Shown one piece after another: positions 1 to 64,000 of a DNA stretch of 64,000 bases. Numbering within the stretch: the first letter of the stretch is position 1; every line of letters starts with the position of its first letter. The notes under the pieces are model-generated. The model was not told where the DNA came from, did no database searches, and worked only from the letters and a program-made list of their open reading frames with translations. The translations under genes and the position numbers were made by a program. Source of the DNA: a virus; the IMG/VR virus record IMGVR_UViG_3300045988_088815, positions 32,001 through 96,000 of that record. One strand, written 5' to 3'.

Positions 1-2
1 GT

Positions 3-1325
3 TTGGACGATAACGATGTTGATTCTGTCGTAAACATGATGGAACAACATGATTTCGATGTGGATAATGCCATTTCGGAATATAATCCACAAACCCATAA
101 GGTGATGAGCCGTGAAGATAAATGGGTAAAGGGAGAAAAGCCATACAGGACGGAGAAGTTGGCAAGAACAAGACAAAGATACATCAATGAGGTAGAATTG
201 TTCTTCTTGTTAGGCAATCCGGTTATGTGGAAGAAGACTGAAGGTGACGATGAAGCCTTTGAACTATATAAAAAATACTTGAAGGATATATACTTCAATA
301 CCAAGCTACGTCAATGTAAACGACTTGCCGGAGCAGAAACCGAAAGCGGTTTTGTTTTTAATTTCTCGCAAAAAAACGGAAAAATGCATGTTGATGTGTA
401 TGTTGCAGCTCGCTCAAAGGGACATAAGATGAGAGAGTTGTTTGACCAGTACGGAAACATGCTTGCTTTTGCTGTAGGCTATTCCTTAAAGCGAGAATCA
501 AAGACTATCGAATGTTGGGATATATTGACATCCGTTTTTAACTATCATTGTGAACGTGGTGGCTTTGGGTGGAAAGTGTATAAGTATCCTAATCCGACAG
601 GAAAAATTAATGGCATTTATTTTCGTCAGCCAAAGGCATGGGAAGGAGCAGAACCGAGAATGGAACGTGAAGAAATGCTTGATTCCAAGATTGGAGATGC
701 TAACAACTACTTTGCTGACCCTATTGCCGCTGCTACTGCTGACGTGATACAATCAATCCCTAAGCGGAACAAGCCAGGTAAACTCATACAACTTACAGGC
801 AAGAACTCTAGGTTTGAATATATCAACCCGCCTCAAAATTCCGAAATCCGCAAGGCAGAGAAAGAAGACTTGGCTCAGTCTATCTTGTTTGATACGTTTA
901 CACCGGATATGTCACCGGAACTGATGAAAGCTATGAGCACGCTTACTAGTGTCGGCATAAAACGAGCGTTGGTATTGGGCTACATCAAGCGAGCGAACCG
1001 AATGGAAATCTATGAAGAACTTGTCGGTAGATTATCGCATGTGATTATAGCCGTAATGAAGGAACTATATCCTGAGATGAGAAGCAAGTTGGATAAGTTG
1101 GAGGTCGAATTCGATTTTGCCGAACCTTTCGAGGATGACAAAAAGGATAAGTGGAAAGTAATAGCGGAACTATATAATCAAGGCGTACTTTCTTTAGAGA
1201 CTGCTGTACAAATGCTGGCTTTAACTGACGCTCCTGCTGAAGAAATTGAAAAGATACGCAAGGATGCAGAAGATAAAGTAGCGTTAGCTGCAAAGGTAAA
1301 GGGAAACGAAAACACAACTTCATAA
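3..1325 (+). CDS. phage portal protein, N-terminus cut by window edge
   Basis: ORF open at window start (440 aa). The overall pattern and acidic C-terminal tail (AEEIEKIRKDAEDK) recall SPP1 gp6-type portals; recognised by eye only. Confidence 0.55.
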   Translation: MDDNDVDSVVNMMEQHDFDVDNAISEYNPQTHKVMSREDKWVKGEKPYRTEKLARTRQRYINEVELFFLLGNPVMWKKTEGDDEAFELYKKYLKDIYFNTKLRQCKRLAGAETESGFVFNFSQKNGKMHVDVYVAARSKGHKMRELFDQYGNMLAFAVGYSLKRESKTIECWDILTSVFNYHCERGGFGWKVYKYPNPTGKINGIYFRQPKAWEGAEPRMEREEMLDSKIGDANNYFADPIAAATADVIQSIPKRNKPGKLIQLTGKNSRFEYINPPQNSEIRKAEKEDLAQSILFDTFTPDMSPELMKAMSTLTSVGIKRALVLGYIKRANRMEIYEELVGRLSHVIIAVMKELYPEMRSKLDKLEVEFDFAEPFEDDKKDKWKVIAELYNQGVLSLETAVQMLALTDAPAEEIEKIRKDAEDKVALAAKVKGNENTTS

Positions 1326-1346
1326 TTTTAAATGCTTATTGTTTTT

Positions 1347-1381
1347 GGGCGCATTTCCTTTTAGGATTTGCGCCCTTTTTG
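1347..1381 (+). terminator. intrinsic terminator after portal gene
   Basis: GGGCGCA / TGCGCCC stem followed by a T-run. Confidence 0.7.
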
Positions 1382-1442
1382 CACTTAAATTTTAAGTGAA
1401 AGCATTGTGATAATAATATAATATTATTCCTCATTTTGTTTT

Positions 1443-1450
1443 TAACTTTG
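1443..1450 (+). promoter_or_regulatory. -7 promoter box TAACTTTG
   Basis: Matches Bacteroidota TAnnTTTG. It lies only 5 nt before ATG 1456, so the mRNA would be nearly leaderless. Confidence 0.35.
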
Positions 1451-1455
1451 TTGGC

Positions 1456-1941
1456 ATGAACACGAATGAACTTATCATAAACGGAAAAGATGCTTGGAAT
1501 ACCTATCGGGTCAAGATGGGGTATGGCTTTTTGGATGCGTTGGAAGCTGACGCAGACAATAAAAGTTATATAACCAATGAAGTAAGGACTGAGCACGGAA
1601 CTAGGGTTGTTCCTATCCGTCCCAAAAAGGCAGAAAGAAGCATTACCTTGGAGTTCGTTATAGTCGGTAAAGACCATAACGATTACAATAATAGGGTAAA
1701 AGCCTTTGATGCACTTATGGATAATGGTTTTGTTACGATACAAGTTCCTCGATCAAAGGATGATGTCTATCGTTTGTTTTGTGCGAGGAAGTCTCCTACC
1801 TATTCAAGAGGAAAAGGAGGGGTTATAGGCAAGAAGAGTTTGAAGTTCATAGAATATAATCCAACGAACAGGGGAGCCTTGACTGATGCGGATATTGATA
1901 TGTTCACGTTGAAAGAATTTGAAGATATAGAACAGTTATGA
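1456..1941 (+). CDS. tail-tip module protein, possibly distal tail protein (Dit-like)
   Basis: 161-aa ORF whose stop overlaps (ATGA) the start of the giant fibre gene; the call is positional. Confidence 0.5.
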   Translation: MNTNELIINGKDAWNTYRVKMGYGFLDALEADADNKSYITNEVRTEHGTRVVPIRPKKAERSITLEFVIVGKDHNDYNNRVKAFDALMDNGFVTIQVPRSKDDVYRLFCARKSPTYSRGKGGVIGKKSLKFIEYNPTNRGALTDADIDMFTLKEFEDIEQL

Positions 1942-4900
1942 AAACTTACAAGAATATTGATATAAAGTATTACGATAATGACGGAAACATACATGTAAGA
2001 TGTTCTGTTCCCGTAACACAGGATGCATTGGTTCACTATGAATTAATGCAGTCTCACTATTGTAAGCTTTCCTTTAAGCTTTATAAGCCTACATATTTCT
2101 TGCTTGGTGATTTTATAGATACACCATATGGACGATTTGAGCTAATAGATTTAACTAAGGCCAAAGATAATGATACTATTGGATATTCCTATGAAATCCA
2201 ATTTGATGCATATTATCGTAAGTTCAAGAACAAAATATTGAAGTATCGCCCGAATACAGGTTCACAAGAAGCGACTTTCTCTCTTACTTCAAAAATAAGT
2301 ACCCATGTAGAGGTGATTATGAAAAGTCTAGCTTATTATGCGAAGTTAGACAAGTCTTATCTTTACGACCCTAAATTTGAAGGCGAAGGAACGGACTATA
2401 CTTATGTTATTGATGCGAGCGTAGATGCAAATGCTGCAAAGCTTATAACCTACTCAAACACAAGTGTGTTGGATGCTATTGCAAATATTGCTCAGACGTT
2501 TGAATGTGAATGGTGGTTTGAAGGCAATATTCTACATTTTGGTACTTGCGAGAATACAAATGCGATTGTTGATTTCAGACTAAACGACAACATCGTTTCT
2601 ATGTCAAGTTCACAAAGCCAGTCCACTTATGCAAACAGGGTATATGCTTTTGGAGCTGCAAGGAACTTGCCTAGTGGATATAAGAATGATGCCGATGCGG
2701 ACATAACAAAAGATGGTGTCGTAGAAAAACGTCTTATGCTTCCTACTTCAGCAGAATGCTCTGACAAAAACAAGCAATTGTTAGCAGAGAATGGCTTTGA
2801 GCTGAAAAACGGATATATACAAGTCGGTGGACTCCATGAAGACCAGTACGTAGAGGGAGTAACAACAAATGATGATATTTATCCAAGAAATCTTATCAAA
2901 ACGTCTAATGTGACATCATACGAAAAAGATGTAGAGGATGAAAGTACACCCGAAGAGGGTGATTACATCAAACGGACTTTCTATCGTGTAAATTCGCTTA
3001 CTATTGTCAATGATGATGGCGAAAAAACAGGTGATATGGCTTTCCGAAAGGCGTATATTCTTAGTGGCAAGAACTTACATATAGTATTCCAAAGCGGTTC
3101 TCTTAATGGTATGGACTTCGAATGTGAGTTTAATCCAGATGGAGTTTCTGAAATACTTAAGGACGATGATGGTAATCCGATATTGAAAGATGGAAAAGAA
3201 CAGATAAATCCTAAGTCGCAGGTATTTGAGATTGTTGCTAATGAGGATTATGGTCGTTTTTTGCCGGACACAACTTTGCATCCAAAGGACGGAGATACTT
3301 TTGTTCTCTATAATTGGGATTCTACCAAATTGGGCGATGCTTTGGTATCTGCTGCTTCCAATGAGTTGCTGACGGATTCTATTAAGAATTTGAAGAAGTC
3401 AATAATAGACCCTACGACATATACATGTACCGCTGAGGCTAATTATTCATTCAATCAAGGTCGTGGCAACTTGCATGGGGTAGGAGACAGGGTTAACCTT
3501 TACAATAAAGGTTATGATGACAGTTATAGGTCTTCAAGAGTTATTGGATATGAATTCAGCCTTGATATTCCTTTTGATGGTGCGAAGTATTATGTTGGAG
3601 AAAAGCCTTCGTATTCCCGCCTCAATGCAATGGAGTCAAAGATAGAGGAACTTGTCTATAATGGACAGAGTTATCTTAATGGTAATGGCGGAAGCGGAAG
3701 GTCGATTTACATCATTAAGAGTTATGATAGCATAACTCCTACGGATTATAATGTATTTTCAGCAAAAGCTGTTGATGAACAAAGATTAAACAAGACAAAG
3801 GACGACACCGTAAAGGGCACAATCACTTGGGAAAAGGTGCAGAAGTTCTTTAGTGGGTTGCATGTCGGTAACTCCAACAATGAGAACGGAGGCTCGTGGA
3901 CTCCCGATGCAGAAGGTCGTTCGCACCTCATCACAGATTACTTGGAGGTAAGAATGAAGGCTATCTTCGAGGAGCTGGTCATCAATAAAACATCCACCAT
4001 TGGCGGTAAGGAGATAATCTCTCCTGCTGGTGGCGTGGTGGCTCATAAGGTAGAAGAGGTTACTGTGACATATAATAATGTGTCACAGAAGGCTTATCGT
4101 TGCTATTTCTTAGCAGAGCAGGAAGGCGATGCCGTGGATAATGATTTCGCTATTGGCGACCAAGTGCGCTCGGAATCATTCAACGTCCGAAAGGGCACTT
4201 ATCACAAGGATGGCAATCACTTCTATTGGCGATTGGTAATCGGTCGTGATGAAGACCCTGTAGAGCTGGAAGGAAAGAAATATCATTATATCGACCTCTC
4301 TGATACCGATTGCGCTACGGCAAGCGACGTACCTGCTAAAGGTGATGTGCTCAATCAGTGCGGTAATAGAACCGATGTAGAACGTCAGAACTGCCTTATC
4401 TTCTCGGCGGTAGATACCTATTCGCCATCCATCAGCCTCTATCACGGCATCAACAGCTATTCCTTTGCCAATAGGGAGTACGTGGAATATGGTGTGAATA
4501 AGCAGAATAATAAGGCATTCTTCAACGTCTATGGTGATATGTATGTAGGTGATAGACCTACAAAGGAGAATGGCTATGAGGGCAGCTCTTATATCAGATA
4601 TGATAGCAGCACTAAGCAATTGTCTGTTAAGGGTAAGATTTCCGCTAAATCCACTGTGGATGGCAAGGAATTGTCTCAGTATTTCAATAAGATTGCCGAA
4701 TTGCAGAATCAGGTGGATGGTGCTATCGAAACGTGGTTCTATGATGGTGTGCCTACCTTGGAGAATGCCCCAGCCATCAGTTGGAAGACCGATAAGGATA
4801 AAGAAATCCATCTTGGCGACCTTTACTACGACAACAAGACGGGCAAGGCATACCGCTTTGCCAAGGATAGCAACACCTATAAGTGGACTATCATTACAGA

Positions 4901-7900
4901 TACCGACATCGCCAAAGCCCTTTCCGATGCAAGAATGGCACAGGAGACCGCAAACGGGAAAATGAAGGTGTTTAGCGTTCAGCCTACGACACCTTATCAG
5001 GTTGGCGATATATGGGTTAATGCCACTTATCCTTCTGACGGCACTACCTACAAGAATGAGGTATTGCGCTGTCAGACCAACAAGGCAGCAGGTTCTCAGT
5101 TCGCCATCGGTGATTGGATTAAAGCATCTAAATACACCGATGATACCGTTGCCAACGCAGCCAAAAAGGCAGCAGAAGATGCTCAGAAGGCGGCACTGAC
5201 CGCACAGACGGACATTAAGAACCTCGGAAAGACGGTCACTGATAATAAGAAGGAATTCGATAATTATGTTACCGATGGCTACCTAGAGCCTTCCGAGATT
5301 GCGGCAATGGCGCAGGATTCTAAGCGACTTGAGGATGATTTTGCGGCTGCACAGAAGTCGTATAATGAGGTGAAGGATGCAGAGGTACTGAAGGACACCA
5401 AGGAACTCACTGACCTCAACACCGCTTTTGCTACCCTCACGAGTGCCAAAACGGAACTCATCAAGTTTCTTTCAGATATATCTAAAAGATACAATGAGAC
5501 TGATACCGACGGCAAGGCTGCTATCGTCTCAGCCGTGGGAACGAAGTTCACCAACTTCCAAAGCGCATATTCTGCCTTCTATGACAAGCTGGGTTTGGCA
5601 AACGCATATATCACTAGGAAGATATATGGTGACTTGAAGCAGAATATCACAGACCTCGCAGGTTACAAGTATCTCAAGGATGCGCTCGGTCAGACTACAG
5701 ATATTGACGGTGGTCTTGTAATGACAACGCTCCTTGCGCTGAGAGACGGAGACGGAAACGTTCAGAGCGGTATCAACGGAGCAATAGACCCAAATAGAGG
5801 AAAGAAGAGTATCGCAACATGGTGGGGCGGTCAGATGGTGGATAAGGACTATAATAGCGGAAATCTTACCCCTGCAACCTCCCTCATCCGCTTCGATGGC
5901 TCTGGCTATCTTGCCAATGGTGCTATCTGGTGGGATGTGAGCGGAAAGGTTCACGCAGACCCGACATCGTTTATCATCAGCGAAAAGAATCTTGGCGCAT
6001 ACCTCATCTTCTTCGAGCCGACTTGGAAGGCAGGAAGTGCAGGAACGAGCGTTGCCGACCTTGTGTCTTTGAAGCCAAACGCACCATTCTCTAAACTTGG
6101 TGTATCGGGCGATGCTACCTTCGAGGGCGCAATCTCCTTCCATGGCATTAAGCTCACGTATGATTCCACAAACAAGGCTATCAAGATTGATGGTAATCTC
6201 TATGCCACAGGCGGTATCACGGCATACGGAGCAGGAGCATCTACCACGGGCGGTGGTGGCGGCTTAAACGGCAGTGTGAAGAGTTATTCAAGTGCCTTGA
6301 AGCTTACATCAGAATCGCTGTCTGAGATAGCTTCTGCCTACTCCATCAAGGCTCTTGATTCTCGTATCTCTAGCCTAGAAGGAGGCTCGGCTATGAACGT
6401 TAGCGTTAGCGGTAGTGGAAACGCAGTGACAGCCATCAGTAAGAGCGGAACGACTATCATCGTGACAAAGGGAACAACGTTTTTGACTTCGCATCAGAGC
6501 CTTGCGAGCTACCTTACTAGGACTGACGCTGCCAGCTTGTATCAGCCAAAGGGAAATTACCTTACCGCACACCAATCGCTCGATGGTTATGTAAATGCAA
6601 TAACAACAAGTGGAAGCGGTAATGCTATCACGTCTGTATCTAAAAGCGGAAAGGGTATTACATTTACTAAAGGTGCTACATTTTTAACTTCTCACCAAAG
6701 TCTTGCTAACTATTATACCAAAAGTAGTGTAGATTCACTTCTTAGTGGTAAGTCGGCAACTAGTCATACACATAGTGTTAAGATTAACGGTGTTACTAAA
6801 ACTATTGCAGCTACTGGTGGAACTGCTGTAGATTTAGGAACTTATCTTACTTCTCATCAAAGTTTAGCAAATTATGTTACTATTAATGATAGTAGACTTA
6901 GTGATAGTCGTTATCCTAAATTTGCTAATAATACTTGGTATTTAGTAGGAGATGACGCTTATATTGGAGACCACAATATTGGTGGTACGTTTTGTATTAA
7001 ATCTGCCAATAATGTCAATGTAAGTGGTATAGCAATATATAATAGTGACGAAACTAAAGTTGCTAAACTATGGTTTGATAATACAAACATAAACCTTGAT
7101 AAACAACTTGTTATGAATAACAAGCGTATTTGGATTCAAGGTGTCGGTACTGCTGGAGGTAATAATAATAGACTTACTCTTGTAGCAGGTATGCCTAGCG
7201 GATTAGCATATAATACTTCATGCCGTGGAACAATTCTTTATTCTAACGGTATAGCATTTGCTGACCCATATAATGGTAATTCAAATAATGATAGTGGATG
7301 GATTAGACATTTAGAAACTTCTGCTAATAGTGGAACTTTAGAAATAGCGGTAGGTGATGATGCTTCAAATGAGCAAATTCATTTTAGATGGTATAATACA
7401 AATTCTAGTGCAGAAACTATAGCACACGATATAACTGTTCCTAGAGCTACAGGTACTTTAGCTTTAACTAGTCAAATACCTACTACTCTTCCTGCAAATG
7501 GAGGTAATGCTGATAAATTAGACGGTTATCATGCTAATGGACTTCTTACTGCTCTATCTAATTCTGATAAGGGAATTAGTATAACAGTTGGTGGAACTAC
7601 CAAAAGTATTTCAAATATTAGTGTTAATTATGCTAGTAGTGCTGGCAATGCTGATACTGTTGATGGTTATCAAGTTAATGGCGGTAATGTTGCACCCTAT
7701 GGACATATACCTAGTATAGAAAACGATGGAGTAATGGAAGTAGGTAAATATATTGACTTTCATAATGATAATAGCGGTAAACATGATTTTTCTACTAGAT
7801 TACAAACTACTGGTAATTATGGAAATTCAGTTTATTTGCCATCGCATAATGGTACATTAGCGTTAATTTCTGATAATGTAGCTTCTGCAACCAAACTTGC

Positions 7901-8861
7901 AACAGCAAGAACTATTTGGGGTCAAAGTTTTGATGGTACTGGTAATGTTAATGGAACTATATATATAAACAATAGTGATTCTGAAAACGGAGCTATAATA
8001 TTAAATAATAATGTAAATGCTAATGCTCGTATATCAGCTATAAAAGACCAAGTAGTATTTAATACTGGTGCTGCTATTCGTTTTGGAGCAGTCGACTGGG
8101 AGTATAGTGATTGGGCTGGTCTTAAATATGATACTGTTGCTAATGCTATATATTTAGGTATAGCCGATGGAACTGTATTTAATTATTATTCTAATAAAAG
8201 AAGTAATGGTACACTTAAATTTCCAGGTATTACAACCATAACTCCTGATAGTGGAGCTAGAATTGGAGGTAGTGGTGGTGATTTATATTTAGGTAATGCT
8301 AATAATAGTAATTGGGTGAAAGTTCAAGATATATGTAGTCATAATGGTTCTAATTATTGGTATATATATCAAAGCGGTAATGCTCATTTTAGTAACATTA
8401 ATGTTGCTGGTACTACTACTATCGGTGGTAATACTACTATCGGTGGTAATTGTCTTGCTAAAGGTGGAGTTACAGCTTATCAATCTTCTGACATCCGCTT
8501 GAAGCAGGATTTGCGGAAGCTGGACTACTTGGGTATCATCAAGGCGATGGGTGGCACTTATGGCTTTGCTTGGAAGAAGGACAATACAAGGTCTATCGGT
8601 TGGATTGCCCAACACGTCTTGTGCAACCCTCACTTAAAGGACATCGTGGAGACGGACGAGAAGGGCTACTACAAGATAAACTACTGGTCTCCGAAGCTGA
8701 TTGCAACGGCATTTGGTGCTATCGAGCAGGTGGGCGATGAGGTCAGCAGGTTGAAGGCTCGGGTGGTCTTCCTCGAATCAGAGGTTCAGCGATTGAGTGG
8801 AGATAAGAAAGACTGCAACAAGAAGAGATTAGATAACAAGAATATTAATTCATTAAATTAG
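1938..8861 (+). CDS. giant tail fibre / receptor-binding protein (2307 aa) with C-terminal intramolecular chaperone (peptidase S74-like) domain
   Basis: Fibre repeats GNADKLDGYHANG and GNADTVDGYQVNG, plus KLATARTIWGQSFDGTGNVNG and a SHTHS His motif. The C-terminus SDIRLKQD...YGFAWKKD...IGWIAQ plus a coiled coil is typical of self-cleaving chaperone domains. Confidence 0.85.
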   Translation: MKTYKNIDIKYYDNDGNIHVRCSVPVTQDALVHYELMQSHYCKLSFKLYKPTYFLLGDFIDTPYGRFELIDLTKAKDNDTIGYSYEIQFDAYYRKFKNKILKYRPNTGSQEATFSLTSKISTHVEVIMKSLAYYAKLDKSYLYDPKFEGEGTDYTYVIDASVDANAAKLITYSNTSVLDAIANIAQTFECEWWFEGNILHFGTCENTNAIVDFRLNDNIVSMSSSQSQSTYANRVYAFGAARNLPSGYKNDADADITKDGVVEKRLMLPTSAECSDKNKQLLAENGFELKNGYIQVGGLHEDQYVEGVTTNDDIYPRNLIKTSNVTSYEKDVEDESTPEEGDYIKRTFYRVNSLTIVNDDGEKTGDMAFRKAYILSGKNLHIVFQSGSLNGMDFECEFNPDGVSEILKDDDGNPILKDGKEQINPKSQVFEIVANEDYGRFLPDTTLHPKDGDTFVLYNWDSTKLGDALVSAASNELLTDSIKNLKKSIIDPTTYTCTAEANYSFNQGRGNLHGVGDRVNLYNKGYDDSYRSSRVIGYEFSLDIPFDGAKYYVGEKPSYSRLNAMESKIEELVYNGQSYLNGNGGSGRSIYIIKSYDSITPTDYNVFSAKAVDEQRLNKTKDDTVKGTITWEKVQKFFSGLHVGNSNNENGGSWTPDAEGRSHLITDYLEVRMKAIFEELVINKTSTIGGKEIISPAGGVVAHKVEEVTVTYNNVSQKAYRCYFLAEQEGDAVDNDFAIGDQVRSESFNVRKGTYHKDGNHFYWRLVIGRDEDPVELEGKKYHYIDLSDTDCATASDVPAKGDVLNQCGNRTDVERQNCLIFSAVDTYSPSISLYHGINSYSFANREYVEYGVNKQNNKAFFNVYGDMYVGDRPTKENGYEGSSYIRYDSSTKQLSVKGKISAKSTVDGKELSQYFNKIAELQNQVDGAIETWFYDGVPTLENAPAISWKTDKDKEIHLGDLYYDNKTGKAYRFAKDSNTYKWTIITDTDIAKALSDARMAQETANGKMKVFSVQPTTPYQVGDIWVNATYPSDGTTYKNEVLRCQTNKAAGSQFAIGDWIKASKYTDDTVANAAKKAAEDAQKAALTAQTDIKNLGKTVTDNKKEFDNYVTDGYLEPSEIAAMAQDSKRLEDDFAAAQKSYNEVKDAEVLKDTKELTDLNTAFATLTSAKTELIKFLSDISKRYNETDTDGKAAIVSAVGTKFTNFQSAYSAFYDKLGLANAYITRKIYGDLKQNITDLAGYKYLKDALGQTTDIDGGLVMTTLLALRDGDGNVQSGINGAIDPNRGKKSIATWWGGQMVDKDYNSGNLTPATSLIRFDGSGYLANGAIWWDVSGKVHADPTSFIISEKNLGAYLIFFEPTWKAGSAGTSVADLVSLKPNAPFSKLGVSGDATFEGAISFHGIKLTYDSTNKAIKIDGNLYATGGITAYGAGASTTGGGGGLNGSVKSYSSALKLTSESLSEIASAYSIKALDSRISSLEGGSAMNVSVSGSGNAVTAISKSGTTIIVTKGTTFLTSHQSLASYLTRTDAASLYQPKGNYLTAHQSLDGYVNAITTSGSGNAITSVSKSGKGITFTKGATFLTSHQSLANYYTKSSVDSLLSGKSATSHTHSVKINGVTKTIAATGGTAVDLGTYLTSHQSLANYVTINDSRLSDSRYPKFANNTWYLVGDDAYIGDHNIGGTFCIKSANNVNVSGIAIYNSDETKVAKLWFDNTNINLDKQLVMNNKRIWIQGVGTAGGNNNRLTLVAGMPSGLAYNTSCRGTILYSNGIAFADPYNGNSNNDSGWIRHLETSANSGTLEIAVGDDASNEQIHFRWYNTNSSAETIAHDITVPRATGTLALTSQIPTTLPANGGNADKLDGYHANGLLTALSNSDKGISITVGGTTKSISNISVNYASSAGNADTVDGYQVNGGNVAPYGHIPSIENDGVMEVGKYIDFHNDNSGKHDFSTRLQTTGNYGNSVYLPSHNGTLALISDNVASATKLATARTIWGQSFDGTGNVNGTIYINNSDSENGAIILNNNVNANARISAIKDQVVFNTGAAIRFGAVDWEYSDWAGLKYDTVANAIYLGIADGTVFNYYSNKRSNGTLKFPGITTITPDSGARIGGSGGDLYLGNANNSNWVKVQDICSHNGSNYWYIYQSGNAHFSNINVAGTTTIGGNTTIGGNCLAKGGVTAYQSSDIRLKQDLRKLDYLGIIKAMGGTYGFAWKKDNTRSIGWIAQHVLCNPHLKDIVETDEKGYYKINYWSPKLIATAFGAIEQVGDEVSRLKARVVFLESEVQRLSGDKKDCNKKRLDNKNINSLN
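6408..6880 (+). repeat. in-frame protein repeats (GSGNAxTxxSKSG...TKGxTFLTSHQSLAxY; four HQSL units) inside the fibre gene
   Basis: TFLTSHQSLASYLT, YLTAHQSLDGYV, TFLTSHQSLANYYT and TYLTSHQSLANYVT read from the translation. Confidence 0.8.
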
Positions 8862-8869
8862 ATTAGAAA

Positions 8870-9175
8870 ATGGAGAATTTAAAGATTAACAAGAAGAGTG
8901 AACAGACAACTGCCACTTATACCAAGGGCGGCTATCGAGTAGAAATCACCTACAATGTTGACAAGACGGGTGGCAACATTGAGAGCATCAATATGAGTAT
9001 CTATGGTGATCCAAATGGTAATTATCTCGGCAATGCGAACGCCAGCTCCAACGGCAGCGAGCTGACCTACAACATCAGCGGTGTTCCGCAGAGCAAGCTC
9101 AGTGAGGTATCAGCATTGATTAAGGAGGTTAATTCCGCTATCGCCGCTAATATGGCAAGCGAGGCAGCAGAGTAA
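8870..9175 (+). CDS. hypothetical protein downstream of fibre gene
   Basis: 101-aa ORF, native (GC-richer) codon usage, 8 nt after the fibre stop. Confidence 0.6.
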   Translation: MENLKINKKSEQTTATYTKGGYRVEITYNVDKTGGNIESINMSIYGDPNGNYLGNANASSNGSELTYNISGVPQSKLSEVSALIKEVNSAIAANMASEAAE

Positions 9176-9369
9176 GTATCGTGAGTATTAACGCAGGGTG
9201 GCTCTTATAGAGCTGCCTTGCCTAGTGTTTTAAGTTCTAAAGATTAAGCGTATGGAACGATTTATGTTATGACTTGCGAAAGTGTTCAATGTAACAGTAG
9301 AGCGAGTTGTTACTAAAGAAATTGTAACAGAATAAGGAACTGAAGTTGAATATAAAAAAAATAAAGATT

Positions 9370-10665
9370 ATGTCTTACAATAGTGATAGTGGAATTATTA
9401 GTGCTCCTGTTAGCATTGATGATGTTAAACAAGCTCTTGGAGAGAGTAGCAATGACCTTGCTACTCTTTGTAAGAGTGAAAATATAAATATATGGAGTAA
9501 GTATAAACCTATTAGTTGTAAAGGTGAATTTAAAGAATATCCTATTAGAGAAGACTCTGATGAAATAGTAACATCTTCATATAATAAATATATTTGTGTT
9601 GTTCGTTGTGGTATGAATATACCTATGGATACTTATAAGAACTTACGTTATAATTATGGTGGAGAAGGTTTTGCTATTGAAGCATGTAAAGAACTTTATA
9701 TCGATAATGTATATGGAGTTAGAGGTATTGATAAAGATGCAAGTACTAATTCGCATACTGTATATGCTTCAGGAAAACATTTTCCAAAAGGTGGTGCTAA
9801 TTCTCCTTATAGATTAGGTGATTTTAGAAACTATAATAGCAAAGCAATAAGTAATATGTTCCAATCTTCTATTCCTACATTATTTAATGTTGAAGTTTAT
9901 TATTCTTCAACTCCTAAATTTAATTGTGTTCTATATAAGAATACAAATGTGGATGATAATACAAATGTTACTATGGAAGATATAATTACCGATTTGTATT
10001 TAGCTTGGTCTTTTTGGATTCAAATTTGTTATGATTCACCATATAATAATACTGATAAGATTTATAAAAATTATTATGTTGGTAATTGCGAAAAACCAAC
10101 AGATTTTATATATGCAAGTAGAGAAATAACTTTTGATGTAGGTAATGATAAAGATGTTACTATTGTACCTTTTTTAGCATATACTCGTAATGCAACTTTA
10201 TATGATAATACAAAAATAATTTTTATATCTCCTCCGGGTGCTATTAGTTTTAAATATTATCCTAGACAAATTAATATGGAAAGTATTAAAAGTGGTTCTA
10301 GTGGTTTTGTTGATTTCTCATCGTTGAGAGAATTAGTTGGTGCTACTTGTATTTGTAAAGCTAAAATATATAAACTTCCTGATGCTACATTTACAGTTAG
10401 TGATGGTACATTTAGAAGTGTTTGTAAGTATGGTAATAATAAGACAACATACGGAAGAGGTTATGTATCTAATAGCTCTGGTCAAGATACAGGCTCTGTA
10501 ACTATTCCCGAAGGTGATAGAACAGATTATATTGAAGTATATATAAGATTTGATAATGTTTATGAAGGAGGGTATTATGGACAAATGTGTCAATTATCTT
10601 TTGAAATTAATATAGATGGTGGATGGAAACAAGTTCCTCCAGGAGGTAGTTATATTATGTATTAA
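9370..10665 (+). CDS. hypothetical AT-rich protein, possible second receptor-binding or fibre-accessory protein
   Basis: 431-aa ORF from the first ATG (the track start 9346 is TTG). Codon usage is strongly A/T-ending, like fibre segment 6590-8490. Confidence 0.6.
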   Translation: MSYNSDSGIISAPVSIDDVKQALGESSNDLATLCKSENINIWSKYKPISCKGEFKEYPIREDSDEIVTSSYNKYICVVRCGMNIPMDTYKNLRYNYGGEGFAIEACKELYIDNVYGVRGIDKDASTNSHTVYASGKHFPKGGANSPYRLGDFRNYNSKAISNMFQSSIPTLFNVEVYYSSTPKFNCVLYKNTNVDDNTNVTMEDIITDLYLAWSFWIQICYDSPYNNTDKIYKNYYVGNCEKPTDFIYASREITFDVGNDKDVTIVPFLAYTRNATLYDNTKIIFISPPGAISFKYYPRQINMESIKSGSSGFVDFSSLRELVGATCICKAKIYKLPDATFTVSDGTFRSVCKYGNNKTTYGRGYVSNSSGQDTGSVTIPEGDRTDYIEVYIRFDNVYEGGYYGQMCQLSFEINIDGGWKQVPPGGSYIMY

Positions 10666-10831
10666 AACGTAGATGTTCTTAATATAATAAATGTGCTAGA
10701 AATGTATTTGTGGTTTACGTTCTCACCGAGAAAGCAGACACGTTGCGACCTAGTGATTATCCAACATGGGGAAGTTAATTTTAAATTCGTAAATTTTGCT
10801 CCTCCTGCATTGCTATTCGGAATTATTTTCT

Positions 10832-10839
10832 TAACTTTG
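10832..10839 (+). promoter_or_regulatory. -7 promoter box TAACTTTG
   Basis: TAnnTTTG match upstream of 10917. Confidence 0.4.
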
Positions 10840-10916
10840 CACTGTTAACAGGAAAGGTATTCTGCTATGGCAATCTGGCGAAGAATATTGTATAACATAA
10901 AAATAAAGAAACAATT

Positions 10917-11381
10917 ATGAAAAAGATTAAGACAATCGAGGCTGTTGCAGCCTACAGAACATTGAAGGCATTGAAGACATCATCAATGAGTGATGATGCC
11001 GCTATGCGAGTTTGGAAGAATATGAAGGCTCTGCGCCACGTAGCCGATACCTACGACAAGGATGTGGAGGAAGCACAGGAGAGCTTGAAGGACGATAAGT
11101 TTGAGGAGATGCAGCTCAAGCTTCAGGAGTGCCAGCAGTTGGAGCAGAAGCACGCCAATGAGGGCTACGAATACACCAAGGACGATTCAGCCAAGTTCGC
11201 TGAGGTCAATGAGTACTTCTTCAATCAGAAGCAGAAGACAGAGAAGTATTTCAAGGAACTTGCCGACAAGGAGGTAGAGGTAGCCATCGAGGAAGTTGAA
11301 GAGAAAGAGATTTTCAAGGCTGCTAAGGATTGCGGCTTGAAGTTCGCTGATATGGAGAGCCTTGAGGTTGTGATAGGATAA
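10917..11381 (+). CDS. acidic coiled-coil protein
   Basis: 154-aa ORF, E/D/K rich, followed by a strong terminator. Confidence 0.6.
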   Translation: MKKIKTIEAVAAYRTLKALKTSSMSDDAAMRVWKNMKALRHVADTYDKDVEEAQESLKDDKFEEMQLKLQECQQLEQKHANEGYEYTKDDSAKFAEVNEYFFNQKQKTEKYFKELADKEVEVAIEEVEEKEIFKAAKDCGLKFADMESLEVVIG

Positions 11382-11387
11382 ACACTG

Positions 11388-11431
11388 ATAGCGTTAGAAT
11401 TTGGTAAGGAAACCGTTCTAACGCTATTTTT
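11388..11431 (+). terminator. intrinsic terminator
   Basis: 12-bp stem ATAGCGTTAGAA / TTCTAACGCTAT followed by TTTT. Confidence 0.8.
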
Positions 11432-11599
11432 GCAGCCGTCTACTTTCAGATTGTTACTTTAGCAAAGTTTAACTTTAAATTTTTGCTCAAAATAAATATT
11501 TTTGTGCAGTATTGTTTATTTTTGCAGCACTTTCCTTATTATTAAGAATGAGGAACTAAGAATAAATAATAAACAAAAAAAACAAAAGGAGAAGAATTT

Positions 11600-12151
11600 A
11601 TGACTAAAGAGGAAGAAGATGAAGTCCATCGGTTAGTTCAATCAGTCGGTGTTGTACAGTTGTCAAGAGTAATGTTTAAGGACATGGACGTTAGCGAAAT
11701 GATAAACGTCATTATCCTTGCAGGTAGAGGCTACAGCGTAAAGCTACTCACTTGGTTTAAGTATTATTGTGAAGTGATGCCTCTGTTTATCATGCTTTTT
11801 CATATTGCATGCATGGTAACATTTGCGTCTCATGAAAAAGAAATGTGCGTATGGTTTAAGGAGAATTGGGTATCGGCAGCATTTATCTATTTCTCAGTTT
11901 ACATCCATCCGCTTGTGCTTATACTTGCTAGCAGATTCTTTTGGCTCTGCTACAGATGGCGTATTCCGATGATAATCTACCTATTTGGGATAAATGCTAT
12001 CCATATTGTATACTGGAATGTTTTTACCACCAACGAAATGGTGGAATCTAATGTTGTAATACTTGTAATGACCATTATATTTTATGTATATGGTTTTGCC
12101 GATAAGTATTACTCAGGCAAGGGCTGTCAAAGTTTAATCTCTAGATTATAA
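11600..12151 (+). CDS. integral membrane protein
   Basis: Several hydrophobic helices (MPLFIMLFHIACMVTFA, AAFIYFSVYIHPLVLILA, MIIYLFGINAIHIVYW, VVILVMTIIFYVYGF). Confidence 0.6.
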   Translation: MTKEEEDEVHRLVQSVGVVQLSRVMFKDMDVSEMINVIILAGRGYSVKLLTWFKYYCEVMPLFIMLFHIACMVTFASHEKEMCVWFKENWVSAAFIYFSVYIHPLVLILASRFFWLCYRWRIPMIIYLFGINAIHIVYWNVFTTNEMVESNVVILVMTIIFYVYGFADKYYSGKGCQSLISRL

Positions 12152-12155
12152 TGAT

Positions 12156-12497
12156 ATGGGAAAGTTATTTGGTTATCACACCTTGGGAGTGTTATTAAAA
12201 TCGTTGTCTGACTCTTGCTTTCGAGCAGACGAGCAAGAGAAGAGAGGGGAGAAGGTAACTGCTTGCGGAATGAGCAGCGATGAGATAGAAGACCTTTGTG
12301 AGAACTATCTGCCGTATGCTCTCAACCCTATGTTGAGCACCGAGGAGGTCAAGGAGAAGCTTCACGTTTCTGATGCAACATTGAATAGAATGGTTGCTAG
12401 AGGTGACATTCCGAACGGAGAATGCAAAAAGCGAGGGCACACCCGATATTTTAAGAAGTGGGATATACTGCACTTCATTAAGAGTAAGAGAAAATAA
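12156..12497 (+). CDS. excisionase/MerR-type helix-turn-helix protein
   Basis: C-terminal LHVSDATLNRMVARGDIP...YFKKWDILHFI resembles HTH_17/Xis-like DNA-binding domains. Confidence 0.5.
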   Translation: MGKLFGYHTLGVLLKSLSDSCFRADEQEKRGEKVTACGMSSDEIEDLCENYLPYALNPMLSTEEVKEKLHVSDATLNRMVARGDIPNGECKKRGHTRYFKKWDILHFIKSKRK

Positions 12498-12532
12498 TAG
12501 TTGAACATGTAAGTATTCCTTACAAGTTGAGT

Positions 12533-12562
12533 AAGAGAGGTAAGTGGTTACCTCTCTTTTTT
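12533..12562 (+). terminator. intrinsic terminator
   Basis: AAGAGAGGTAA-GTGG-TTACCTCTCTT followed by TTTT. Confidence 0.8.
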
Positions 12563-12576
12563 GTTTCAGTTTGCGT

Positions 12577-12624
12577 GAGTGACTGTTGCAAAAATTGCAA
12601 CAGTCACTCTGACTTCCTTTTTTT
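12577..12624 (+). terminator. second hairpin (15-bp perfect palindrome) plus T-run between convergent genes
   Basis: GAGTGACTGTTGCAA-AAA-TTGCAACAGTCACTC, then TTTTTTTT at 12617-12624. Confidence 0.6.
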
Positions 12625-12629
12625 TGTTT

Positions 12630-13139
12630 TTACATTTTCAAAAAGTCTTCTATATCTATGTACTCAATACCGAAATTCTCCGCACATTGTTTGTCGGAGT
12701 CCGAGAAGTCACCTTCTTTTCCGCTAGCATCACCTATCATTATCAGCTCACTTTTCTTCCAAGAAGAATACGACTCAAGCATTCCTGTATTTGGCTTTCT
12801 CATTTCTATCTCTGCATGCGATGGGCAATACATAGAGTTGACGAAGATATTTCGTCCGGTATGATTGCGAAGATATTTTTGCATAAAGCTTTCAATAGCC
12901 TTAATCTTGCCGATAAAATCCTGTTCGTCAACAAATTGAGGGATGCCTCCTTGGTTTGAGACTATTTCAACATAGTAAAGAGTAGGGAATGCATCTACAA
13001 TCTTATCCAAAACCTCTTTACGGATTTTGAAATCTGTTACATCTGTAGGAAAGGTGTTTCCTGATATAGTTGTAATAATCGTGTCGTCTAAATCAATGAA
13101 TAATACTTTTTTCTTGATTAAATATCCTTTTTCTGTCAT
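12630..13139 (-). CDS. HAD-superfamily phosphatase, polynucleotide 3'-phosphatase / GmhB-like
   Basis: DxDxT motif (FIDLDDTII), SNQGG, RKPNTGML and a GDxxxD-like IGDASGKEGD motif. Confidence 0.7.
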   Translation of the reverse strand: MTEKGYLIKKKVLFIDLDDTIITTISGNTFPTDVTDFKIRKEVLDKIVDAFPTLYYVEIVSNQGGIPQFVDEQDFIGKIKAIESFMQKYLRNHTGRNIFVNSMYCPSHAEIEMRKPNTGMLESYSSWKKSELIMIGDASGKEGDFSDSDKQCAENFGIEYIDIEDFLKM

Positions 13140-13205
13140 AATTTTGCTTTTTTTCTATATTGATATATTAATATCTTTATCTACGAAAATTAAGTTTGTA
13201 AAACA

Positions 13206-13251
13206 CAGTTGTTTCGGTGTGTCTCACCATTTTTATTACAATGCAAAGATA
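13206..13251 (-). promoter_or_regulatory. promoter (-7 TATCTTTG) plus conserved leader motif, copy G
   Basis: The minus strand reads TATCTTTGCATTGTAATAAAAATGGTGAGACACACCGAAACAACTG. Confidence 0.6.
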
Positions 13252-13299
13252 CGACAAAAAAGATGGCTTTGCAAATAAATTAATGCAAATTTTAAAACG

Positions 13300-13644
13300 T
13301 TATCTGTTTTTAATGAAATCATTAACAATTCTCTCTATGGTGTCTTGCTTGATAGCTATAGGGGCATCACCTTGATATTCTATCACTTGGTTGCCGCATT
13401 CCTTCCAAAATAGGTTACTATTGATGCGTTCGCCATCTACCAAGATCCAATCCGGATGATGTTCAAACGAATGCATATTAGTTAGCGGAACGAGAATGAA
13501 TAATTTATTCTCCATCTTGTTTACGAGTACCGACAAGTCATTATCATCAAATGTAATGATAACTCGATTTTCATTCTCAGATAGAACGTTAAAATCCTCA
13601 TTAAAACGTTCATAAAGGTAATTTTTGATTTTCGAACAACTCAT
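13300..13644 (-). CDS. hypothetical protein, paralog of 47632-47928
   Basis: 114-aa ORF. ILVPLTNMHSFE...ILVDGERINSNLFWKE matches LLIPLTRNHKFE...IIVDGKRFDSDIFFRK. Confidence 0.6.
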   Translation of the reverse strand: MSCSKIKNYLYERFNEDFNVLSENENRVIITFDDNDLSVLVNKMENKLFILVPLTNMHSFEHHPDWILVDGERINSNLFWKECGNQVIEYQGDAPIAIKQDTIERIVNDFIKNR

Positions 13645-13720
13645 ATTCTTGTAATTTTATAGGAGGGCAGATGGAAAAATCCAAGGTCTGCCCACCAAGT
13701 TAAACTTATAAGGAAATCTT

Positions 13721-14089
13721 CTATAATATCGACTGACAGAGCCATCCCATAAGATAGCATGGTTCTTCGCCTTGCATATCTATTCCCAGATGGTTGCATA
13801 TATGTGCTACTACATGAAACATTTCATGTGTGAGACTATTTATATACTCACCTTCAGAAGTAGATTTGCAAATGAGCACAACACTTGTTTTCTTTGAAAC
13901 ATTTGTGTATGTCAATCCTTTGTTTGAAGAATCGGTTGAAATGTGGTCGTATGCATCCAATAATGGTTGCCCCTTACAATCAATGGAACTTAGTAAGTCC
14001 ATAGCTTCGTCAACATCTTCTTGATTAGCTACATGACATACAATCACATTCCAATCGTATTTCTCCAAGTAAATTTCTTGTTTAATCAT
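13721..14089 (-). CDS. small HExxH protein, putative Zn-metallopeptidase
   Basis: LTHEMFHVVAH motif; stop/start overlap with the next gene. Confidence 0.45.
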   Translation of the reverse strand: MIKQEIYLEKYDWNVIVCHVANQEDVDEAMDLLSSIDCKGQPLLDAYDHISTDSSNKGLTYTNVSKKTSVVLICKSTSEGEYINSLTHEMFHVVAHICNHLGIDMQGEEPCYLMGWLCQSIL

Positions 14090-14514
14090 AATACATCATC
14101 CCATGGAATGCCGATACCATTATGGTTGCAATCGGCATAAAATCTATTGAAAATAAATCCGTCCGCTTGGTCTGGGTCATCCACCATATCCTTAATGAAT
14201 TGAGCCAAAGCAGCTTCGTCCTTTAAAGAGGACTTAAAGAAATCGGCTCTAGCCATGTTTGCGACATAGACGAAATCGTAATTGTCGGCATTCTCCAACT
14301 TTACGTTATTGACTTTAAGAAGTTCCTCGACTGTATCTTTTTCTGTCGGTTCAACTTTTTCGAGCTTACCAGTCGTTGCGTTTGTCTTGCGCATTAAGGT
14401 AATAGCCCAATCGCACATCTTTTTATTGAAGTGCCAGCCATTGTAGCGAAGGTATGCAATCATCCCTTCAGGCTTCATATCGTATGCGTCAAGTGGTATT
14501 TTGTATCTTCCCAT
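14086..14514 (-). CDS. hypothetical protein
   Basis: 142-aa ORF in the packed minus-strand block. Confidence 0.55.
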   Translation of the reverse strand: MGRYKIPLDAYDMKPEGMIAYLRYNGWHFNKKMCDWAITLMRKTNATTGKLEKVEPTEKDTVEELLKVNNVKLENADNYDFVYVANMARADFFKSSLKDEAALAQFIKDMVDDPDQADGFIFNRFYADCNHNGIGIPWDDVL

Positions 14515-14566
14515 AATAAAAGCTTTTAAAGGAGGTGGAGATTTCTCCCCACCTCAAAGTGTAATA

Positions 14567-14803
14567 CTAATAGCGATAACCGCCACCTCTGCGACCACCA
14601 TGTCTTTCACCATAGCGGTCATCATCGTCATCCCAATTGTCTCGGTAATCCGGCATTGGGTTTCTGTGACCCATTCGTCCATACTTGTCATCCCCCATTT
14701 CATCAATGCAGTGCATGAGTTTACCACCATACTTAAGCATCTTCTCTACAAGTTCTGACATTTCATTTACCTTGTTTTCGGTAATTTCTATCATGTATCC
14801 CAT
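14567..14803 (-). CDS. hypothetical protein with D-rich / RGG-like tail
   Basis: 78-aa ORF ending DDDDDRYGERHGGRRGGGYRY. Confidence 0.5.
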   Translation of the reverse strand: MGYMIEITENKVNEMSELVEKMLKYGGKLMHCIDEMGDDKYGRMGHRNPMPDYRDNWDDDDDRYGERHGGRRGGGYRY

Positions 14804-14809
14804 AATGAT

Positions 14810-15328
14810 TTACTTTTTTGTATTAACTTTTTCCAAAGCCACTGACAACATAGACTTAATATCGGTCAAAGTTCCCTTCATTCCGCTAACCTCGCTTTTG
14901 AGGTTATTGATGTCTTCTTCCTGTTGTCTGTCTTTGGCTATTTGTGGATTCAATACGGCACGCATCTTTGCGCACTCTTCCATAACCTTTTTGTGGTATG
15001 GCTCGCTTTCCACAATCTCCTTAGAATGCCGATACATAGCCTCAACTTCCGCATCCATAGCTTCACGGCTTTCAGAAACCACGAGGTTTTCCGAATTTGC
15101 AATTTGCATATTGGATGGGAGTTGTTTGAACTCCATTTGTTCATTAGGCAATTTTACGACAACATCAACGGTAGTCTCCATTGGTTGTGGGTTGAATTGC
15201 CCAGGAGTATATGTTGGGAACTTAGGTTGTGGGTTACTGACCGATACAACCTGTCCGATTTTAAGACTTGGGTTTTCACCCTTGTCAAGCACATAGAATA
15301 TGCTGTTAGGTCGAAGTCCTTGAAACAT
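14810..15328 (-). CDS. hypothetical protein
   Basis: 172-aa ORF in the packed minus-strand block. Confidence 0.55.
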   Translation of the reverse strand: MFQGLRPNSIFYVLDKGENPSLKIGQVVSVSNPQPKFPTYTPGQFNPQPMETTVDVVVKLPNEQMEFKQLPSNMQIANSENLVVSESREAMDAEVEAMYRHSKEIVESEPYHKKVMEECAKMRAVLNPQIAKDRQQEEDINNLKSEVSGMKGTLTDIKSMLSVALEKVNTKK

Positions 15329-15347
15329 AGCTTTGTAATGTTAATTG

Positions 15348-15692
15348 TTAAACAATACCCGTCATTAGCTGAAGGGTGTTAGTATCTCGCTCGAACCAAA
15401 ACTGATAAACTCCAGTTCCTGCAATGTCGGCTACCGTCAAAGGATTGCCGTTGAACTTAGTTACAGCTTGGGTTACGCCATTGGTCTCGAAAAGGATTGG
15501 CAGCGTATTTGTCGTACCAGTCGGAATAGCTTGATATAGGTTCACAAAGATAGTTCCCCTATAGTTAGCATTCACGAAGGCGTGGTTTCTGAACGAGAAA
15601 ACGACATTTTCGGTGTTCACCACCACGCCTGTAGATGCGATAGCTGCCGAGCCGTTACGATTAACCCATGCAAAAGGTCTCATCCATAACAT
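15348..15692 (-). CDS. hypothetical beta-rich protein
   Basis: 114-aa ORF in the packed minus-strand block. Confidence 0.55.
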   Translation of the reverse strand: MLWMRPFAWVNRNGSAAIASTGVVVNTENVVFSFRNHAFVNANYRGTIFVNLYQAIPTGTTNTLPILFETNGVTQAVTKFNGNPLTVADIAGTGVYQFWFERDTNTLQLMTGIV

Positions 15693-15710
15693 AGCAGCCT
15701 CCTTTCCTAA

Positions 15711-16697
15711 TTAACCCCAAAAGCTTGCATTGTTGACACCATTCAGACCATATAAGCCTGTTTGCCAAGCAACGCAATTTGGAACAGCAGTAAATGGACT
15801 GTAGCTGGTTGTAACAGTTGATGGAAGCTTACACTTGATACCATCTACCTCTTTTTGCAAGCCAGCCAACATAGCGTTGACAGGTGCCATAGCTTGACCT
15901 ACAATCTGCGAAGTCATGGCAGAAGACTTATAAGTTCCATTCTCTTCACGAAGATGGTCTATCTTGTCCTGCATATCTCTGAGTTCTGCTTGGCGTTGGC
16001 CATTAACTACGGTCTGAGTACTATCTTTAATAGCATTCAAAATGTCGCATGTCTGACCTTTAGTTTCGAAAGCAACATTAGAAAAACCTCGTTCCTGACT
16101 TACGGCTACATTGTTGATGGCATTCTGCAAAGTGCCAGTCTGCTGACACATAGCCAACTTGACGTTTCCGTCCATAGCCGTAATATTGTTATTTACACGG
16201 CAGCAGCAGTCAGCGAGTTGTGATGCAATCTGCATGTTACCTTGCTGAAGAGCGTTGATGGTTTGCATTCCGCTCATACCTACTTGGTTGCCCACGTTCT
16301 GGACTTGGGTTGTCAAGGCAGAGATTGCTTGTTGAATCTGTCCTTCAGTACAATTGAGCTGAGTAGCGAGATTACTGAGTGCATTACGATTGCCACCGAT
16401 AGCATCCATAAGCAAGGAACGACCATAGTCATTGTTGATTTCATTGGCAAGACCTGCGCCATTGCCACGGCCACCAAAGCCGAAACCATTACCGCCCCAA
16501 CCACAGAAGCAAAGGATAAAGAGCAGCCAAATGAACCAAGAACCATCGCCATTGCCGAATCCGTTATTACCCTTCATCGCAAGAAGAACGTTTGGGTCAA
16601 CGCCTCTCTGTTGGAGCAAAGGAGCTATCAAGCTCATCATTCCTCCATTGTTACCTGAACCCTCTGGATTAAAAACATAAGTTTTTGATGTCTCCAT
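15711..16697 (-). CDS. Gly/Gln/Asn-rich membrane-anchored protein
   Basis: 328 aa. A TM helix (WFIWLLFILCFCGW) is flanked by GNGFGNGDG and GGNGFGFGGRGNGAG; the Q/N-rich region contains ADCCCRV. Confidence 0.6.
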   Translation of the reverse strand: METSKTYVFNPEGSGNNGGMMSLIAPLLQQRGVDPNVLLAMKGNNGFGNGDGSWFIWLLFILCFCGWGGNGFGFGGRGNGAGLANEINNDYGRSLLMDAIGGNRNALSNLATQLNCTEGQIQQAISALTTQVQNVGNQVGMSGMQTINALQQGNMQIASQLADCCCRVNNNITAMDGNVKLAMCQQTGTLQNAINNVAVSQERGFSNVAFETKGQTCDILNAIKDSTQTVVNGQRQAELRDMQDKIDHLREENGTYKSSAMTSQIVGQAMAPVNAMLAGLQKEVDGIKCKLPSTVTTSYSPFTAVPNCVAWQTGLYGLNGVNNASFWG

Positions 16698-16756
16698 AAG
16701 AATAATCTTTTTGTGTTAAACCTTAATTAAACTAACTCTATGTAACGTTACGGCTG

Positions 16757-16764
16757 CAAAGTTA
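16757..16764 (-). promoter_or_regulatory. -7 promoter box TAACTTTG for the 16697-13300 operon
   Basis: CAAAGTTA on the + strand, 60 nt upstream of the minus-strand start at 16697. Confidence 0.45.
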
Positions 16765-16927
16765 CGAATAATAAGGATAAGATAAAATAACTCTATCAAA
16801 CTTTCTTTTAATCACTAATAATCAAGTAGTTAAGGTGATAGGAGGTAATGTCATACTTCCGGATGCATGGAAATCAAAGGCTTGTTTGCAAATTCCGTTT
16901 GCAGAAAACGAAAAATGCAAACGGAAA

Positions 16928-17545
16928 TTAAGCACGCACAAACTTGAAACCAAATTTTTCAGTATAGTATTCCTCTTTAGGGTGTCTTTTTGTCTCGGAG
17001 TCATAGCAGAGAATAAACGGCTCACCCTTAGAGTAGAAATAGTTATAAGACTTTCGCAAATACATCTTTGCATTCAAAGCCTTTGGGGAGAGCTTTCTTA
17101 TTCTTAACCTAGTTTCTTGAGTCTTACCCGACAACACTCTAAGTTCATCCATTTTATATTGCATATGCAGCTTTCTTCCTTTACTAGCATACTTTTCTTT
17201 ATTCCAATAGCTTCTCAAAGACCTGTTACGCTCTTTACGAATCCTATTTATCGTTTCTACATCGTGTTTCAAGCCAAGCTTACTGACTTGTCCTAATATT
17301 GTAGACTGAGGAATATTCGTTACTTCTGAGATTTCTCTCGCTGTCATCGTTTGGTACATGTCGGAGATTTTGCGGATAGTCTCATTATTCAATTTATTGT
17401 CTATTTTCGTACCACCTAAAATAGTGATATACTTGTATAATGTATGTAAGGTTACACCAGCAGCCTTGGCTACTTCCTTTCGTGGGTAGTCATTGATGTG
17501 GACTTTGATATAGTCCATCTGTTCTTGTGTTAATCTTCTTGGCAT
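16928..17545 (-). CDS. dual helix-turn-helix DNA-binding protein (tandem paralog 1)
   Basis: Two HTH-like segments (EVAKAAGVTLHTLYKYI, REISEVTNIPQSTILGQVSKLGL). The C-terminus GEPFILCYD...KFGFKF is shared with the neighbour. Confidence 0.6.
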   Translation of the reverse strand: MPRRLTQEQMDYIKVHINDYPRKEVAKAAGVTLHTLYKYITILGGTKIDNKLNNETIRKISDMYQTMTAREISEVTNIPQSTILGQVSKLGLKHDVETINRIRKERNRSLRSYWNKEKYASKGRKLHMQYKMDELRVLSGKTQETRLRIRKLSPKALNAKMYLRKSYNYFYSKGEPFILCYDSETKRHPKEEYYTEKFGFKFVRA

Positions 17546-18171
17546 TCTTCGTCCTCCTCAAAAGAAAATCCGTATTTGTTCTTGTAGAATTCTTCATCCA
17601 TTCTGCGAGTATTCCGGTCATAACCTAAGATGTATGGTTCACCTTCAAACGCAAAATACCCATACTTATTTATAAGATGGTACTTGGCATGATATGATTT
17701 TATCGGCATTTCTGAAAATTTGAATTTCGTCTGCTGCGGAATACAGGATATAACTCGGAATTTCTCCATCTGCATAGTTCTTTGCCAGCTTTTCACCCTT
17801 TTGCCAATAGTTGCTTTATCATATGCTTTTTTTAAGTTAGCCAAACTATTCTTTTTAAGTCTTTCGATAGTTTCTTCAGAATGAGTAAGCTTTAGCCTTT
17901 TAGCTGCCTTGCCTACCGTAGACGGATGGCAGCCTACAATTACTGCAATCTCTCTGACCGAATGGTCAGGATATAGTTTCGTGATTTGTTCATCACGTTT
18001 CTTGTCGGGTTGCGGAACAGGTCTTTTATGTTCGATTTTACAATTGCAATCATGTAGAATCTTATACAAGAATTTCACGCTGACACCCATTCTTTGTGCC
18101 AACTTGTATCTTGGTCGTTCATTTATGTGCGCCTTAATAAAGTTTATTGTGTCTTGTTCTATAACTTTCAT
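17530..18171 (-). CDS. dual helix-turn-helix DNA-binding protein (tandem paralog 2)
   Basis: KLAQRMGVSVKFLYKIL and REIAVIVGCHPSTVGKAAKRLKL, with C-terminus GEPYILGYD...KYGFSF. Confidence 0.6.
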   Translation of the reverse strand: MKVIEQDTINFIKAHINERPRYKLAQRMGVSVKFLYKILHDCNCKIEHKRPVPQPDKKRDEQITKLYPDHSVREIAVIVGCHPSTVGKAAKRLKLTHSEETIERLKKNSLANLKKAYDKATIGKRVKSWQRTMQMEKFRVISCIPQQTKFKFSEMPIKSYHAKYHLINKYGYFAFEGEPYILGYDRNTRRMDEEFYKNKYGFSFEEDEECQED

Positions 18172-18178
18172 TTTTATT

Positions 18179-18218
18179 CAGTTTTTGTGGTGTGTCTCAC
18201 CTGTTTTTTGCAAAGATA
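18179..18218 (-). promoter_or_regulatory. promoter (-7 TATCTTTG) plus conserved leader motif, copy F
   Basis: The minus strand reads TATCTTTGCAAAAAACAGGTGAGACACACCACAAAAACTG. Confidence 0.6.
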
Positions 18219-18341
18219 ATGAGATTTTATTGGCAGAGCAAATATTTTAATGTGTTATAACTTAGTTTAAGGAAAAATTTAATTATTTGCACAAAAATTA
18301 ATTGTGTAGTTTTCTGACTCGGCTATTTTCACATTATTATA

Positions 18342-18359
18342 TATAAATAGCTATCTTTG
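18342..18359 (+). promoter_or_regulatory. TATAAATA box abutting -7 box TATCTTTG upstream of the lysis cassette
   Basis: TATAAATAGCTATCTTTG read directly. Confidence 0.45.
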
Positions 18360-18378
18360 CAACAAAAAACATAAGGAA

Positions 18379-18807
18379 ATGACAGCGGAAACTATTCAAT
18401 TAATACAGACGGGAATTAATCTTCTTTGCGCATCGGGAGTTATCTCCACGTTGCTGTACTATAATAGTAGAAAACGAAAGGAGGCGGCACTCGCATCACA
18501 GGAAGAGAATAAGACTATTTCATCATATGCCGATGAGTGGAAGGCTCTCTATGAACGTTCCAACGAGTCGGTCGTTAATCTTAACAGTAAAATAGATGAA
18601 TTGTATGAGGAAATCAATCAGTATCGTATTACCATACGCAATCTTAGGGATGAGAAGAACGATTTGAAGCTTGCCTTGCATGAGGCACAATGGAACAGAT
18701 GCATCAAGGATGGATGCCAACTTAGAACCCCACCAAGAAAGCGAGAATCCTTAGAAACGTTGGTTGAAAAGGAAGAAAATGAGATATATCGTGACAGGGA
18801 GGATTAA
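18379..18807 (+). CDS. lysis-cassette membrane protein (N-terminal TM plus coiled coil)
   Basis: The TM helix GINLLCASGVISTLLYY is followed by a charged helical region; first gene of the holin-endolysin block. Confidence 0.55.
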   Translation: MTAETIQLIQTGINLLCASGVISTLLYYNSRKRKEAALASQEENKTISSYADEWKALYERSNESVVNLNSKIDELYEEINQYRITIRNLRDEKNDLKLALHEAQWNRCIKDGCQLRTPPRKRESLETLVEKEENEIYRDRED

Positions 18808-18810
18808 AAT

Positions 18811-19080
18811 ATGGTTAAGTATCTGAAATTACTCATACAAGTTAATAGCGGACATTCAAGCAAGGCATTCTTCTTAGTGTCCGTTACTCTGATAGGTCTC
18901 TTGATGCTCCTGGTTGTCTGCTTTATCTTAGTGTGGGAAGTGGTAACTTATGGGACGATCAAGACCGATTTGATGGGGTTAAGTGCATTTGTTGGTAGTG
19001 TAGCTAGTTTGTTCGTCACGGCTGGCATTACCAAGACGATAGGGGAACGTGGCGAACATCAAAACATAAACGACAAATAG
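18811..19080 (+). CDS. holin candidate (two TM helices)
   Basis: AFFLVSVTLIGLLMLLVVCFILVW and LSAFVGSVASLFVTAGI; immediately upstream of the endolysin. Confidence 0.6.
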   Translation: MVKYLKLLIQVNSGHSSKAFFLVSVTLIGLLMLLVVCFILVWEVVTYGTIKTDLMGLSAFVGSVASLFVTAGITKTIGERGEHQNINDK

Positions 19081-19083
19081 ACT

Positions 19084-19632
19084 ATGGCAGACTCAAGTAT
19101 TTTACAACCATTCATCCTCTCATTCGAGGGTGGATATTCTAACAAAAAGAGTGATAGGGGAGGCGCAACGATGAAAGGCGTGACTCTAGAGACGTTCCGT
19201 AAAGTTTATGGTGCTAGTAAGACTGCATCGGACTTGAAGAAGATAACTGATGAACAATGGCATCACATATTCAAGAAATATTATTGGGATGCTTGCAAGG
19301 CTGACCAAATCAACAACCAGTCTGTGGCTAATCTCTTGGTTGACTTTGCTTATAATAGTGGAGTAAGCAGAGCCGTACAAAAGATTCAAACTATCGTAGG
19401 AACAAAAGCTGATGGCATCATGGGCAATATGACCTTAGCTGCTATCAATTCATACAAACAAGGTCAATGGGCGTTGTTCGATAAGCTGAAGGTGTCACGA
19501 ATTGCCTTTCTCAATGCGATTGTGAACAATGACCCAAAGCAAAGTGTGAACCTGCATGGATGGCTTCGCAGGGTTGGAAATATACAATATGGAAAGCTCG
19601 TATGTAATACCGGAAAGATAATCACTTGGTAA
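19084..19632 (+). CDS. endolysin, glycoside hydrolase family 108 with PG_binding_3-like C-terminus
   Basis: FEGGYSNKKSDRGGATMKGVT matches the GH108 EGGYxNxxxDxGGxTxxG signature; ADGIMGNMTLAAINS matches the peptidoglycan-binding repeat. Confidence 0.85.
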   Translation: MADSSILQPFILSFEGGYSNKKSDRGGATMKGVTLETFRKVYGASKTASDLKKITDEQWHHIFKKYYWDACKADQINNQSVANLLVDFAYNSGVSRAVQKIQTIVGTKADGIMGNMTLAAINSYKQGQWALFDKLKVSRIAFLNAIVNNDPKQSVNLHGWLRRVGNIQYGKLVCNTGKIITW

Positions 19633-19765
19633 TCTTACGAGACACAGGCTCAACTAAGGCATTAGTAAGACCATCATTCTTAATTGGGTGGTGGTTTTTT
19701 CTTCACTTTTGAAATTTTGAAAAAGAAAGAGTGGGCGAAGAAATCGTTCCTTTTGGTTTTATTTG

Positions 19766-19773
19766 TACCTTTG
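19766..19773 (+). promoter_or_regulatory. -7 promoter box TACCTTTG
   Basis: TAnnTTTG match 20 nt upstream of ATG 19794 (AAAGGAGG lies between). Confidence 0.45.
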
Positions 19774-19793
19774 CACTCAAAAAGGAGGTTGAT

Positions 19794-20387
19794 ATGGAGC
19801 TTAGATTTGACTGGTGGCGTTGGCTCGTTACCATATTGGTAGGTTTCTTCATCATGCTGATGATGTACGGATGCCGGACAACAAGATATGTAGAAGTGGA
19901 AAAGGTGGTGCGAGACACTACTACTTACGCCCATTGGGACTCAATTATCAACGAAAGGGTCAAGCTTATTCGGGACAACTTGCTATCTTATCATTGGGAG
20001 CAGACCGAAAAACAGGTTAAGGATTCCACATACATCAAGGATGATGTCAAGACAAGGGTAGATGAGAGTGGTAAGGTGCTAGGTAAGGATTCTACTCATA
20101 TAGAGATTAGATACAGGGACAGCAAGGAACTATCCAAGGTTCGTGATAGCCTTATTCATTATAAGGAGATAGCAGAGCGAGCGAGTATATATAAGGCTCA
20201 GAGGGATAGCCTAAACAGAGAATTGAGTATTGCCCAGACCAAAAAGGAATATATTGAGAAAGACTTGGAGGGATGGGATTTGTTCTATTGGAAATTCGGT
20301 ATGATTTCCTTTTGGGTCGTTTCCTTGATGCTGGTTACAATGATTTTCTTTCTCACGGTAAAATATAAGAAACAGTTATTTTATTAG
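19794..20387 (+). CDS. unimolecular spanin candidate
   Basis: An N-terminal signal-like helix ends MLMMYGC (lipobox-like Cys). The middle is charged and the C-terminal TM is FGMISFWVVSLMLVTMIFFLTV. Start moved to the ATG downstream of the promoter box. Confidence 0.45.
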   Translation: MELRFDWWRWLVTILVGFFIMLMMYGCRTTRYVEVEKVVRDTTTYAHWDSIINERVKLIRDNLLSYHWEQTEKQVKDSTYIKDDVKTRVDESGKVLGKDSTHIEIRYRDSKELSKVRDSLIHYKEIAERASIYKAQRDSLNRELSIAQTKKEYIEKDLEGWDLFYWKFGMISFWVVSLMLVTMIFFLTVKYKKQLFY

Positions 20388-20439
20388 GTTGGTTTTTAGT
20401 TATTAAGGTTTTAGATTGGTTTAAGGTAACAACTTATGG

Positions 20440-20474
20440 AGCAGCTGCCAGTGATGGTGGTTGCTCTTTTTTTT
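20440..20474 (+). terminator. intrinsic terminator after lysis cassette
   Basis: AGCAGCTGCCA-GTGA-TGGTGGTTGCT (with G-T pairs) followed by TTTTTTTT. Confidence 0.7.
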
Positions 20475-20630
20475 GTCTTGAAAATGCCTTAGAGTGTAAA
20501 ATGTTAAAATTGCAAGCGGCTTAATGTATTTGTAGTTTTGTATACGTAACTAAAATTGTGTTATGTGTTAAAAATGCGCAATTAGAGTAGAATAATACAT
20601 TAAAGCTCTTGCAGTTTGAAAATAAATTAG

Positions 20631-20638
20631 TATCTTTG
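20631..20638 (+). promoter_or_regulatory. -7 promoter box TATCTTTG
   Basis: Exact TAnnTTTG match. Confidence 0.5.
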
Positions 20639-20644
20639 CAGCGT

Positions 20645-20764
20645 GCTTTGTTGGTGCTGACACGCTTACAAGAATCAATAAGATTTTCCGTGGCGAAAGC
20701 CATACCACGATAATCCTTACCTAGATTTCGGTGTCAGACGAATGAAGGGTAAGGATTTCTTTTT
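20645..20764 (+). ncRNA. structured leader or small RNA ending in an intrinsic terminator (possible attenuator)
   Basis: AGCGTG/CACGCT stem, TGGC-GAAA-GCCA tetraloop hairpin, then a 10-bp stem AATCCTTACC/GGTAAGGATT plus TCTTTTT. No ORF; no further -7 box before ATG 20872. Confidence 0.4.
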
Positions 20765-20871
20765 AGAATCCTTGTTTTGAGTCGAAACATTCTTAGATTG
20801 CTCTAGGTTAGCAATGGGCAATAATTGTTGGAGTAGGCGAAACACAGATAAGGTAAACAAATAAGGAATTT

Positions 20872-21702
20872 ATGGGAAAGCATTATTTACACATACGTAT
20901 GGACTTGGTAAAGAAGTATACCTATGGTGCGTCATCGCAAGAAGTGAAAGCGCACAAGGAGACTCTTTGCTTTGCCATTTGGTGTAAGATGCAACGCAGA
21001 AATTCTGTAATATTTAACTTAACCATCAAGGATGTAAAGAAAAAACTCGGTGTAGGCTATCCAAAGGCAAGAAAATTGCTAAAGGATGTCAAGGAGGATG
21101 GACTCTTTACAGAACTTGGTAACGGGCGATTTATCGTGAATACGTTCCGTGATAAAGAAAAGAAGCCCAATAAAAAGGGCGGTCGCTTTCAAGGGGCTTA
21201 CGTTTGTCGTATTCCTATTAATAAGGACTATAAGCTAAAGGAGTTATATTCTATAGTCAACAATATTTTGTACACATCGGTTATTAGTGGTGCTCGTCAA
21301 GACTGTTTTAACGTTGGCAACAATGATTGTGCTTGGCATCAACTAACTACTAACTCGTTTGCAAAGGTTGTGAATATGGGTCATGGCTCTATATGCCGAA
21401 TCAAGAAGAATCTTATCTGCGAAGGTAAGATTAAGTCCACGTATGCGGAAATGCACATGGCAGATGATAGAAACGAGGGAGAGATGGAACGAACATTGCA
21501 AAGGTTTGGTCGTAGGAACTTTACGTTTAACGTAGGTAACCTGCACTATTTAATTATACCTTGCTCTTACTCTTTTGGAGACCGAGAGACTTCTATTGCT
21601 ATCAAGCACAGAATCTATGGTTATAAATTGAAGGGACATCGAATGCAAATAAAGGAAAATGGCACAATAGGAAATCTACCTGATGACTTCTATGGTGGGT
21701 AA
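20872..21702 (+). CDS. basic protein, possible winged-helix DNA-binding / replication-module protein
   Basis: 276-aa ORF, first gene after the structured leader; function guessed from composition only. Confidence 0.5.
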   Translation: MGKHYLHIRMDLVKKYTYGASSQEVKAHKETLCFAIWCKMQRRNSVIFNLTIKDVKKKLGVGYPKARKLLKDVKEDGLFTELGNGRFIVNTFRDKEKKPNKKGGRFQGAYVCRIPINKDYKLKELYSIVNNILYTSVISGARQDCFNVGNNDCAWHQLTTNSFAKVVNMGHGSICRIKKNLICEGKIKSTYAEMHMADDRNEGEMERTLQRFGRRNFTFNVGNLHYLIIPCSYSFGDRETSIAIKHRIYGYKLKGHRMQIKENGTIGNLPDDFYGG

Positions 21703-21814
21703 GTTCTATTTTGGACATTTTCATATTAGTAGTTAGTTGGAATAAGTATAGGAGTCTTTAAGAGGCTAACGTGTTCCTTGATATATTACGTGTTATTATT
21801 ATATATACGAGATT

Positions 21815-23005
21815 ATGAAGAAGATAGAAGAAAAGTACTTGGAATCAGAACATCAAGTTAGAGCTTATGATGTTTATCTGAGTTCATATCGTGTGAAAGG
21901 TGCAAATCGAGTGTTGGCTTATAGTCGATTGTATGATGGTGACAAATTCATTCGTGACAACTTCCTGGTCAACGAGCAACAAGCCGACAAAATAGAGGCT
22001 ATGTTTGACTTGGTTAATAGAATATTGGAAACTTGTAAGGATATAGACTTGTTTACGATTCGTGTTTCAAACAAAACTTTTGCGAATTTAGTGAAGAATG
22101 CTGACTTTGCGGAAGAGTCTAATCGCTACTTTGGCAATATATCTAGATTTAAACGTCTGCTTGGCAAGAGGGAGGTGATAATTGTTATTCCCAATTGGTG
22201 TACCGCAAACAAAAAAGATTATGCTATTGACGAAATGGCAAAGGATTTGTATGCGAAGATACCATCTTCCCGAGTCTTTTCGGGTTTCTGTATAAAGAAA
22301 AATTGGATAGAAAAGGGCTTTATCGAAGATTTGTGGGACTTGTTATGGAAAAACGAATGGAGACAGAAAGATGGAAACTATTGTGATGATTGGCGAACAT
22401 TGGCAGGTGCTTACAACTCCGTTTTGCGAACAGGCAAGAATGCAAAGTATGGAAAGGTTCAACCTAAGAAAGAAGAAACTGTTGTGGAAAGAAAAAGGCT
22501 TCTTCCAAACTATATTTGCTATACAGATGGCAGCTGCGATAACTATTCCACCCATAAGGCAGGTGGTTCTGCGTATATTGTTGTGAATACATCTACAGGT
22601 GAACTTGAAAAGGTCAAGACACACCATTGCTTGCATACTACCAATAATAGAATGGAGATGTTAGCGATAATATCAGCCGTTAATTATTGCCCGAAAGGTT
22701 CTGTCATAGAGGTTCGAAGTGATTCCAAGTACGCATTAAAGATGTTCCGATATACAGATTGGGAAATAGGCGCAGATATAAAGAACACAGATTTAATCAA
22801 GTTGTATCGTAAGTGTGCAAAGGATAAGCTTGTTATTTTGACTTGGGTAAAGGGACATAATGGCGATGATTTGAACGAGCAAGCGGATTGCTTGGCTTTT
22901 GGTGCATATGAGAAAGCATTAAAAGAGAATGGCTTACCAATGGCTCCTGAGAAGTATCGTGCTATGAGACGAGGCAAGCAGACGGTGTTTGAAACAGATA
23001 ATTAA
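21815..23005 (+). CDS. RNase H domain protein with unknown 230-aa N-terminal extension
   Basis: The C-terminal YTDGSC...NNRMEMLAI...VRSDSKY...GHNGDDLNEQADCLA gives the DEDD RNase HI pattern. Confidence 0.75.
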   Translation: MKKIEEKYLESEHQVRAYDVYLSSYRVKGANRVLAYSRLYDGDKFIRDNFLVNEQQADKIEAMFDLVNRILETCKDIDLFTIRVSNKTFANLVKNADFAEESNRYFGNISRFKRLLGKREVIIVIPNWCTANKKDYAIDEMAKDLYAKIPSSRVFSGFCIKKNWIEKGFIEDLWDLLWKNEWRQKDGNYCDDWRTLAGAYNSVLRTGKNAKYGKVQPKKEETVVERKRLLPNYICYTDGSCDNYSTHKAGGSAYIVVNTSTGELEKVKTHHCLHTTNNRMEMLAIISAVNYCPKGSVIEVRSDSKYALKMFRYTDWEIGADIKNTDLIKLYRKCAKDKLVILTWVKGHNGDDLNEQADCLAFGAYEKALKENGLPMAPEKYRAMRRGKQTVFETDN

Positions 23006-23023
23006 AGATAAATTTGATTTATT

Positions 23024-23374
23024 ATGAAAGAGTTAAGTTTTGATAAGCTATACGTAAAGTTTAGCAATTTATATTGTGAGTATCGTAGTAGAAAGCAATT
23101 CTTGAAGTGGTTGAAATCCTCAAAGAATCTTTCTGAAGAGTTGTTTGAAGTAACGCCAAGTGAAGGTGGTTCGTTTGACGTTGTGTTGTCTTTTGAAGAG
23201 ATAAAGGATGTATTCCCGATTATGGAGAATTCATTGCCTAAGTACGAAAACGATATAAAGCAAGTTCTTTTGGCTATAAAGGAAATGGGACAGCTTGAAG
23301 TTGCAAAGATATGGCATGAGGATGATTGGGGTGATGGCTTTGTAGAGGATTTTTGTAAAACCCATGATATTTAA
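23024..23374 (+). CDS. hypothetical protein
   Basis: 116-aa ORF abutting the methyltransferase gene. Confidence 0.55.
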   Translation: MKELSFDKLYVKFSNLYCEYRSRKQFLKWLKSSKNLSEELFEVTPSEGGSFDVVLSFEEIKDVFPIMENSLPKYENDIKQVLLAIKEMGQLEVAKIWHEDDWGDGFVEDFCKTHDI

Positions 23375-24423
23375 TGAAGATACGGACGTTTGAACTTTGT
23401 GCCGGATATGACTCTCAACTGATGGCTTTGGAGCGGTTGAAGAAGAAATATTCTGATTTCGATTACGAGTGCATCGGATGGTCTGAGATAGAGCCAAATG
23501 CAATAGCTTTGCATAATGCTTGCTTTCCTAGTCTATCCGGCAAGAACTTTGGTGACATGACCAAGATAGATTGGAGCAAGGTAGCCGATTTTGACTTGCT
23601 GACATATTCAACACCTTGCCAGTCTGTTTCGCAAGCCGGAAAGCAGAAAGGAATAGAGGAGGGAAGCAATACACGTTCCTCTATCCTTTGGTTCACAAGA
23701 AACGCCATTATTACCAAGAGGCCGAAATACCTCTTGATGGAGAATGTAGAGGCTTTGGTTCAAACAAAGTTCATAGGGTTCTTTAACAAGTGGCGCAAGG
23801 AGTTAGAATCATATGGATATATCAACTTCGCTAAGGTGGTAAATGCAGCCGACTGCGGTGTTCCTCAGAACAGAAAGCGTGTATTTATGCTCTCTATACG
23901 AAACGATGGTGATAAGATAGATTATCATTTTCCGAGAAAGACAAAACTAGAGAAACACTTGGTTGATGTCTTGGAGGAAAATGTGGATGAGAAGTACTTT
24001 TTTAGTGATGACTTGCTATGTAAAGAGAAATTTGTATCGAATGAATGGAAAGAACCTATGAGTGCAGCTATAAGAACTCGTTCTGAGGGGAAGTGGATAA
24101 AAGGCGAAAAGCATAGTTCAAAGGTCGAACTTGGAAAGAACATAGCCAATACCATTACATCTGCGAGCAAGGACTCCTTGGTTGTGCTTGGAGAGACAAG
24201 GTTGCGCATTAGGCGTTTGACTCCGAGAGAACTCTTCCGCTTAATGAACGTTGACGAAGAATACATAGACAAGATGCTTGAAAGTGGAGTGTCGAAGTCA
24301 AGTCTTCAAAAGGCTGCTGGAAATTCGATTGTCGTAGCTTGCATGGAGAGGATATTCAAGGAACTTTGGTTTTCTGAGAGTAATGTTAAGGTCGCTGATG
24401 ATGGTCAGCTATGCTTATTTTAA
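23374..24423 (+). CDS. dcm: DNA (cytosine-5)-methyltransferase
   Basis: Motifs ELCAGYDS (I), TPCQSVSQAG (IV), MENV (VI), QNRKRVF (VIII) and GNSIVV (X). Confidence 0.9.
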   Translation: MKIRTFELCAGYDSQLMALERLKKKYSDFDYECIGWSEIEPNAIALHNACFPSLSGKNFGDMTKIDWSKVADFDLLTYSTPCQSVSQAGKQKGIEEGSNTRSSILWFTRNAIITKRPKYLLMENVEALVQTKFIGFFNKWRKELESYGYINFAKVVNAADCGVPQNRKRVFMLSIRNDGDKIDYHFPRKTKLEKHLVDVLEENVDEKYFFSDDLLCKEKFVSNEWKEPMSAAIRTRSEGKWIKGEKHSSKVELGKNIANTITSASKDSLVVLGETRLRIRRLTPRELFRLMNVDEEYIDKMLESGVSKSSLQKAAGNSIVVACMERIFKELWFSESNVKVADDGQLCLF

Positions 24424-24668
24424 ATATTGACGATATGATGTTTTTAAATATTAACGAGAAAAAGGAGAAAGCAAATGCTATCTCATACAAGATAGATGAG
24501 TACATCTGGGGACGAAAGGATTTTGTTACCGATTGCCCCTATGGTGAGAAAGGCAGATACACCAATGCAATTAATAAAGTTGGTGATTTGGGGTGTAATA
24601 CTTGTGAATGGCAGGTAAGACATGACCCAAGTACGCAAGTTGTGATGTGCTCCCATCCAAAGGTGTAG
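24411..24668 (+). CDS. small Cys-containing protein
   Basis: 85-aa ORF overlapping the previous stop by 13 nt. Confidence 0.5.
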   Translation: MLILNIDDMMFLNINEKKEKANAISYKIDEYIWGRKDFVTDCPYGEKGRYTNAINKVGDLGCNTCEWQVRHDPSTQVVMCSHPKV

Positions 24669-24705
24669 AAGAGCGAGATTAATAAACTTTTTAAGGATAT
24701 GTGAT

Positions 24706-25104
24706 ATGGATAAGGAGAAATTAAAGAATGATTACGAGAATGCTTGCAATGCTTACTTGAAGGCATTCTGTGAGAAGCATGAATTTTACGGATTAGATAA
24801 TCCGGAGACATTTTGGATAGGTGACCAAGTTGGAGGAATAGCTAATTGTGGCGATTTGACTTTCGATATGGCTACTATTGTAACAGATATTGAAAAGGAA
24901 GCTCCCGAAGAAGAGTTGTTGAAGTGGTACGATTATACTATTGAAGCTAGAGAGTTCAATTTGCCTGTTCCAAACTTCGACCATTGGCTTATGGGGTGTC
25001 CTATAACACCAAGTAAATGGTTCGAGATTATGCGAGCAAAGCGCAAGGAATTTGAGGACTTGTTGAAACAAGAAAATGAAAGGTTGAAAAATGGAAAGAA
25101 GTAA
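24706..25104 (+). CDS. hypothetical protein
   Basis: 132-aa ORF in the packed + strand block. Confidence 0.55.
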   Translation: MDKEKLKNDYENACNAYLKAFCEKHEFYGLDNPETFWIGDQVGGIANCGDLTFDMATIVTDIEKEAPEEELLKWYDYTIEAREFNLPVPNFDHWLMGCPITPSKWFEIMRAKRKEFEDLLKQENERLKNGKK

Positions 25105-25369
25105 TCTTTTTAATCATTTGTTGAGGATATTTGATGAAGGTCTCAGTATGAAGACTACCGAACTTGAATATGGTACACTTGAAGTTACTGTAGAGAATCG
25201 AAGCCAAGACAAGAAAATCACATTCTTAGCAAAGGGTATGGAGGATGCCAATCAGAAAGCAGCGGAATGGCAGGTTGGACAAATGCTCTTGAATTGCGAT
25301 GATTTCGAGGAGATTGTTATGTTCTTGGCTCAAAGAAAGAAACTTAAAAAGGAAATGTCAAATGGATAA
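25091..25369 (+). CDS. hypothetical protein
   Basis: 92-aa ORF overlapping its neighbours. Confidence 0.5.
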   Translation: MERSNLFNHLLRIFDEGLSMKTTELEYGTLEVTVENRSQDKKITFLAKGMEDANQKAAEWQVGQMLLNCDDFEEIVMFLAQRKKLKKEMSNG

Positions 25370-25535
25370 GAATTTTAGAAGTTGTTTTTGTTGCGTCCAT
25401 TTCTTGGTAATACAAAATACAAGTATAGGAAATATTTTGAAATGCAAGAAAGGTAGCACTACGAAAGTACAAGGGAAGCGAGTGACAGAAATCGCTGCAA
25501 GATGCAAAAATTACAAAGCGTTAGGCACACGTTAA
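25362..25535 (+). CDS. small Cys-rich protein
   Basis: 57-aa ORF from an internal ATG overlapping the previous stop (SCFCCVHF...CKKG...CKNY). Confidence 0.4.
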   Translation: MDKNFRSCFCCVHFLVIQNTSIGNILKCKKGSTTKVQGKRVTEIAARCKNYKALGTR

Positions 25536-25664
25536 AGAACATAGTAAGATAAAATTAAGGATAAAGGTAATTGGCCGCATGAGTATTTGAGAAAGAGAAA
25601 AATGTAAAAAGTTTAAAATAAATGGTAGAAACTATATTAAACAATTAAAATACATTAATAATAT

Positions 25665-25775
25665 AAAGAAACACATTAAAACGCTTGCATGTTTCGAATA
25701 TTCTTTGTATCTTTGCATTGCAATTAAGAAATAAAGGTTATTAATTTGAAAAGGTGAGACACACCATAAAAACTG
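25665..25775 (+). promoter_or_regulatory. promoter/leader cassette copy A (upstream element, -7 TATCTTTG at 25708, leader GGTGAGACACACC at 25753)
   Basis: About 110 bp homologous to 31964-32074 and 59611-59723. Confidence 0.7.
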
Positions 25776-25778
25776 GGA

Positions 25779-26090
25779 ATGATGACAAAAAAGGAAATAA
25801 TAAAACAATGGTTGGATGAGCCGAAAGTGAGATATTGTAATAATTCTAATTTCACTTTGGGTTATGGTGATGGCTGGGATTGGGTTAAAGATGTTCTACG
25901 ACCAGCTATCACGAAGAACGCTATGTTTCTCAGATTCTTGGAGTATGGTTTCCGTGAGATAGAAGAGTTTTTGAAATCAAAAACCGGAAAACCGAGCGAA
26001 GAGGATTGTTCCTTGTATTCTGTTGGATATAAGGATGGTGTCAATGATGCCATGATTGCAATTAAGAATAGATTTGAAAATTTAAAATAG
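25779..26090 (+). CDS. hypothetical protein
   Basis: 103-aa ORF starting 3 nt after the leader motif. Confidence 0.6.
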   Translation: MMTKKEIIKQWLDEPKVRYCNNSNFTLGYGDGWDWVKDVLRPAITKNAMFLRFLEYGFREIEEFLKSKTGKPSEEDCSLYSVGYKDGVNDAMIAIKNRFENLK

Positions 26091-26098
26091 GAGGTTAA

Positions 26099-26389
26099 AT
26101 GGATTTAGGAAAGGCGATTAAGACAATGAGGGTAAGCAAGGGCTTGACCCAACGACAACTTGGTAAGGCTATCGGTTGTAGTGAGACAAATATGTTGTTT
26201 ATGGAGACCGGAAGAACGTTTCCACGTAAGAGTAAGATTGATGCAATATGCAAGGTATTGGAGATTCCGATGTCTTATTTGTTGATGTTCTCTATTACAC
26301 CGGATGATATTCCGGAAGATAAGCAGAGTTTGTATACAAGCATCGTTGAGCCGATGCGTAACGAATTTATTAGGGAGTTGTTGCGATGA
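26099..26389 (+). CDS. XRE-family helix-turn-helix regulator
   Basis: IKTMRVSKGLTQRQLGKAIGCSETNMLFMETGRTFP is a classic HTH_3 pattern. Confidence 0.8.
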   Translation: MDLGKAIKTMRVSKGLTQRQLGKAIGCSETNMLFMETGRTFPRKSKIDAICKVLEIPMSYLLMFSITPDDIPEDKQSLYTSIVEPMRNEFIRELLR

Positions 26390-26598
26390 AGAGATGCTAT
26401 TATTTTGTGGCTAAGTATGTCAAGAATGGCATAACACGTACATGTACAGGTACACAAGAGACGATTGATGGCTATTTTGATTTCGTCAGTGCTGGAAATT
26501 TTATAGCACAGAAACATAATGTTGATTCAAAAGACGTAATTGTAACTTTTTGGTCTGAGATTAATTCAGTAATGTTAGATAAATATAAAAAGCATTAG
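26386..26598 (+). CDS. hypothetical protein
   Basis: 70-aa ORF, ATGA overlap with the upstream gene. Confidence 0.5.
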   Translation: MKRCYYFVAKYVKNGITRTCTGTQETIDGYFDFVSAGNFIAQKHNVDSKDVIVTFWSEINSVMLDKYKKH

Positions 26599-26610
26599 AA
26601 AGCATAAAAA

Positions 26611-26799
26611 ATGGTTGAATTCGAGTATGAAGGCAGTATCATTTGGAAAAATTACGATTTCCATTTTATGCCTTGTGTAGGTGATAAAGTCGTGATTAAC
26701 AATCTTACATACAAGATTAAGTCTCGTGTGTTCAAGTGCCAAGGAAAGACAGTTAAAGTTGTTTTAAAAAAGGTTGATAATGAAAATACGAATAGTTAA
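26611..26799 (+). CDS. hypothetical protein
   Basis: 62-aa ORF in the packed block. Confidence 0.45.
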   Translation: MVEFEYEGSIIWKNYDFHFMPCVGDKVVINNLTYKIKSRVFKCQGKTVKVVLKKVDNENTNS

Positions 26800-27121
26800 A
26801 TATGTTTGTGCCGATGGAGTAGAAAGAGGTATCTTGGAGTACCGTAACCATTGGTGGGAGAAGTGGGAGCCATTGCATCAGGACGGAAAGCTGGCTTATG
26901 TTTCATATATGGGAACGAAACCATATAAGTCATTGCAGGAAGAGTGCTTTGATGTACTTGGATTGAATGAAGAACAGATAAAGGTGCGTGAACAGATGTC
27001 CCGTTATATCTTGGATGCAGAAGAGGTATATGTTGGTGCTAGAATAGGCAACGAATATTATATCGGCTATGATGTTGATAATGATGAGAGTCTTGAAACG
27101 CTTAGAAATTTGGAGGAATAG
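26780..27121 (+). CDS. hypothetical protein
   Basis: 113-aa ORF from the first ATG. Confidence 0.55.
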   Translation: MKIRIVKYVCADGVERGILEYRNHWWEKWEPLHQDGKLAYVSYMGTKPYKSLQEECFDVLGLNEEQIKVREQMSRYILDAEEVYVGARIGNEYYIGYDVDNDESLETLRNLEE

Positions 27122-27123
27122 TT

Positions 27124-27420
27124 ATGATCGGAAAGATTTTTTCGGTTAATACCGATATTGTATATCGTAGAGAGGAGAGTTTGAATCTCTTCGAAGGCAA
27201 GAAAAAACTTGATAAGGTGGTGTCTGGTCGGGTATTCAAGGAACAAATCAAGTTGCTTGGTTTTACCATCAGGACAAAGTATTTTTATCAGATTTGCTGT
27301 CCACAAGTCAATATGAATGATACCCATGAGGTTATTGTATTGAATAAGGTCGAGGATTTGGTAAGGACAGAGTGCTATAACAAGGTTGTTGAATATTCTA
27401 ATAGAAAACATCATGCCTAG
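27124..27420 (+). CDS. hypothetical protein
   Basis: 98-aa ORF in the packed block. Confidence 0.5.
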   Translation: MIGKIFSVNTDIVYRREESLNLFEGKKKLDKVVSGRVFKEQIKLLGFTIRTKYFYQICCPQVNMNDTHEVIVLNKVEDLVRTECYNKVVEYSNRKHHA

Positions 27421-28237
27421 TGTTAATTGTTTCAGAAGAGTCTTGTTGAACGTAGGTGGCAAGAAGATAATTGTCAGTGTGCCGCATGGAATGACCGAAA
27501 CCGAAGTAAACAAGGTTATGATTGTTACTAGAGGTTATCTTCAGCAATATGTCTATGTTGAAATGGTGTTGGCAGAGTGCTTCATGCAGAAAATCGAAAA
27601 GAGTATTCTGAAGAAGAAATGCGTTAGGTTTGAAGTGAAGAAGAAGTGGGTGGACTGCAAGAAGAACCTTCGCAAGGCGATTAAGTATTATGACGCTTAT
27701 GTTCCTAATGCAGATTTCAATAACGAATTCGCAATGACGTTCTATGACAAGATTAGTGAAGACTTGTACAAGTTGCGAGATAAGCTTGCGGTGAGGTTAC
27801 AGAACTTAGGGATTGGTGAAAAATCGGGAGTTTATGCGAATGCAATCATCCTGTACAATCTGACCAACCTTTGTTTGGGAACTTACGAGAATATCATCCG
27901 TAAGCTGTATGAAGATTTGCATGTTAACTTAATGCAAGCGTTCAAGGATTTTGCTCCTATCTTGGCCTTTGAAAATTCTTATGACTTCATGGCATTGGTG
28001 ATGAATAAGGATTTCAAGAGACTTGCTGACCATTTGATGACTAAAGAGATTCTTTCTTATTTCGATAAGGTGAGAAACGGTGTCTTCAACGAACAGACTT
28101 TGAATGCAGCCGCTGTAAATGCGACAGAAGACTTGAAAGACGATGAGAAGGATTTGCAGAAAACTTATATCGGAATTAGTGACTTTATGAAGAGTGACTA
28201 TCCTTTGGAGAGTGTGACATCTAAGAAAGCAAGCTAA
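27413..28237 (+). CDS. hypothetical protein
   Basis: 274-aa ORF from the ATG overlapping the previous stop; the start is uncertain. Confidence 0.55.
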   Translation: MPSVNCFRRVLLNVGGKKIIVSVPHGMTETEVNKVMIVTRGYLQQYVYVEMVLAECFMQKIEKSILKKKCVRFEVKKKWVDCKKNLRKAIKYYDAYVPNADFNNEFAMTFYDKISEDLYKLRDKLAVRLQNLGIGEKSGVYANAIILYNLTNLCLGTYENIIRKLYEDLHVNLMQAFKDFAPILAFENSYDFMALVMNKDFKRLADHLMTKEILSYFDKVRNGVFNEQTLNAAAVNATEDLKDDEKDLQKTYIGISDFMKSDYPLESVTSKKAS

Positions 28238-28494
28238 TGAAAATCGAACCAAGTGAGTTCTTGCCTATAGGTAATGAATTTCAGAAAATCTTCGGAATAA
28301 GCTTTGGAAAATTCATTGATATGCGGTTTCTTTTAGCGAGAAAAGAGTTAGTCTTCAATCTACTGAAGTTCACAGATTGGCTTGAAGAGTGCTATCCGGA
28401 TGAGTGTTCCATTGATGGAGTGAGCTATAATGCTGTTGTCGAGCGAAAGTTTGGTAAGCGAGGTGTTAAAATGATTAAGAAGTTGATAGGATGA
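28237..28494 (+). CDS. hypothetical protein
   Basis: 85-aa ORF, overlaps on both sides. Confidence 0.5.
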   Translation: MKIEPSEFLPIGNEFQKIFGISFGKFIDMRFLLARKELVFNLLKFTDWLEECYPDECSIDGVSYNAVVERKFGKRGVKMIKKLIG

Positions 28495-29216
28495 AGTACA
28501 TGGGTAGTAAGGCTAGAATCGTGCATGAAATATTGCCGATTATGCTGGACAAGGAACATGATACGTTTGTAGATGCTTTCTGTGGTGGTTGTAGCGTTAT
28601 TGAGAACGTTCCGGATACGTATCGCAGGATTGCCAACGATAAGAATAGGTATCTTATCGAAATGTGGAAGTATCTTCTGAATGATGGGTTTGTCTTCAAC
28701 CATATTAGTAAGACGTTGTATAACTTTGCAAGAGACTGCTATCACGGAAAGAATAATTTCTTCACAGAAGCAGGTGTCGGACTAATTGACTTTATGGCGA
28801 GCTTTAATGGCCGATTCTTTGATGGTGGCTATAGCGGACATAATGTTGTCGGCAAGAACGGAAAGGCAAGAGATTACATAAGGGAGCAGATAGAAAACAC
28901 AATGCGTGATGTGCCTCTTCTCAAAGGTGTTGAGTTCTATAGCGGCAGTTATGATGAACTTGTGATACCGGATAGGAGTATAGTGTATTGCGATTTGCCT
29001 TACAAAGCTACAAAAAAGTATGATGTATCAAAGAATTTCGATTACGAAAGATTCTATATATGGTGCATGGAAATGGCTAGGAGAGGTCATAAGGTATTTA
29101 TCAGCGAATACCAGATGCCCCAAGAGTTCAGATGTGTTTGGGAAAAGGAAGTAACCAATTCCCTTAACCCGAATATTACAAAGAGACCTATTGAAAGGTT
29201 GTTTACTATTGATTAG
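28491..29216 (+). CDS. dam: DNA N6-adenine methyltransferase (Dam/D12 class)
   Basis: MKYMGSKARI, FVDAFCGGCSV (SAM motif) and the DPPY-type motif CDLPY. Confidence 0.85.
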   Translation: MKYMGSKARIVHEILPIMLDKEHDTFVDAFCGGCSVIENVPDTYRRIANDKNRYLIEMWKYLLNDGFVFNHISKTLYNFARDCYHGKNNFFTEAGVGLIDFMASFNGRFFDGGYSGHNVVGKNGKARDYIREQIENTMRDVPLLKGVEFYSGSYDELVIPDRSIVYCDLPYKATKKYDVSKNFDYERFYIWCMEMARRGHKVFISEYQMPQEFRCVWEKEVTNSLNPNITKRPIERLFTID

Positions 29217-29225
29217 AATGAAGAA

Positions 29226-29384
29226 ATGAAAGGAACTTATTGCTTGGAGGATACGCTTTACAATACAAAGCGTTACTTCACTATGGAGAATGGAGTGGTG
29301 TCAGGAACAGAACTTGCACAAGAAGACTTTAACGTGTTCCTTGATCTTGCAAGTCGGCTTGGTTATAATGTAGTGAAATTATGA
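29226..29384 (+). CDS. small hypothetical protein (52 aa, below ORF-track cut-off)
   Basis: Hand translation MKGTYCLEDTLYNT...GYNVVKL; ATGA overlap with the next ORF. Confidence 0.4.
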   Translation: MKGTYCLEDTLYNTKRYFTMENGVVSGTELAQEDFNVFLDLASRLGYNVVKL

Positions 29385-29542
29385 CTAGGCGAGTACACAA
29401 GGATTGTCCGTTCACGGCAGAAGAATTGGATGAGTTCAGAGCAGCTTTGTATAATGTGAATACATCTTTTCACTGCTGTAATGCAGCTCCGGTAGACTGG
29501 GCGGCAGGATGGCAGCGGAATGATATAAGAAAGACGAGGTAG
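29381..29542 (+). CDS. small hypothetical protein (53 aa, below ORF-track cut-off)
   Basis: Hand translation MTRRVHKDCPFTAEELDEF...; preferred over the antisense 68-aa track ORF. Confidence 0.4.
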   Translation: MTRRVHKDCPFTAEELDEFRAALYNVNTSFHCCNAAPVDWAAGWQRNDIRKTR

Positions 29543-29564
29543 GATTTCCATAATCGACCAAATA

Positions 29565-29750
29565 CCCACGTGTCAAAGCCGTGTGATGCCCAGCGTGGGG
29601 GCGGGATTGTAAACTTAGGAGTCACACGGCTTTATTTTGAAGTTTCATAACTACAAATAGCCTATCGCTAATGGTTGTTCCCTTGGGCAGGGAGATAGTT
29701 AATACCGCATCGTAAGATGTGAACACTTAAAATTTGCCGACAACCATTGG
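29565..29750 (+). other. structured non-coding region upstream of tnpB (possible element left end, terminator or ncRNA)
   Basis: 12-bp stem AAAGCCGTGTGA / TCACACGGCTTT, long-range stem AATGGTTGT / ACAACCATT, and inner hairpins TCCCT-TGGGC-AGGGA and CATC-GTAA-GATG. Confidence 0.4.
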
Positions 29751-29814
29751 CACTTTAATTATAAAACAGGTGAAAGTTCTTGCCGATTTCCTTGCATATA
29801 TGAAAGAAATTTCG

Positions 29815-29859
29815 TATCTTTGCAAGTGAATTTCGGTGAGACACACCTTTCAAAAACTG
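29815..29859 (+). promoter_or_regulatory. promoter (-7 TATCTTTG) plus conserved leader motif, copy D, driving tnpB
   Basis: TATCTTTGCAAGTGAATTTCGGTGAGACACACCTTTCAAAAACTG. Confidence 0.65.
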
Positions 29860-29875
29860 GTTAAAATTTAAGAAT

Positions 29876-31012
29876 ATGATTTCATACAAGTACAAGCTAT
29901 ATCGGACGAAGAAGACGAAGCATTTGGATAAGATGCTCCGTGAGGCTTGCTATGTTTGGAATCACGCTCTTGCCTTGCAGAAGAGATATTATAAGCTGTA
30001 TCACAAGTACATTCCAAGATTTACTATGTATAAGCATTTCTCTAAGTGTTATAAACCAACATTGCTTAATTGTCAAACAGTTAGGGAGGTGTTGGATAGA
30101 TTGGATATATCTTACAAGCGTTTCTTCAAGCATGATGCGAAGCGTCCACCAAAATTTAAGAAAGCAATAGAATTTGGTTCATTTGCCTTTCAACAAAATG
30201 GCTATTCCCTTAGTGGAAACGAGTTTGTGATAAACAAGATAAAGAAGTCATTTAAGTTCTCTCTGAGCCGTCCCTACGATGGTAAGGTCAAGAGGGTGTC
30301 GGTCAAGCGAAACAAGTTGGGCGAGTACTTTATCGTCCTTTGCTTAGACAAGCAAGCCGAGTCTTACGGAAAGTCACATGATGGTGCATCCGTGGGCATC
30401 GACTTTGGATTGAAGAAGTACATGACTTTGAGCGATGGGCGTGAGATTGATAATCCTCAGTTCCTTAAAACTGACTTGTTGGAGCTTAGACGCAGGTCTC
30501 GCAACCTCTCGAAGTGCAAGAAGGGCAGCAATAACCGCAAGCGCAAGAAGCTGGAGTTGGAGCGATTGTATCAAAACATCGTGAACAAGCGTTCCGATTT
30601 CCAGTGGAAGATGGCGCATGAGTTGTGCAAGCGTTATGACTTGATTTGCTTGGAGGATTTGAACTTGGAGGGAATGAAGCGTAATTGGGGACGCAAGATG
30701 TCTGACTTGGCTCATGGCGATTTCGTTGTGAAGTTGGAACACGTTGCGAAAAAATATGGCGTTCAGGTTCATAAGATTGACCGATTCTTCCCTTCGAGCC
30801 GCCTTTGTACTTGTGGTTATAAGAATGATAAGCTGTCATTGAGTGATAGGGTTTGGACTTGTCCTATTTGTGGTGCAGTTCATCCTAGAGACCTCTTTGC
30901 AGCTGAGAATATACTTCGGCAGGGCATTGCCGAATTGGGTAGTGGTAGTAAGCCGTCCGAGCAATCGCAAGGGTGCAGCCACGTTAGTCACCCAACAATT
31001 CCTTGCAAGTAG
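29876..31012 (+). CDS. tnpB: TnpB (OrfB) RNA-guided nuclease
   Basis: RuvC motifs GIDFGLK, CLEDLNL and HPRDLFAAENI, plus the zinc finger CTCGY...CPICG; typical YKYKLY N-terminus. Confidence 0.9.
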   Translation: MISYKYKLYRTKKTKHLDKMLREACYVWNHALALQKRYYKLYHKYIPRFTMYKHFSKCYKPTLLNCQTVREVLDRLDISYKRFFKHDAKRPPKFKKAIEFGSFAFQQNGYSLSGNEFVINKIKKSFKFSLSRPYDGKVKRVSVKRNKLGEYFIVLCLDKQAESYGKSHDGASVGIDFGLKKYMTLSDGREIDNPQFLKTDLLELRRRSRNLSKCKKGSNNRKRKKLELERLYQNIVNKRSDFQWKMAHELCKRYDLICLEDLNLEGMKRNWGRKMSDLAHGDFVVKLEHVAKKYGVQVHKIDRFFPSSRLCTCGYKNDKLSLSDRVWTCPICGAVHPRDLFAAENILRQGIAELGSGSKPSEQSQGCSHVSHPTIPCK

Positions 31013-31085
31013 CGAGGGAGTATGTCATCAAACCAGGTCACTGGGGAGGTGTTGACACCAACAAGGGTTTAAATCCCTTGTCATC
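30890..31085 (+). ncRNA. candidate omega (right-end) RNA of TnpB
   Basis: By analogy with known TnpB loci, the scaffold overlaps the tnpB 3' end. Hairpins GGTGT-TG-ACACC (31048) and ACAAGGG-TTTAAAT-CCCTTGT (31061-31081). The extent is guessed. Confidence 0.35.
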
Positions 31086-31108
31086 CACTAATTTTAAAAG
31101 GTTAAATT

Positions 31109-31336
31109 ATGAATGAGTATTGTGAGAATTTGATTTCAAATGGAGTTCCTAGCTGGATAGTAGAGGAGGCTTATAAATTTACAATTGAGCCTTTGAAATC
31201 AACAGAAGGCTTGGTAGGAATTGATAAGGAAAATAGTGAGCTATATAGAAATGTCATTATCGCAGCCTACATTGAGGGTGCTAGTGCTACATTGGTAAAA
31301 GTGCAAAGATATTATGGCGGTGAGGAACATAGTTAG
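31109..31336 (+). CDS. hypothetical protein
   Basis: 75-aa ORF in the packed block. Confidence 0.5.
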   Translation: MNEYCENLISNGVPSWIVEEAYKFTIEPLKSTEGLVGIDKENSELYRNVIIAAYIEGASATLVKVQRYYGGEEHS

Positions 31337-31553
31337 ACAATGGAACGAGGCAACAGAAGGATATTCGTACCGCTTTAAAGGTGGAGATATTTTCCTCCGG
31401 TTGGTTAAGGCTGAAGGCAGTTATGAATTGCGTAACCCTATAGGTTATGGTGTTCAAGTAGTCAAATGCAAAGACTTGGATGAAGCAGATACAAAAGCCA
31501 AGGAAGTGCTAGAAGCGTTTTTTGAAGACAAAGTAAACATAAAAGTTATTTGA
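31314..31553 (+). CDS. hypothetical protein
   Basis: 79-aa ORF in the packed block. Confidence 0.5.
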   Translation: MAVRNIVRQWNEATEGYSYRFKGGDIFLRLVKAEGSYELRNPIGYGVQVVKCKDLDEADTKAKEVLEAFFEDKVNIKVI

Positions 31554-31555
31554 TT

Positions 31556-31825
31556 ATGGACTTAGAAATGTTGATTGATAAGATAGACTTTAGTCAAGGT
31601 GCAAGGCAGATAGCCAAGCAAGCCTTGGAGTTGGGAATGAAATATCAAAAGGAAGGTGCTTGGCATTCGGTTGAAGAATTGCCGGAGTACAACAGACGCA
31701 TTGTCGGTCTGACTAAGGTTCGTAAGCGTTTCAAGCATCTGAATTTCTTAGGCGAGGAATGGTGGAATAGGTTCACGAAATCAAACGCCATCTATAAATG
31801 GGCTTATGTGGATGATTTGATATGA
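31556..31825 (+). CDS. hypothetical protein
   Basis: 89-aa ORF from the first ATG. Confidence 0.5.
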   Translation: MDLEMLIDKIDFSQGARQIAKQALELGMKYQKEGAWHSVEELPEYNRRIVGLTKVRKRFKHLNFLGEEWWNRFTKSNAIYKWAYVDDLI

Positions 31826-31870
31826 TAGTAATCGTAGAAATCCATAATGCTATTTTGTTTTAAAGGTTTG

Positions 31871-31911
31871 CCCCATCACTATATAATAATGTAGTGGTGG
31901 GGATTTTTTTG
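31871..31911 (+). terminator. intrinsic terminator
   Basis: CCCCATCACTA / GTAGTGGTGGGG stem followed by ATTTTTTT. Confidence 0.8.
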
Positions 31912-31963
31912 TGTTAACGTCAGTAAATTATCGGTGTTATATGTTATGATATATTAAAGAACA

Positions 31964-32074
31964 AAAGAAACACATTAAAAAGTTTGCATATTTCGGATAT
32001 TCTTTGTATCTTTGCATTGTAATTAAGAAACAAGGTTACTAATTTAAAAAAGGTGAGACACACCACAAAAACTG
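31964..32074 (+). promoter_or_regulatory. promoter/leader cassette copy B (-7 at 32007, leader motif at 32052)
   Basis: The 64-nt core differs from copy C at a single position. Confidence 0.7.
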
Positions 32075-32084
32075 TAAGAAGAAA

Positions 32085-32345
32085 GTGGAAAAGAATAATG
32101 TTTATGTAGAGGTGTTGACAAAGATTGCCAGCCTCATGGGTAGAACAAAGGAGTCTATCCAGATGTCGTCTTCAAATACTCATACGAGTATTACGATGTT
32201 TGCCGAAAATAATAGCAAGATTATTGGAAATTGGTATTTTGATGCTTCCGATAGCAAGGAGTTGGTGGATGCTACCTTCAATGGTCTGAAGGCTTTGGTT
32301 GAGTCTCTTGAGCACAATAAGAGCAATGACGGACAAGCAGCGTAA
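32085..32345 (+). CDS. hypothetical protein (GTG start in track; start uncertain)
   Basis: 86-aa ORF directly after the leader motif. Confidence 0.5.
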   Translation: MEKNNVYVEVLTKIASLMGRTKESIQMSSSNTHTSITMFAENNSKIIGNWYFDASDSKELVDATFNGLKALVESLEHNKSNDGQAA

Positions 32346-32574
32346 GTACATAGAAAGTCTTATCAAGAAAGTGTTTCGTAATGCAGATTCGCAGAGCGAA
32401 ATACTTTCCAGATTGGATAGGGTTAAGATTTCAAGCCATCAAGCTTCAGTAATGATACATGCATTGAAGTTAGAGTGCAACATCGGTCGTTCCGTTCCGG
32501 CATATATGTTAATGGCAAACAATCTAAATCCAAAAATGGATGAGTTCTTTAGTATATTAGGGTACGATGAATGA
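32326..32574 (+). CDS. hypothetical protein
   Basis: 82-aa ORF from an internal ATG. Confidence 0.5.
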   Translation: MTDKQRKYIESLIKKVFRNADSQSEILSRLDRVKISSHQASVMIHALKLECNIGRSVPAYMLMANNLNPKMDEFFSILGYDE

Positions 32575-32603
32575 CGTATTCTTCAAGAAGAAAAGAAGTT
32601 GAT

Positions 32604-32879
32604 ATGAAAAAGGTAATTATGATAATAGCCGTTGCCGCCATTTTGGTAGGTTGTAAAGGTAAGGGTACAAGAGTCCAAATCTCGGATTCTGTTGACAAAT
32701 TCAAGGTCGAGAAATTGTTTGTTGTAGATAGTATAACAGTGTACAGGTTTTATGACCAAGGAAATGCTATCTATTTCACTAACCGGAAAGGTAGGGTAGA
32801 TGCGACCCATTCCGAGTACAATCCGGTTACTCATACATACAATGACGAGGTTAACGAAACTTTATGTGAAGGAGATTGA
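32604..32879 (+). CDS. lipoprotein
   Basis: MKKVIMIIAVAAILVGCKG is a signal peptide plus lipobox. Confidence 0.6.
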   Translation: MKKVIMIIAVAAILVGCKGKGTRVQISDSVDKFKVEKLFVVDSITVYRFYDQGNAIYFTNRKGRVDATHSEYNPVTHTYNDEVNETLCEGD

Positions 32880-32881
32880 AA

Positions 32882-33094
32882 ATGAATAAACGAAAATGCA
32901 AGAAGTTATTCTACAAGGAGAGTGCTAAATGGCTTTTGAAAAGAGGTTGGACTGACGGTTATATAAGTCCTAATACTATAAAATATGTAGTAAGAAAGTT
33001 AGAAAAACTCACAAAGTTAAAACTTTTATACTACTTACATAATAAAGTTGAAGAAGATTGCTTTGTGATAAGGAAGGAGGTGAACAATGACTAA
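32882..33094 (+). CDS. hypothetical protein
   Basis: 70-aa basic ORF. Confidence 0.45.
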   Translation: MNKRKCKKLFYKESAKWLLKRGWTDGYISPNTIKYVVRKLEKLTKLKLLYYLHNKVEEDCFVIRKEVNND

Positions 33095-33293
33095 ATGGTA
33101 CCCTGCAAAAGAAGCTCCAAACTACGAAGAATGGATTCTTACAGAATGGTATGATGGAGACGATGGATGTATTAAGTACGATGCTGATTATCTTTACTGT
33201 CTTGTTTATTGGAAAGATTATGTAAAGAGAAACAACATCACAAAGTGGTGCTATATTGATGATTTACTGCCAAAGAAAGGAGATGAGCAATGA
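33087..33293 (+). CDS. hypothetical protein
   Basis: 68-aa ORF. Confidence 0.45.
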   Translation: MTKWYPAKEAPNYEEWILTEWYDGDDGCIKYDADYLYCLVYWKDYVKRNNITKWCYIDDLLPKKGDEQ

Positions 33294-33451
33294 AAACATT
33301 TATCTTTGATGTTATGCTCAACGGAAGATTTGTCTGCACGTTAAAGTATAAATATTGTGCGCTCTTCCCGATAGATTTTGAAGATTTAGAAAAGTTCGTC
33401 CTCCAAAAGAGACCTACTTTGAAAGGTTATGATTTTAGAATTATGTTTTAA
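33290..33451 (+). CDS. small hypothetical protein (53 aa)
   Basis: Hand translation MKTFIFDVMLNGRF...; ATGA overlap. Confidence 0.4.
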   Translation: MKTFIFDVMLNGRFVCTLKYKYCALFPIDFEDLEKFVLQKRPTLKGYDFRIMF

Positions 33452-33463
33452 GGAGTAAAGCGT

Positions 33464-33613
33464 ATGTATTTTGAATATAGAATAGTCAAAATTGAGAAAG
33501 GTTTGTTTTTCATCGAGTATAAGACCGCTCCTTATGGAGTTTGGCATGAAGTAGATAAAAAGTTCAAAACTAAGCCAAAGGCAGAAGCTTGGGCTAGAAA
33601 GAACTTAGTTTAA
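33464..33613 (+). CDS. small hypothetical protein (49 aa)
   Basis: Hand translation MYFEYRIVKIEKG...; preceded by the GTAAAGCGTATG junction. Confidence 0.4.
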   Translation: MYFEYRIVKIEKGLFFIEYKTAPYGVWHEVDKKFKTKPKAEAWARKNLV

Positions 33614-33626
33614 TGAAGTAAAGCGT

Positions 33627-33860
33627 ATGAATGGATTGTTATCAATGATTGGTATGCAAACTGAATTGGAATACCAAATGGGTGATGATTTTCCTTTCGG
33701 TGTTCCACGTATCAGATTTAATGTTCCAAATGGCAACATTCCATCCGATAAGCAGAAGTGCCAGCCAAAGGCGCAGCATGAGTTCACCATCAAAGGTATT
33801 AAGATTATGGCAGCTTCAAAGAAAGATGCTATTAAGAAGTTTAATCATCGTAAAAAGTAA
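33627..33860 (+). CDS. hypothetical protein
   Basis: 77-aa ORF preceded by the GTAAAGCGTATG junction. Confidence 0.5.
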   Translation: MNGLLSMIGMQTELEYQMGDDFPFGVPRIRFNVPNGNIPSDKQKCQPKAQHEFTIKGIKIMAASKKDAIKKFNHRKK

Positions 33861-33865
33861 AGCGT

Positions 33866-34408
33866 ATGTTGTACGAAGCAAAACAGGGAAGTAAGGCTTA
33901 TGAATACATTAAGAGTATTCTCGATGCTGAATTTGAAGAGCATCAATCATACATGAAACGAGTAGAAGAAGCCGTTGGCTTCGAGTTTGAGAAGTATCAA
34001 GGTTATCAGCCTAACCGCAGTCTGCTGCGAGAATATGAAATAACCGCCATCTGGATACCATCCGAGCGTTTCGCCACGCTAGATAAAAAAGTATGGAGAA
34101 AGGTAGATAGCAAAATGCTAGAGGATGGCTATTATGTAGCCGTAGCGCCTAACAAGCGATATAAGCAGGGCAAGGCTGTCGCCGCCGTACTTGCATCCTA
34201 CAAGGCTATCACCAACCATTTCAAGATATTGAATGAGTTGGGCATAGGGGATTCTCAAAGTGGTTCTATCTCCATCACTCAGCTTCTCCGTCACAAAGAC
34301 CGCATTTTCGCCTTCTTCGATGATGGCATCCGAGCAGAGAAATGTAACTCCGATTTCAAGGAAATCACGATAGGTGAATATGAGGATCTTATTAATAGCA
34401 AAGATTAA
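33866..34408 (+). CDS. hypothetical protein
   Basis: 180-aa ORF preceded by the GTAAAGCGTATG junction. Confidence 0.6.
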   Translation: MLYEAKQGSKAYEYIKSILDAEFEEHQSYMKRVEEAVGFEFEKYQGYQPNRSLLREYEITAIWIPSERFATLDKKVWRKVDSKMLEDGYYVAVAPNKRYKQGKAVAAVLASYKAITNHFKILNELGIGDSQSGSISITQLLRHKDRIFAFFDDGIRAEKCNSDFKEITIGEYEDLINSKD

Positions 34409-34413
34409 AGCGT

Positions 34414-34803
34414 ATGGCACAGAAATATATTGAAGATGACTTTGTGATGACAAGAACAGAGCCAAACAACTTTACACCAAATGGTGTTGTTTGTAAGTTT
34501 GTTGACTATGAAACAATAGACAAAGTGTTATTAAGAGCGATTAATGGCATTGATGGATTTATTGTAGAAAAAGGTCAGTTTGTTCCTATTCCTCTTACCC
34601 CATCCATTCTAGAGAAGAATGGATGGGAACATAAGGACGATATATATTTCAAGGAATTTCCACACCGAAAGCTTGTAATCATGGATGAGAATGCATATAT
34701 AATCAATGAATGTTGTTCGATGTTTCTTTGTCCAGCCAAGTTTGTTCCACAACTCCAGCACCTTCTCTTCGGTCTTGGTCTTAATCACAAAATGGAGGTG
34801 TAG
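34414..34803 (+). CDS. hypothetical protein
   Basis: 129-aa ORF preceded by the TTAAAGCGTATG junction. Confidence 0.6.
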   Translation: MAQKYIEDDFVMTRTEPNNFTPNGVVCKFVDYETIDKVLLRAINGIDGFIVEKGQFVPIPLTPSILEKNGWEHKDDIYFKEFPHRKLVIMDENAYIINECCSMFLCPAKFVPQLQHLLFGLGLNHKMEV

Positions 34804-34805
34804 GT

Positions 34806-34946
34806 ATGGATGCAATGTTTCAAGTTTGTAAATATTGCAAGCATGCAAAACCAACTGAAACAGATTTACTTTATTGTGAGATTTGGAAACGGAAGGTATG
34901 TGAGCATGAAAGTTGTGACGGAGATTCTGAAAACTATTTTGAATAA
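34806..34946 (+). CDS. small zinc-ribbon-like protein (46 aa)
   Basis: Hand translation with CKYC...C...CEHESC. Confidence 0.4.
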   Translation: MDAMFQVCKYCKHAKPTETDLLYCEIWKRKVCEHESCDGDSENYFE

Positions 34947-34981
34947 GTTTATAACGCCTTCAGACATAAATAAATAGTAAT

Positions 34982-35113
34982 ATGAATGCAACAGAAGCAA
35001 AGAAGACGCTATTTGAGATTAGAAAAAATCTTATTGACGATAAGCAGAAGCATGCTATTTGGTTAGCAATCAAAGCTATTGATTATTGTATAAGATTGAG
35101 GAAAGGATATTAA
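34982..35113 (+). CDS. small hypothetical protein (43 aa)
   Basis: Hand translation MNATEAKKTLFEIRKN... Confidence 0.35.
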   Translation: MNATEAKKTLFEIRKNLIDDKQKHAIWLAIKAIDYCIRLRKGY

Positions 35114-35124
35114 CAGATAGTAAT

Positions 35125-35277
35125 ATGAAAGCAAGTGAGTTGATAGAGCATTTAAAATCTTACATTGACATCACGGGTGGAGATTGTGAAGTACTTGTAT
35201 TTGATAAAGCAGATATTTCTTGTGATATTAAGAATACTTCTACAGATGGTGATTATATATTTCTACACATCATCTGA
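35125..35277 (+). CDS. small hypothetical protein (50 aa)
   Basis: Internal ATG of the 63-aa track ORF. Confidence 0.4.
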   Translation: MKASELIEHLKSYIDITGGDCEVLVFDKADISCDIKNTSTDGDYIFLHII

Positions 35278-35306
35278 TAAATACACAACGAAGACACCAG
35301 AGTAAA

Positions 35307-35343
35307 TAACTATCCCTTATGGGATATAAATATAAGTAATATG
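35307..35343 (+). repeat. intergenic unit U1 (hairpin, GGGATATAAATA, start codon)
   Basis: TAACTATCCCTTATGGGATATAAATATAAGTAATATG; homologous to U2 and U3. Confidence 0.6.
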
Positions 35344-35520
35344 GTAGTATTGTTAACGATTTTAGGAACTATCTTTCTGATAGTTAGTGCAATATTTTGG
35401 TCAGAAACGCCAAAGTTGAGAACAGTAAGTATTGTAATTGCGACAGTGGCAGCAATACTTATGACCTTATGTTATGTAGGCTCTGTGCTTGCACAATATA
35501 TGATAGAATTTACGAAATAA
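35341..35520 (+). CDS. small two-TM membrane protein (59 aa)
   Basis: Hand translation MVVLLTILGTIFLIVSAIFW...IVIATVAAILMTLCYVGSVL. Confidence 0.45.
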   Translation: MVVLLTILGTIFLIVSAIFWSETPKLRTVSIVIATVAAILMTLCYVGSVLAQYMIEFTK

Positions 35521-35521
35521 T

Positions 35522-35563
35522 TAACTAACCATCCTGCAAGGGATATAAATAGAAGAGAATATG
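35522..35563 (+). repeat. intergenic unit U2 (hairpin, GGGATATAAATA, AGAAGAGAATATG)
   Basis: TAACTAACCATCCTGCAAGGGATATAAATAGAAGAGAATATG. Confidence 0.6.
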
Positions 35564-36343
35564 AAGGAATTAAGAAAGAAAACATTTAAGAATGGTGTCG
35601 TGTATTGCCTTCAATTAGAAGATGGTTTCCTTGTTGAAACGACAGATACATTCTTGCCTTATTACACCAAAGATGCAATAGGCAGACATCAGAATAAGCT
35701 CGACAACAATGAGCTTGGCGACCGCACGGAACGTTGGATGATAGGAGTATCTACAATGAGTGGGTGTCCAGTAAGATGCAAGTTCTGTGCTACAGGCAAC
35801 ATGAAACGTTATCGCAATCTTACGGCAGAAGAAATTGTTGAACAGGTTGAATTTGCCATCAACAAGGCAGGTGCTGACCCAAGCAAAGCAAAAGAGTTTA
35901 AGATTAACTATACTCGTATGGGCGAGCCATTCCTCAATATTGATGCAGTCAAGGATGCTATCCGCATTATTACTGAGAAATACCCAAATACTCATCATTA
36001 CGTATCAACGATTGGCATTAAGGGAAGCGATTTCTCTTTCATTAAGGGAAATATTACGTTACAGATTAGCTTACATTCATTTGATGATGACAAGCGTAAT
36101 TGGTTGATTCCTTACAAGAACAAGATGACTATTCAAGAGTTAGGTCAGATTCGCACAGAAAGCAATCTGAAGACTACAATCAATCTTACACTTGTTGACA
36201 CTTCCGATTTTGATGCAGAAAAGCTGAAAAAATGGTTTGATAAGGAGCATTTCTTCGTGAAGTTGTCTCCTATTAATGTGAATAACATATCAGAGAAAAA
36301 TCACCTCGGCAATGGTGTTGTAGAAGGAATTAATTTAGTATGA
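35561..36343 (+). CDS. RlmN/Cfr-family radical-SAM methylsynthase core, C-terminally truncated and lacking the resolving Cys
   Basis: VET..., GVSTMSGCPVRCKFCATG (CX3CX2C in the RlmN context), RNLTAEEIVEQV, RMGEPFLN, STIG, LQISLH and KLSPIN align by eye with E. coli RlmN residues ~100-320. Confidence 0.8.
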   Translation: MKELRKKTFKNGVVYCLQLEDGFLVETTDTFLPYYTKDAIGRHQNKLDNNELGDRTERWMIGVSTMSGCPVRCKFCATGNMKRYRNLTAEEIVEQVEFAINKAGADPSKAKEFKINYTRMGEPFLNIDAVKDAIRIITEKYPNTHHYVSTIGIKGSDFSFIKGNITLQISLHSFDDDKRNWLIPYKNKMTIQELGQIRTESNLKTTINLTLVDTSDFDAEKLKKWFDKEHFFVKLSPINVNNISEKNHLGNGVVEGINLV

Positions 36344-37107
36344 AAAAGGGTATTTTCAGATATAGAATTATCACAAATCTGAATTGCAACATGAACGAAA
36401 GTACAGGAGTAAACGGAAATTGTTACTTCTGCTACCAAAAGTTTAAGTCACCATTGCGACTGGATTGTGATAAGATGGAGGAAACTTTGAAGAAGGTTGG
36501 TGTTCTGAAAAGAGCAACTATCATGGGAGGCGAAAGCTTGCTCAATCCAGATTTGGTAAAGATTGTAAAGATAGTCAGCAACTATACATCTGATGGTATC
36601 TGTCTTGTTACAAATGGAATACTGCTTAATGAGGACATCATCGTTGCATTGAAAGATGCCGGATTAACTGAGGTTGCTATCAGCGTGTCTTCTATCGAAC
36701 AGTACGAAAGACGTAGAGATATGGCACTTCTGTGTAAGGAGATTATTCCAAACACAAGAATAAACATTCCTAAGTGCAAGGAAAGTTTGAATCCACAACT
36801 ACTGAAAACAATACTATCAGATGGTTTCTATAGCATTGTATGCGAAGATTTACAGGCAAGGTATGGTGAGATAAGACTCCCAGATGGTTCTGTAAAGGTT
36901 GGTGATGACGGATATGGATTCTATGATTACAAGTGGAATGGACATACATTTGGAGTATTTGGCAATTATGGGAAGTACAACAGAAGCGATATTATCATAA
37001 CTCCTCTTGGAAATTTCTGTGATTGGGAAAAGTATTGCAAGGCCGTTAAGAACAATGAGCTTGTAAGAAGAAATAATCATATTGATGATGACAAAATTGT
37101 GCATTGA
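36340..37107 (+). CDS. second radical-SAM enzyme (MoaA/SPASM-like core) with spaced cluster motif CX11CX2C
   Basis: ITNLNCNMNESTGVNGNCYFC, IMGGESLLNP and LVTNGILL; ATGA overlap with the upstream gene. Confidence 0.65.
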   Translation: MKKGIFRYRIITNLNCNMNESTGVNGNCYFCYQKFKSPLRLDCDKMEETLKKVGVLKRATIMGGESLLNPDLVKIVKIVSNYTSDGICLVTNGILLNEDIIVALKDAGLTEVAISVSSIEQYERRRDMALLCKEIIPNTRINIPKCKESLNPQLLKTILSDGFYSIVCEDLQARYGEIRLPDGSVKVGDDGYGFYDYKWNGHTFGVFGNYGKYNRSDIIITPLGNFCDWEKYCKAVKNNELVRRNNHIDDDKIVH

Positions 37108-37528
37108 TTTCGGAAGTGGCTATAATCCAAAGGCTGGATATAAAACTTGCGATATAACAACCTTTCCACAATTGGATTTTCAGTATGATGGGAAAGATGA
37201 GATTGTCGGTCTTAGAGAAAAATCAGTAGATGTATTTTATCTAAGAAACGTTGTTCATCATATCCCAGATTTACAGAGAACTTTTATAACCTTGAAGAAG
37301 TATCTGAAGGTAGGTGGGAAGCTAGTTATCATTGATTGCAATAAAGGTCATTATAAGACAAATGTATTTCTTGACAATTTATGGTATAGATTTGTTGGCA
37401 ATAACAACGAAATCTTTATCAGTAAACAGTATAGAGATTACATTAACGTTTTGATAAAGTTAGGTTTTAAGCAATTATATTATAAATCATTTAAAGAAAA
37501 GGAGATTACTAAGTATGAATGCAATTAA
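37082..37528 (+). CDS. class I SAM-dependent methyltransferase
   Basis: CIDFGSGYNP (motif I) and VDVFYLRNVVHHIPD (Methyltransf_11-like). Confidence 0.7.
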   Translation: MMMTKLCIDFGSGYNPKAGYKTCDITTFPQLDFQYDGKDEIVGLREKSVDVFYLRNVVHHIPDLQRTFITLKKYLKVGGKLVIIDCNKGHYKTNVFLDNLWYRFVGNNNEIFISKQYRDYINVLIKLGFKQLYYKSFKEKEITKYECN

Positions 37529-37634
37529 GAATCAATTGGAAAAGATGGGCTACGATTATGCAGTAGCAATCGCAACAAAGGCTGAAATTGAGAATGGAGC
37601 TGCTTGTGGTCAGCTCGCTATTATTTGTGAGTAA
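37515..37634 (+). CDS. 39-aa peptide equal to the detached RlmN/Cfr C-terminal segment with the catalytic Cys (AACGQLA)
   Basis: Hand translation MNAIKNQLEKMGYDYAVAIATKAEIENGAACGQLAIICE. Compare E. coli RlmN [31 protein letters not shown]. Confidence 0.65.
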   Translation: MNAIKNQLEKMGYDYAVAIATKAEIENGAACGQLAIICE

Positions 37635-37635
37635 G

Positions 37636-37689
37636 TAATTAACCACCCTCTCCTTGGCAACAGGGAGAGGGTAAAAAGAAGAGAATATG
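37636..37689 (+). repeat. intergenic unit U3 (hairpin, GGGTAAAA, AGAAGAGAATATG)
   Basis: TAATTAACCACCCTCTCC...GGAGAGGGTAAAAAGAAGAGAATATG; the ends match U2. Confidence 0.6.
37646..37671 (+). terminator. hairpin closing the radical-SAM operon
   Basis: 8-bp stem CCCTCTCC / GGAGAGGG. It is followed by an A-rich rather than T-rich tract, so terminator activity is uncertain. Confidence 0.45.
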
Positions 37690-37983
37690 GACTTAGTAAT
37701 TACAATATTAGGTTGGATTGCATTAGGTGTTATATCTGCTTATCTGTTAGCAATAGTAGGTAAAATAATCTTTGATGCTGCAACCGCTGATTATAAGTTA
37801 TACAAGCATGTAAGATTGTGTCGCAAGAGATTGCTAAGACAGCGATATGAAGATTATGCTTGGCTATTATTCCAGTTAGAGAAAGATACGAAAGTTTTCA
37901 ATCTTACTCATAATACAAGAGATTGGACTTTTGAAGATTGGAGAGAATTTTATCTTAAAAAAGCTAAGGAGGATAAGCTATGA
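37687..37983 (+). CDS. membrane protein (N-terminal TM)
   Basis: ITILGWIALGVISAYLLAIVG. Confidence 0.55.
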   Translation: MDLVITILGWIALGVISAYLLAIVGKIIFDAATADYKLYKHVRLCRKRLLRQRYEDYAWLLFQLEKDTKVFNLTHNTRDWTFEDWREFYLKKAKEDKL

Positions 37984-38114
37984 CTATAACAATACCAATG
38001 TGGCTACTATATGTCGTAGGAGGCATTGTAGCAATCGTATTATTATTTTGTTCGTATGTTGGAATAATTTTTCTGTGGGGTTTTTATGACCCTTTTAAAA
38101 AATTTAGAAAATGA
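37980..38114 (+). CDS. small membrane protein (44 aa)
   Basis: Hand translation MTITIPMWLLYVVGGIVAIVLLFCSYVGIIFLWGF. Confidence 0.4.
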   Translation: MTITIPMWLLYVVGGIVAIVLLFCSYVGIIFLWGFYDPFKKFRK

Positions 38115-38254
38115 ACAAAGATAAAGCAATAGTTCACATTAATAATGTTTCCAAGATGATTGGCTCAAAAAGAATAAAATTAAGTGAAGGCACTACAATT
38201 TATATTCAAAACGAGTTAGTCTTGGCACTTAAAGAGTTGGAGATTAAAGTTTGA
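38111..38254 (+). CDS. small hypothetical protein (47 aa)
   Basis: Hand translation; ATGA overlaps on both sides. Confidence 0.35.
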   Translation: MNKDKAIVHINNVSKMIGSKRIKLSEGTTIYIQNELVLALKELEIKV

Positions 38255-38538
38255 TGAAGAAAATTTATATGATTATAAGAATTTTAACTTGTAAGAAAGT
38301 TATTCTTATCTCAGAGTTAAGTAAAAATTCCTATAAAGTATCCTTTGGTGGTTTATATGAGATTGAAGCAACTAGGGTTCTTAGAAATATTATTTTAACA
38401 AGGAATAGTATGGATAAAGAATTTATAAAAGGTCAGCTTAAAAGTGCTTTGTTTTGGCTCAATACGTCAAATACAAAGAAGAACATCTTGCATGCTAAAG
38501 ATAGTATAAATATGGCAATTAAAGAGTTGGAGGACTAA
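38254..38538 (+). CDS. hypothetical protein
   Basis: 94-aa ORF from the first ATG. Confidence 0.5.
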   Translation: MKKIYMIIRILTCKKVILISELSKNSYKVSFGGLYEIEATRVLRNIILTRNSMDKEFIKGQLKSALFWLNTSNTKKNILHAKDSINMAIKELED

Positions 38539-38539
38539 T

Positions 38540-38743
38540 ATGACAAAGCAAGAAGCAATGGCTTTCGCTATCAGCGTAGGAAAGCCGATAAGGCACAACT
38601 CATTCTCAAAAGGTGAGTTTGTTCGATATGAAGGAAAGGAGTTAGTTGATGAAGAAGGAACTATCCTTCCTCAACAAGAGTTTTGGGCTATCCGTTCAGG
38701 TGGCTCTTGGGAGAATGGATGGGAAGAATATAATGATAATTGA
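38540..38743 (+). CDS. hypothetical protein
   Basis: 67-aa ORF. Confidence 0.5.
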   Translation: MTKQEAMAFAISVGKPIRHNSFSKGEFVRYEGKELVDEEGTILPQQEFWAIRSGGSWENGWEEYNDN

Positions 38744-38745
38744 TT

Positions 38746-38916
38746 ATGACAAGAGAAGAATTACAAAATAAACATGGCGATGCTATCTGTGAGTATTGTA
38801 ACAAGAACATTATCTCAGAATATAACATCGGCATAGGTTGGCTTTGCGAAGGTCAGTATTGTGAGGAAGCACAAGATGGCTACGCAGCAGAAAATAACAT
38901 AGAGTTGGAGGATTGA
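38746..38916 (+). CDS. small Cys-rich protein (56 aa)
   Basis: Hand translation with CEYC...CEGQYC. Confidence 0.4.
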   Translation: MTREELQNKHGDAICEYCNKNIISEYNIGIGWLCEGQYCEEAQDGYAAENNIELED

Positions 38917-38918
38917 TT

Positions 38919-39260
38919 ATGATACAAAAACAGACATGGAAGGATGAAATCAGAATTTTAATAACTGATGAAGAAAATCATGGCTCTGTTCAAATATCCA
39001 TTCCATTATATGTTAGTGATATTTTCGGCAAGGCTGATGCTCTAATATACGCTCTTTGGGTTGATGTTGTTTATAGAAGAAATGGTGTTGCACAACGCCT
39101 GTTACAACTCGCAGAACAACAGGCTAAGTTAAATGGGGTGAAGACAATCGGATTGGAATTTGATAAAGATGAATCTGATAGATTTGTTCTAGATTGGTAT
39201 CTCCGTAGTGGTTATAAATCATTTGATAAGAAAAGTAATTTATTAATTAAAAAAATATAG
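38919..39260 (+). CDS. GNAT-family N-acetyltransferase
   Basis: LWVDVVYRRNGVAQRLLQLAEQQAK matches the acetyl-CoA binding R-x-x-G-x-A motif. Confidence 0.65.
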   Translation: MIQKQTWKDEIRILITDEENHGSVQISIPLYVSDIFGKADALIYALWVDVVYRRNGVAQRLLQLAEQQAKLNGVKTIGLEFDKDESDRFVLDWYLRSGYKSFDKKSNLLIKKI

Positions 39261-39268
39261 TATTAGTT

Positions 39269-39490
39269 ATGTCATGGTTAGCAGTAGATAAAGGTGGCTG
39301 TGAACATATTTTTGCAGAAAAACCTTGCAGAAATGAAAGTAATACATTATGGATTTGCTCTGTCTTATATTTATATGGGCAGAGGTACGCAAATACCGGT
39401 TGCTGTTACCTTCCTAAAGGAAGCATTAAGAAGCTCATCGGAAAAGAATTGTCTTGGAAAGATGAGCCTGTCGAACTTAAAGAAGATTGA
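39269..39490 (+). CDS. hypothetical protein
   Basis: 73-aa ORF; preferred over the overlapping frame 39294-39683. Confidence 0.5.
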   Translation: MSWLAVDKGGCEHIFAEKPCRNESNTLWICSVLYLYGQRYANTGCCYLPKGSIKKLIGKELSWKDEPVELKED

Positions 39491-39491
39491 T

Positions 39492-39683
39492 ATGGAAGAA
39501 TTATTAAAGGCATTATTGGATGTATATATTCCTGTATTAAATGCTAATTGCAAGAAAACGTTTGCATTCTTAGATGAATACGTTCCTCCACCTACAAGGA
39601 AGGAAAGACGTAAACGTGAAAGAGAACTTAAAAAGAAGTTTCCTCTCGATTTGACAAAGTTTATAGAATCACATAGAACTTAA
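39492..39683 (+). CDS. hypothetical basic protein
   Basis: 63-aa ORF from an internal ATG of the track ORF 39294-39683. Confidence 0.45.
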   Translation: MEELLKALLDVYIPVLNANCKKTFAFLDEYVPPPTRKERRKRERELKKKFPLDLTKFIESHRT

Positions 39684-39695
39684 AGAAGAATAGTT

Positions 39696-39953
39696 ATGGA
39701 AACATATAGAATAGTAGATATGTATCGTAAAAGCAAGGCTGTTAAAGGCATACATTACGATTCTCAGGATAATCCAATCCTTGCTTATCGTGTAGATAAG
39801 AGACATTCATTGTTATTTGGACTTATCCATTATTGGGACTATGGCGCATATAACCTTTGCCCAGACTATTTGTTTTCTTCGATAGATAAAGCAGAAGAAG
39901 CTATATTGAAGGTTGATAAAAGTAGAAGAGTAACAATTATTTTATATAAGTAG
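39696..39953 (+). CDS. hypothetical protein
   Basis: 85-aa ORF. Confidence 0.5.
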   Translation: METYRIVDMYRKSKAVKGIHYDSQDNPILAYRVDKRHSLLFGLIHYWDYGAYNLCPDYLFSSIDKAEEAILKVDKSRRVTIILYK

Positions 39954-39956
39954 CTT

Positions 39957-40352
39957 ATGAAAATTAAAGATATTAAGTTCAAGGCTAAACGTCTTGACGG
40001 AAAAGGATGGGTTTGCGGATATTTCTACGAAGAGAATGGTAATACATACATCATTGAGAATCGTCAGAAAGAAAGCAAGTTAAACAGAAATCCCACTTAT
40101 CAGGTTGACCCTTCTACCGTCTGCCAGTTCACAGGGTTGAAAGATAGTGAGGGAAAGGAGATTTGGGAAGGTGATATTCTTCGGGATGTATATTTTGGTC
40201 ATTTTAAGCACTTTGTTATTTTTGCTAACGGCACATTCTTGGCACAAAAGGAAGGTCAATATATAGGTATTCCTCTTAACAAATGTGTAGATAATTTTGG
40301 CAATGTAACTTGCGCAAAAGTTGTCGGCAACAAATTCGATAAAAAGAAGTAG
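39957..40352 (+). CDS. YopX-family protein
   Basis: KFKAKRLDGKGWVCGYFY...VCQFTGLKDSEGKEIWEGDIL is the typical YopX pattern. Confidence 0.6.
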   Translation: MKIKDIKFKAKRLDGKGWVCGYFYEENGNTYIIENRQKESKLNRNPTYQVDPSTVCQFTGLKDSEGKEIWEGDILRDVYFGHFKHFVIFANGTFLAQKEGQYIGIPLNKCVDNFGNVTCAKVVGNKFDKKK

Positions 40353-40355
40353 CGT

Positions 40356-40736
40356 ATGAATATAGGAATTTTATATCTTTGTATGAGTTTTATCTACATC
40401 CTGCTTATTTGCTTGGATGGAGAAGATGTAAAACCGAAATGGAAACAATGGCTAGCTGACAAACTAGGCATCAAGCCAAAGATAGAGGTTAGATACATAA
40501 AGCCACAAGTCGTTAAGCTTCATTCAAGAGTTACAATGTCGAATTTTGAAATGCAATACTATTGCCGTGACAAATCTGGCATGGAGCAATTGAAGAGAAG
40601 AGCAATAGAAAGTGTGTACGATGAAATTCTTAAGGGAATGAAGGCAAACGAATTGGTTTCCATTTCGCAATATAATGACATTTATAGTAATAACACTATT
40701 TATGAGGGGACATGTGAAATTTATAAAAACAAGTAG
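40356..40736 (+). CDS. hypothetical protein with N-terminal TM
   Basis: 126-aa ORF. Confidence 0.5.
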   Translation: MNIGILYLCMSFIYILLICLDGEDVKPKWKQWLADKLGIKPKIEVRYIKPQVVKLHSRVTMSNFEMQYYCRDKSGMEQLKRRAIESVYDEILKGMKANELVSISQYNDIYSNNTIYEGTCEIYKNK

Positions 40737-40739
40737 TAT

Positions 40740-41063
40740 ATGAAGATAAGACAAGCTAAGAAAATCTTGAATATGATGGCGAAAGGAACGGACACACGTT
40801 ACTTCGATTCAAAATATACATTCAAGAAAGAGAGTAGATTCATTCCTAGATTAAAGAATCTCTATCAGAAAGCAACTATCAGATGGAATAAGGTAAATAT
40901 GCCGAGTGCCAACGTTAGTTTGTTTCGTTCAATTTTGAGAACTTCAAAGGAATGCAGTCGTTGTAAACATTTCAATGGTATGCTTGCAGGAAGATGTACT
41001 AAACTACATAAGTATGTTGAAAGCAGCGATTGGTGTCATGGAACGTTTTTTCATAGAAAGTGA
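40740..41063 (+). CDS. hypothetical basic protein (MKIRQAKKI paralog 1)
   Basis: 107-aa ORF. Confidence 0.5.
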   Translation: MKIRQAKKILNMMAKGTDTRYFDSKYTFKKESRFIPRLKNLYQKATIRWNKVNMPSANVSLFRSILRTSKECSRCKHFNGMLAGRCTKLHKYVESSDWCHGTFFHRK

Positions 41064-41070
41064 GGTTGAT

Positions 41071-41340
41071 ATGAAAATAAGACAAGCTAAGAAGATAATG
41101 AAGCAAGTCTATAAGACTAGATATTGGGCATATAGGCAAGGCTATTATTGTGGCAAGAAGGATGCAGGAAAGCTAGCTGGAGACCATCGTTTGTTAAAGG
41201 CTATGCGTCTTACAAAGAAGTGGAAAAGCCGCAAGATACGAAACGAAGCGAATAAAATGTTGAAGAAAAATCCGTTAAAACCGAGGGATCTTCAACGTAG
41301 TGCTTTAAGATTAATGAGATATGGATGTAGCAAAGCTTAA
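41071..41340 (+). CDS. hypothetical basic protein (MKIRQAKKI paralog 2)
   Basis: Internal ATG of the track ORF 40975-41340; same N-terminus as the upstream gene. Confidence 0.5.
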   Translation: MKIRQAKKIMKQVYKTRYWAYRQGYYCGKKDAGKLAGDHRLLKAMRLTKKWKSRKIRNEANKMLKKNPLKPRDLQRSALRLMRYGCSKA

Positions 41341-41656
41341 TCAGGAAATTTTAGGCGTAGATTTGGAATACAAAAACGTCTATATTGATGCGGAGAACAC
41401 AAGAATGATACGTGCCAAATTACCTGATGGGTATTGCGATTTGGTTCGCACAGATGTGTGGAATGGTCGTGTGAATCATCCGGAAGAGCATGATATTGTA
41501 AAATATACGGCAATCTCTTGGTATAGAGAAGAATTTGTCGGTGGAGTTGATTTAGGTCGCAACTATATGCATGCTAAATATAAGTTCTTCGAGTTGGTTG
41601 TGAATAAAAAATATATTTTGGAAATGAAACATAAGAAAAATGAAAATGCTAGATAA
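41321..41656 (+). CDS. hypothetical protein
   Basis: 111-aa ORF. Confidence 0.5.
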   Translation: MDVAKLNQEILGVDLEYKNVYIDAENTRMIRAKLPDGYCDLVRTDVWNGRVNHPEEHDIVKYTAISWYREEFVGGVDLGRNYMHAKYKFFELVVNKKYILEMKHKKNENAR

Positions 41657-42068
41657 TAAGTTAATCATAGATATTCCTAAAGGAATGGAAGTGGATATTG
41701 AAAAAAGTGACTTGAAAGCGGGCATTATAGCATTCAAGAAGAGACCCTTCAGCTATGAGGATGTTATATCTACTTTAATAGACCGTGGTCTTAGTCCTGT
41801 CGTTGCTAATGTTACTAATAGTAATGTAGAGAAAATTGTTGCATTGGATAAGTTAATGGATATAGCTAAATGTTATAATGGAGATTGGAAACCGGATTGG
41901 AATTCTAAAGAATGCAAGCATAATATCATGCGAACCAGCGAATACGGTATTACTTCTAGTAGTGTTTATAACGAAGGTGCTATTTACTTCAAGAACAAAG
42001 AAGATGCCCAAGCCGTTATTGATAATCCGAATTTCAGAAGCATTCTTGATGCAATCTATAAGGACTAA
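41640..42068 (+). CDS. hypothetical protein
   Basis: 142-aa ORF. Confidence 0.55.
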   Translation: MKMLDNKLIIDIPKGMEVDIEKSDLKAGIIAFKKRPFSYEDVISTLIDRGLSPVVANVTNSNVEKIVALDKLMDIAKCYNGDWKPDWNSKECKHNIMRTSEYGITSSSVYNEGAIYFKNKEDAQAVIDNPNFRSILDAIYKD

Positions 42069-42073
42069 GGCTT

Positions 42074-42313
42074 ATGAAGGAAATGTTCTTTAAAAGTGTA
42101 AAGTTCCGTGAAGTTCAGCATTTGGCATTCTCGGATGAATATATAACTGCATACGTATCGGTGAACCATGTTCCTAAGATACACCTAAGTGTAAATACAC
42201 CTCGTGATGAATATGGGTTTGCGAAAGGTAAATCAAAGCGTTACTTTAGAGTGGGGTTTGGAAAATGGCTCACCGAACGAGTGTTTGTTAAGAAATATTT
42301 TAGTGAAGAATAA
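42074..42313 (+). CDS. hypothetical protein
   Basis: 79-aa ORF. Confidence 0.5.
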   Translation: MKEMFFKSVKFREVQHLAFSDEYITAYVSVNHVPKIHLSVNTPRDEYGFAKGKSKRYFRVGFGKWLTERVFVKKYFSEE

Positions 42314-43324
42314 ATGAATATAAAAAAGTCAGATATGGGAAATAAGATTAATGTAGCGGAAATCCTAAAGGATAAGCCGCAAGGAACTAAGTTGTACGAC
42401 TTATTACGCAATATAGACGTAGAGTTAGATAAAGTCAACACAACAGACGTTGGTACTTATATAGAATGTACATCAACTAATGAAGTAGGCAGTACTCTTT
42501 TGTTTGATTATTCAAAACTAGGTACAGAAAAATGCTGGCTTGCAGGCTTACGGATTCTCCTTCCTTCTAAGAATATGCGTGACTGGGGCAAATTCGCATG
42601 GAAGAAGGGCGATGTGCTTATCAATAGTTGTGGATTTCAGTGCATTTTCAAAGAATGGGCATCTGATGATTATACAAAGTTCAACGGATGCTATTCTAAT
42701 AGTAGGGATGGTTACGAAGACGTATCAAATGCAGAAACAGCTAAGTTTGTCAAGTTAGATAACAATATTGCCTATGGATATGTCAGAGAGATTGAAAGAA
42801 AATTAGGTGGCATACTAAACCTTGAAACTTTGGATATTGAGAAGGCTCAGCCAGAGTACAAGGATGGTGATATACTATGTGTAATTGAAAGTTCTAACAA
42901 TTATCACTATATACTTATATACGAAGGTCAAGATGATGAACATATTTATCGCTATGTAACAATGCTTGAGAATAATTCTTTAATTATAGAAAAGGGTTCT
43001 TATTTTACAAAACCAAAAGACTATTCTATGCGCTATGCCACAGAAGAAGAGAAGCAGCAGCTCTTTGACGCTCTCTCAAAGAAAGACAAGGCTTGGGATG
43101 CTGAGAAGAAAATGATTGTTGATTTGAAGAAAAAAGTCGAGCTTAAACCTTTTGATAAGGTTGTAGTAAGATGTAGCGAAGCAGATAGATGGTCTATAGA
43201 TTTCTTTAGTTATAAAGCACCTAACGGATATATATGTACAGGAGACGCTTGGTTTGGATATTGTCTTCCTTACAATGAGGAGACTGCAAAGTTAATAGGT
43301 ACAACTAAAAATATGGAGGTTTAA
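42314..43324 (+). CDS. hypothetical protein
   Basis: 336-aa ORF. Confidence 0.6.
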   Translation: MNIKKSDMGNKINVAEILKDKPQGTKLYDLLRNIDVELDKVNTTDVGTYIECTSTNEVGSTLLFDYSKLGTEKCWLAGLRILLPSKNMRDWGKFAWKKGDVLINSCGFQCIFKEWASDDYTKFNGCYSNSRDGYEDVSNAETAKFVKLDNNIAYGYVREIERKLGGILNLETLDIEKAQPEYKDGDILCVIESSNNYHYILIYEGQDDEHIYRYVTMLENNSLIIEKGSYFTKPKDYSMRYATEEEKQQLFDALSKKDKAWDAEKKMIVDLKKKVELKPFDKVVVRCSEADRWSIDFFSYKAPNGYICTGDAWFGYCLPYNEETAKLIGTTKNMEV

Positions 43325-43327
43325 GAT

Positions 43328-43474
43328 ATGGACGAAGCTTTTAAGAAGGAACTTATAGAGCATTGTAAAAGGCAAATGCAACGCTTTGAGAGAATGGGAA
43401 GAACAGATTCTTTCGCATATAAAGAACATGCTGTTTTACTTAGTTTTCTTGAACGTCCATATTTACCTTTTTAA
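43328..43474 (+). CDS. small hypothetical protein (48 aa)
   Basis: Hand translation MDEAFKKELIEHCKRQ... Confidence 0.35.
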   Translation: MDEAFKKELIEHCKRQMQRFERMGRTDSFAYKEHAVLLSFLERPYLPF

Positions 43475-43487
43475 TATAGTAATAGTT

Positions 43488-43886
43488 ATGATAGACATAA
43501 AGAAAAAAATCCAAGCCGCCAGAGATTACGCAAGAAAAAGCTATCGTGTAATCAGAAAGGTTAGCAAAAACGGCTTTATGGTTCAAAGAGATAAAAATGC
43601 CGATAAGCATTTCTTGGATGGCATTGATTGGGCAGAGAAAGAGATATTCAAAGATTTGATTCATAATGCTAACGAAGTTCCTCAAATTGGCAGAGGAAGG
43701 ATTCTTGCATACTCAAGAGACTGCGGTTATAGAAATCTTTACAACCTATACGATATGATGTACAAGACTGATTGCGGCACATATCAAGAAATGTGGGAAT
43801 TAGAAGTTAAAGCTTACTATTTGGATGGTTGGATATACGCAGATGAATTGTTTGACTTAATTATCAAAGGAGGTGATAGCAAATGA
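43488..43886 (+). CDS. hypothetical protein
   Basis: 132-aa ORF from an internal ATG (MIDIKKKIQ). Confidence 0.5.
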   Translation: MIDIKKKIQAARDYARKSYRVIRKVSKNGFMVQRDKNADKHFLDGIDWAEKEIFKDLIHNANEVPQIGRGRILAYSRDCGYRNLYNLYDMMYKTDCGTYQEMWELEVKAYYLDGWIYADELFDLIIKGGDSK

Positions 43887-44056
43887 CCGATGCAGAATTT
43901 AATAAGTTTGTGCTTATGCTAGAGAATGAAGCGTTTCGGTTTTCGAGAAGCCAAAACGAATTTAAGGAACATCGAGTAGTGATAGAACAGTCTTTCAAGA
44001 TAGGAGGGATGTTCATCCTTCGAGAGTTGGAAAAGTATTTTAATCAAAAGAAGTAA
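43883..44056 (+). CDS. small hypothetical protein (57 aa)
   Basis: Hand translation; ATGA overlap. Confidence 0.4.
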   Translation: MTDAEFNKFVLMLENEAFRFSRSQNEFKEHRVVIEQSFKIGGMFILRELEKYFNQKK

Positions 44057-44060
44057 GCGT

Positions 44061-44198
44061 ATGATATTATATGAGAATCAATGTTTTGAGCTTTTAAAAG
44101 CTTTGTGTTATAGTGTCCCACAGAATCCAAATGTCGGTAGGTTTGAGATTGCAAACGTGATACTTGACACATTACAAAAAATAAAAGATGCGGATTAA
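44061..44198 (+). CDS. small hypothetical protein (45 aa)
   Basis: Hand translation; preceded by the GTAAGCGTATG junction. Confidence 0.35.
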   Translation: MILYENQCFELLKALCYSVPQNPNVGRFEIANVILDTLQKIKDAD

Positions 44199-44225
44199 CA
44201 GCTTTCGGGCACAAATTTAAAGATA

Positions 44226-44402
44226 ATGACAAAGGAAGAAATATTGGAAAAGGCATCTGATTTTGAGGATGAAGATGAGTTTGTGAAGTGTGATAGATTG
44301 CCGTTCACTGAAGAATTGTGGCTTTTACATCAGCTAGTGCATATCGGCTTGTCTTGCACCTATACAGGTCGTGGCTATATAATTGAGAAACTTAAAGATT
44401 AG
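44226..44402 (+). CDS. small hypothetical protein (58 aa)
   Basis: Hand translation MTKEEILEKASDFEDEDE... Confidence 0.4.
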   Translation: MTKEEILEKASDFEDEDEFVKCDRLPFTEELWLLHQLVHIGLSCTYTGRGYIIEKLKD

Positions 44403-44406
44403 TAAA

Positions 44407-45183
44407 ATGGAAGCGAATGATTATTTGAAGGCTATGCAAGCTATGGACGAATTGGATAGACTTGTAACTAGTGTTTATCCGGATAAGTTCAAGTTGGTCT
44501 GCAAGAAGCATGGAATAGATGAATGCGAGGCGATGAACATGTATTCGTACTTGCAAAAGATGCATAAAGGTCAGTCTTGGTTAGTTAGATACAAGCCATT
44601 GGAATATCTAGAGCGTGTGTTAACACTAGCCAAAGAAGCTTATGCGTCTTACATGAACAACGGCTTGATTCTAAGTATGGTCAATTTTGGTGATAAGTAT
44701 ACAAGAATACTTGTAATATTTGAGAAAGATGGCGTAAGAAGCCAACAAGAATTTGACCTTAGAGAGCAAAGAACATATGTTGATATAGCGGACTTTATTG
44801 GAAATGGTTACTCCATCGTATCTGTTATCCGTCAGTCTGACAATGTTGATAGCGAAAAGTTTGTTGGAGAAAAGGATGAACGAAGTCATAGTATTCCTAT
44901 TTACGATGGTGATGTAATGCTTTGTTACGTGAATAAACCGGAATTTTGGAGTTCAGATTGGCGTAATAGCGGACTTTATATTTGTGAGAGCGGCTCATAT
45001 CATAGATTGCTATACACCCCGAATAAGGGGTACGTAAGACATGGAGAGCCTGATGTAGATGAAGACTTCACACTTGATATTGGGGAAGAATCCTTCAGTA
45101 GTTATGTTATGACTTTAACCCAGTCTTGGTATAAGTTGGGTAATGTTCATGCAGGTATAGGCTTTTTGAAGGAGAAAGAATAG
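44407..45183 (+). CDS. hypothetical protein
   Basis: 258-aa ORF from the first ATG. Confidence 0.6.
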   Translation: MEANDYLKAMQAMDELDRLVTSVYPDKFKLVCKKHGIDECEAMNMYSYLQKMHKGQSWLVRYKPLEYLERVLTLAKEAYASYMNNGLILSMVNFGDKYTRILVIFEKDGVRSQQEFDLREQRTYVDIADFIGNGYSIVSVIRQSDNVDSEKFVGEKDERSHSIPIYDGDVMLCYVNKPEFWSSDWRNSGLYICESGSYHRLLYTPNKGYVRHGEPDVDEDFTLDIGEESFSSYVMTLTQSWYKLGNVHAGIGFLKEKE

Positions 45184-45190
45184 AAGTGTT

Positions 45191-45220
45191 AAAGGAGAGG
45201 AATATCATTTCCCCTCCTTT
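45191..45220. terminator. hairpin between convergent genes
   Basis: AAAGGAGAGG / CCCCTCCTTT stem (one mismatch). Confidence 0.5.
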
Positions 45221-45400
45221 GCCTTAATCTCCAGCTCGATAGGCTTGCCGCAATGGGGGCAGATGATAGCCGGAGATTGCGGAACGGATGGCTGCTCTGG
45301 TTGTAGTTCCTTTGGTGTCTCCTTGTAGAATAGCCTCCAATAGGCACATCTAATATTTCGGCAATACGTACCAATGCTTCAAACGATGGGTTCGCTTTAT
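45205..45400 (-). pseudogene. decayed XRE-type repressor gene (N-terminus missing, internal frameshift)
   Basis: The minus strand reads NKANPSFEALVRIAEILDVPIGG, then after a +1 shift YKETPKELQPEQPSVPQSPAIICPHCGKPIELEIKAKEGK-stop. There is no start codon and no first HTH helices. Confidence 0.55.
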
Positions 45401-45472
45401 TAAAAGTCCTAAAATCAAGTATAAGTATTGTTATTATTTAAGCAAATCTTTTGTTATCTAAAGAATTTTTCT

Positions 45473-45510
45473 TATCTTTGCATACATAAAGTGAGTCACA
45501 CAAAAAACTG
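45473..45510 (+). promoter_or_regulatory. promoter (-7 TATCTTTG) plus variant leader motif, copy E
   Basis: TATCTTTGCATACATAAAGTGAGTCACACAAAAAACTG. Confidence 0.55.
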
Positions 45511-45517
45511 AAAAATT

Positions 45518-46234
45518 ATGGAAATTGACAAAAACAAAGTGTATTATTCAAAGGAAGGCTTTGCCTTTCATGTAGTGAAGTATAATGCAAAAAGTAATTA
45601 TTGTGTATGCTTTGCTTACGAGCAAGGGTTTATGCAAAGTATTCTGATAACCGAGTTAGATAATTTCCCATCTTTTAAGCTGTATGGAAAAGCTTATTTC
45701 GATGTAAATGTGATAGAAGAATATGATAAGAAAAGAAAGTCTTTGGCATTTAGAACATGGAGTAGTATATTACACCGAGTTGGGGAATTTAGTTATAAAA
45801 ATGTTGATGTTTGTAAGGAATGGTTATTATTCTCACGTTTTGAGATTTTTCATAATAAATGGTATAAAAAAGGATTTGTGATAGATAAAGATTTACTATC
45901 TGGAGAGGATAAGATTTATTCTCCTAATACTTGCACTTACATGCCGGGTTATTTAAACAATTCTATTAGTTCAGAATTTAATAACCATCTTTATTCTTTT
46001 AGTTACTCGAAAGGTCAATATAGTTTTGTTATAGCGGAAGTAAAGACAAGAGTTTGGGCAAAGACTTTAAAGGACATAATTCATAAGTTTGCTGTATACA
46101 GGTGTATGCGTGTGCGGACTTATTATAATACTTGTTGTAAAGACTTACGTCCAGAGGCAAGGGAAAAAATTAATAAGGTGTATCAAGTGGAATATTTGGA
46201 GAGGCACATAAAGGAACACTTAAAGGAGGATTAA
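45518..46234 (+). CDS. free-standing homing-endonuclease-like protein
   Basis: AFRTWSSILHRV...YKNVDVCKEWLLFSRFEIFHNKW...IDKDLL...YSPNTCTYM resembles the W-x-x-M-x-x-R / VCxEW / DKD...YSPxNC pattern of phage HNH-associated proteins; by eye only. Confidence 0.5.
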   Translation: MEIDKNKVYYSKEGFAFHVVKYNAKSNYCVCFAYEQGFMQSILITELDNFPSFKLYGKAYFDVNVIEEYDKKRKSLAFRTWSSILHRVGEFSYKNVDVCKEWLLFSRFEIFHNKWYKKGFVIDKDLLSGEDKIYSPNTCTYMPGYLNNSISSEFNNHLYSFSYSKGQYSFVIAEVKTRVWAKTLKDIIHKFAVYRCMRVRTYYNTCCKDLRPEAREKINKVYQVEYLERHIKEHLKED

Positions 46235-46300
46235 TCCTCCTTAAGTTGATTCCCATATTAATAGGTCTACCCCAAAGAAGACAAGCTAACTTGGTTGGCA

Positions 46301-46624
46301 CTATTTCATATTTGAAGAAGTTTCCAGCTTATCAACAATAGAACGAAGTTCTTGCAAGGAAGACGCTACAAATGTATCTCCATTTTCTGAGCGGACAAAT
46401 GCACAGAAGTTAAACCTAGGTGAACACTCGTAGTAGATGTCTTCTGGGTCAACAAACAATTGCCAAGTTGGAACACCAAGAAGTTGTGCCATTTCTTCCA
46501 ACCTCGCTTTTGTAGGGTTGCCATTGATAATGTTAGGGATACTTTGCTTGGTTATCCCTAACATCTTAGCAAAAGTAGTCTTTGTGATGCCTTTTTGCTT
46601 TAATATTTCTTCTAGTCTATACAT
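46301..46624 (-). CDS. XRE-family repressor-like HTH protein
   Basis: LEEILKQKGITKTTFAKMLGITKQSIPNIINGNPTKARLEEMAQLLGVP. Confidence 0.8.
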   Translation of the reverse strand: MYRLEEILKQKGITKTTFAKMLGITKQSIPNIINGNPTKARLEEMAQLLGVPTWQLFVDPEDIYYECSPRFNFCAFVRSENGDTFVASSLQELRSIVDKLETSSNMK

Positions 46625-46665
46625 ATTATATATATATTAAATGATTGTACGAACTTATTCGTTTG

Positions 46666-46673
46666 CAAAGGTA
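46666..46673 (-). promoter_or_regulatory. -7 box TACCTTTG for the repressor gene
   Basis: CAAAGGTA on the + strand, 42 nt upstream of the minus-strand start. Confidence 0.45.
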
Positions 46674-46811
46674 CGATTAAATTACGAAAGTAAGAAGAAA
46701 ATATTACTAATAAATGTGAATAAACATGATGGTTTGAATATATTCGTACTAACGAAGGTTAAATATAAGAAGATTTTCATACTTTCTCTTGGTAATATGA
46801 GAAGATATTCG

Positions 46812-46819
46812 TACCTTTG
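46812..46819 (+). promoter_or_regulatory. -7 box TACCTTTG for the rightward operon
   Basis: TACCTTTGCAATGTCTT; 14 nt shared with the hicA promoter. Confidence 0.45.
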
Positions 46820-46908
46820 CAATGTCTTTAAGAGATAAAGGCTTTAAAGTTTAACTATTAATTGCTGTTATGCAGCCGAGTCGGCACTCGTAAAACGGTA
46901 TAGTGATT

Positions 46909-47238
46909 ATGGCTACTACATTAAGAAATACATTGAGTGAGGTAATGAAGCTTGCTTGGCAGTTCATCAAGAAGAACGGCTATACAATGAGCGAGGCTTT
47001 AAAGGTTGCTTGGATGAACATCAAGCTGAAGGGTCAGATGAAGAAGCGCATCGTGAAGTTCTACTTTCAGAAGGTTGATGGCAGCTTGCGTGAGGCATTC
47101 GGCACATTGAGCGAGAAGGTTATCCCAGCTACACAGGGTGCAGGTCGCAAGATGAATGACACTTGTCAAGTGTACTTCGATACCGAGAAAGAAGAATGGC
47201 GTTGCTTCAAGAAGGCAAACCTTATGAGAGTTGCATAA
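46909..47238 (+). CDS. DUF2693-like protein
   Basis: RIVKFYFQKVDGSLREAFGTL...QVYFDTEKEEWRCFKKANL resembles the family common on Bacteroidales mobile elements; by eye. Confidence 0.5.
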   Translation: MATTLRNTLSEVMKLAWQFIKKNGYTMSEALKVAWMNIKLKGQMKKRIVKFYFQKVDGSLREAFGTLSEKVIPATQGAGRKMNDTCQVYFDTEKEEWRCFKKANLMRVA

Positions 47239-47270
47239 CAGATTTCTAACGATTTAAAAAGAAACTAGAT

Positions 47271-47570
47271 ATGAGCGCAAAGATTATCGTGATGCAAGGC
47301 AACATGGTTGCAACCATCGAAGAGACGAACAAGGACGCATTTCTCAAGCGTGGAGAGTATAAAGAGACCGAGCTAGACAAACGCAAGCGTGAGGTTGATT
47401 TCTTGATTACAAGCATCGCAAACCGCTACGAAGTGACATTCAATCACAAGGTAGAGCTGAAAGAAAGCCGAAGCATCAAGAAAAGCGAGTATTTCGATAA
47501 CATCTACTACGTTACCGAGAACGCATTGAACAAGCTGAAAAAGCAATACTCATACGAGTGTGACTTGTAA
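47271..47570 (+). CDS. hypothetical protein
   Basis: 99-aa ORF. Confidence 0.55.
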   Translation: MSAKIIVMQGNMVATIEETNKDAFLKRGEYKETELDKRKREVDFLITSIANRYEVTFNHKVELKESRSIKKSEYFDNIYYVTENALNKLKKQYSYECDL

Positions 47571-47631
47571 TAGATTTCGTGAGGCACACGCTAAACTGCA
47601 CCGGACTTTGAACATTAAATATTTAAGAGAT

Positions 47632-47928
47632 ATGGATAAGAATTTGAAGGATGCTCTTTATGTTGAGCATAATGGCAGGATTGGTGTTTTAAGCTCAGAT
47701 GAGAATAAGGTGGTATCGCAGGTTATCGGCACGGATTTGACGCTTGTGTACGACAAGAAAGAGGGTAATACGTACCTTTTGATACCACTAACCCGAAACC
47801 ATAAGTTCGAATGCAAAAGTAGCCACATTATCGTGGATGGCAAGCGGTTCGATTCTGACATCTTTTTCCGCAAGGATGCTTGCCAATGGATTGAGATTGA
47901 CAAAGAAACGTTATCTAAGGTAGCGTAA
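47632..47928 (+). CDS. hypothetical protein, paralog of 13300-13644
   Basis: 98-aa ORF from an internal ATG; shared LIPLT..H.FE...VDG.R..S..F motif. Confidence 0.55.
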   Translation: MDKNLKDALYVEHNGRIGVLSSDENKVVSQVIGTDLTLVYDKKEGNTYLLIPLTRNHKFECKSSHIIVDGKRFDSDIFFRKDACQWIEIDKETLSKVA

Positions 47929-47948
47929 GAAATAATGATGTTTAAGCT

Positions 47949-48206
47949 ATGAAAGTATATGTAGTAATTTCTTCATACCAACATGGATTGGGTGAAGCAG
48001 TGGAGGTTGATGCAGAAGTCTTCTCTACCATAGATAAGGCAAGAAAAGCGATAAGACACAAAGGGATGAACACTTTGGAGAATTACAAGCGAGTTTTGAA
48101 TTGCGATGATTATCTATACAATATCTCAGATTCTTTCTTTCATATCTCAGACAGCGAAGGAGAGACGTGGGATAATTTCGATGTTGTAGAACGAGAAGTA
48201 AAGTAA
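47949..48206 (+). CDS. hypothetical protein
   Basis: 85-aa ORF. Confidence 0.5.
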   Translation: MKVYVVISSYQHGLGEAVEVDAEVFSTIDKARKAIRHKGMNTLENYKRVLNCDDYLYNISDSFFHISDSEGETWDNFDVVEREVK

Positions 48207-48213
48207 TAAGACT

Positions 48214-48459
48214 ATGGATATTAAGATTATCAAAGACATCTTAGATGATGCAAAGGAGTGCGGTTGCATTGCTGGTATTTCACTCTCTAATGGGCAGTTA
48301 ACTCATGCAAACTTTAGCAAATCAAAGTTATTTGATTTTACTGCCGATGTTCTTTATAACAAAAAAAAGCATTTGATAACTATACTTGCTGAGAACGGAA
48401 ACAGAGATTACATTGATAGTGACACTATCATACGTATCTTTATTAGAGAAGGTGTTTAA
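48214..48459 (+). CDS. hypothetical protein
   Basis: 81-aa ORF. Confidence 0.5.
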   Translation: MDIKIIKDILDDAKECGCIAGISLSNGQLTHANFSKSKLFDFTADVLYNKKKHLITILAENGNRDYIDSDTIIRIFIREGV

Positions 48460-48478
48460 CAATTAATTATAGGAGAAT

Positions 48479-48727
48479 ATGGATGCAGGTCATGTGAATG
48501 TGATATTAGGCGAAGCCGAGGACAAAGGTCTTAGAGGAAATATCAACTTGGTAGGTGGAGCAAAAATAAGTTTTGACTTCAATGGTATTGGTATTGAAAC
48601 ATCTTTCAATTGCAATACAAAGAACAGAACACTTATGATTGGAAGTGGAAGTACAGTAGTGTTTACACGTAAATATATTGATTGTAGCTCTATCCAGTAT
48701 ATTGAAGTGTTTGAACGTACAAAATAA
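48479..48727 (+). CDS. hypothetical protein
   Basis: 82-aa ORF; upstream AATTATAGGAGA is shared with the next gene. Confidence 0.5.
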   Translation: MDAGHVNVILGEAEDKGLRGNINLVGGAKISFDFNGIGIETSFNCNTKNRTLMIGSGSTVVFTRKYIDCSSIQYIEVFERTK

Positions 48728-48744
48728 TTATAGGAGATAAGAAT

Positions 48745-49029
48745 ATGGATATATTAGATTATTATGAGGTTATAACTTCAAAGATTTTCAAGTTGGAAAG
48801 CATGAACGAGGGGCTTGTATTGATAGCACCGGAGCAGGAGGTAGATGGAGTCCGTTCCTTGATGGTGGGATTATATGTTCCTGAGCATGAACGATACAAG
48901 ATGTACACTTTCCGTTCCTCTATGAATGAGGGTGAACTAAGTGACAAGTACAAGGCAATGGTCTGCACGATGGATGTTCTTAAACCGGATTGGGATAGAA
49001 TAAGAAAGAAAAGACGGAAGAGGTTCTAA
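48745..49029 (+). CDS. hypothetical protein
   Basis: 94-aa ORF. Confidence 0.5.
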   Translation: MDILDYYEVITSKIFKLESMNEGLVLIAPEQEVDGVRSLMVGLYVPEHERYKMYTFRSSMNEGELSDKYKAMVCTMDVLKPDWDRIRKKRRKRF

Positions 49030-49194
49030 CCTCTTACCGCCTTAAGTACAGAAGAAACATACTTGATGGTTATTTATCTGAATACATCAAGCAAAAGTGT
49101 GTTGAAATATCAGAGAATGCAAATTATTTCAAGATTATTTTTAGAAAAGATGAAAATAAATTAGAGTTTTCTTGCATTTCTCGAAGGTTTTTAT

Positions 49195-49202
49195 TACCTT
49201 TG
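49195..49202 (+). promoter_or_regulatory. -7 promoter box TACCTTTG
   Basis: TAnnTTTG match with CTTGCAT about 20 nt upstream. Confidence 0.45.
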
Positions 49203-49230
49203 CGAATGTAAACAACAAAACAATGAGCTT

Positions 49231-49635
49231 ATGAAAGTATTATCTATTCGCCAGCCGTATGCTTGGTTAATCGCTATCGGCTGCAAGACCATTGAAAACA
49301 GAACCTGGAATAGAAAGTTCCGTGGTCGTTTCCTTATTCATGCAAGCCAAGCCAAACCCGAAAAACTTGACGGATGGCAGGAGAGCGCAATGAAGAAATA
49401 TTGCCAAGAGCATGGTATTGTTATTCCAGACTTCAAAGACTTACCAACGTCAGCCATTATCGGCAGTGTAGAATTGGATGATATTCAATTTCATGAGGCT
49501 TATCCGGATGCGTTTGCTGAAGATTTCCAATATCATTGGTTCTTGAAGAATGCTAAATTGTTCGATGAGCCGATTAGAAACGTCAAAGGCAAGTTATTCC
49601 TCTGGGATTATGAGTACAATGAAGCCGAAAAGTAA
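49231..49635 (+). CDS. ASCH-domain protein
   Basis: MKVLSIRQPYAWLIAIGCKTIENRTW...RGRFLIHAS. Confidence 0.7.
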   Translation: MKVLSIRQPYAWLIAIGCKTIENRTWNRKFRGRFLIHASQAKPEKLDGWQESAMKKYCQEHGIVIPDFKDLPTSAIIGSVELDDIQFHEAYPDAFAEDFQYHWFLKNAKLFDEPIRNVKGKLFLWDYEYNEAEK

Positions 49636-49750
49636 AATAACAATACTTATGTAATAAAAATACAAGTCGTTGGAAATTAGCGCAAAAGTGCTTGTGGGTC
49701 TAAGAGGTAAATAAGGAAATAATATAAACATATTGTAAAATATTGAAGTT

Positions 49751-50467
49751 ATGAAGAAGAAATTGATTATTGCCATCATCGCAGCTATCGTTGTGCTAGG
49801 TGGCGGCATTGGTGGCTATGTGTATCATTCTAACCAAGTTAAGGCAGAAAAAATGGCTAATTACAAGAAGGCGTTGTCTGATTATCGCTTCAATAGCAAC
49901 AGATTAATATATTCTTTGGATTTCGTAGTAACGGATTTTATAATCAATTGGAACTCGGCTATAACGAATAAAAAGGCTATGAACACAAAGAACGAAATCG
50001 TTCCTTGCTCCGATTTCGAGGATGCCGTTTCTTTTCGATATGCCTTCTATGATAAGTATGGCGCATATAAGATTTTAGATAGCGTATATGTCTCATTAGG
50101 AAAACATTTGGAAAAGATGCGTGTAAATGCTAATGAAGAACAGCAAAAAATCGTAGAAACCTGTAGTAATGAATACAGGGAGTTGAATAATGCTATTGTT
50201 CTTGTGAAAAAGCCTTATGGCGCATTGGTGCAATATTCTAAACAGAAAGGAGACTTATTCTTTAAACTTTATGCTTTTGATAGCGAATTGGCTAAAGTTT
50301 CTCCATTGGAAGAAGATAAGGGCGATGAGAGAACAAAAGCAATGAATATGGAATTATACGGAACGCATTTGTTTGTTACGGCAGACTTTGACAAAGAACC
50401 GCAAAAGGCAAAAAAGCAAAGTTATACGTTTAGTAACATCACTACAAATTGGATTTATTTAAAATGA
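49751..50467 (+). CDS. membrane-anchored or secreted protein
   Basis: N-terminal KKKLIIAIIAAIVVLGGGIGGYV. Confidence 0.55.
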   Translation: MKKKLIIAIIAAIVVLGGGIGGYVYHSNQVKAEKMANYKKALSDYRFNSNRLIYSLDFVVTDFIINWNSAITNKKAMNTKNEIVPCSDFEDAVSFRYAFYDKYGAYKILDSVYVSLGKHLEKMRVNANEEQQKIVETCSNEYRELNNAIVLVKKPYGALVQYSKQKGDLFFKLYAFDSELAKVSPLEEDKGDERTKAMNMELYGTHLFVTADFDKEPQKAKKQSYTFSNITTNWIYLK

Positions 50468-50520
50468 TGGTTCTATTTTAATATAGCGTAATCTTTAAAA
50501 TAGGTTTCTAAAAGAAAATA

Positions 50521-50585
50521 AAGTTCAAAAGAACAAAGAAATACACTAAATAGTTTGCGTGTTTCAGAAATTATGCTTACCTTTG
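50521..50585 (+). promoter_or_regulatory. promoter of the cassette family (upstream element plus -7 TACCTTTG at 50578) driving a non-coding transcript
   Basis: AAAGAAATACACTAAATAGTTTGCGTGTTTCAGAAAT parallels the upstream halves of cassettes A-C. Confidence 0.55.
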
Positions 50586-50700
50586 CAAACGAAATCAGAA
50601 ATGGTTTTGTAGCTTCAATATTGCATTCTCTACATTAGCGATATTGGTAGCTACGTTTATACATAAGGCAATAGCTTTATAAGCTAGAAGTCATTAAATG

Positions 50701-50800
50701 AAGTGCAGTGTACAACAGAAAAGTGGTGTGAAGTGTAGTGGAGTGCGGTGAAGTCTAGTGTAGTAGGGTAAAGTGCAGTATGGTATAGTACAGTATAGTG
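50701..50800 (+). repeat. 20 phased pentamers, 17 fitting N-R-G-T-N (C-poor)
   Basis: aagtg cagtg tacaa cagaa aagtg gtgtg aagtg tagtg gagtg cggtg aagtc tagtg tagta gggta aagtg cagta tggta tagta cagta tagtg. Confidence 0.8.
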
Positions 50801-50827
50801 AGCCATCCTTCGGGGTGGCTCTTTTTT
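50800..50827 (+). terminator. intrinsic terminator
   Basis: GAGCCATCC-TTCG-GGGTGGCTC followed by TTTTTT. Confidence 0.85.
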
Positions 50828-50890
50828 GTTAACTGTGGTTAATATAACAAAAATGTTACCATGAAATTTGGCTATATAACAAAAAAGTTA

Positions 50891-50898
50891 TATCTTTG
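50891..50898 (+). promoter_or_regulatory. -7 promoter box TATCTTTG for hicAB
   Basis: Exact TAnnTTTG match 33 nt before ATG 50932. Confidence 0.5.
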
Positions 50899-50931
50899 CA
50901 ATGTCTTAAGGACAAAAGAGTTCTTGTAACA

Positions 50932-51114
50932 ATGAAGAAAAGCGAATTGATTAAGAGACTGAGAGAAGCGGGATGCTTCCTGTCTCGACAAGGTTCGGGA
51001 CATGAAAAATGGACTAATCCTAAAACGGGAAAGTCTCAATTCGTGCCAAGACACGCTAGAGAGGTCGCCACAGGCACCGCTCATAGTATTCTAAGAGAAT
51101 TGGTTGGGGAGTAA
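50932..51114 (+). CDS. hicA: HicA mRNA-interferase toxin
   Basis: MKKSELIKRLREAGCFLSRQGSGHEKWTNPKTGKSQFVPRH is the canonical HicA pattern. Confidence 0.85.
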   Translation: MKKSELIKRLREAGCFLSRQGSGHEKWTNPKTGKSQFVPRHAREVATGTAHSILRELVGE

Positions 51115-51183
51115 TCCCCACCTTTCTCTCTTCATTGCTTAAAGGACTCTTTTTTTTTGTTAAGAAGATAAACGAATATATAT

Positions 51184-51582
51184 ATGAAGAAGATTAAAGT
51201 TATTGTAGAACAAGCCAAGGATGGGTCTTTTTGGTGTCATACCGAAGATGGAATAGGTAAGGTTGGCTTAAACTCTTGTGGAGAAACTGTTGCCGCTGCG
51301 AAGCAAGATTTAATGGATTGTTTGGCGTTGGCAAAAGTGGATGCAAAAGAGAATGGAGAAGTGTTTCCTGACGTTGAATTTGAATACAAGTATGACTTGC
51401 AATCTTTCTTTAATTATTTCTCTTTCCTCAATGTGTCAGAGATTGCAAAACGAGCAGGTGTCAATCCTTCATTGATGCGTCAATATAGTAAAGGCATAAA
51501 GCAAGCTGGCGAGAAAACTTATGAACGTTTGGCGCATTGTATGAATGAAATAAAAAAAGATTTGGTAGCCGCTACCTTTTAG
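51184..51582 (+). CDS. hicB: HicB-family antitoxin with C-terminal HTH
   Basis: The N-terminus IVEQAKDGSFWCHTED...GETVAAAKQDLMDCL is HicB-like; C-terminal VSEIAKRAGVNPSLMRQYSKG. Confidence 0.7.
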   Translation: MKKIKVIVEQAKDGSFWCHTEDGIGKVGLNSCGETVAAAKQDLMDCLALAKVDAKENGEVFPDVEFEYKYDLQSFFNYFSFLNVSEIAKRAGVNPSLMRQYSKGIKQAGEKTYERLAHCMNEIKKDLVAATF

Positions 51583-51620
51583 GCGTGTGGCTTCATTGTT
51601 GCAATAGATAAAGAACTCAG

Positions 51621-51654
51621 AGCCTTCTGCATGTGAATGTGGAAGGCTTTTTTG
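51621..51654 (+). terminator. intrinsic terminator after hicB
   Basis: AGCCTTC / GAAGGCT stem followed by TTTTTT. Confidence 0.7.
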
Positions 51655-51760
51655 TGTCTAGACCTTATTTTCTGCACTTAAATCTTTAGTGAAATAGCAC
51701 ACCTTTATTCTTTCGTTATTCCTTTGATTATTAGCTAATTTTGCCAATAAAACATAAAAT

Positions 51761-54700
51761 ATGGCAGAATTAAGATTCGATGTCAAAGCGAATTTCGAGG
51801 AGGTTACGAAACTTCGTTCCGAGTGTGAAAAGTTGAGGGCTGAGTTATTGAAGACCAATAAGTCTACCGACCCAGCTATTGTTGCGGATTTGACGGAAAA
51901 ATATGCGGATGCTAGCAATCGCTTAAAGGACTTGACACAAGCTGCTTCAAGAGCCGCTTACGTGATGTCTTCCGAGTTTAATAAGAAGATGCAAGCAGCC
52001 GCAAGGGAAGTTTATAGCTATGAACTTCAAATGCAAGCTACCAAAGACCGAATAGAGAAAATCCAACAGCAAATCACGAACAAGAGATTAACTCTTGGAG
52101 TTACAACGGATAAGTCATCCATAGATTCTTTACAGAAGAATATTGACTATTTAAAAGGCTCTTTGGCAGGTCAAACAGCTCAGTTGAAGAACTTAGAAGG
52201 GGGTGCTGTCGGTGCTCGTCAGACCTTGGAGAATATGCGGAATGAGTATGTTTTGTATGCAGGTTCAGCAAATCCGGCAAAAGAGGCAACAAATATGTTG
52301 ACCGATAGCATGAGCCAAATGATAGAACGTATGAAGTCAGCTCCGACTGCTGGAGAAGGAATGACTAGTTTGTTCCAAAGAGTTACTGGCGATGCTCACA
52401 TGCTTTCGGCAACATTACTTGGTGGCTTAGGATTTGAACAACTGGCAGGTAGTATCTTTAATACTCGTTCCCAATTCCAGCAACTTGAAATATCTTTCAA
52501 TACCATGCTTGGTAGTGCGGATAAGTCTAAGCAATTGATGGACGAACTTATCCAAACGGCAGCTCATACACCTTTCGATATGTCCAGCATTACGGGTGGC
52601 GCAAAACAACTTTTGGCATACGGAACGGAAGCGAAAGATGTTAACAAAACCCTTGTCCAGCTTGGTGACATTGCTTCGGGCTTGAACATTCCGCTTGGAG
52701 AACTTGTTTATCTTTATGGAACGACCGTTTCGCAAGGAAGAATGTTCACAATGGATTTGCGTCAGTTCATGGGTAGAGGTGTCCCATTAGCAGAAGAATT
52801 GGGTAAAATCTTACACCAAAACACAACGGAGGTTCAAGAGTCTGTTTCCAAGGGTAAAGTGACATCAGACATCTTCAAGGAAGCTATCGCCAACATGACG
52901 CAAGCAGGTGGACGCTTCGGAGGCTTGATGGAGCAACAATCAAAGACATTGGAGGGTCAGTGGAGTAACATTGGCGATTCCATCCAGCAAGCGTTCAACG
53001 AAATCGGCAAAAAATCCGAGGGCGTGTTCTCTAGTGGATTGTCAATTATTTCTGCTATGGTAGAGAATTGGCAAGAGGTAATAAAAGTTATTGGTGTAGC
53101 TACAATAGCTGTTGGTTCTTATCGTGCATCGTTAATGGCGGCTGCTTCTATTCGCAAAGCTGAGGAAGCGCAACAAGCCGATGATATGATGAAGGGAATT
53201 GATGCAGAAATCAAGCGTTTGCAAGACCTAGAGAACTCAAACTACAAGTCGCTGGGTAAGGACAAAAAGCAAGAGCGAGTAAGCAAACAACAAGACTTGG
53301 CAAGTATTGTTGGAGATACTGCTGTGTCCGATGACTTTGTAAAGGCAAGGTTAGATGCAGCCGAGCAAGAGGGCGTTATTTCGGCACAAATGCGTTCCCA
53401 ACTAGAGACGAAACGTGAACTTTTACAGGCTCAGCAACAAGCAACAGCACAAAGCCAGATAGAACTTGATGAAGAAAAAAGAAAGACCGAGGAACTTCGT
53501 CAACAAAAAATAGAGTCTCTTAAAGATGATTTGAAGACTACTACGGAGAAAATATCAAATCTTGATGATAGGGATGTAGAGTTGGCTAGACAATATACAT
53601 CAGCTTTGAATGATTTACAAGATGCCCAAGATGCCTTTGCTGAGGCTCAAAAATTGGTTGAGGAAACTGCTGGTGGCGCAAACTTGGCTTTTGATGCAGA
53701 GGGTAATGCCGTGAATGCGCTAGAAGCAAAAGAACGTTTGGAAACGGCAACAAAACAAGTGAATGCTGCTCAAACAAAGATTTCGACCATTGAAAGCGAA
53801 CGTAAGACGATTGCTCAAACAAAGGAGAATTTAAGTAAGCAACAGGCTACGATACAAAATAATATTAACACTGTTTCTCAAGCTTCCAATACCACTGCAA
53901 AGAAAGCTGGGATATTGGCGACAACAACAGCCACTATCAAAAATGCGCTTTATGCAGCAGGTACAAAATATACGACTACGGTAGTTAATCTTTTTTCTAG
54001 TGCGGTAAGAAGTAGTGGAAATGCCTTGAAGAGTTTATGGGCGGCAATGGCTGCTAATCCGATAGGTGCATTGATAACACTGGGAACAACTTTGTATTCC
54101 GTATTTTCTATGTTTGGAGACGAGACTGAAGAAATTTCGGCAGATACAACACATTTTGGGGAAACAACAAGTTTGACCAGTAAAAAGGTTGAGACATTGA
54201 TGAATGTGTTGAGAAATACGAATGAAAGTACTGATGCACATAAAAAAGCAAAAGATGAACTTATTGGGGTATATGAACAATATGGAATAAAATGCGACAA
54301 TGAAAAGGATAATTTGGAAACGTTGAAAAATAAGCATGACGCTTTTATTGCTTCTTTACAATTAGAAAATGCTGAACGAGAAAAAGCTAACGCTTTGATG
54401 TCTATATCTTCTCAATATGAGGAAGCAAGGAAAAACCTAGATAAGGATTTTTCTGATTCACTAGGTGGTAGTTGGCTTGATTTCGGACAACATATTGATA
54501 AAGAAGACATATCAGCTGTACAGATGATGTTTAATTCACTTGTTTCTGATGATGCGTTGACTAAGATAGACTCTTTAAGGCAGAAAATGGATTCCGCAAA
54601 GAAAGGAACATTGGAATATGCTAATGCCGCACAAGAATACGATGCTGCTCTTCGCAACCTGTTAGTTCCTTTTGAGGAATGGGGTAAGAAGATGGGGTAC

Positions 54701-57700
54701 AATAGTTTCGTGATGGCAAGTTTGCGAAGTTCGATATTAAAGCATATAGATAGTATAAACTCTTTGAATGAAAGTTACAAAAAGGCAGAGGACGCAATAT
54801 ATAAAGGAAGCACAGCGACTGTTGATTGGAATAACTCCCAAGCAAAGGCTCGTTGGATAGTAAACAAGAACAAGCAATCAATCCAAGAATTGGTAGAGCA
54901 AACTGATAATCTTATCAATTTATGGAATAAAGAATATGGGTTGAATTTAAAAATTCATTATGATGATTCGGAAATTCCAAATTGGATGAAATCTATGACA
55001 ACGAAGGAGTTGCGAAATTTAATTTCAAGGAGAGAGGCGGATATTTTACAACAGGAAAATCACGAAAAGAAAACTGGGCATAAGTTGGTAACACGTTCAG
55101 GAGGTAAGTTTAGGTCAAGAACGGAAAACCAAACGGATGTCGCAATGGCGAAATCTATAATTCAATCACGTATACCAAAGAGTAGTACAACAACAAAATC
55201 AAATACAGCCCATACTACTCCAAAGAAAACAGGTACAACGGATGACCCACAAGCAAGAGCGTATGAACGCAAGAAGGCTGAGGAGGACTATTCCAAGTCT
55301 ATTTCATCCTATTCGGAGAAAGCTATCCAAGATATGACCAAGAATCGCATCAATGCGATGAATGAGGGTTATAGCAAGGAATTGGCTCAGATTACCGAGA
55401 ATGCCGACAAGGAGAAAAAAGCGGTAGAAGATGGTATAGACAAATTGGTTGAGGCTAGGAAAAAGCGTGACCAAGCTGTTTGGGTTAATTCCGGCAAGGG
55501 TCGTAAGGCTAATATGTGGAAACAGAGCAAAACCAATGAAGAGTACAAGAATGAGGTTTTGAATGAAACCATGAAGGATAGCAAGGGTAATCCGGTTAAG
55601 GTCAATGGTATGAATATGACCATAGGCATGAGTGTTGCTAATCAGATGAATGCAATTCGCGATAAGGCGGTAAAGCAGAATGAGGATGTGCTTGCTAAAG
55701 AAGCGCAAAGCATGTACGATTATCTGAAGACTTATGGCACATTCCAGGAGCAGAAGTTAGCTATTGCTGCCGATTATGCTAAGAGGATTAGCGAGGTTGA
55801 AAACTCTACGGATTCGGACTCAAGCAAGCAATGGAAGATAAAGTCTTTGAAAGAAGAGCAGAAGAAAGAGACGGATTCGGTTGAGGCTAGTGCTATTATG
55901 CAGAAGATAGACTGGTATCAAGTCTTCGGAAATGTTGGTGGCATTATGAAAGATGCGCTTGTTCCTTTATTGGCAGATCTGGATAAGTTCGTAGGTACGG
56001 ATAAGTTCCAAAATTTGGGTGCAGACCAGCAGAAGAGTATCGTTGATGCTATGCAGAATATCCGTAATTCGATTGGCAATACAAGTGATTTAGGTTGGAA
56101 AGACCTTGCAAGGGATGTTGTTGCTTATCAGGATGCTCTGAAGAATGCGAAAATTGCACAAGAGGAATACACGAAAACGGAAACTTTGCTTATACCTCGT
56201 ATTAAGGTTTTGCAAGAACAGATTGAGAGTGCGAAAAAGTCGGGCAATGTTGCAGAGCAAACAAGGCTACAAGAAGAATTGAATAAAGTTCAAGGTCAGT
56301 TAGCGGAGTCCGGAAAGAAGATTGTTACGGCTAACACAAAAGTTCGTACTAGTGGTCAGAAGTTGGCTCAAACGACACAGAATGTGACACAACCGATTTC
56401 CGCTATCCATGAGTTCCTTTCTACTTCTGGACTATCCGATTTGGCATCTCTTTGGGATAGTTTTGACCAACTTAAAGGTGGAATTGACGGATTGAAAGCT
56501 TTAAAGGAGGCTAAAAATGCGGCTGACGGACTGAAGGATATGGGTAAGGAAGCCGCAGATGCAGCCGCAGCCGCTGGCAAGAAAGCTGGCGATGCGCTAA
56601 GTGAAGGATTGTCAAAAGCCGGACTTATAGGCCAAATTGTTGCTGCCATTTTGAAGATACTTGATGTTTTGAAGGATGGTATCGGAACATTGATTAGCAG
56701 CTTGATTGATACAGTTCTGAATGCGGTCAATGGTATATTGAAGAACATTCTAAGTGGTGAGTTTATCACACAGATAGGAGGGTCTTTGGTAAGCGGTATC
56801 GGTAATATTCTCAATACAATCTCGTTTGGTGGCTTCAATAGTTTGTTTGGAGTAGGTGGAAACGCAAAAGAAGTAAACCGGACTATAGACAAATTGACGG
56901 CTAGGAATGAAATCTTGACGGATGCAATAGACAGATTACGTGACTCTATAGACAAGACTAGTGGTATCAAAGCCGTAGAAGACTCAGAAAAAGCTGAAAA
57001 ACTTCAAAAGGAAAAAGAGCAAAACCTAAAGGACATCATGGTGGCACAAATGGGTTATCATGGCTCTCATGGAAGTTTTAACCGTTATTTCCGAGGATTT
57101 TCGCAAGAGCAAATCAATAAGGTGTCTGAAGCGATAGGTAGACAATGGAATGGAAACCTAAGCGACATACGGTCTGCTGATGAAGCTAATGCGTTGTTGC
57201 AAAATCCTGATATTGTTAACAAGATTCAGAACACTGGTAAGGGAAATTATGGAGGAAGAGTCCTCGAAAAGTTGAAAGATTATGCGGCTGAGGCAGGAAC
57301 ATTAGAGGATATTGCTGATGACCTAGCAGAAAGCTTGACGCAAATATCTTTTGATAGTTTGAAGAGCGAGTTCATAGATACTTTGATGGATATGAATTCC
57401 TCTGCTCAGGACTTCTCTGATAATTTCTCCAAGATGCTTATGCAAGCCGTTCTGAAAGCTAAGGTAGATGATTTGTTGGGTAATGATATGCAAGCATTCT
57501 ATGATGAGTGGACGGAGCGAGCTAAGGCAAATGGTGGCAAATTGTCTCAGACGGATATTAATGAATTGAAGGGAAGGTACGATGAAATGGTTCAAGAAGG
57601 ACTGAAGATTAGAGATGAAGTAGCCGAAATAACTGGTTACAAGCAATCTTACGAGCAGTCTGCGTCTTCCGGTTCTTTTGAATCCATGAGCCAAGATACA

Positions 57701-58024
57701 GGAGAAGAGTTGAATGGTCGTTTTACAGCGGTGCAGATCGCCACAGAGGGAACGTATGAGGAAGCAAAGCTCATAAATACCAAGTTGGATGCTATTGCGG
57801 CTCGTGATGGTGGCGCAGAGGGTAGCTTACTAACAGCTAGCGTGAATACTATTATGGGTAATGTAGGCAATATTTGGTTAGCCGTTGATGAGGGAAGAAC
57901 TATTCTTGCCCAAAGTCTGATGTACTTGCAGTCGATTGATGAGCGACAAGAGCGATGGCATAAGCCTATGTTGCAAGCATTCAATGATATACACGAATTG
58001 AAAGATAAAATGAGTAGATTGTAA
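51761..58024 (+). CDS. tail tape measure protein (2087 aa)
   Basis: The TP901-type core FNTMLGSADKSKQLMDELIQTAAHTPF...AKQLLAYG...LGDIASGL...GRGVPLAEELGKIL, with long coiled coils and three hydrophobic/Gly-rich segments. Confidence 0.85.
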   Translation: MAELRFDVKANFEEVTKLRSECEKLRAELLKTNKSTDPAIVADLTEKYADASNRLKDLTQAASRAAYVMSSEFNKKMQAAAREVYSYELQMQATKDRIEKIQQQITNKRLTLGVTTDKSSIDSLQKNIDYLKGSLAGQTAQLKNLEGGAVGARQTLENMRNEYVLYAGSANPAKEATNMLTDSMSQMIERMKSAPTAGEGMTSLFQRVTGDAHMLSATLLGGLGFEQLAGSIFNTRSQFQQLEISFNTMLGSADKSKQLMDELIQTAAHTPFDMSSITGGAKQLLAYGTEAKDVNKTLVQLGDIASGLNIPLGELVYLYGTTVSQGRMFTMDLRQFMGRGVPLAEELGKILHQNTTEVQESVSKGKVTSDIFKEAIANMTQAGGRFGGLMEQQSKTLEGQWSNIGDSIQQAFNEIGKKSEGVFSSGLSIISAMVENWQEVIKVIGVATIAVGSYRASLMAAASIRKAEEAQQADDMMKGIDAEIKRLQDLENSNYKSLGKDKKQERVSKQQDLASIVGDTAVSDDFVKARLDAAEQEGVISAQMRSQLETKRELLQAQQQATAQSQIELDEEKRKTEELRQQKIESLKDDLKTTTEKISNLDDRDVELARQYTSALNDLQDAQDAFAEAQKLVEETAGGANLAFDAEGNAVNALEAKERLETATKQVNAAQTKISTIESERKTIAQTKENLSKQQATIQNNINTVSQASNTTAKKAGILATTTATIKNALYAAGTKYTTTVVNLFSSAVRSSGNALKSLWAAMAANPIGALITLGTTLYSVFSMFGDETEEISADTTHFGETTSLTSKKVETLMNVLRNTNESTDAHKKAKDELIGVYEQYGIKCDNEKDNLETLKNKHDAFIASLQLENAEREKANALMSISSQYEEARKNLDKDFSDSLGGSWLDFGQHIDKEDISAVQMMFNSLVSDDALTKIDSLRQKMDSAKKGTLEYANAAQEYDAALRNLLVPFEEWGKKMGYNSFVMASLRSSILKHIDSINSLNESYKKAEDAIYKGSTATVDWNNSQAKARWIVNKNKQSIQELVEQTDNLINLWNKEYGLNLKIHYDDSEIPNWMKSMTTKELRNLISRREADILQQENHEKKTGHKLVTRSGGKFRSRTENQTDVAMAKSIIQSRIPKSSTTTKSNTAHTTPKKTGTTDDPQARAYERKKAEEDYSKSISSYSEKAIQDMTKNRINAMNEGYSKELAQITENADKEKKAVEDGIDKLVEARKKRDQAVWVNSGKGRKANMWKQSKTNEEYKNEVLNETMKDSKGNPVKVNGMNMTIGMSVANQMNAIRDKAVKQNEDVLAKEAQSMYDYLKTYGTFQEQKLAIAADYAKRISEVENSTDSDSSKQWKIKSLKEEQKKETDSVEASAIMQKIDWYQVFGNVGGIMKDALVPLLADLDKFVGTDKFQNLGADQQKSIVDAMQNIRNSIGNTSDLGWKDLARDVVAYQDALKNAKIAQEEYTKTETLLIPRIKVLQEQIESAKKSGNVAEQTRLQEELNKVQGQLAESGKKIVTANTKVRTSGQKLAQTTQNVTQPISAIHEFLSTSGLSDLASLWDSFDQLKGGIDGLKALKEAKNAADGLKDMGKEAADAAAAAGKKAGDALSEGLSKAGLIGQIVAAILKILDVLKDGIGTLISSLIDTVLNAVNGILKNILSGEFITQIGGSLVSGIGNILNTISFGGFNSLFGVGGNAKEVNRTIDKLTARNEILTDAIDRLRDSIDKTSGIKAVEDSEKAEKLQKEKEQNLKDIMVAQMGYHGSHGSFNRYFRGFSQEQINKVSEAIGRQWNGNLSDIRSADEANALLQNPDIVNKIQNTGKGNYGGRVLEKLKDYAAEAGTLEDIADDLAESLTQISFDSLKSEFIDTLMDMNSSAQDFSDNFSKMLMQAVLKAKVDDLLGNDMQAFYDEWTERAKANGGKLSQTDINELKGRYDEMVQEGLKIRDEVAEITGYKQSYEQSASSGSFESMSQDTGEELNGRFTAVQIATEGTYEEAKLINTKLDAIAARDGGAEGSLLTASVNTIMGNVGNIWLAVDEGRTILAQSLMYLQSIDERQERWHKPMLQAFNDIHELKDKMSRL

Positions 58025-58048
58025 ACTTAATATGTGCCATGTTAAAGT

Positions 58049-58085
58049 AAGAGGGGAATGCGTGATGCACTCTCCTCTTTTTTTT
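58049..58085 (+). terminator. intrinsic terminator after tape measure gene
   Basis: AAGAGGGGA / TCTCCTCTT stem followed by TTTTTTT. Confidence 0.7.
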
Positions 58086-58168
58086 ATGGAGAAAGTTTTT
58101 GTTTTTCACAATATAGATAAGTGTTGTTAAACTGAGTGCTAATTTTTGGTAGAGTGGAATATAATAGT

Positions 58169-58176
58169 TATCTTTG
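58169..58176 (+). promoter_or_regulatory. -7 promoter box TATCTTTG
   Basis: TAnnTTTG match 26 nt before ATG 58203. Confidence 0.45.
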
Positions 58177-58202
58177 TAGTCGATTTCAAAACTTATAAGG
58201 AC

Positions 58203-59099
58203 ATGAAGATATTAGAACCAAAATATGAAATCCTATCCCAAGGAGAGGGTATGGATGGAGTTTACAAGCAGATAGAGCTGTGTGGTCGCACATGTTATGC
58301 GTCAAGTATGAAGATAGACAAAGACAGCGCAAAGCCTTTCGTTGAGCGTATGGTAAGCAGCAATCATCTTGCCATGTGTGAGCATGGAACGATTTACCTC
58401 CATGTAGCCTATGAAGAAGGATTTTTTGTACCGGAGTCTTTATTGGTCAAGCACTATCGTGAGAACAAATATTCAAAGGTGATGCAGATTGGCAGTGACT
58501 ACTATATCACAACCAACTACAGAGTGATAGTTGAAAATAACTGGTTTGAGGATTTGGACTATATTTGCGAGCCTACGGAATGGCATGAGAAGCGAATAAC
58601 AGTCCGCTTTACTACTCAGATTGCGGTAAGTAGAGAGGCTAACAGACATCGTGTAGATTCCGTAGCGGAACAAAGCACTAGATATTGCAACTATAGTAAA
58701 GATAAGTTCGGAGGCGAGATTGCTATCAACAAACCAAAGTGGGTTAGCGATGATGATGCGGTTAATCCATTGTCTTTTGATGGTGGAACATTTGTTGACC
58801 TATCAAAGAACATCGGTAGTTATGAACATTGGAGTCCGGTAGAAAAATGGTGGTTTGCTAATAGAGTATGCGAAATGATGTATTTGTCTTTGGTCAAGGA
58901 TGATGGTCTTAAGCCACAGGATGCGAGAACAATACTTCCTCTTGATACCAACACGGAGTTGATTCATACCGCATTTGTGAGCGATTGGAAGCATTTCTTC
59001 GAGCTGAGAAGCCTTGGTACGACCGGAAAGCCTCATCCAGATATTGAGGTCTTGGCAACACCATTGATGAATGAGTTCAAGGAACGAGGTTTGATTTAA
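58203..59099 (+). CDS. thyX: flavin-dependent thymidylate synthase ThyX
   Basis: ThyX signature RHRVDSVAEQSTRY (RHRxxSxxxxSxRY); start moved to the ATG after the promoter box. Confidence 0.85.
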   Translation: MKILEPKYEILSQGEGMDGVYKQIELCGRTCYASSMKIDKDSAKPFVERMVSSNHLAMCEHGTIYLHVAYEEGFFVPESLLVKHYRENKYSKVMQIGSDYYITTNYRVIVENNWFEDLDYICEPTEWHEKRITVRFTTQIAVSREANRHRVDSVAEQSTRYCNYSKDKFGGEIAINKPKWVSDDDAVNPLSFDGGTFVDLSKNIGSYEHWSPVEKWWFANRVCEMMYLSLVKDDGLKPQDARTILPLDTNTELIHTAFVSDWKHFFELRSLGTTGKPHPDIEVLATPLMNEFKERGLI

Positions 59100-59105
59100 A
59101 CGTTT

Positions 59106-59576
59106 ATGAAGAAGAAAGCCAAGCAAATAGCCAAGGTGATGAGCAATGATTCTTTGGAGGTTGTTGCTCATATGATTGCTGATGAGGCAAAAGGTGTGCG
59201 CTACGAGGTGTATGCCGATGGTTCTAGTAAGAAAGAAAAGTGTGGTTGTGGCTGGCTTGTGCTTCATAAGGGAGTTATTATCAAAAGTGGGAAATATACT
59301 TTTATCACAGCTAAAGTGAACGATTCGGTGAGAGCCGAAATAAGGGCGGTTATTCATGCATTGGGTGATTGCCCTATTTCATGTTCTGTTGATGTATATG
59401 TGGATTGCCAAGTAGCTATAGAGAGAATACAGGCATGCAAGTTAGGAGATTTGCAACCTATATATAATAAGGTAGCGAAAGACAAGACGATAAGATACCA
59501 TTGGGTAAAGGCTCATAGAGGTAATATGTATAACGAAATGGTGGATTCTTTGGCTTTTTCCGCTACAGAAAGTTAA
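59106..59576 (+). CDS. rnhA: ribonuclease HI
   Basis: YADGSS, VRAEIRAVIHAL, VYVDCQ and WVKAHRGNMYNEMVDSLA give the DEDD pattern. Confidence 0.8.
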   Translation: MKKKAKQIAKVMSNDSLEVVAHMIADEAKGVRYEVYADGSSKKEKCGCGWLVLHKGVIIKSGKYTFITAKVNDSVRAEIRAVIHALGDCPISCSVDVYVDCQVAIERIQACKLGDLQPIYNKVAKDKTIRYHWVKAHRGNMYNEMVDSLAFSATES

Positions 59577-59610
59577 TTTTGAGTCTAAGCGTATAATAAG
59601 CGTTAAAAGA

Positions 59611-59723
59611 TAAAAGAAATACATTAAATAATTTGCACATTTCAAATATTCTTTGTATCTTTGCATTGTAATTAAGAAACAAGGTTACTAATTTTAAAAA
59701 GGTGAGACACACCTTAAAAACTG
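59611..59723 (+). promoter_or_regulatory. promoter/leader cassette copy C (-7 at 59656, leader motif at 59701)
   Basis: Near-identical to copy B across the -7 box, spacer and GGTGAGACACACC. Confidence 0.7.
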
Positions 59724-59732
59724 TGATTCGTT

Positions 59733-59954
59733 ATGAATACTAGATTGAGTAAGAAAGAAACAATGGTTTATGGCAATATCGAAGTGATGGCTGATGTAAT
59801 TGGGGGTAACAAGTACTTTACATTTGCTGAGTTGTATGATTTCGATTTGGATAATACCAAGGATGAGTTGAAAGAAATCTTAAACTCTTTGACAGAGAAA
59901 GGCTACTTGAAGAGTTTTCACGATTTCTACGAAACTTATCGAGTTTTAAAGTAA
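59733..59954 (+). CDS. hypothetical protein
   Basis: 73-aa ORF 10 nt after the leader motif. Confidence 0.55.
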   Translation: MNTRLSKKETMVYGNIEVMADVIGGNKYFTFAELYDFDLDNTKDELKEILNSLTEKGYLKSFHDFYETYRVLK

Positions 59955-60000
59955 GAACGATAAAGGGGATATAAATCCCCTTACAATATAAATTTAGAGC

Positions 60001-60020
60001 GTGAGACACACGTAAAACTG
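60001..60020 (+). promoter_or_regulatory. partial leader motif, copy H
   Basis: GTGAGACACACGTAAAACTG, preceded by the hairpin AAGGGGAT-ATAA-ATCCCCTT (59963-59982). Confidence 0.4.
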
Positions 60021-60119
60021 TATTGAAACAATGAAAAAGGTATTCACAATTGAGAATGCATTAGCATTTTTGTTTGCTCTTGAAATAGTATCATTAATAT
60101 TTTTTCTAGGATAGGGCTT

Positions 60120-60338
60120 ATGCAGATTAAGTTTGGTAAGATAAAGTTTACTGCGGCTAAGTCCGAAAAAGGATGCCGCTTTGATGCTTGCTACAAAGGG
60201 GAGCATGTGGCTTTTGAGAGTGAAGACATGTCTTTGTATGATGATGTTTTTTCTGATAATAACAGAAGAGCAAAGGCTGCAAAGAGGGTGGTTTACGAGA
60301 ACATTAAACACAAGTATTATGAGACCCATAGAGATTAG
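60120..60338 (+). CDS. hypothetical protein
   Basis: 72-aa ORF. Confidence 0.5.
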   Translation: MQIKFGKIKFTAAKSEKGCRFDACYKGEHVAFESEDMSLYDDVFSDNNRRAKAAKRVVYENIKHKYYETHRD

Positions 60339-60789
60339 CGATTTCAACGCTGCCGATGAATTTGTAGTTGAGGCAATGATGCAAGATGGCAAATTCAAGG
60401 TTATCGGCAAGGTTATTATTGATAATAATCTTCTGAATGATGATGATTTGGAAACCATCTGGGATTATGCCAACTGGGAGACGAATGGCTATGAAAAGAT
60501 GGTTGTCTCTAATGGAGTGTACAAAGGCTTGAAAGCGTTTAGTGATGGTCGAATGTTCTATGTAATTACGGATGATGAGGTCGGAGTGGTAAACGACAAT
60601 ATCATGGTACGTAAGCATTATGATGTCAACAATGGCTATTATATAAAGTCATCAAGGTTACACAAGGAGCAATCCAAGGATTTGTGGTGCTTTGGCAGCT
60701 GCGAGACCATAACTAACGAATATAAGTCAAACATTTTACATGAAGTACTTTGTGGCAAAGATGAACCATATAAAGCCTACCTTCCTTGA
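60319..60789 (+). CDS. hypothetical protein
   Basis: 156-aa ORF from an internal ATG (MRPIEISDF). Confidence 0.5.
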   Translation: MRPIEISDFNAADEFVVEAMMQDGKFKVIGKVIIDNNLLNDDDLETIWDYANWETNGYEKMVVSNGVYKGLKAFSDGRMFYVITDDEVGVVNDNIMVRKHYDVNNGYYIKSSRLHKEQSKDLWCFGSCETITNEYKSNILHEVLCGKDEPYKAYLP

Positions 60790-61003
60790 AGGCGGTGAAG
60801 TCTGGCATGATATTGATAAGTTCCCGATGCTAGACCATACTATTTTAGTTGAGTTGCAGGTAAAAGGCTCTGACGGATTGATTTACCGGACGCAAGATGT
60901 ATGTGTTGAACGTGCAGATAGATTTGAGCCTACGATGTCTTTTGTCCCTAAGCGTTGGGCGTATGCAATAGATTTAGCTCAATGCAAGAAAGTGGAAGGA
61001 TAA
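60761..61003 (+). CDS. hypothetical protein
   Basis: 80-aa ORF from an internal ATG. Confidence 0.45.
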   Translation: MNHIKPTFLEGGEVWHDIDKFPMLDHTILVELQVKGSDGLIYRTQDVCVERADRFEPTMSFVPKRWAYAIDLAQCKKVEG

Positions 61004-61030
61004 AATAAAATACAAATTAAAAATAAGCAT

Positions 61031-61381
61031 ATGGAAGAATCGAGAGGTGTTTACACATTACCAGTCTTGTATAATGAGCAAAGTGGTACAAACGAAGGTG
61101 TATGTGTAAGAAAAGAACTTGGAGTAGTTGTTGCAATCGACAATGAAGATGAGTTTAAAGGTGTTTTTTCAAAGGATGGTGAGGTTGATGTATTCAAGCA
61201 GTTACTATCACAAGAAGTGTATCGTTACTATACAGAGCACAACGCATTCCCTACTGGGCCTTTGGTTTCTTACAAGATGGATGGCGACATCATCTTTGAT
61301 TACGTTGAAGTAACTATTGGAAAAATGTATGGCGGTTATGTTTATGTTGTTCATTACAACTTTGCAAGCACCGCATCATGA
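61031..61381 (+). CDS. hypothetical protein
   Basis: 116-aa ORF. Confidence 0.55.
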   Translation: MEESRGVYTLPVLYNEQSGTNEGVCVRKELGVVVAIDNEDEFKGVFSKDGEVDVFKQLLSQEVYRYYTEHNAFPTGPLVSYKMDGDIIFDYVEVTIGKMYGGYVYVVHYNFASTAS

Positions 61382-61396
61382 TAAACAAGATTGATT

Positions 61397-61531
61397 ATGA
61401 CAGTAGTAAGAGATAGAATTAAAATTGCAGCTCAGATTGAAGTCTTGGAGGACATTGCTATTGACTATAGGGGAAAGACTATAGATAACATCATCCAACA
61501 GCTAGAAGCGAGGTTGACTGCGTTGAAGTAA
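61397..61531 (+). CDS. small hypothetical protein (44 aa)
   Basis: Hand translation MTVVRDRIKIAAQIEVLED... Confidence 0.35.
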   Translation: MTVVRDRIKIAAQIEVLEDIAIDYRGKTIDNIIQQLEARLTALK

Positions 61532-61555
61532 GTTCAAGTTTGAAGTTAAAAGTCA

Positions 61556-61912
61556 ATGAGTGGTGGACGTTTTGATTATGCTCAGTATCGGATTGCTGAC
61601 ATATATACAAAGATAGAAGATTATGTTGATGGTCATCCATTGGATGAGGAAGACGAAAGATGCTTTCTCGAAGACCGATGGCTAGAGGAGGAAGAAGACA
61701 AGTATGTTAGAAAGCATCATCATACGATGCCTAACAGATATGGCTTATCTAAAGAGACTATCAAGGAATTCAAGAAGGGTATTGAGCTTCTGAAGAAGGC
61801 TCAGGTTTATGCCCAAAGAATAGACTGGCTTCTTTCCGGTGATGATGGAGAAGATAATTTCCATCTACGTTTGAAAGAGGATTTGGCAAATTTAAAAAGT
61901 AAGAAAGGATAG
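61556..61912 (+). CDS. hypothetical acidic protein
   Basis: 118-aa ORF. Confidence 0.55.
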   Translation: MSGGRFDYAQYRIADIYTKIEDYVDGHPLDEEDERCFLEDRWLEEEEDKYVRKHHHTMPNRYGLSKETIKEFKKGIELLKKAQVYAQRIDWLLSGDDGEDNFHLRLKEDLANLKSKKG

Positions 61913-61915
61913 ATT

Positions 61916-62413
61916 ATGAGTTGGAATTATCGCTTAGATACACCTATGATGCAATTAGCTGAAGAGGTGAACAAGAAATATGATACTGATGCAGGTAAGA
62001 TGCTTCTTTGCACTTATCTCTTCATGGTATCAAGTGAAGAGATCAAGGACAAACAAGCTTTCTTTGATTGGGTAGAAGAGCTGAATAAGTCCTGTAAGTG
62101 CGATGCGGTAAGGGAGTACGTGAAAATCAACGGCAAAGCCGATTGGCTGCATGGTGGATTCAGTAAGCCGATTTACCGACACTATAAGGGCAATTTCTAT
62201 GAGTACCTTGGTGAGGTTACTGATAGCGAGACTTCTGAAGCTAAGGTTGCGTATCAAGCAGTGTGCGGACAGCATGAAGTTTGGGTGCGACCAAAGGAAA
62301 TGTTCTTTGGTAATGTTGAGGTAGATGGTAAGCCAGTTCCTCGATTTGAGAAGGTAGATTTAAAAGACTTAGAGAAACAAGCCGAGAAGAGCAATGGACA
62401 GAGAAAAGATTAA
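61916..62413 (+). CDS. protein with C-terminal DUF1653-like domain
   Basis: IYRHYKGNFYEYLGEVTDSETSEAKVAYQAV...VWVRPKEMFFGNVEVDGKPVPRFEKV. Confidence 0.6.
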   Translation: MSWNYRLDTPMMQLAEEVNKKYDTDAGKMLLCTYLFMVSSEEIKDKQAFFDWVEELNKSCKCDAVREYVKINGKADWLHGGFSKPIYRHYKGNFYEYLGEVTDSETSEAKVAYQAVCGQHEVWVRPKEMFFGNVEVDGKPVPRFEKVDLKDLEKQAEKSNGQRKD

Positions 62414-62543
62414 GAGCTTGTTAGGTCAAGCAATCTTGCGAGTGAATGAAGTCGTACCGGATTTCGAAGACTTGGACAAGGTTCTTCCTTTGCTTAGACA
62501 GGCAATTGATGAATTAGATAAGTCTGATTCGGGTTCAGTTTAA
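62394..62543 (+). CDS. small hypothetical protein (49 aa)
   Basis: Hand translation MDREKIKSLLGQAILRV... Confidence 0.35.
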   Translation: MDREKIKSLLGQAILRVNEVVPDFEDLDKVLPLLRQAIDELDKSDSGSV

Positions 62544-62555
62544 AAAGGGTGGAAA

Positions 62556-63089
62556 ATGGCAAATAAGCAGACGATAAAACCAAAGGTAGTTCCCTTTGAG
62601 ATAGCCAAACTTCTGAAGGAGGTTGGTTACGATGAGAAGATAGCAGAATTTTGGGCTTATGCTAGTCCTTGGACAGCAAAGGGTGGCATTCGTAAGGGTG
62701 GAAAATATAATGAGCATTACGGCAGTTATATTGCTTACTCCAATTCCGAGTGGGAGAAATCCAATATTGAGTTTTCTGCTGCCTTAAAGTTGAATAGTAA
62801 GCATCCGGCAATATCCGCTCCAAGCTATGATATGGTGCTTGATTGGCTTTTAGAGCATTTCGGTTACTATATTTGTGTTGCAAACATTTCGAAAGATAAG
62901 TTCTGTTGGCAAACTACATCATGGTGTGTAGAGGAAGGCTTGTGTCATACGGATGGTAAGGAATATTCCAGTAGATACGATGCAATGGATGCCGCATTCA
63001 AGAGTATCTTAAAGGCTCGCATAGATAATAAAGAAAACGAGGAAATCAAAAGACTTTTGGAGGAAATACAAGATGGAAAGACTTTATGA
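62556..63089 (+). CDS. hypothetical protein
   Basis: 177-aa ORF. Confidence 0.55.
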   Translation: MANKQTIKPKVVPFEIAKLLKEVGYDEKIAEFWAYASPWTAKGGIRKGGKYNEHYGSYIAYSNSEWEKSNIEFSAALKLNSKHPAISAPSYDMVLDWLLEHFGYYICVANISKDKFCWQTTSWCVEEGLCHTDGKEYSSRYDAMDAAFKSILKARIDNKENEEIKRLLEEIQDGKTL

Positions 63090-63408
63090 TACTTTTGTAC
63101 ACGCAATAATGGTGAAGTTAGAAGCTCGTTTATATGTTGAACTCGAATGTGTTTATAAGGATATAACAAACAAGATTGTTGAGAAGAAAGGTAAACTCAC
63201 CAACGAAGACGTAATTGAGTTTCAGAAAAAACTACAAGAAGTGTACGACACGAATGCTGCTATTCGTGAAAAGGTTACTGGCATTAAAGATTCAAAGAAA
63301 TGTATCTTAACTAAAGAAGCATGTGAAGAGTTAATAAAGCGATTTAGCGTGATTTATATAAAAGAAGATGAACAAGCAAAGAATGATAGAGTGGATAGCC
63401 ACTTGTGA
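63073..63408 (+). CDS. hypothetical protein
   Basis: 111-aa ORF. Confidence 0.5.
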   Translation: MERLYDTFVHAIMVKLEARLYVELECVYKDITNKIVEKKGKLTNEDVIEFQKKLQEVYDTNAAIREKVTGIKDSKKCILTKEACEELIKRFSVIYIKEDEQAKNDRVDSHL

Positions 63409-63745
63409 TACTGGTATCTCTTCAATGACTATGTGGAGTGCATTGATGGGGGTAAAAAGAAAGAAAGATTTGGATATTCCTAAAGACAATAGTGACTTCC
63501 GTAGATGCTATGACATGGTAGAATACGGACACGTAACCTTGGATGAGCTACAGGTTGTAAAGAAGCAATATCCTTGGTTTGCTCCTGTTGTTGACAATTG
63601 GAAGGAATTGTCTCTTTTGTTTGAAGAAGAGTTGGACAAACGTTTGTATATACGAATCCGTCAGCTTTGCAAAGAGTCATATGCTATCCGATATGAGGTA
63701 AAGGGAGGACTTTATTATGAAAGGGGTTTTTGGTATAATGTTTAA
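63368..63745 (+). CDS. hypothetical protein
   Basis: 125-aa ORF. Confidence 0.5.
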   Translation: MNKQRMIEWIATCDTGISSMTMWSALMGVKRKKDLDIPKDNSDFRRCYDMVEYGHVTLDELQVVKKQYPWFAPVVDNWKELSLLFEEELDKRLYIRIRQLCKESYAIRYEVKGGLYYERGFWYNV

Positions 63746-63765
63746 TTATTAAAAAAATAGAAAGA

Positions 63766-64000
63766 ATGAATAAAGACAAATTAAAGGTCAGCTTTGAGAT
63801 TGACCGCTACAAGGTAATTGGTATGCTTTCACGTAATTGTGAGAATGCTGAAGAGTACAACGAGATTATGGATATTCTTGAAGGAAAGAATGAGTTTGTG
63901 CGTGATGCGAATGGTAACGAGGAACTTGCAAGCCGCATTTGCAATTATGCTTTGGACTCTATCTTGGTAGAGAATCCAGATTTGGCTCTCCGTAAGCGTT
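63766..64000 (+). CDS. hypothetical protein, 3' end beyond window
   Basis: ATG at 63766 (MNKDKLKVSFEIDRYK...) stays open to the window end. Confidence 0.45.
   Translation, partial: MNKDKLKVSFEIDRYKVIGMLSRNCENAEEYNEIMDILEGKNEFVRDANGNEELASRICNYALDSILVENPDLALRKR

What the first reader, a model, noticed from the sequence alone, without database searches (positions are those of the whole stretch)
37515..37634. Unlisted 39-codon ORF encodes the RlmN/Cfr catalytic-cysteine block as a free-standing peptide
The ORF is below the 60-aa track cut-off. Hand translation gives MNAIKNQLEKMGYDYAVAIATKAEIENGAACGQLAIICE. This parallels the E. coli RlmN C-terminus [31 protein letters not shown], including L-x-x-x-G-[FY] and the nearly invariant AACGQLA block. 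The Cys in that block (Cys355 in E. coli RlmN) carries the methyl group and forms the methylene bridge to the adenine substrate. The ATG overlaps the methyltransferase stop region, and the ORF ends 11 nt before the closing hairpin, so it looks expressed rather than a relic. A mobile catalytic-Cys peptide supplied in trans to a radical-SAM core would be mechanistically new.
Basis: partly seen in the sequence, partly recalled or inferred. Interest (0 to 1): 0.85.

Follow-up and report, generated by a model that had tools for sequence, protein, structure and literature searches.

The report
Split phage RlmN-like enzyme's cysteine peptide
A real, strongly conserved 39-codon phage gene encodes the cysteine-bearing tail that RlmN/Cfr radical-SAM methylases normally carry on their own C-terminus, so this widespread phage enzyme is made in two pieces, and because it also lacks the second cysteine that releases the product, its chemistry probably differs from the textbook enzyme.

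Summary
The ORF exists exactly as described (37515-37634, +). On its own it matches no family model. However, the 260-aa radical-SAM protein upstream (35561-36343) is an RlmN/Cfr-like core that stops where the C-terminal Cys loop should begin. Appending the 39 residues extends the RlmN/Cfr HMM alignments to the AACGQL end. A targeted null test gives 0 of 20,000 shuffles reaching its score. The peptide gene is intact next to the core in 74 of 80 related viral loci. It is also intact in 45 of 46 genome loci and in 5 of 5 isolated phages examined, and it is always a separate ORF. Synonymous sites are saturated while the protein is conserved. Most relatives have the two genes 5-59 nt apart, so the rSAM+methyltransferase cassette in this window did not cause the split. 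Rare natural fusions carry the peptide at the N-terminus of the core, and distant unsplit forms exist, which links the two parts functionally. AlphaFold places the peptide as RlmN's C-terminal helix-strand-loop. The family has Gly at RlmN's resolving Cys118. Best reading: a two-piece class-A-like radical-SAM enzyme whose methyl-carrying Cys comes from a separate small protein. Substrate and turnover chemistry are unknown. I found no description in the literature library.

The parts
35561..36343 (+). 260-aa RlmN/Cfr-like radical-SAM core. It has CX3CX2C at C69/C73/C76, Gly62 at the RlmN-C118 position, no N-terminal RNA-binding domain and no C-terminal Cys loop. It ends ...GVVEGINLV*.
   Evidence: TIGR00048 positions 102-299 of 355, E 2e-22, 79.6 bits against a cutoff of 290. 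PF04055 match. Family conservation.
36340..37107 (+). 255-aa second radical-SAM protein (weak MoaA/viperin-like N-terminal half; Cys spacing CX11CX2C). Its start overlaps the core stop (ATGA). It is the first gene of the variable cassette that lies between core and peptide in this lineage.
   Evidence: PF04055 E 3e-13. NCBIfam MoaA-type partial hits of about 50 bits. It is present between core and peptide in 43 of 74 viral loci and absent from the loci in which core and peptide are adjacent.
37082..37528 (+). 148-aa class-I SAM-dependent methyltransferase (motif IDFGSG). It is the second gene of the cassette and overlaps both neighbours.
   Evidence: Methyltransf_11 E 2.9e-6. phrog_5399 'SAM-dependent methyltransferase' E 7.5e-27.
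37499..37504 (+). AAGGAG, a Shine-Dalgarno-like hexamer 10 nt upstream of the peptide ATG, lying inside the methyltransferase coding sequence.
   Evidence: Sequence. It is conserved in all cassette-bearing loci. Relatives in which core and peptide are adjacent have an A/T-rich spacer without it.
37515..37634 (+). 39-codon gene for the detached C-terminal module. AF2 predicts a helix (about residues 1-11), a strand (14-17), a helix (20-26), the loop G28-A-A-C31-G-Q-L34 and a short helix. Cys31 corresponds to RlmN C355.
37645..37672 (+). 12-bp GC-rich hairpin that closes the four-gene operon. It has no U tract.
   Evidence: -24.2 kcal/mol, z -4.0. Single copy in the window. About 55 nt around it is 91-98% identical in two other gut phage records.

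Best explanation
The 39-aa protein is the detached C-terminal module of a two-piece, class-A-like (RlmN/Cfr-type) radical-SAM enzyme. It is translated on its own. In this window translation is coupled to the preceding methyltransferase gene; in most relatives the peptide gene sits a few nucleotides after the core gene. Its amphipathic helix and beta-strand (I4 K5 L8 G12 ... V17 A18 A20 T21) dock onto the 260-aa core where RlmN's own tail packs. This places the G-A-A-C31-G-Q loop in the active site next to the SAM-binding [4Fe-4S] cluster. By homology, Cys31 would be S-methylated by a first SAM. A 5'-deoxyadenosyl radical from a second SAM would then turn the S-methyl group into a thiomethylene radical, which attacks an sp2 carbon of the substrate, most plausibly an adenine in RNA, DNA or a nucleotide. 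The family has no counterpart of the resolving Cys118, so the last step must differ from RlmN. What is shown: homology, independent translation, purifying selection, obligate co-occurrence with the core, fusion evidence and a compatible fold. What is inferred: docking in trans, methyl-Cys chemistry, and the substrate.
For: (1) The core lacks exactly the piece that the peptide supplies. TIGR00048 aligns to model positions 102-299 with the core alone and to 102-342 after the peptide is appended. The Cfr models are then matched to their last residues. phmmer aligns residues 57-294 colinearly to RlmN chain 6fz6, including AACGQL. (2) Targeted significance: 20.8 bits against the tail profile of unsplit relatives, with 0 of 20,000 shuffles and 0 of 1,863 window 39-mers reaching it. 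(3) Conservation. The peptide ORF is intact in 74 of 80 IMG/VR loci. One of the other six is cut by its contig end. Four carry deletions that also truncate the core, and one (L060) is unclear. It is intact in 45 of 46 GTDB loci with core identity of at least 40%. It is present in Kehishuvirus 'tikkala', Moorella phage MTATph1, Vibrio phage D479, Pectobacterium phage Arno18 and Yersinia phage P778. (4) It always has its own ATG. Its frame relative to the core is 0, 1 or 2, and spacers are 5-59 nt or 1.15-1.4 kb, so readthrough or frameshifting does not join the two. (5) Selection. There are 38 distinct nucleotide versions, with mean pS 0.67 and pN 0.11. L033 shows 9 synonymous and 0 non-synonymous differences, and L035 shows 16.5 against 5.5. 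(6) Rosetta-stone fusions. P0125 (315 aa, found on two contigs) and P0148 (695 aa) carry the module at the N-terminus of the core. P0181, P0203 and loci L134, L135, L138 and L160 are unsplit in RlmN order. (7) Structure. AF2 of core plus peptide gives pLDDT 91.6 and pTM 0.91. The peptide part scores 74-88 and the junction scores below 50. The top Foldseek hits are RlmN and Cfr: 6fz6 E 1.3e-15 and TMq 0.72, then 3rfa, 4pl1, 5hr6 and 9p0p. The natural N-terminal fusion P0125 folds its module into the same helix-strand-helix-loop-helix pattern, with pLDDT 86-88 for the helix-strand part. (8) The mechanistic roles of C355 (methyl carrier on a flexible loop) and C118 (indispensable for resolving the crosslink) come from PMC9692996.
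Against: There is no experimental evidence of any kind. The peptide alone is not significant against Pfam, NCBIfam or PDB sequences. The AF2 model was built from a covalent concatenation and from an alignment that contains unsplit homologues, so it shows compatibility and does not show binding in trans. The resolving Cys is absent (Gly in 126 of 127; only the three cluster Cys are conserved in the core), so the canonical catalytic cycle cannot run as known. Tandem or partial duplications of the Cys module (Vibrio phage D479, P0271, P0273) are not explained by a simple 1:1 subunit. The operon is deleted in 4 or 5 of the 80 related genomes, so it is dispensable. The core scores far below the curated RlmN/Cfr cutoffs (87 against 290 bits). 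The substrate is unknown.
Confidence: 0.72

Rival explanations
1. Consumable peptide. The small protein is a single-use co-substrate or carrier and not a stable subunit. With no resolving cysteine, each reaction leaves it covalently bridged (Cys-S-CH2-) to the target base, or otherwise spent, and a fresh peptide replaces it. Making the tail a cheap separate gene product would be the reason for the split.
For: Gly replaces C118 in 126 of 127 family members. In RlmN the C118A change traps exactly such a protein-RNA crosslink (PDB 5hr6 title; PMC9692996). Two full modules in tandem occur in Vibrio phage D479 and in P0271, and a duplicated Cys loop occurs in P0273. These fit 'more charges per polypeptide' better than a 1:1 subunit does.
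Against: Natural cis fusions (P0125, P0148) and unsplit relatives that also lack C118 (P0181, P0203) show that the family works with the Cys tethered to the enzyme. A suicide mechanism is therefore not required by the split. Other unsplit RlmN-like groups ('SNCGQ') also lack C118, which suggests an alternative resolving route exists. There are no data on stoichiometry or adducts.
Confidence: 0.2
2. Peptide as end product. The core is a peptide-modifying radical-SAM maturase and the 39-mer is its substrate, as in a RiPP or a peptide-derived cofactor such as PqqA/PqqE or MftA/MftC. The second rSAM and the methyltransferase would act as tailoring enzymes.
For: A small ORF sits next to one or more rSAM genes. 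Several different second rSAM genes recur beside the pair: rs2 in this window, a 288-aa rSAM plus a 116-aa Cys/Gly/Ser-tailed protein in L076 and L078, a 239-aa rSAM after P0125, and a fused rSAM domain in P0148.
Against: The whole peptide, not just the Cys, is colinear with the structural tail of RlmN, and its helix-strand part is the most conserved region. Pfam and NCBIfam find no RiPP recognition (PqqD-like) or SPASM domain in the core. No protease or exporter genes are evident nearby. Many phages carry only core plus peptide with no tailoring genes.
Confidence: 0.07
3. One polypeptide after all. Core and peptide are joined by readthrough, frameshifting, RNA splicing or protein trans-splicing, and the 'free-standing' ORF is an annotation artefact of a split gene.
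For: The two parts are colinear with RlmN. Mobile elements do target this gene: an intein sits in the CX3CX2C motif of P0122, and an HNH endonuclease lies upstream in P0004.
Against: The relative frame is 0, 1 or 2. Spacers range from 5 nt to 1.4 kb and can contain whole genes. The order is reversed in L112 and L125. Every copy has its own ATG. No intron or other RNA family is found across 34000-39500. The peptide is homologous to RlmN over its whole length and is too short to include a C-intein.
Confidence: 0.01

Closest known systems
RlmN / Cfr, class A radical-SAM methylases (TIGR00048, NF000424; PDB 3rfa, 5hr6, 6fz6, 9p0p)
   Same: They share the radical-SAM core fold (Foldseek TMq 0.58-0.72) and the CX3CX2C motif. 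The tail has the same helix-strand-loop with A-A-C-G-Q-L, and its Cys aligns with the methyl-carrying C355/C338.
   Different: The tail is a separate gene product. The resolving Cys118/C105 is Gly. The N-terminal helical RNA-binding domain is missing, since alignment starts at model position 102. Scores are far below the family cutoffs (87 against 290 bits). The system is encoded by phages of many host groups, and the substrate is unknown.
RlmN C118A, the trapped protein-RNA crosslink (PDB 5hr6/5hr7)
   Same: It is an RlmN-type active site with the methyl-carrier Cys but no resolving Cys. In the laboratory mutant this gives a stable Cys-S-CH2-adenine adduct (title; PMC9692996).
   Different: Here the absence is natural and conserved across the family, and the Cys sits on a 39-aa protein. 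Whether an adduct forms has not been tested.
Phage 'genes in pieces', for example Aeromonas phage Aeh1 nrdA split by the mobE homing endonuclease and T4 topoisomerase gp39/gp60 (from my own knowledge, not checked here)
   Same: An enzyme that is normally one chain is encoded as two phage genes whose products must reassemble.
   Different: No homing endonuclease lies between the halves. The usual spacer is 5-59 nt, the split is ancient (down to about 36-40% core identity), and the small piece is only 39 aa yet carries a catalytic residue.
Small peptide or carrier partners of enzymes, such as PqqA/PqqE, MftA/MftC and LysW (from my own knowledge)
   Same: A protein of 30-55 aa is encoded next to the enzyme that acts on or with it.
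   Different: Those peptides are not homologous to a structural element of their enzyme. Here the peptide is the enzyme's own former tail. No PqqD-like recognition domain was found.

Membership tests
Class A radical-SAM methylases (RlmN/Cfr) | CX3CX2C motif that binds the SAM-cleaving [4Fe-4S] cluster | tested here: met
   GCPVRCKFC with C69/C73/C76. In 127 family members these are conserved 125/127, 127/127 and 127/127 respectively.
Class A radical-SAM methylases (RlmN/Cfr) | Whole-protein score above the curated family cutoff (TIGR00048 290 bits; CfrAB 530 bits) | tested here: not met
   79.6 bits for the core alone and 87.2 bits for core plus peptide. CfrAB gives 57.2 and 65.9 bits.
Class A radical-SAM methylases (RlmN/Cfr) | Methyl-carrying Cys (RlmN C355 / Cfr C338) in a C-terminal A-A-C-G-Q-L loop of the same polypeptide | tested here: not met
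   The core ends before this loop at model position 299 of 355. The loop and Cys are present, but on the separate 39-aa protein, and they align with the Cys of all 32 unsplit relatives in alignment A2.
Class A radical-SAM methylases (RlmN/Cfr) | Resolving Cys seven residues before the first cluster Cys (RlmN C118 / Cfr C105) | tested here: not met
   WMIGVSTMSGC carries Gly62, which is Gly in 126 of 127 and Ala in 1. No other conserved Cys exists in the core. The second Cys of the peptide (C38) is not conserved.
Class A radical-SAM methylases (RlmN/Cfr) | N-terminal helical (HhH-like) RNA-binding domain | tested here: not met
   Alignment to every RlmN/Cfr model starts at about model position 95-108. 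Only 55 residues precede it, and they are predicted as beta-strands plus one helix.
Class A radical-SAM methylases (RlmN/Cfr) | RlmN-type fold of the core plus C-terminal extension | tested here: met
   AF2 pLDDT 91.6. The ten best Foldseek hits are all RlmN or Cfr (E 1e-15 to 2e-8, TMq 0.58-0.72).
Class A radical-SAM methylases (RlmN/Cfr) | C2/C8 methylation of adenosine in rRNA or tRNA through an S-methyl-Cys intermediate | not testable with these tools
   This needs biochemistry.
RiPP or peptide-cofactor systems (rSAM maturase plus precursor peptide) | Peptide-recognition (PqqD-like RRE) and/or SPASM/twitch domain in the maturase | tested here: not met
   Only PF04055 (and a weak Fer4_12 hit) in the core. 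There are no PqqD or SPASM hits at E<=1.
RiPP or peptide-cofactor systems (rSAM maturase plus precursor peptide) | Leader/core organisation with a variable core and associated protease or exporter | tested here: inconclusive
   The peptide is conserved along its whole length and is colinear with an enzyme tail. No protease or transporter was seen among the neighbouring ORFs, but most neighbours are unannotated small ORFs.
Gene split by a mobile element (homing-endonuclease or intron type) | Mobile element or intron occupying the gap between the two halves | tested here: not met
   The gap is 5-59 nt in 29 viral loci. In this window it holds an rSAM and a methyltransferase. No Rfam intron was found in 34000-39500.

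The most novel reading that the evidence does not exclude
The split exists because the peptide is expendable. With no resolving cysteine, the core uses each 39-aa protein once. It fires the S-methyl-derived radical into an adenine and leaves the peptide covalently bridged to a host or phage nucleic acid or nucleotide, or otherwise spent. This would be a natural, phage-encoded counterpart of the RlmN C118A crosslink. Tandem modules, as in Vibrio phage D479, would provide extra shots. It would be a new kind of nucleic-acid-peptide conjugation or sacrificial co-substrate chemistry in radical-SAM enzymology.
Probability: 0.15. Interest if true: 0.92.

Novelty: new variant of a known kind. Interest (0 to 1): 0.72.

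Why it matters
RlmN and Cfr are the only characterised class A radical-SAM methylases, and their mechanism rests on two cysteines in one chain. This report describes a large natural family: 2,837 peptide clusters at 90% identity, and thousands of core proteins. It occurs in crAss-like gut phages, Ounavirinae (the Felix O1-type subfamily) phages of enterobacteria, and Vibrio and Moorella phages. It also occurs in contigs binned with CPR and DPANN genomes. In this family one catalytic cysteine has moved onto a 39-aa protein and the other is gone. That gives a natural system for asking how the methyl-carrier loop enters the active site and how the crosslink can be resolved without C118. It also raises the question of what these abundant phages do with such an enzyme: RNA or DNA base methylation, anti-defence activity, or covalent tagging. 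Several carriers are cultured (Kehishuvirus 'tikkala' on Bacteroides cellulosilyticus, Pectobacterium phage Arno18, Yersinia phage P778), so these questions are directly testable. It is also a clear example of a functional ORF below 60 aa that default annotation cut-offs hide.

Tried and rejected
(1) Standalone family assignment of the peptide failed. Pfam, NCBIfam and a 16-sequence profile against PDB sequences gave nothing. The homology claim therefore rests on the colinear extension, the targeted null test, the fusions and the fold. (2) Group I/II intron or other RNA element between the halves: Rfam at E<=1 over 34000-39500 gave only two sub-threshold chance hits, snoR28 and mir-320. (3) Close relatives among deposited phage genomes by megablast: none, apart from about 55 nt around the hairpin. 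tblastn was needed. (4) Cys16 of the core or Cys38 of the peptide as a substitute resolving cysteine: neither is conserved. Cys16 is A/L/H/S in 27 of 127 sequences, and C38 is G/T/A/S/V/L/I in relatives. (5) The idea that the rSAM+methyltransferase cassette split an intact gene: rejected, because adjacent core and peptide genes are already separate ORFs in 29 viral loci and in most genome loci. (6) Homology among the different 'second rSAM' partners: BLASTP shows none (E 1.1 and 0.015 for single comparisons). The accepted run used the window concatenation plus database proteins. (8) Five literature searches and a term search within one review found no description of a split or phage RlmN-like system. 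The library lacks most subscription journals, so absence is not proof.
Full report
OBSERVATION. The ORF is in the sequence as described. ATG is at 37515, there are 39 codons, and TAA is at 37632-37634 on the + strand. The translation is MNAIKNQLEKMGYDYAVAIATKAEIENGAACGQLAIICE. It is the last gene of a tightly packed four-gene block. The first gene is a 260-aa radical-SAM protein (35561-36343). The second is a 255-aa radical-SAM protein (36340-37107), whose start overlaps the first gene's stop as ATGA. The third is a 148-aa SAM-dependent methyltransferase (37082-37528). The mini-ORF's ATG lies 14 nt inside the methyltransferase's 3' end, with AAGGAG 10 nt upstream. Ten nucleotides after the stop there is a 12-bp hairpin at 37645-37672 (-24.2 kcal/mol, z = -4.0). 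It has no U tract.

IS THE RESEMBLANCE TO RlmN MORE THAN CHANCE? Taken alone, the peptide matches no Pfam or NCBIfam model. A profile of 16 of its homologues finds no RlmN chain among PDB sequences even at E<=10. In context the picture changes.

- The 260-aa protein is an RlmN/Cfr-type core. It aligns to TIGR00048 only over model positions 102-299 of 355 (E 2e-22), so it lacks the family's N-terminal domain and its C-terminal Cys loop.
- Appending the 39 residues extends the alignment to position 342 of 355 and to the last residues of the Cfr models. Scores rise for TIGR00048 (79.6 to 87.2), CfrAB (57.2 to 65.9), PRK11194 (56.6 to 64.0), rSAM_Cfr (54.5 to 61.8), PRK14453 (54.3 to 61.4), PRK14461 (57.5 to 60.1) and PRK14470 (51.1 to 55.2). 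PRK14464 did not extend.
- phmmer aligns residues 57-294 of the concatenation colinearly with RlmN chain 6fz6, ending in AACGQL.
These had been retrieved through their cores, and none belongs to the split family. The peptide scores 20.8 bits. None of 20,000 shuffles reaches that (best 13.6). None of 1,863 39-mers from every open stretch of the window does either (best 6.4).
- JGI's automatic annotation independently labels several of these 39-64-aa proteins 'adenine C2-methylase RlmN'.

IS IT A REAL GENE? A scan of IMG/VR with the core returned 80 loci at 69-100% identity. Both core and peptide are present in 74 of them. One of the remaining six is cut by its contig end. Four carry deletions that also truncate the core, and one (L060) is unclear. 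No locus has an intact core and a broken peptide gene. The peptide ORF always has its own ATG and is 39-44 codons long. The 38 distinct nucleotide versions have mean pS 0.67 and pN 0.11. L033 differs from the window by 9 synonymous and 0 non-synonymous changes, and L035 by 16.5 against 5.5. Invariant residues across the family, including distant members, are E24, A30, C31 and G32. G12, A20, T21 and Q33 are at least 90% conserved. The second cysteine (C38) is not conserved.

THE SPLIT IS OLD AND WAS NOT MADE BY THE CASSETTE.
- In 29 of the 74 viral loci the peptide gene follows the core stop after only 5-59 nt. Its reading frame is 0, 1 or 2 relative to the core. This excludes readthrough or a fixed frameshift.
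- In 43 loci, including the window's lineage, the rSAM+methyltransferase cassette sits between the two genes.
- In L076 and L078 a different insert sits there: a 116-aa protein with a Cys/Gly/Ser-rich tail plus a 288-aa canonical rSAM.
- The order core-rSAM-methyltransferase-peptide recurs in lineages whose cassette is only 59-64% identical to this one.
- In GTDB genomes, 45 of 46 loci with core identity of at least 40% have a free-standing peptide gene within 2 kb on the same strand. In L112 and L125 it lies upstream of the core.
- All five isolated phages I opened have it. Kehishuvirus 'tikkala' is crAss-like and infects Bacteroides cellulosilyticus; the gene is a 43-aa 'hypothetical protein'. 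Moorella phage MTATph1 has a 40-aa version. In Vibrio phage D479 the module is present twice in tandem in a 93-aa ORF. In Pectobacterium phage Arno18 (Ounavirinae) and Yersinia phage P778 the module lies in the second gene downstream.
- A profile search of 5.8 billion proteins finds 2,837 clusters at E<=0.01. The best 120 are all 39-76 aa.

LINK BETWEEN PEPTIDE AND CORE. A library of one representative per 50%-identity cluster shows what surrounds this family. Split cores all end ...SPIN.N..S..N..G.G.I...N[LI][VLI]* and reach down to about 31-40% identity. P0181 and P0203 (35% identity) and loci L134, L135, L138 and L160 are unsplit in the RlmN order, with a tail ...GFAYAYAPAIDEEIRHQAACGQAL. 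P0125 (315 aa, seen on two contigs) carries the module at the N-terminus of the core, which is a circular permutation. P0148 (695 aa) is module-core-second rSAM in one chain. Independent fusions in a different order are classical evidence that the two products work together.

STRUCTURE. AlphaFold2 on core plus peptide used 48 sequences, including unsplit relatives. It gave pLDDT 91.6 and pTM 0.91. The junction (255-257) scores below 50. The peptide part scores 88, 85, 74 and 86 per ten-residue block. It forms a helix (259-271), a strand (274-277), a helix (280-286), the Cys loop and a short helix. The ten best Foldseek hits in the PDB are all RlmN or Cfr: 6fz6 (E 1.3e-15, TMq 0.72), E. coli RlmN 3rfa, 4pl1 and 5hr6, and Cfr 9p0p. 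The natural N-terminal fusion P0125 folds its module into the same helix-strand-helix-loop-helix pattern (pLDDT 86.9 overall, 86-88 for the helix-strand part). One caveat applies. The window model is a covalent concatenation, so it shows that the peptide fits as RlmN's tail. It does not show that the peptide binds in trans.

WHAT IS MISSING. In RlmN the methyl group is first placed on C355, which sits on a flexible loop. A 5'-dA radical then generates Cys-S-CH2•, which adds to adenine C2 and gives a protein-RNA crosslink. C118 is indispensable for resolving that crosslink, and C118A traps it (PMC9692996; PDB 5hr6 title). In 127 members of the phage family the C118 position is Gly in 126 and Ala in 1. 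The only conserved cysteines of the core are the three cluster ligands. The N-terminal helical RNA-binding domain is also absent. By its defining features, then, this is not an RlmN or a Cfr. It is an RlmN-like enzyme with the methyl-carrier Cys supplied by a second gene and no known resolving residue.

MOST LIKELY MECHANISM. The peptide is translated separately. In this window translation is coupled to the methyltransferase gene; elsewhere it is coupled to the core gene. The peptide docks through its conserved helix-strand segment where RlmN's tail packs, and it presents Cys31 to the SAM/[4Fe-4S] site. By homology, Cys31 is S-methylated and then converted to a thiomethylene radical, which attacks an sp2 carbon, most plausibly adenine in RNA, DNA or a nucleotide. 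The final step must differ from RlmN. Homology, independent translation, purifying selection, obligate co-occurrence, fusions and a compatible fold are shown. Docking in trans, the methyl-Cys chemistry and the substrate are inferred.

RIVALS. (a) The peptide is a consumable that ends up crosslinked or spent. This is favoured by the missing C118 and by tandem Cys modules in Vibrio phage D479, P0271 and P0273. It is weakened by cis fusions and by unsplit relatives that also lack C118. (b) The peptide is the end product, as in a RiPP or cofactor pathway. This is suggested by the recurrent extra rSAM genes. It is weakened by full-length colinearity with an enzyme tail and by the absence of RRE or SPASM domains. 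(c) The two parts are joined into one chain. This is excluded by variable frames, spacers and gene order, and by the absence of any intron signal.

CONTEXT. The window is a large tailed-phage genome segment. It holds 2,087-aa and 2,307-aa tail-type ORFs, a DNA methyltransferase, an RNase H and a transposase. A 135-kb contig in the assembly of Segatella copri HF1825 carries a near-identical operon: core 97%, second rSAM 99%, methyltransferase 97% and peptide 100% amino-acid identity. Segatella (Prevotella) copri is therefore the likely host.

NOVELTY. Five full-text literature searches and a term search within one review returned nothing on a split or phage-encoded RlmN-like system. The proteins sit in databases as 'hypothetical' or as auto-labelled fragments. 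I rate it a new variant of a known kind. It would be categorically new only if the consumable or crosslinking reading proves right.

Noticed in passing
L084 (Vibrio phage D479, OZ195776.1) 3300-3581; also P0271 and P0273: In D479 and P0271 the Cys module (VKEAGFDAGLAIATDAEV.AGAACGQMAIL) occurs twice in tandem in one small ORF. In P0273 only the Cys loop is duplicated. Repeated duplication of the catalytic-Cys unit is not explained by a simple 1:1 subunit model.
   Followed up: partly
L076 6783-8000 and L078 6556-7773: Between core and peptide these lineages carry a different insert. It consists of a 116-aa protein with a helical N-terminus and a Cys/Gly/Ser-rich C-terminal tail (it looks like a precursor peptide) plus a 288-aa canonical CX3CX2C radical-SAM protein. 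In L076 the rs2+methyltransferase pair lies 1.2 kb further downstream.
   Followed up: partly
window 36340-37107 (second rSAM): The cluster motif is spaced unusually, CX11CX2C (C16...C28..C31, 'CNMNESTGVNGNCYFC'). The L076 homologue has CX5CX2C. Only the N-terminal half resembles MoaA/viperin-type rSAM proteins, and the function is unknown.
   Followed up: no
P0122 (601 aa), also P0178 and P0188: A homologue of the core carries an intein with a LAGLIDADG-like insert exactly at the third Cys of the CX3CX2C motif. P0004 (438 aa, 32 contigs) has an HNH_3 endonuclease ORF running into the core's start. Mobile elements repeatedly target this gene.
   Followed up: no
window 37634-37691: The roughly 55 nt around the operon-closing hairpin are 98% and 91% identical to stretches in two otherwise unrelated human-faecal phage records (MT835610.1, MT835597.1). 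Nothing else in the 2.4-kb query matched any deposited phage. This may be a shared regulatory or terminator element.
   Followed up: partly
L001, L036, L070, L073 (and possibly L060): Four, possibly five, of the 80 related viral genomes have deletions that remove the 3' part of the core (or of rs2) together with the peptide gene and downstream ORFs. The window-coordinate break points are 36824->40875, 36314->38745, 36316->37845 and 36141->38902. The operon is therefore dispensable in some genomes.
   Followed up: yes
L088 (NZ_JANDWX010000006.1, Segatella copri HF1825, 135,577-bp contig): A cultured S. copri isolate's assembly contains a near-identical copy of the four-gene operon (97-100% amino-acid identity). 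This suggests the host of the window's phage and a possible source of material.
   Followed up: partly
L081 (Kehishuvirus 'tikkala') 1455-2672; hits H11 and H14: An SPFH/band-7 (prohibitin-like) gene lies just upstream of the core in the crAss-like phage. RlmN-like hits in Stenotrophomonas and Xanthomonas phages are annotated 'prohibitin family protein'. This could be a recurring association or fusion.
   Followed up: no
representatives P0183-P0269: Other short RlmN-like families surround this one. An unsplit 'SNCGQ' group lacks C118. A 'GGCGQLW' group has C118. A roughly 270-aa 'IGVSL..GC.VGC.YC' group ends ...GF.YA.R and has no Cys loop at all. All appear uncharacterised.
   Followed up: no
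window 29876-31012 and 23374-24423: A 378-aa transposase (phrog_506, E 2.5e-88) and a 349-aa DNA methyltransferase (phrog_116, E 1.8e-68) lie upstream in the same phage segment. Two giant ORFs, 1938-8861 (2,307 aa) and 51761-58024 (2,087 aa, tape-measure-like), flank the region.
   Followed up: no
window 37509-37646, minus strand: A 45-codon antisense ORF overlaps the whole peptide gene. The substitution pattern (synonymous in the + frame) indicates that the + strand frame is the one under selection.
   Followed up: partly

Follow-up and report, generated by a model that had tools for sequence, protein, structure and literature searches.

The short non-coding unit just upstream of hicAB is probably the gene of a vrRNA, the repeat RNA of a VIPR system, as judged from its sequence and from the loci of related phages. 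It would belong to a clade in which the constant triplet is A-G-U (repeat Y-NN-A-G) and not G-G-Y. The unit lies in a 64,000-nt stretch of phage DNA, here called the window. Elements of this kind are already known, though only just described; the present one is set apart by its AGU triplet, its 20 units, its plain-terminator tail, a structural gene as its predicted target and, above all, by being a guide without its protein.

VIPR (Viral Interference Programmable Repeat) is a phage-borne system described in two 2026 bioRxiv preprints from the Doudna lab (10.64898/2026.04.26.720920, 10.64898/2026.04.26.720927). It comprises Vipr, an ancestral RAMP protein of ~20 kDa with an RRM core, a G-loop and a thumb, an accessory gene named vap, and the vrRNAs. 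Each vrRNA consists of 9-16 YNNGG pentamers, in which the GGY "or a related consensus" is conserved and the NN are hypervariable, followed by an invariant structured 3' tail (10.64898/2026.04.26.720920). One Vipr protomer is present per repeat (10.64898/2026.04.26.720927). While the constant triplet of the repeat is flipped out, its NN pair with double-stranded DNA, one base being skipped per unit, and transcriptional repression results. Most natural targets are coding sequences, in which the wobble base is the one skipped, and they are found in competing phages or satellites; among self-targets none reaches an NN match of 80%, which is the threshold of that paper (10.64898/2026.04.26.720920). 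Its methods also name NNNGG, YNNNG and NNNNG as alternative repeat classes (10.64898/2026.04.26.720920), and by its sequence the window unit, U-NN-A-G, falls in the YNNNG class. Seven VIPR types are distinguished, and the vrRNAs are discrete small RNAs recovered together with Vipr on purification. Experiments have so far been carried out with Escherichia and Pseudomonas systems.

The pentamer tract and its predicted transcription unit

An earlier note on this DNA had described a non-coding transcript running from a promoter to a terminator, the 3' part of which is poor in C and parses into pentamers. We agree with this description, and the counts given for it were reproduced: positions 50701-50800 contain 7 C, and in the register starting at 50701, 17 of the 20 pentamers fit N-R-G-T-N, 14 of them as NAGTN. 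The three conserved columns of the tract hold A16/G3, G19 and T18, and the constant triplet is degenerate in three of the 20 units (ACA, AGA and TGT, in the units GT-ACA, AC-AGA and GG-TGT). In a scan for phased RGT with a 100-nt sliding window on both strands of the whole 64 kb, all positions with at least 7 RGT fell in the tract, while the maximum outside it was ~6 of 20 on the plus strand and 4 on the minus strand. Tandem Repeats Finder reported periods of 5, 10, 15 and 20 for the tract. It is real, highly non-random and unlike anything else in the 64-kb window.

The features of the cassette and of the tape-measure region are collected in Table 1. The promoter proposed in the earlier note was recovered, with its -7 box at 50578 and a TTTG element upstream, and transcription would start near 50592. 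The hairpin proposed for the 5' part was found as well, with a folding energy of -18.9 kcal/mol (z = -4.4), and a small hairpin follows near 50672-50688. This 5' leader is probably removed or dispensable. The UUCG terminator at the 3' end was matched by a terminator scan and folds with -17 kcal/mol (z = -4.9). In its RNA form the tail reads GAGCCATCC-UUCG-GGGUGGCUC and then U6, the hairpin having 9 bp. Downstream of the tract lie HicA (PF07927, E = 4e-12) and then a HicB-sized gene, in line with the hicAB assignment of the note, and the tape-measure gene encodes 2087 aa (phrog_9959, E = 1.7e-134).

Table 1. Positions of the cassette features and of guide matches in the window
Feature	Positions	Strand	Description
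Promoter block	50480-50607	+	Bacteroidota-type; -33 TTTG 50554-50557, -7 TACCTTTG 50578-50585
5' leader, specific to the window-type solo cassette	50608-50699	+	93 nt; no homology to VIPR-positive loci
Leader hairpin	50609-50654		
Predicted guide tract of vrRNA	50700-50799	+	20 pentamer units, register NN + (A/G)GT, consensus NN-A-G-T; NN string GA GC GT AC AA GG GA GT GG GC GA CT GT AG AA GC AT AT AC AT
3' tail, intrinsic terminator	50800-50827	+	GAGCCATCC-TTCG-GGGTGGCTC + T6; terminator scan
Tail hairpin	50800-50821		
27-aa TTG ORF	50555-50638	+	
40-aa ORF	50684-50806	-	
Tape-measure gene	51761-58024		
Window's own homologous tape-measure site	52838-52897	+	27/40 (67.5%), diverged
Relatives' guide site in tape-measure 5' region	51688-51740	+	29/36
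Relatives' guide site in tape-measure 5' region	51758-51807	+	31/32
Relatives' guide site in tape-measure 5' region	51983-52032	+	33/34
Relatives' guide site in tape-measure 5' region	52418-52455	+	21/26
Relatives' guide site in tape-measure 5' region	52718-52758	+	26/28

The statement that the region has no ORF longer than 17 codons did not hold, as a 27-aa ORF on the plus strand and a 40-aa ORF on the minus strand overlap the cassette; judged by their sequence, neither looks coding. A coding reading of the tract was rejected, the plus strand being crowded with TAG stops and the 40-aa minus-strand ORF being a by-product of the 5-nt repeat. The Rfam search that had been suggested returned no family: with the Rfam 15 covariance models and E values up to 10, positions 49500-52000 gave no match, the only two hits being noise elsewhere, and the homologous locus of the relative L015 gave none either. 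With ARAGORN, neither the window nor any of 10 relatives gave a tRNA or tmRNA.

Related loci and their protein partner

The tail hairpin is present in 47 IMG/VR contigs. Upstream of the identical hairpin, six clearly different versions of an (NN-AGT)n tract are observed, including vrRNA2 of the VIPR-positive loci. Across these six guide versions the A-G-T columns contain 1.15, 1.83 and 1.18 bits of information, and the two N columns 0.28 and 0.16 bits. On the question of whether relatives keep the phase of the tract, which the earlier note had raised, the six versions all retain A-G-T. The window-type cassette itself is near-identical in ~30 IMG/VR contigs, with 20 units in the window version and 22 in the commoner one. 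When IMG/VR was scanned blind for runs of nine RGT units in phase, more than 117 contigs were matched; among the matches listed were trivial microsatellites together with many diverse phage contigs carrying imperfect (NNGGT)n or (NNAGT)n, often as long arrays.

All cassettes of the family are located at the same hotspot, in the order ASCH gene, 238-aa membrane-protein gene, cassette, hicA, hicB and tape measure. In L015 and 13 other contigs the cassette is made up of the shared promoter, a 190-aa gene, a tract, a 156-aa gene, a second tract and the shared tail. The promoter block of the window and the one that precedes vipr in L015 are ~93% identical; the homology ends at 50607 and resumes at the tail.

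The 190-aa protein has no Pfam family and belongs to phrog_4652 (function unknown). In a jackhmmer search with this protein, homologues were located beside pentamer tracts in 50 loci examined. About 25 of these 50 loci had been retrieved through the repeat pattern in the DNA and nothing else, so that tract and protein are associated irrespective of the way in which the loci were collected. The AlphaFold2 model of a protein 96% identical to the 190-aa protein has a pLDDT of 92.5 and a pTM of 0.84. When it was compared with the PDB, all matches listed were chains of CRISPR effector complexes (type III Csm and Cmr, and type VII), a Csm3 crystal structure among them, the best with E = 4.7e-6, a probability of 1.0 and a TM of ~0.5. 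Judged from this model, the 190-aa protein of the relatives is a Cas7-like RAMP. The 156-aa gene beside it is the accessory (vap) gene.

The skip code and the predicted tape-measure target

Guides were compared with DNA by the 1-nt-skip rule, without gaps, and at least 80% of the NN had to match. For the last 16 units of the window guide, scanned against ~1.5 Mb, a match of 27-28/32 was obtained at skip 1, compared with 21-22/32 at skip 0 or 2 and with 21-23/32 at best for 20 shuffles of the unit order. In the tape-measure gene of L017, 36 of 40 positions (90%) agree with the complete guide of 20 units, the first 13 units without any mismatch (26/26), and all four mismatches to this best target lie in the tail-proximal third of the guide. 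The match is in frame, with the skip at the wobble base; the L017 site includes GAG GCT GTA ACG AAA GGT GAA GTC GGT GCA GAT CTT GTG, and EAVTKGEVGADLVKEAIVKM is the peptide encoded there. Even the units with degenerate triplets, all three of them, match the site with their NN.

The exact 13-unit pattern was found in 5 of 2.9 million IMG/VR contigs (L017, L161, L162, L163 and L164), always at one and the same tape-measure site, for a chance expectation that we estimate at ~1e-5. All five match the complete guide at 36/40, and the cassette site lies ~2 kb upstream of the target where the sequence covers it. With the L015 allele of the tape-measure gene the guide matches at 34/40, and a guide SNP, CT to TT in unit 12 (L010, L012, L019, L031 and L037), agrees with the TT of the L015-type target in this unit. 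Exact-pattern scans for a better target of the 3' half returned 0 matches in IMG/VR and 0 in the JGI metagenomes.

No self-targeting is predicted for the window phage, because its own homologous site has diverged and, with 27/40, falls short of the 80% threshold; nowhere in the window do the last 16 units exceed 21/32 at skip 1. The tape-measure gene of the window is in turn matched by guides from the vrRNAs of VIPR-positive relatives, by the same 1-nt-skip rule, at five sites that span 51688-52758 (Table 1). For the family as a whole, 23 of 36 distinct guides (at least 12 units each) have an NN match of at least 80% in another sequence examined, and only 1 of 32 guides has one in its own locus. 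A two-allele rule, by which guides from phages with an A-type tape measure strike only B and those from B-type phages only A, proved too crude and gave way to a comparison of self and non-self for each locus. In L005, a related 22-unit guide adjoins a tape-measure site that it matches at 84%.

We infer that the window RNA is transcribed and processed, that it is loaded onto a foreign Vipr and that it represses the gene of a rival. The Bacteroidota-type promoter would give rise to a transcript of ~236 nt that ends at the UUCG hairpin. Vipr, the Cas7-like RAMP of ~20 kDa, would polymerise along the 20 pentamers, one protomer on each, and each protomer would sequester the AGU and present the neighbouring NN. 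The 20 NN could then pair with double-stranded DNA, every third base being skipped, at the in-frame site in the 5' part of the rivals' tape-measure gene, with the skip at the wobble base. Binding would repress this gene, and the diverged site of the window phage itself would escape.

A predicted guide without its protein and its possible roles

Neither vipr nor vap was detected in the window by tblastn, by a 50-sequence HMM run without filters (--max; best E = 0.89) or by hhalign against 93 ORFs (best probability 3.1%). They were also not found in 32.7 kb of flanking sequence (16.4 kb upstream and 16.3 kb downstream) from the GenBank contigs MT835636 and MT835576, whose overlap with the window shows 91-99% identity, or in as much as 12 kb of IMG/VR relatives beyond the end of the window. 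The phage genome is larger than 96.7 kb and unclosed, as none of the contigs came back to the start of the window in the 12 kb that follow its end and the GenBank flanks do not overlap each other; the search for vipr and vap covers ~97 kb. By these searches vipr is likely absent from the phage, while a location elsewhere in the genome or an over-divergent RAMP is conceivable. The host is presumably a member of the Bacteroidota in the human gut. The terminator-hairpin pattern had 20 matches in the GTDB representatives, all of them unrelated generic terminators without tracts, and neither a prophage copy nor a host was found with it; a Pfam search of the minus-strand block at 12.6-18.2 kb detected no integrase.

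Because vipr and vap are absent from the window, the protein would have to be supplied in trans, by a co-infecting or resident VIPR-positive relative, or from the unsampled part of the genome. A foreign Vipr may accept the window RNA, since the AGU consensus and the tail are shared with vrRNA2 of the L015-type loci. In SUSP1, where GGY to AGY was among the substitutions tested, disturbing the GGY motifs abolished silencing (10.64898/2026.04.26.720920); compatibility with AGU is therefore predicted to rest on the cognate Vipr of the clade. Lacking a vipr in cis, the guide may be inert. The window cassette is not the only one of its kind. A second type of solo cassette (L021, L048, L161 and L162) has the same promoter and tail, another leader and guide, and likewise no vipr. 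The best match of this second guide is to the vipr gene itself, at 30-31/40 compared with 26-27 for shuffles, which is under the 80% threshold, and the exact-pattern scan for a target of the L161-type guide gave 0 matches.

The earlier note had tentatively interpreted the phased triplets as the recognition code of an oligomeric RNA-binding protein, by analogy to TRAP, and had also pointed to type III toxin-antitoxin loci. The tract does contain 15 NAG triplets with a 5-nt period, spaced as in TRAP-binding RNAs, which have 9-11 or more (G/U)AG triplets at distances of 2-3 nt, and a toxin gene lies directly downstream. An oligomeric partner is retained in so far as the pentamers set a register, with one Vipr protomer on each in VIPR, but the RNA would not be a mere titrating sponge, because its NN spell, in frame, a tape-measure site of rival phages. 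The comparison with TRAP itself was abandoned: the partner in the relatives is a Cas7-like RAMP, the bases that match the coding target and hold the information are the variable NN and not the NAG triplets, and the first base of these triplets is unconstrained (T7, A5, C5, G3; about half G/U). A repeat RNA that controls hicA as a type III antitoxin would does not fit either, as the period is 5 nt and not ~36 nt, the toxin is a HicA with its own promoter and its HicB partner, and hicAB persists whichever cassette sits upstream. Together with the missing Rfam match, this leaves a TRAP-like or antitoxin-like RNA very improbable. Scarcely any probability can be given to a feature acting at the DNA level, such as a microsatellite, an iteron array or a packaging site, without a role for the RNA. 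Two GenBank contigs end inside the tract and the number of units is polymorphic (20 or 22), as would be expected of such a feature, but the contig breaks are explained by the repeat and the indel polymorphism. The units are also non-identical, with near-random NN and fixed triplets, the promoter and the terminator bracket the tract on one strand, and the NN spell a match, with gaps, to a gene at another place.

Given that vipr and vap are missing, the cassette could also be the non-functional relic of a VIPR locus that has lost both genes, its guide inert and decaying. The degenerate triplets in 3 of the 20 units, the two units fewer than in the commoner 22-unit version and the four mismatches to the best target would agree with decay. 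Nevertheless, we regard a relic as improbable: the promoter and the tail are intact and conserved, the cassette is near-identical in ~30 IMG/VR contigs, the NN of the degenerate units still match the target and NN variation follows the codon variant of the target. Moreover, a simple deletion would not account for the window cassette, whose 93-nt leader with a stable hairpin is its own, and a second solo type exists. A more specific role, which is a specialisation of the main explanation and not an alternative to it, is that of an anti-VIPR decoy or hijacker. The solo RNA would serve mainly to load onto the Vipr of an attacking relative, dilute those of its complexes that are directed at the tape-measure gene of the window, and redirect the effector to the rival's own gene. 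We consider this possible, but hold it only tentatively. It is consistent with the relatives' guides that match the window tape-measure gene at five sites with up to 33/34, with the matched allele being carried by phages that encode, or are presumed to encode, a compatible Vipr (L015, 34/40; L017, 36/40, which is taken as VIPR-positive from its tract), and with the second, independent solo cassette (L021/L161 type), whose guide comes nearest to the vipr gene. With one protomer per repeat, a 20-unit RNA would also sequester many protomers. On the other hand, the argument is purely inferential, the vipr match of the second solo guide stays below 80% with no exact target, and the target phages L161 and L162 are themselves solo, with no Vipr in the 7.5 kb upstream. 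It is rather doubtful whether the solo vrRNA is a guide-only weapon in the full sense, one that combines titration with turning the rival's Vipr on the rival's tape-measure gene or, for the second type, on vipr.

With the cassette read as a vrRNA gene, VIPR is now placed in a widespread family of ~100-kb human-gut phages, presumably of Bacteroidota, in which the repeat is AGU, the guides are longer and the tails differ. A blind application of the 1-nt-skip code led to in-frame targets in rivals and not in self, which is an independent check of the code, and the 5' part of the tape-measure gene appears as a contested site between closely related phages. Guide-only cassettes raise the question of guides being used or abused in trans, a matter of interest for the countering and the evolution of RNA-guided systems. 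For engineering, a Vipr compatible with AGU repeats would offer an orthogonal DNA binder that can be programmed. If true, the hijack would be the first case in nature of a guide RNA taking over a VIPR effector. It would also be a counter-defence made of RNA alone, within an arms race of three parties around one structural gene.

Among the known systems, the Bacillus trp leader shares with the window RNA the NAG triplets at a ~5-nt period, an unstructured, C-poor RNA and an oligomeric protein. TRAP, however, is an 11-mer ring that acts in attenuation, whereas the VIPR reading implies a helical RAMP filament, DNA targeting and information in the spacers. Type III toxin-antitoxin loci of the ToxIN kind have ~34-36-nt repeats, a terminator and a ToxN gene, compared with the 5-nt repeat and the HicA (PF07927) of the window. 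The crRNA of class 1 CRISPR systems with its Cas7 filament is similar in that a RAMP is polymerised along the guide at a fixed period, bases are flipped at intervals, and a variable guide part is followed by a constant handle. There the period is 6 nt with one base flipped, whereas here it would be 5 nt with three bases sequestered and a gapped reading of the target; the clade of the window also has no repeat-spacer array, Cas6 processing site, adaptation genes or nuclease. Orphan CRISPR mini-arrays and solitary repeat units carried by viruses (RNA anti-CRISPRs) are a case of a mobile element with only the RNA part of a system. They depend on, or interfere with, an effector encoded elsewhere and are used between related viruses. 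The window guide differs from them in its effector family and its code, and its loading or inhibition in trans is so far a proposal.

Compared with the vrRNAs of the type II VIPR systems of Escherichia phage SUSP1 and a Pseudomonas fulva prophage, the window RNA has an AGU triplet (A16/G3 at the first position) in place of GGY, and 20 units (22 in the commoner variant), all 20 NN of which enter the target match, in place of 9-16. Its tail is a plain terminator hairpin, the tail of its relatives a tRNA-like minihelix, with no pseudoknot or hammerhead. There is no vipr or vap in cis in the window, the predicted target is a structural gene, the tape measure, and not a regulator or a satellite, and the host would be a human-gut Bacteroidota. 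In both the window RNA and these vrRNAs, pentamers in tandem combine a constant triplet with hypervariable NN and are followed by a structured 3' tail that does not vary; both are located in phages, and in both the 1-nt skip falls at the wobble base. Common to both are also targets in competing related phages, the lack of a self-target at 80% or more and, in the relatives of the window, a small Cas7-like RAMP with an accessory gene adjacent to the tract.

Guide-only cassettes and their predicted targets

A second cassette that consists of a guide only is found in four of the compared phage contigs (L021, L048, L161 and L162). Its promoter and tail are the same as those of the solo cassette in the window; its leader and its guide, of 20-23 units, differ. 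Neither vipr, the gene for the Cas7-like RAMP protein of the VIPR system, nor the accessory gene vap was found within 7.5 kb upstream. The best match of the variable NN bases of this guide is to the vipr gene of VIPR-positive phages, in the TKAI..LTSKRKKT region, with 30-31 of 40 positions agreeing as compared with 26-27 for shuffled guides, a match that falls under the 80% threshold used in the VIPR paper. This is suggestive of a guide aimed at that gene.

Five different guides from relatives match the first kilobase, at the 5' end, of the tape-measure gene in the window, the best with 33 of 34 NN bases. Judged from these matches, the gene appears to be the contested target among these phages.

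In L005 (IMGVR_UViG_3300029718_000164), a 22-unit solo guide similar to that of the window lies beside a tape-measure site that it matches at 84%, the sole apparent self-match among 32 guides. A phage without a Vipr gene in cis could tolerate such a self-match; as another explanation, L005 may be an assembly chimera.

Tract length and other features of the window

Two GenBank contigs from the same faecal virome, MT835610 and MT835576, both terminate within the tract. Among the IMG/VR copies, the tract differs by a two-unit (10-nt) indel, with 20 vs 22 units (AAAGT ATAGT), and this difference probably explains why assembly broke off here.

Elsewhere in the window, a 122-nt block containing a TTG...TAnnTTTGCA promoter is repeated; the cassettes A-C of the earlier note are these repeats. 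A polynucleotide kinase 3'-phosphatase domain protein may serve to repair the ends of RNA or DNA, an activity of relevance to defences that target tRNA.

Coordinates of features in the window and in related phage contigs
Feature	Contig	Position	Strand	Remarks
122-nt block	window	25655-25776, 31954-32075, 59603-59724		three copies, 83-90% identity
Shorter copies of 122-nt block	window	46789-46838, 50868-50917		before other small cassettes, hicA included
3'-phosphatase domain protein	window	12630-13139	-	PF08645, E = 3.5e-21; in minus-strand block
Ends of MT835610 and MT835576	window	50777-50785		
Guide-matched tape-measure region	window	51688-52758		
Second solo cassette	L161	7237-7600		
Minihelices	L015	7890-7935, 8038-8087		one before, one after tract

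Minihelices and pentamer arrays in other phages

In VIPR-positive relatives, a tRNA-like minihelix is located 3' of each vrRNA (guide) tract, and in L015 another one stands 5' of it; besides L015, the loci are in L064, L066, L088, L103, L111, L129, L144, L173, L203 and L206. The acceptor-like stem of the minihelix has 7 bp, the linker of 11-12 nt contains a UGG that is invariant, and the T-arm has 6 bp and the loop UUCGAUU. Compensatory changes were observed at 12 of the 13 pairs when 12 diverse copies were compared. Neither ARAGORN nor Rfam called the minihelices, and the term 'tRNA' is absent from the text of the VIPR paper (10.64898/2026.04.26.720920). They could be processing signals for RNase P or RNase Z, or protectors of the 3' end.

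In diverse environmental phage contigs (L061, L065, L070, L077, L082, L085, L133 and L134, among others), (NNGGT)n tracts form long arrays in which short delimiters, for example GGCTAATGGGT, GGCAGTT and AATGGTTTAATGAATTTAAT, lie between the tracts. The arrays adjoin homologues of the 190-aa RAMP protein, and probably represent other types of VIPR array with multiple vrRNAs.
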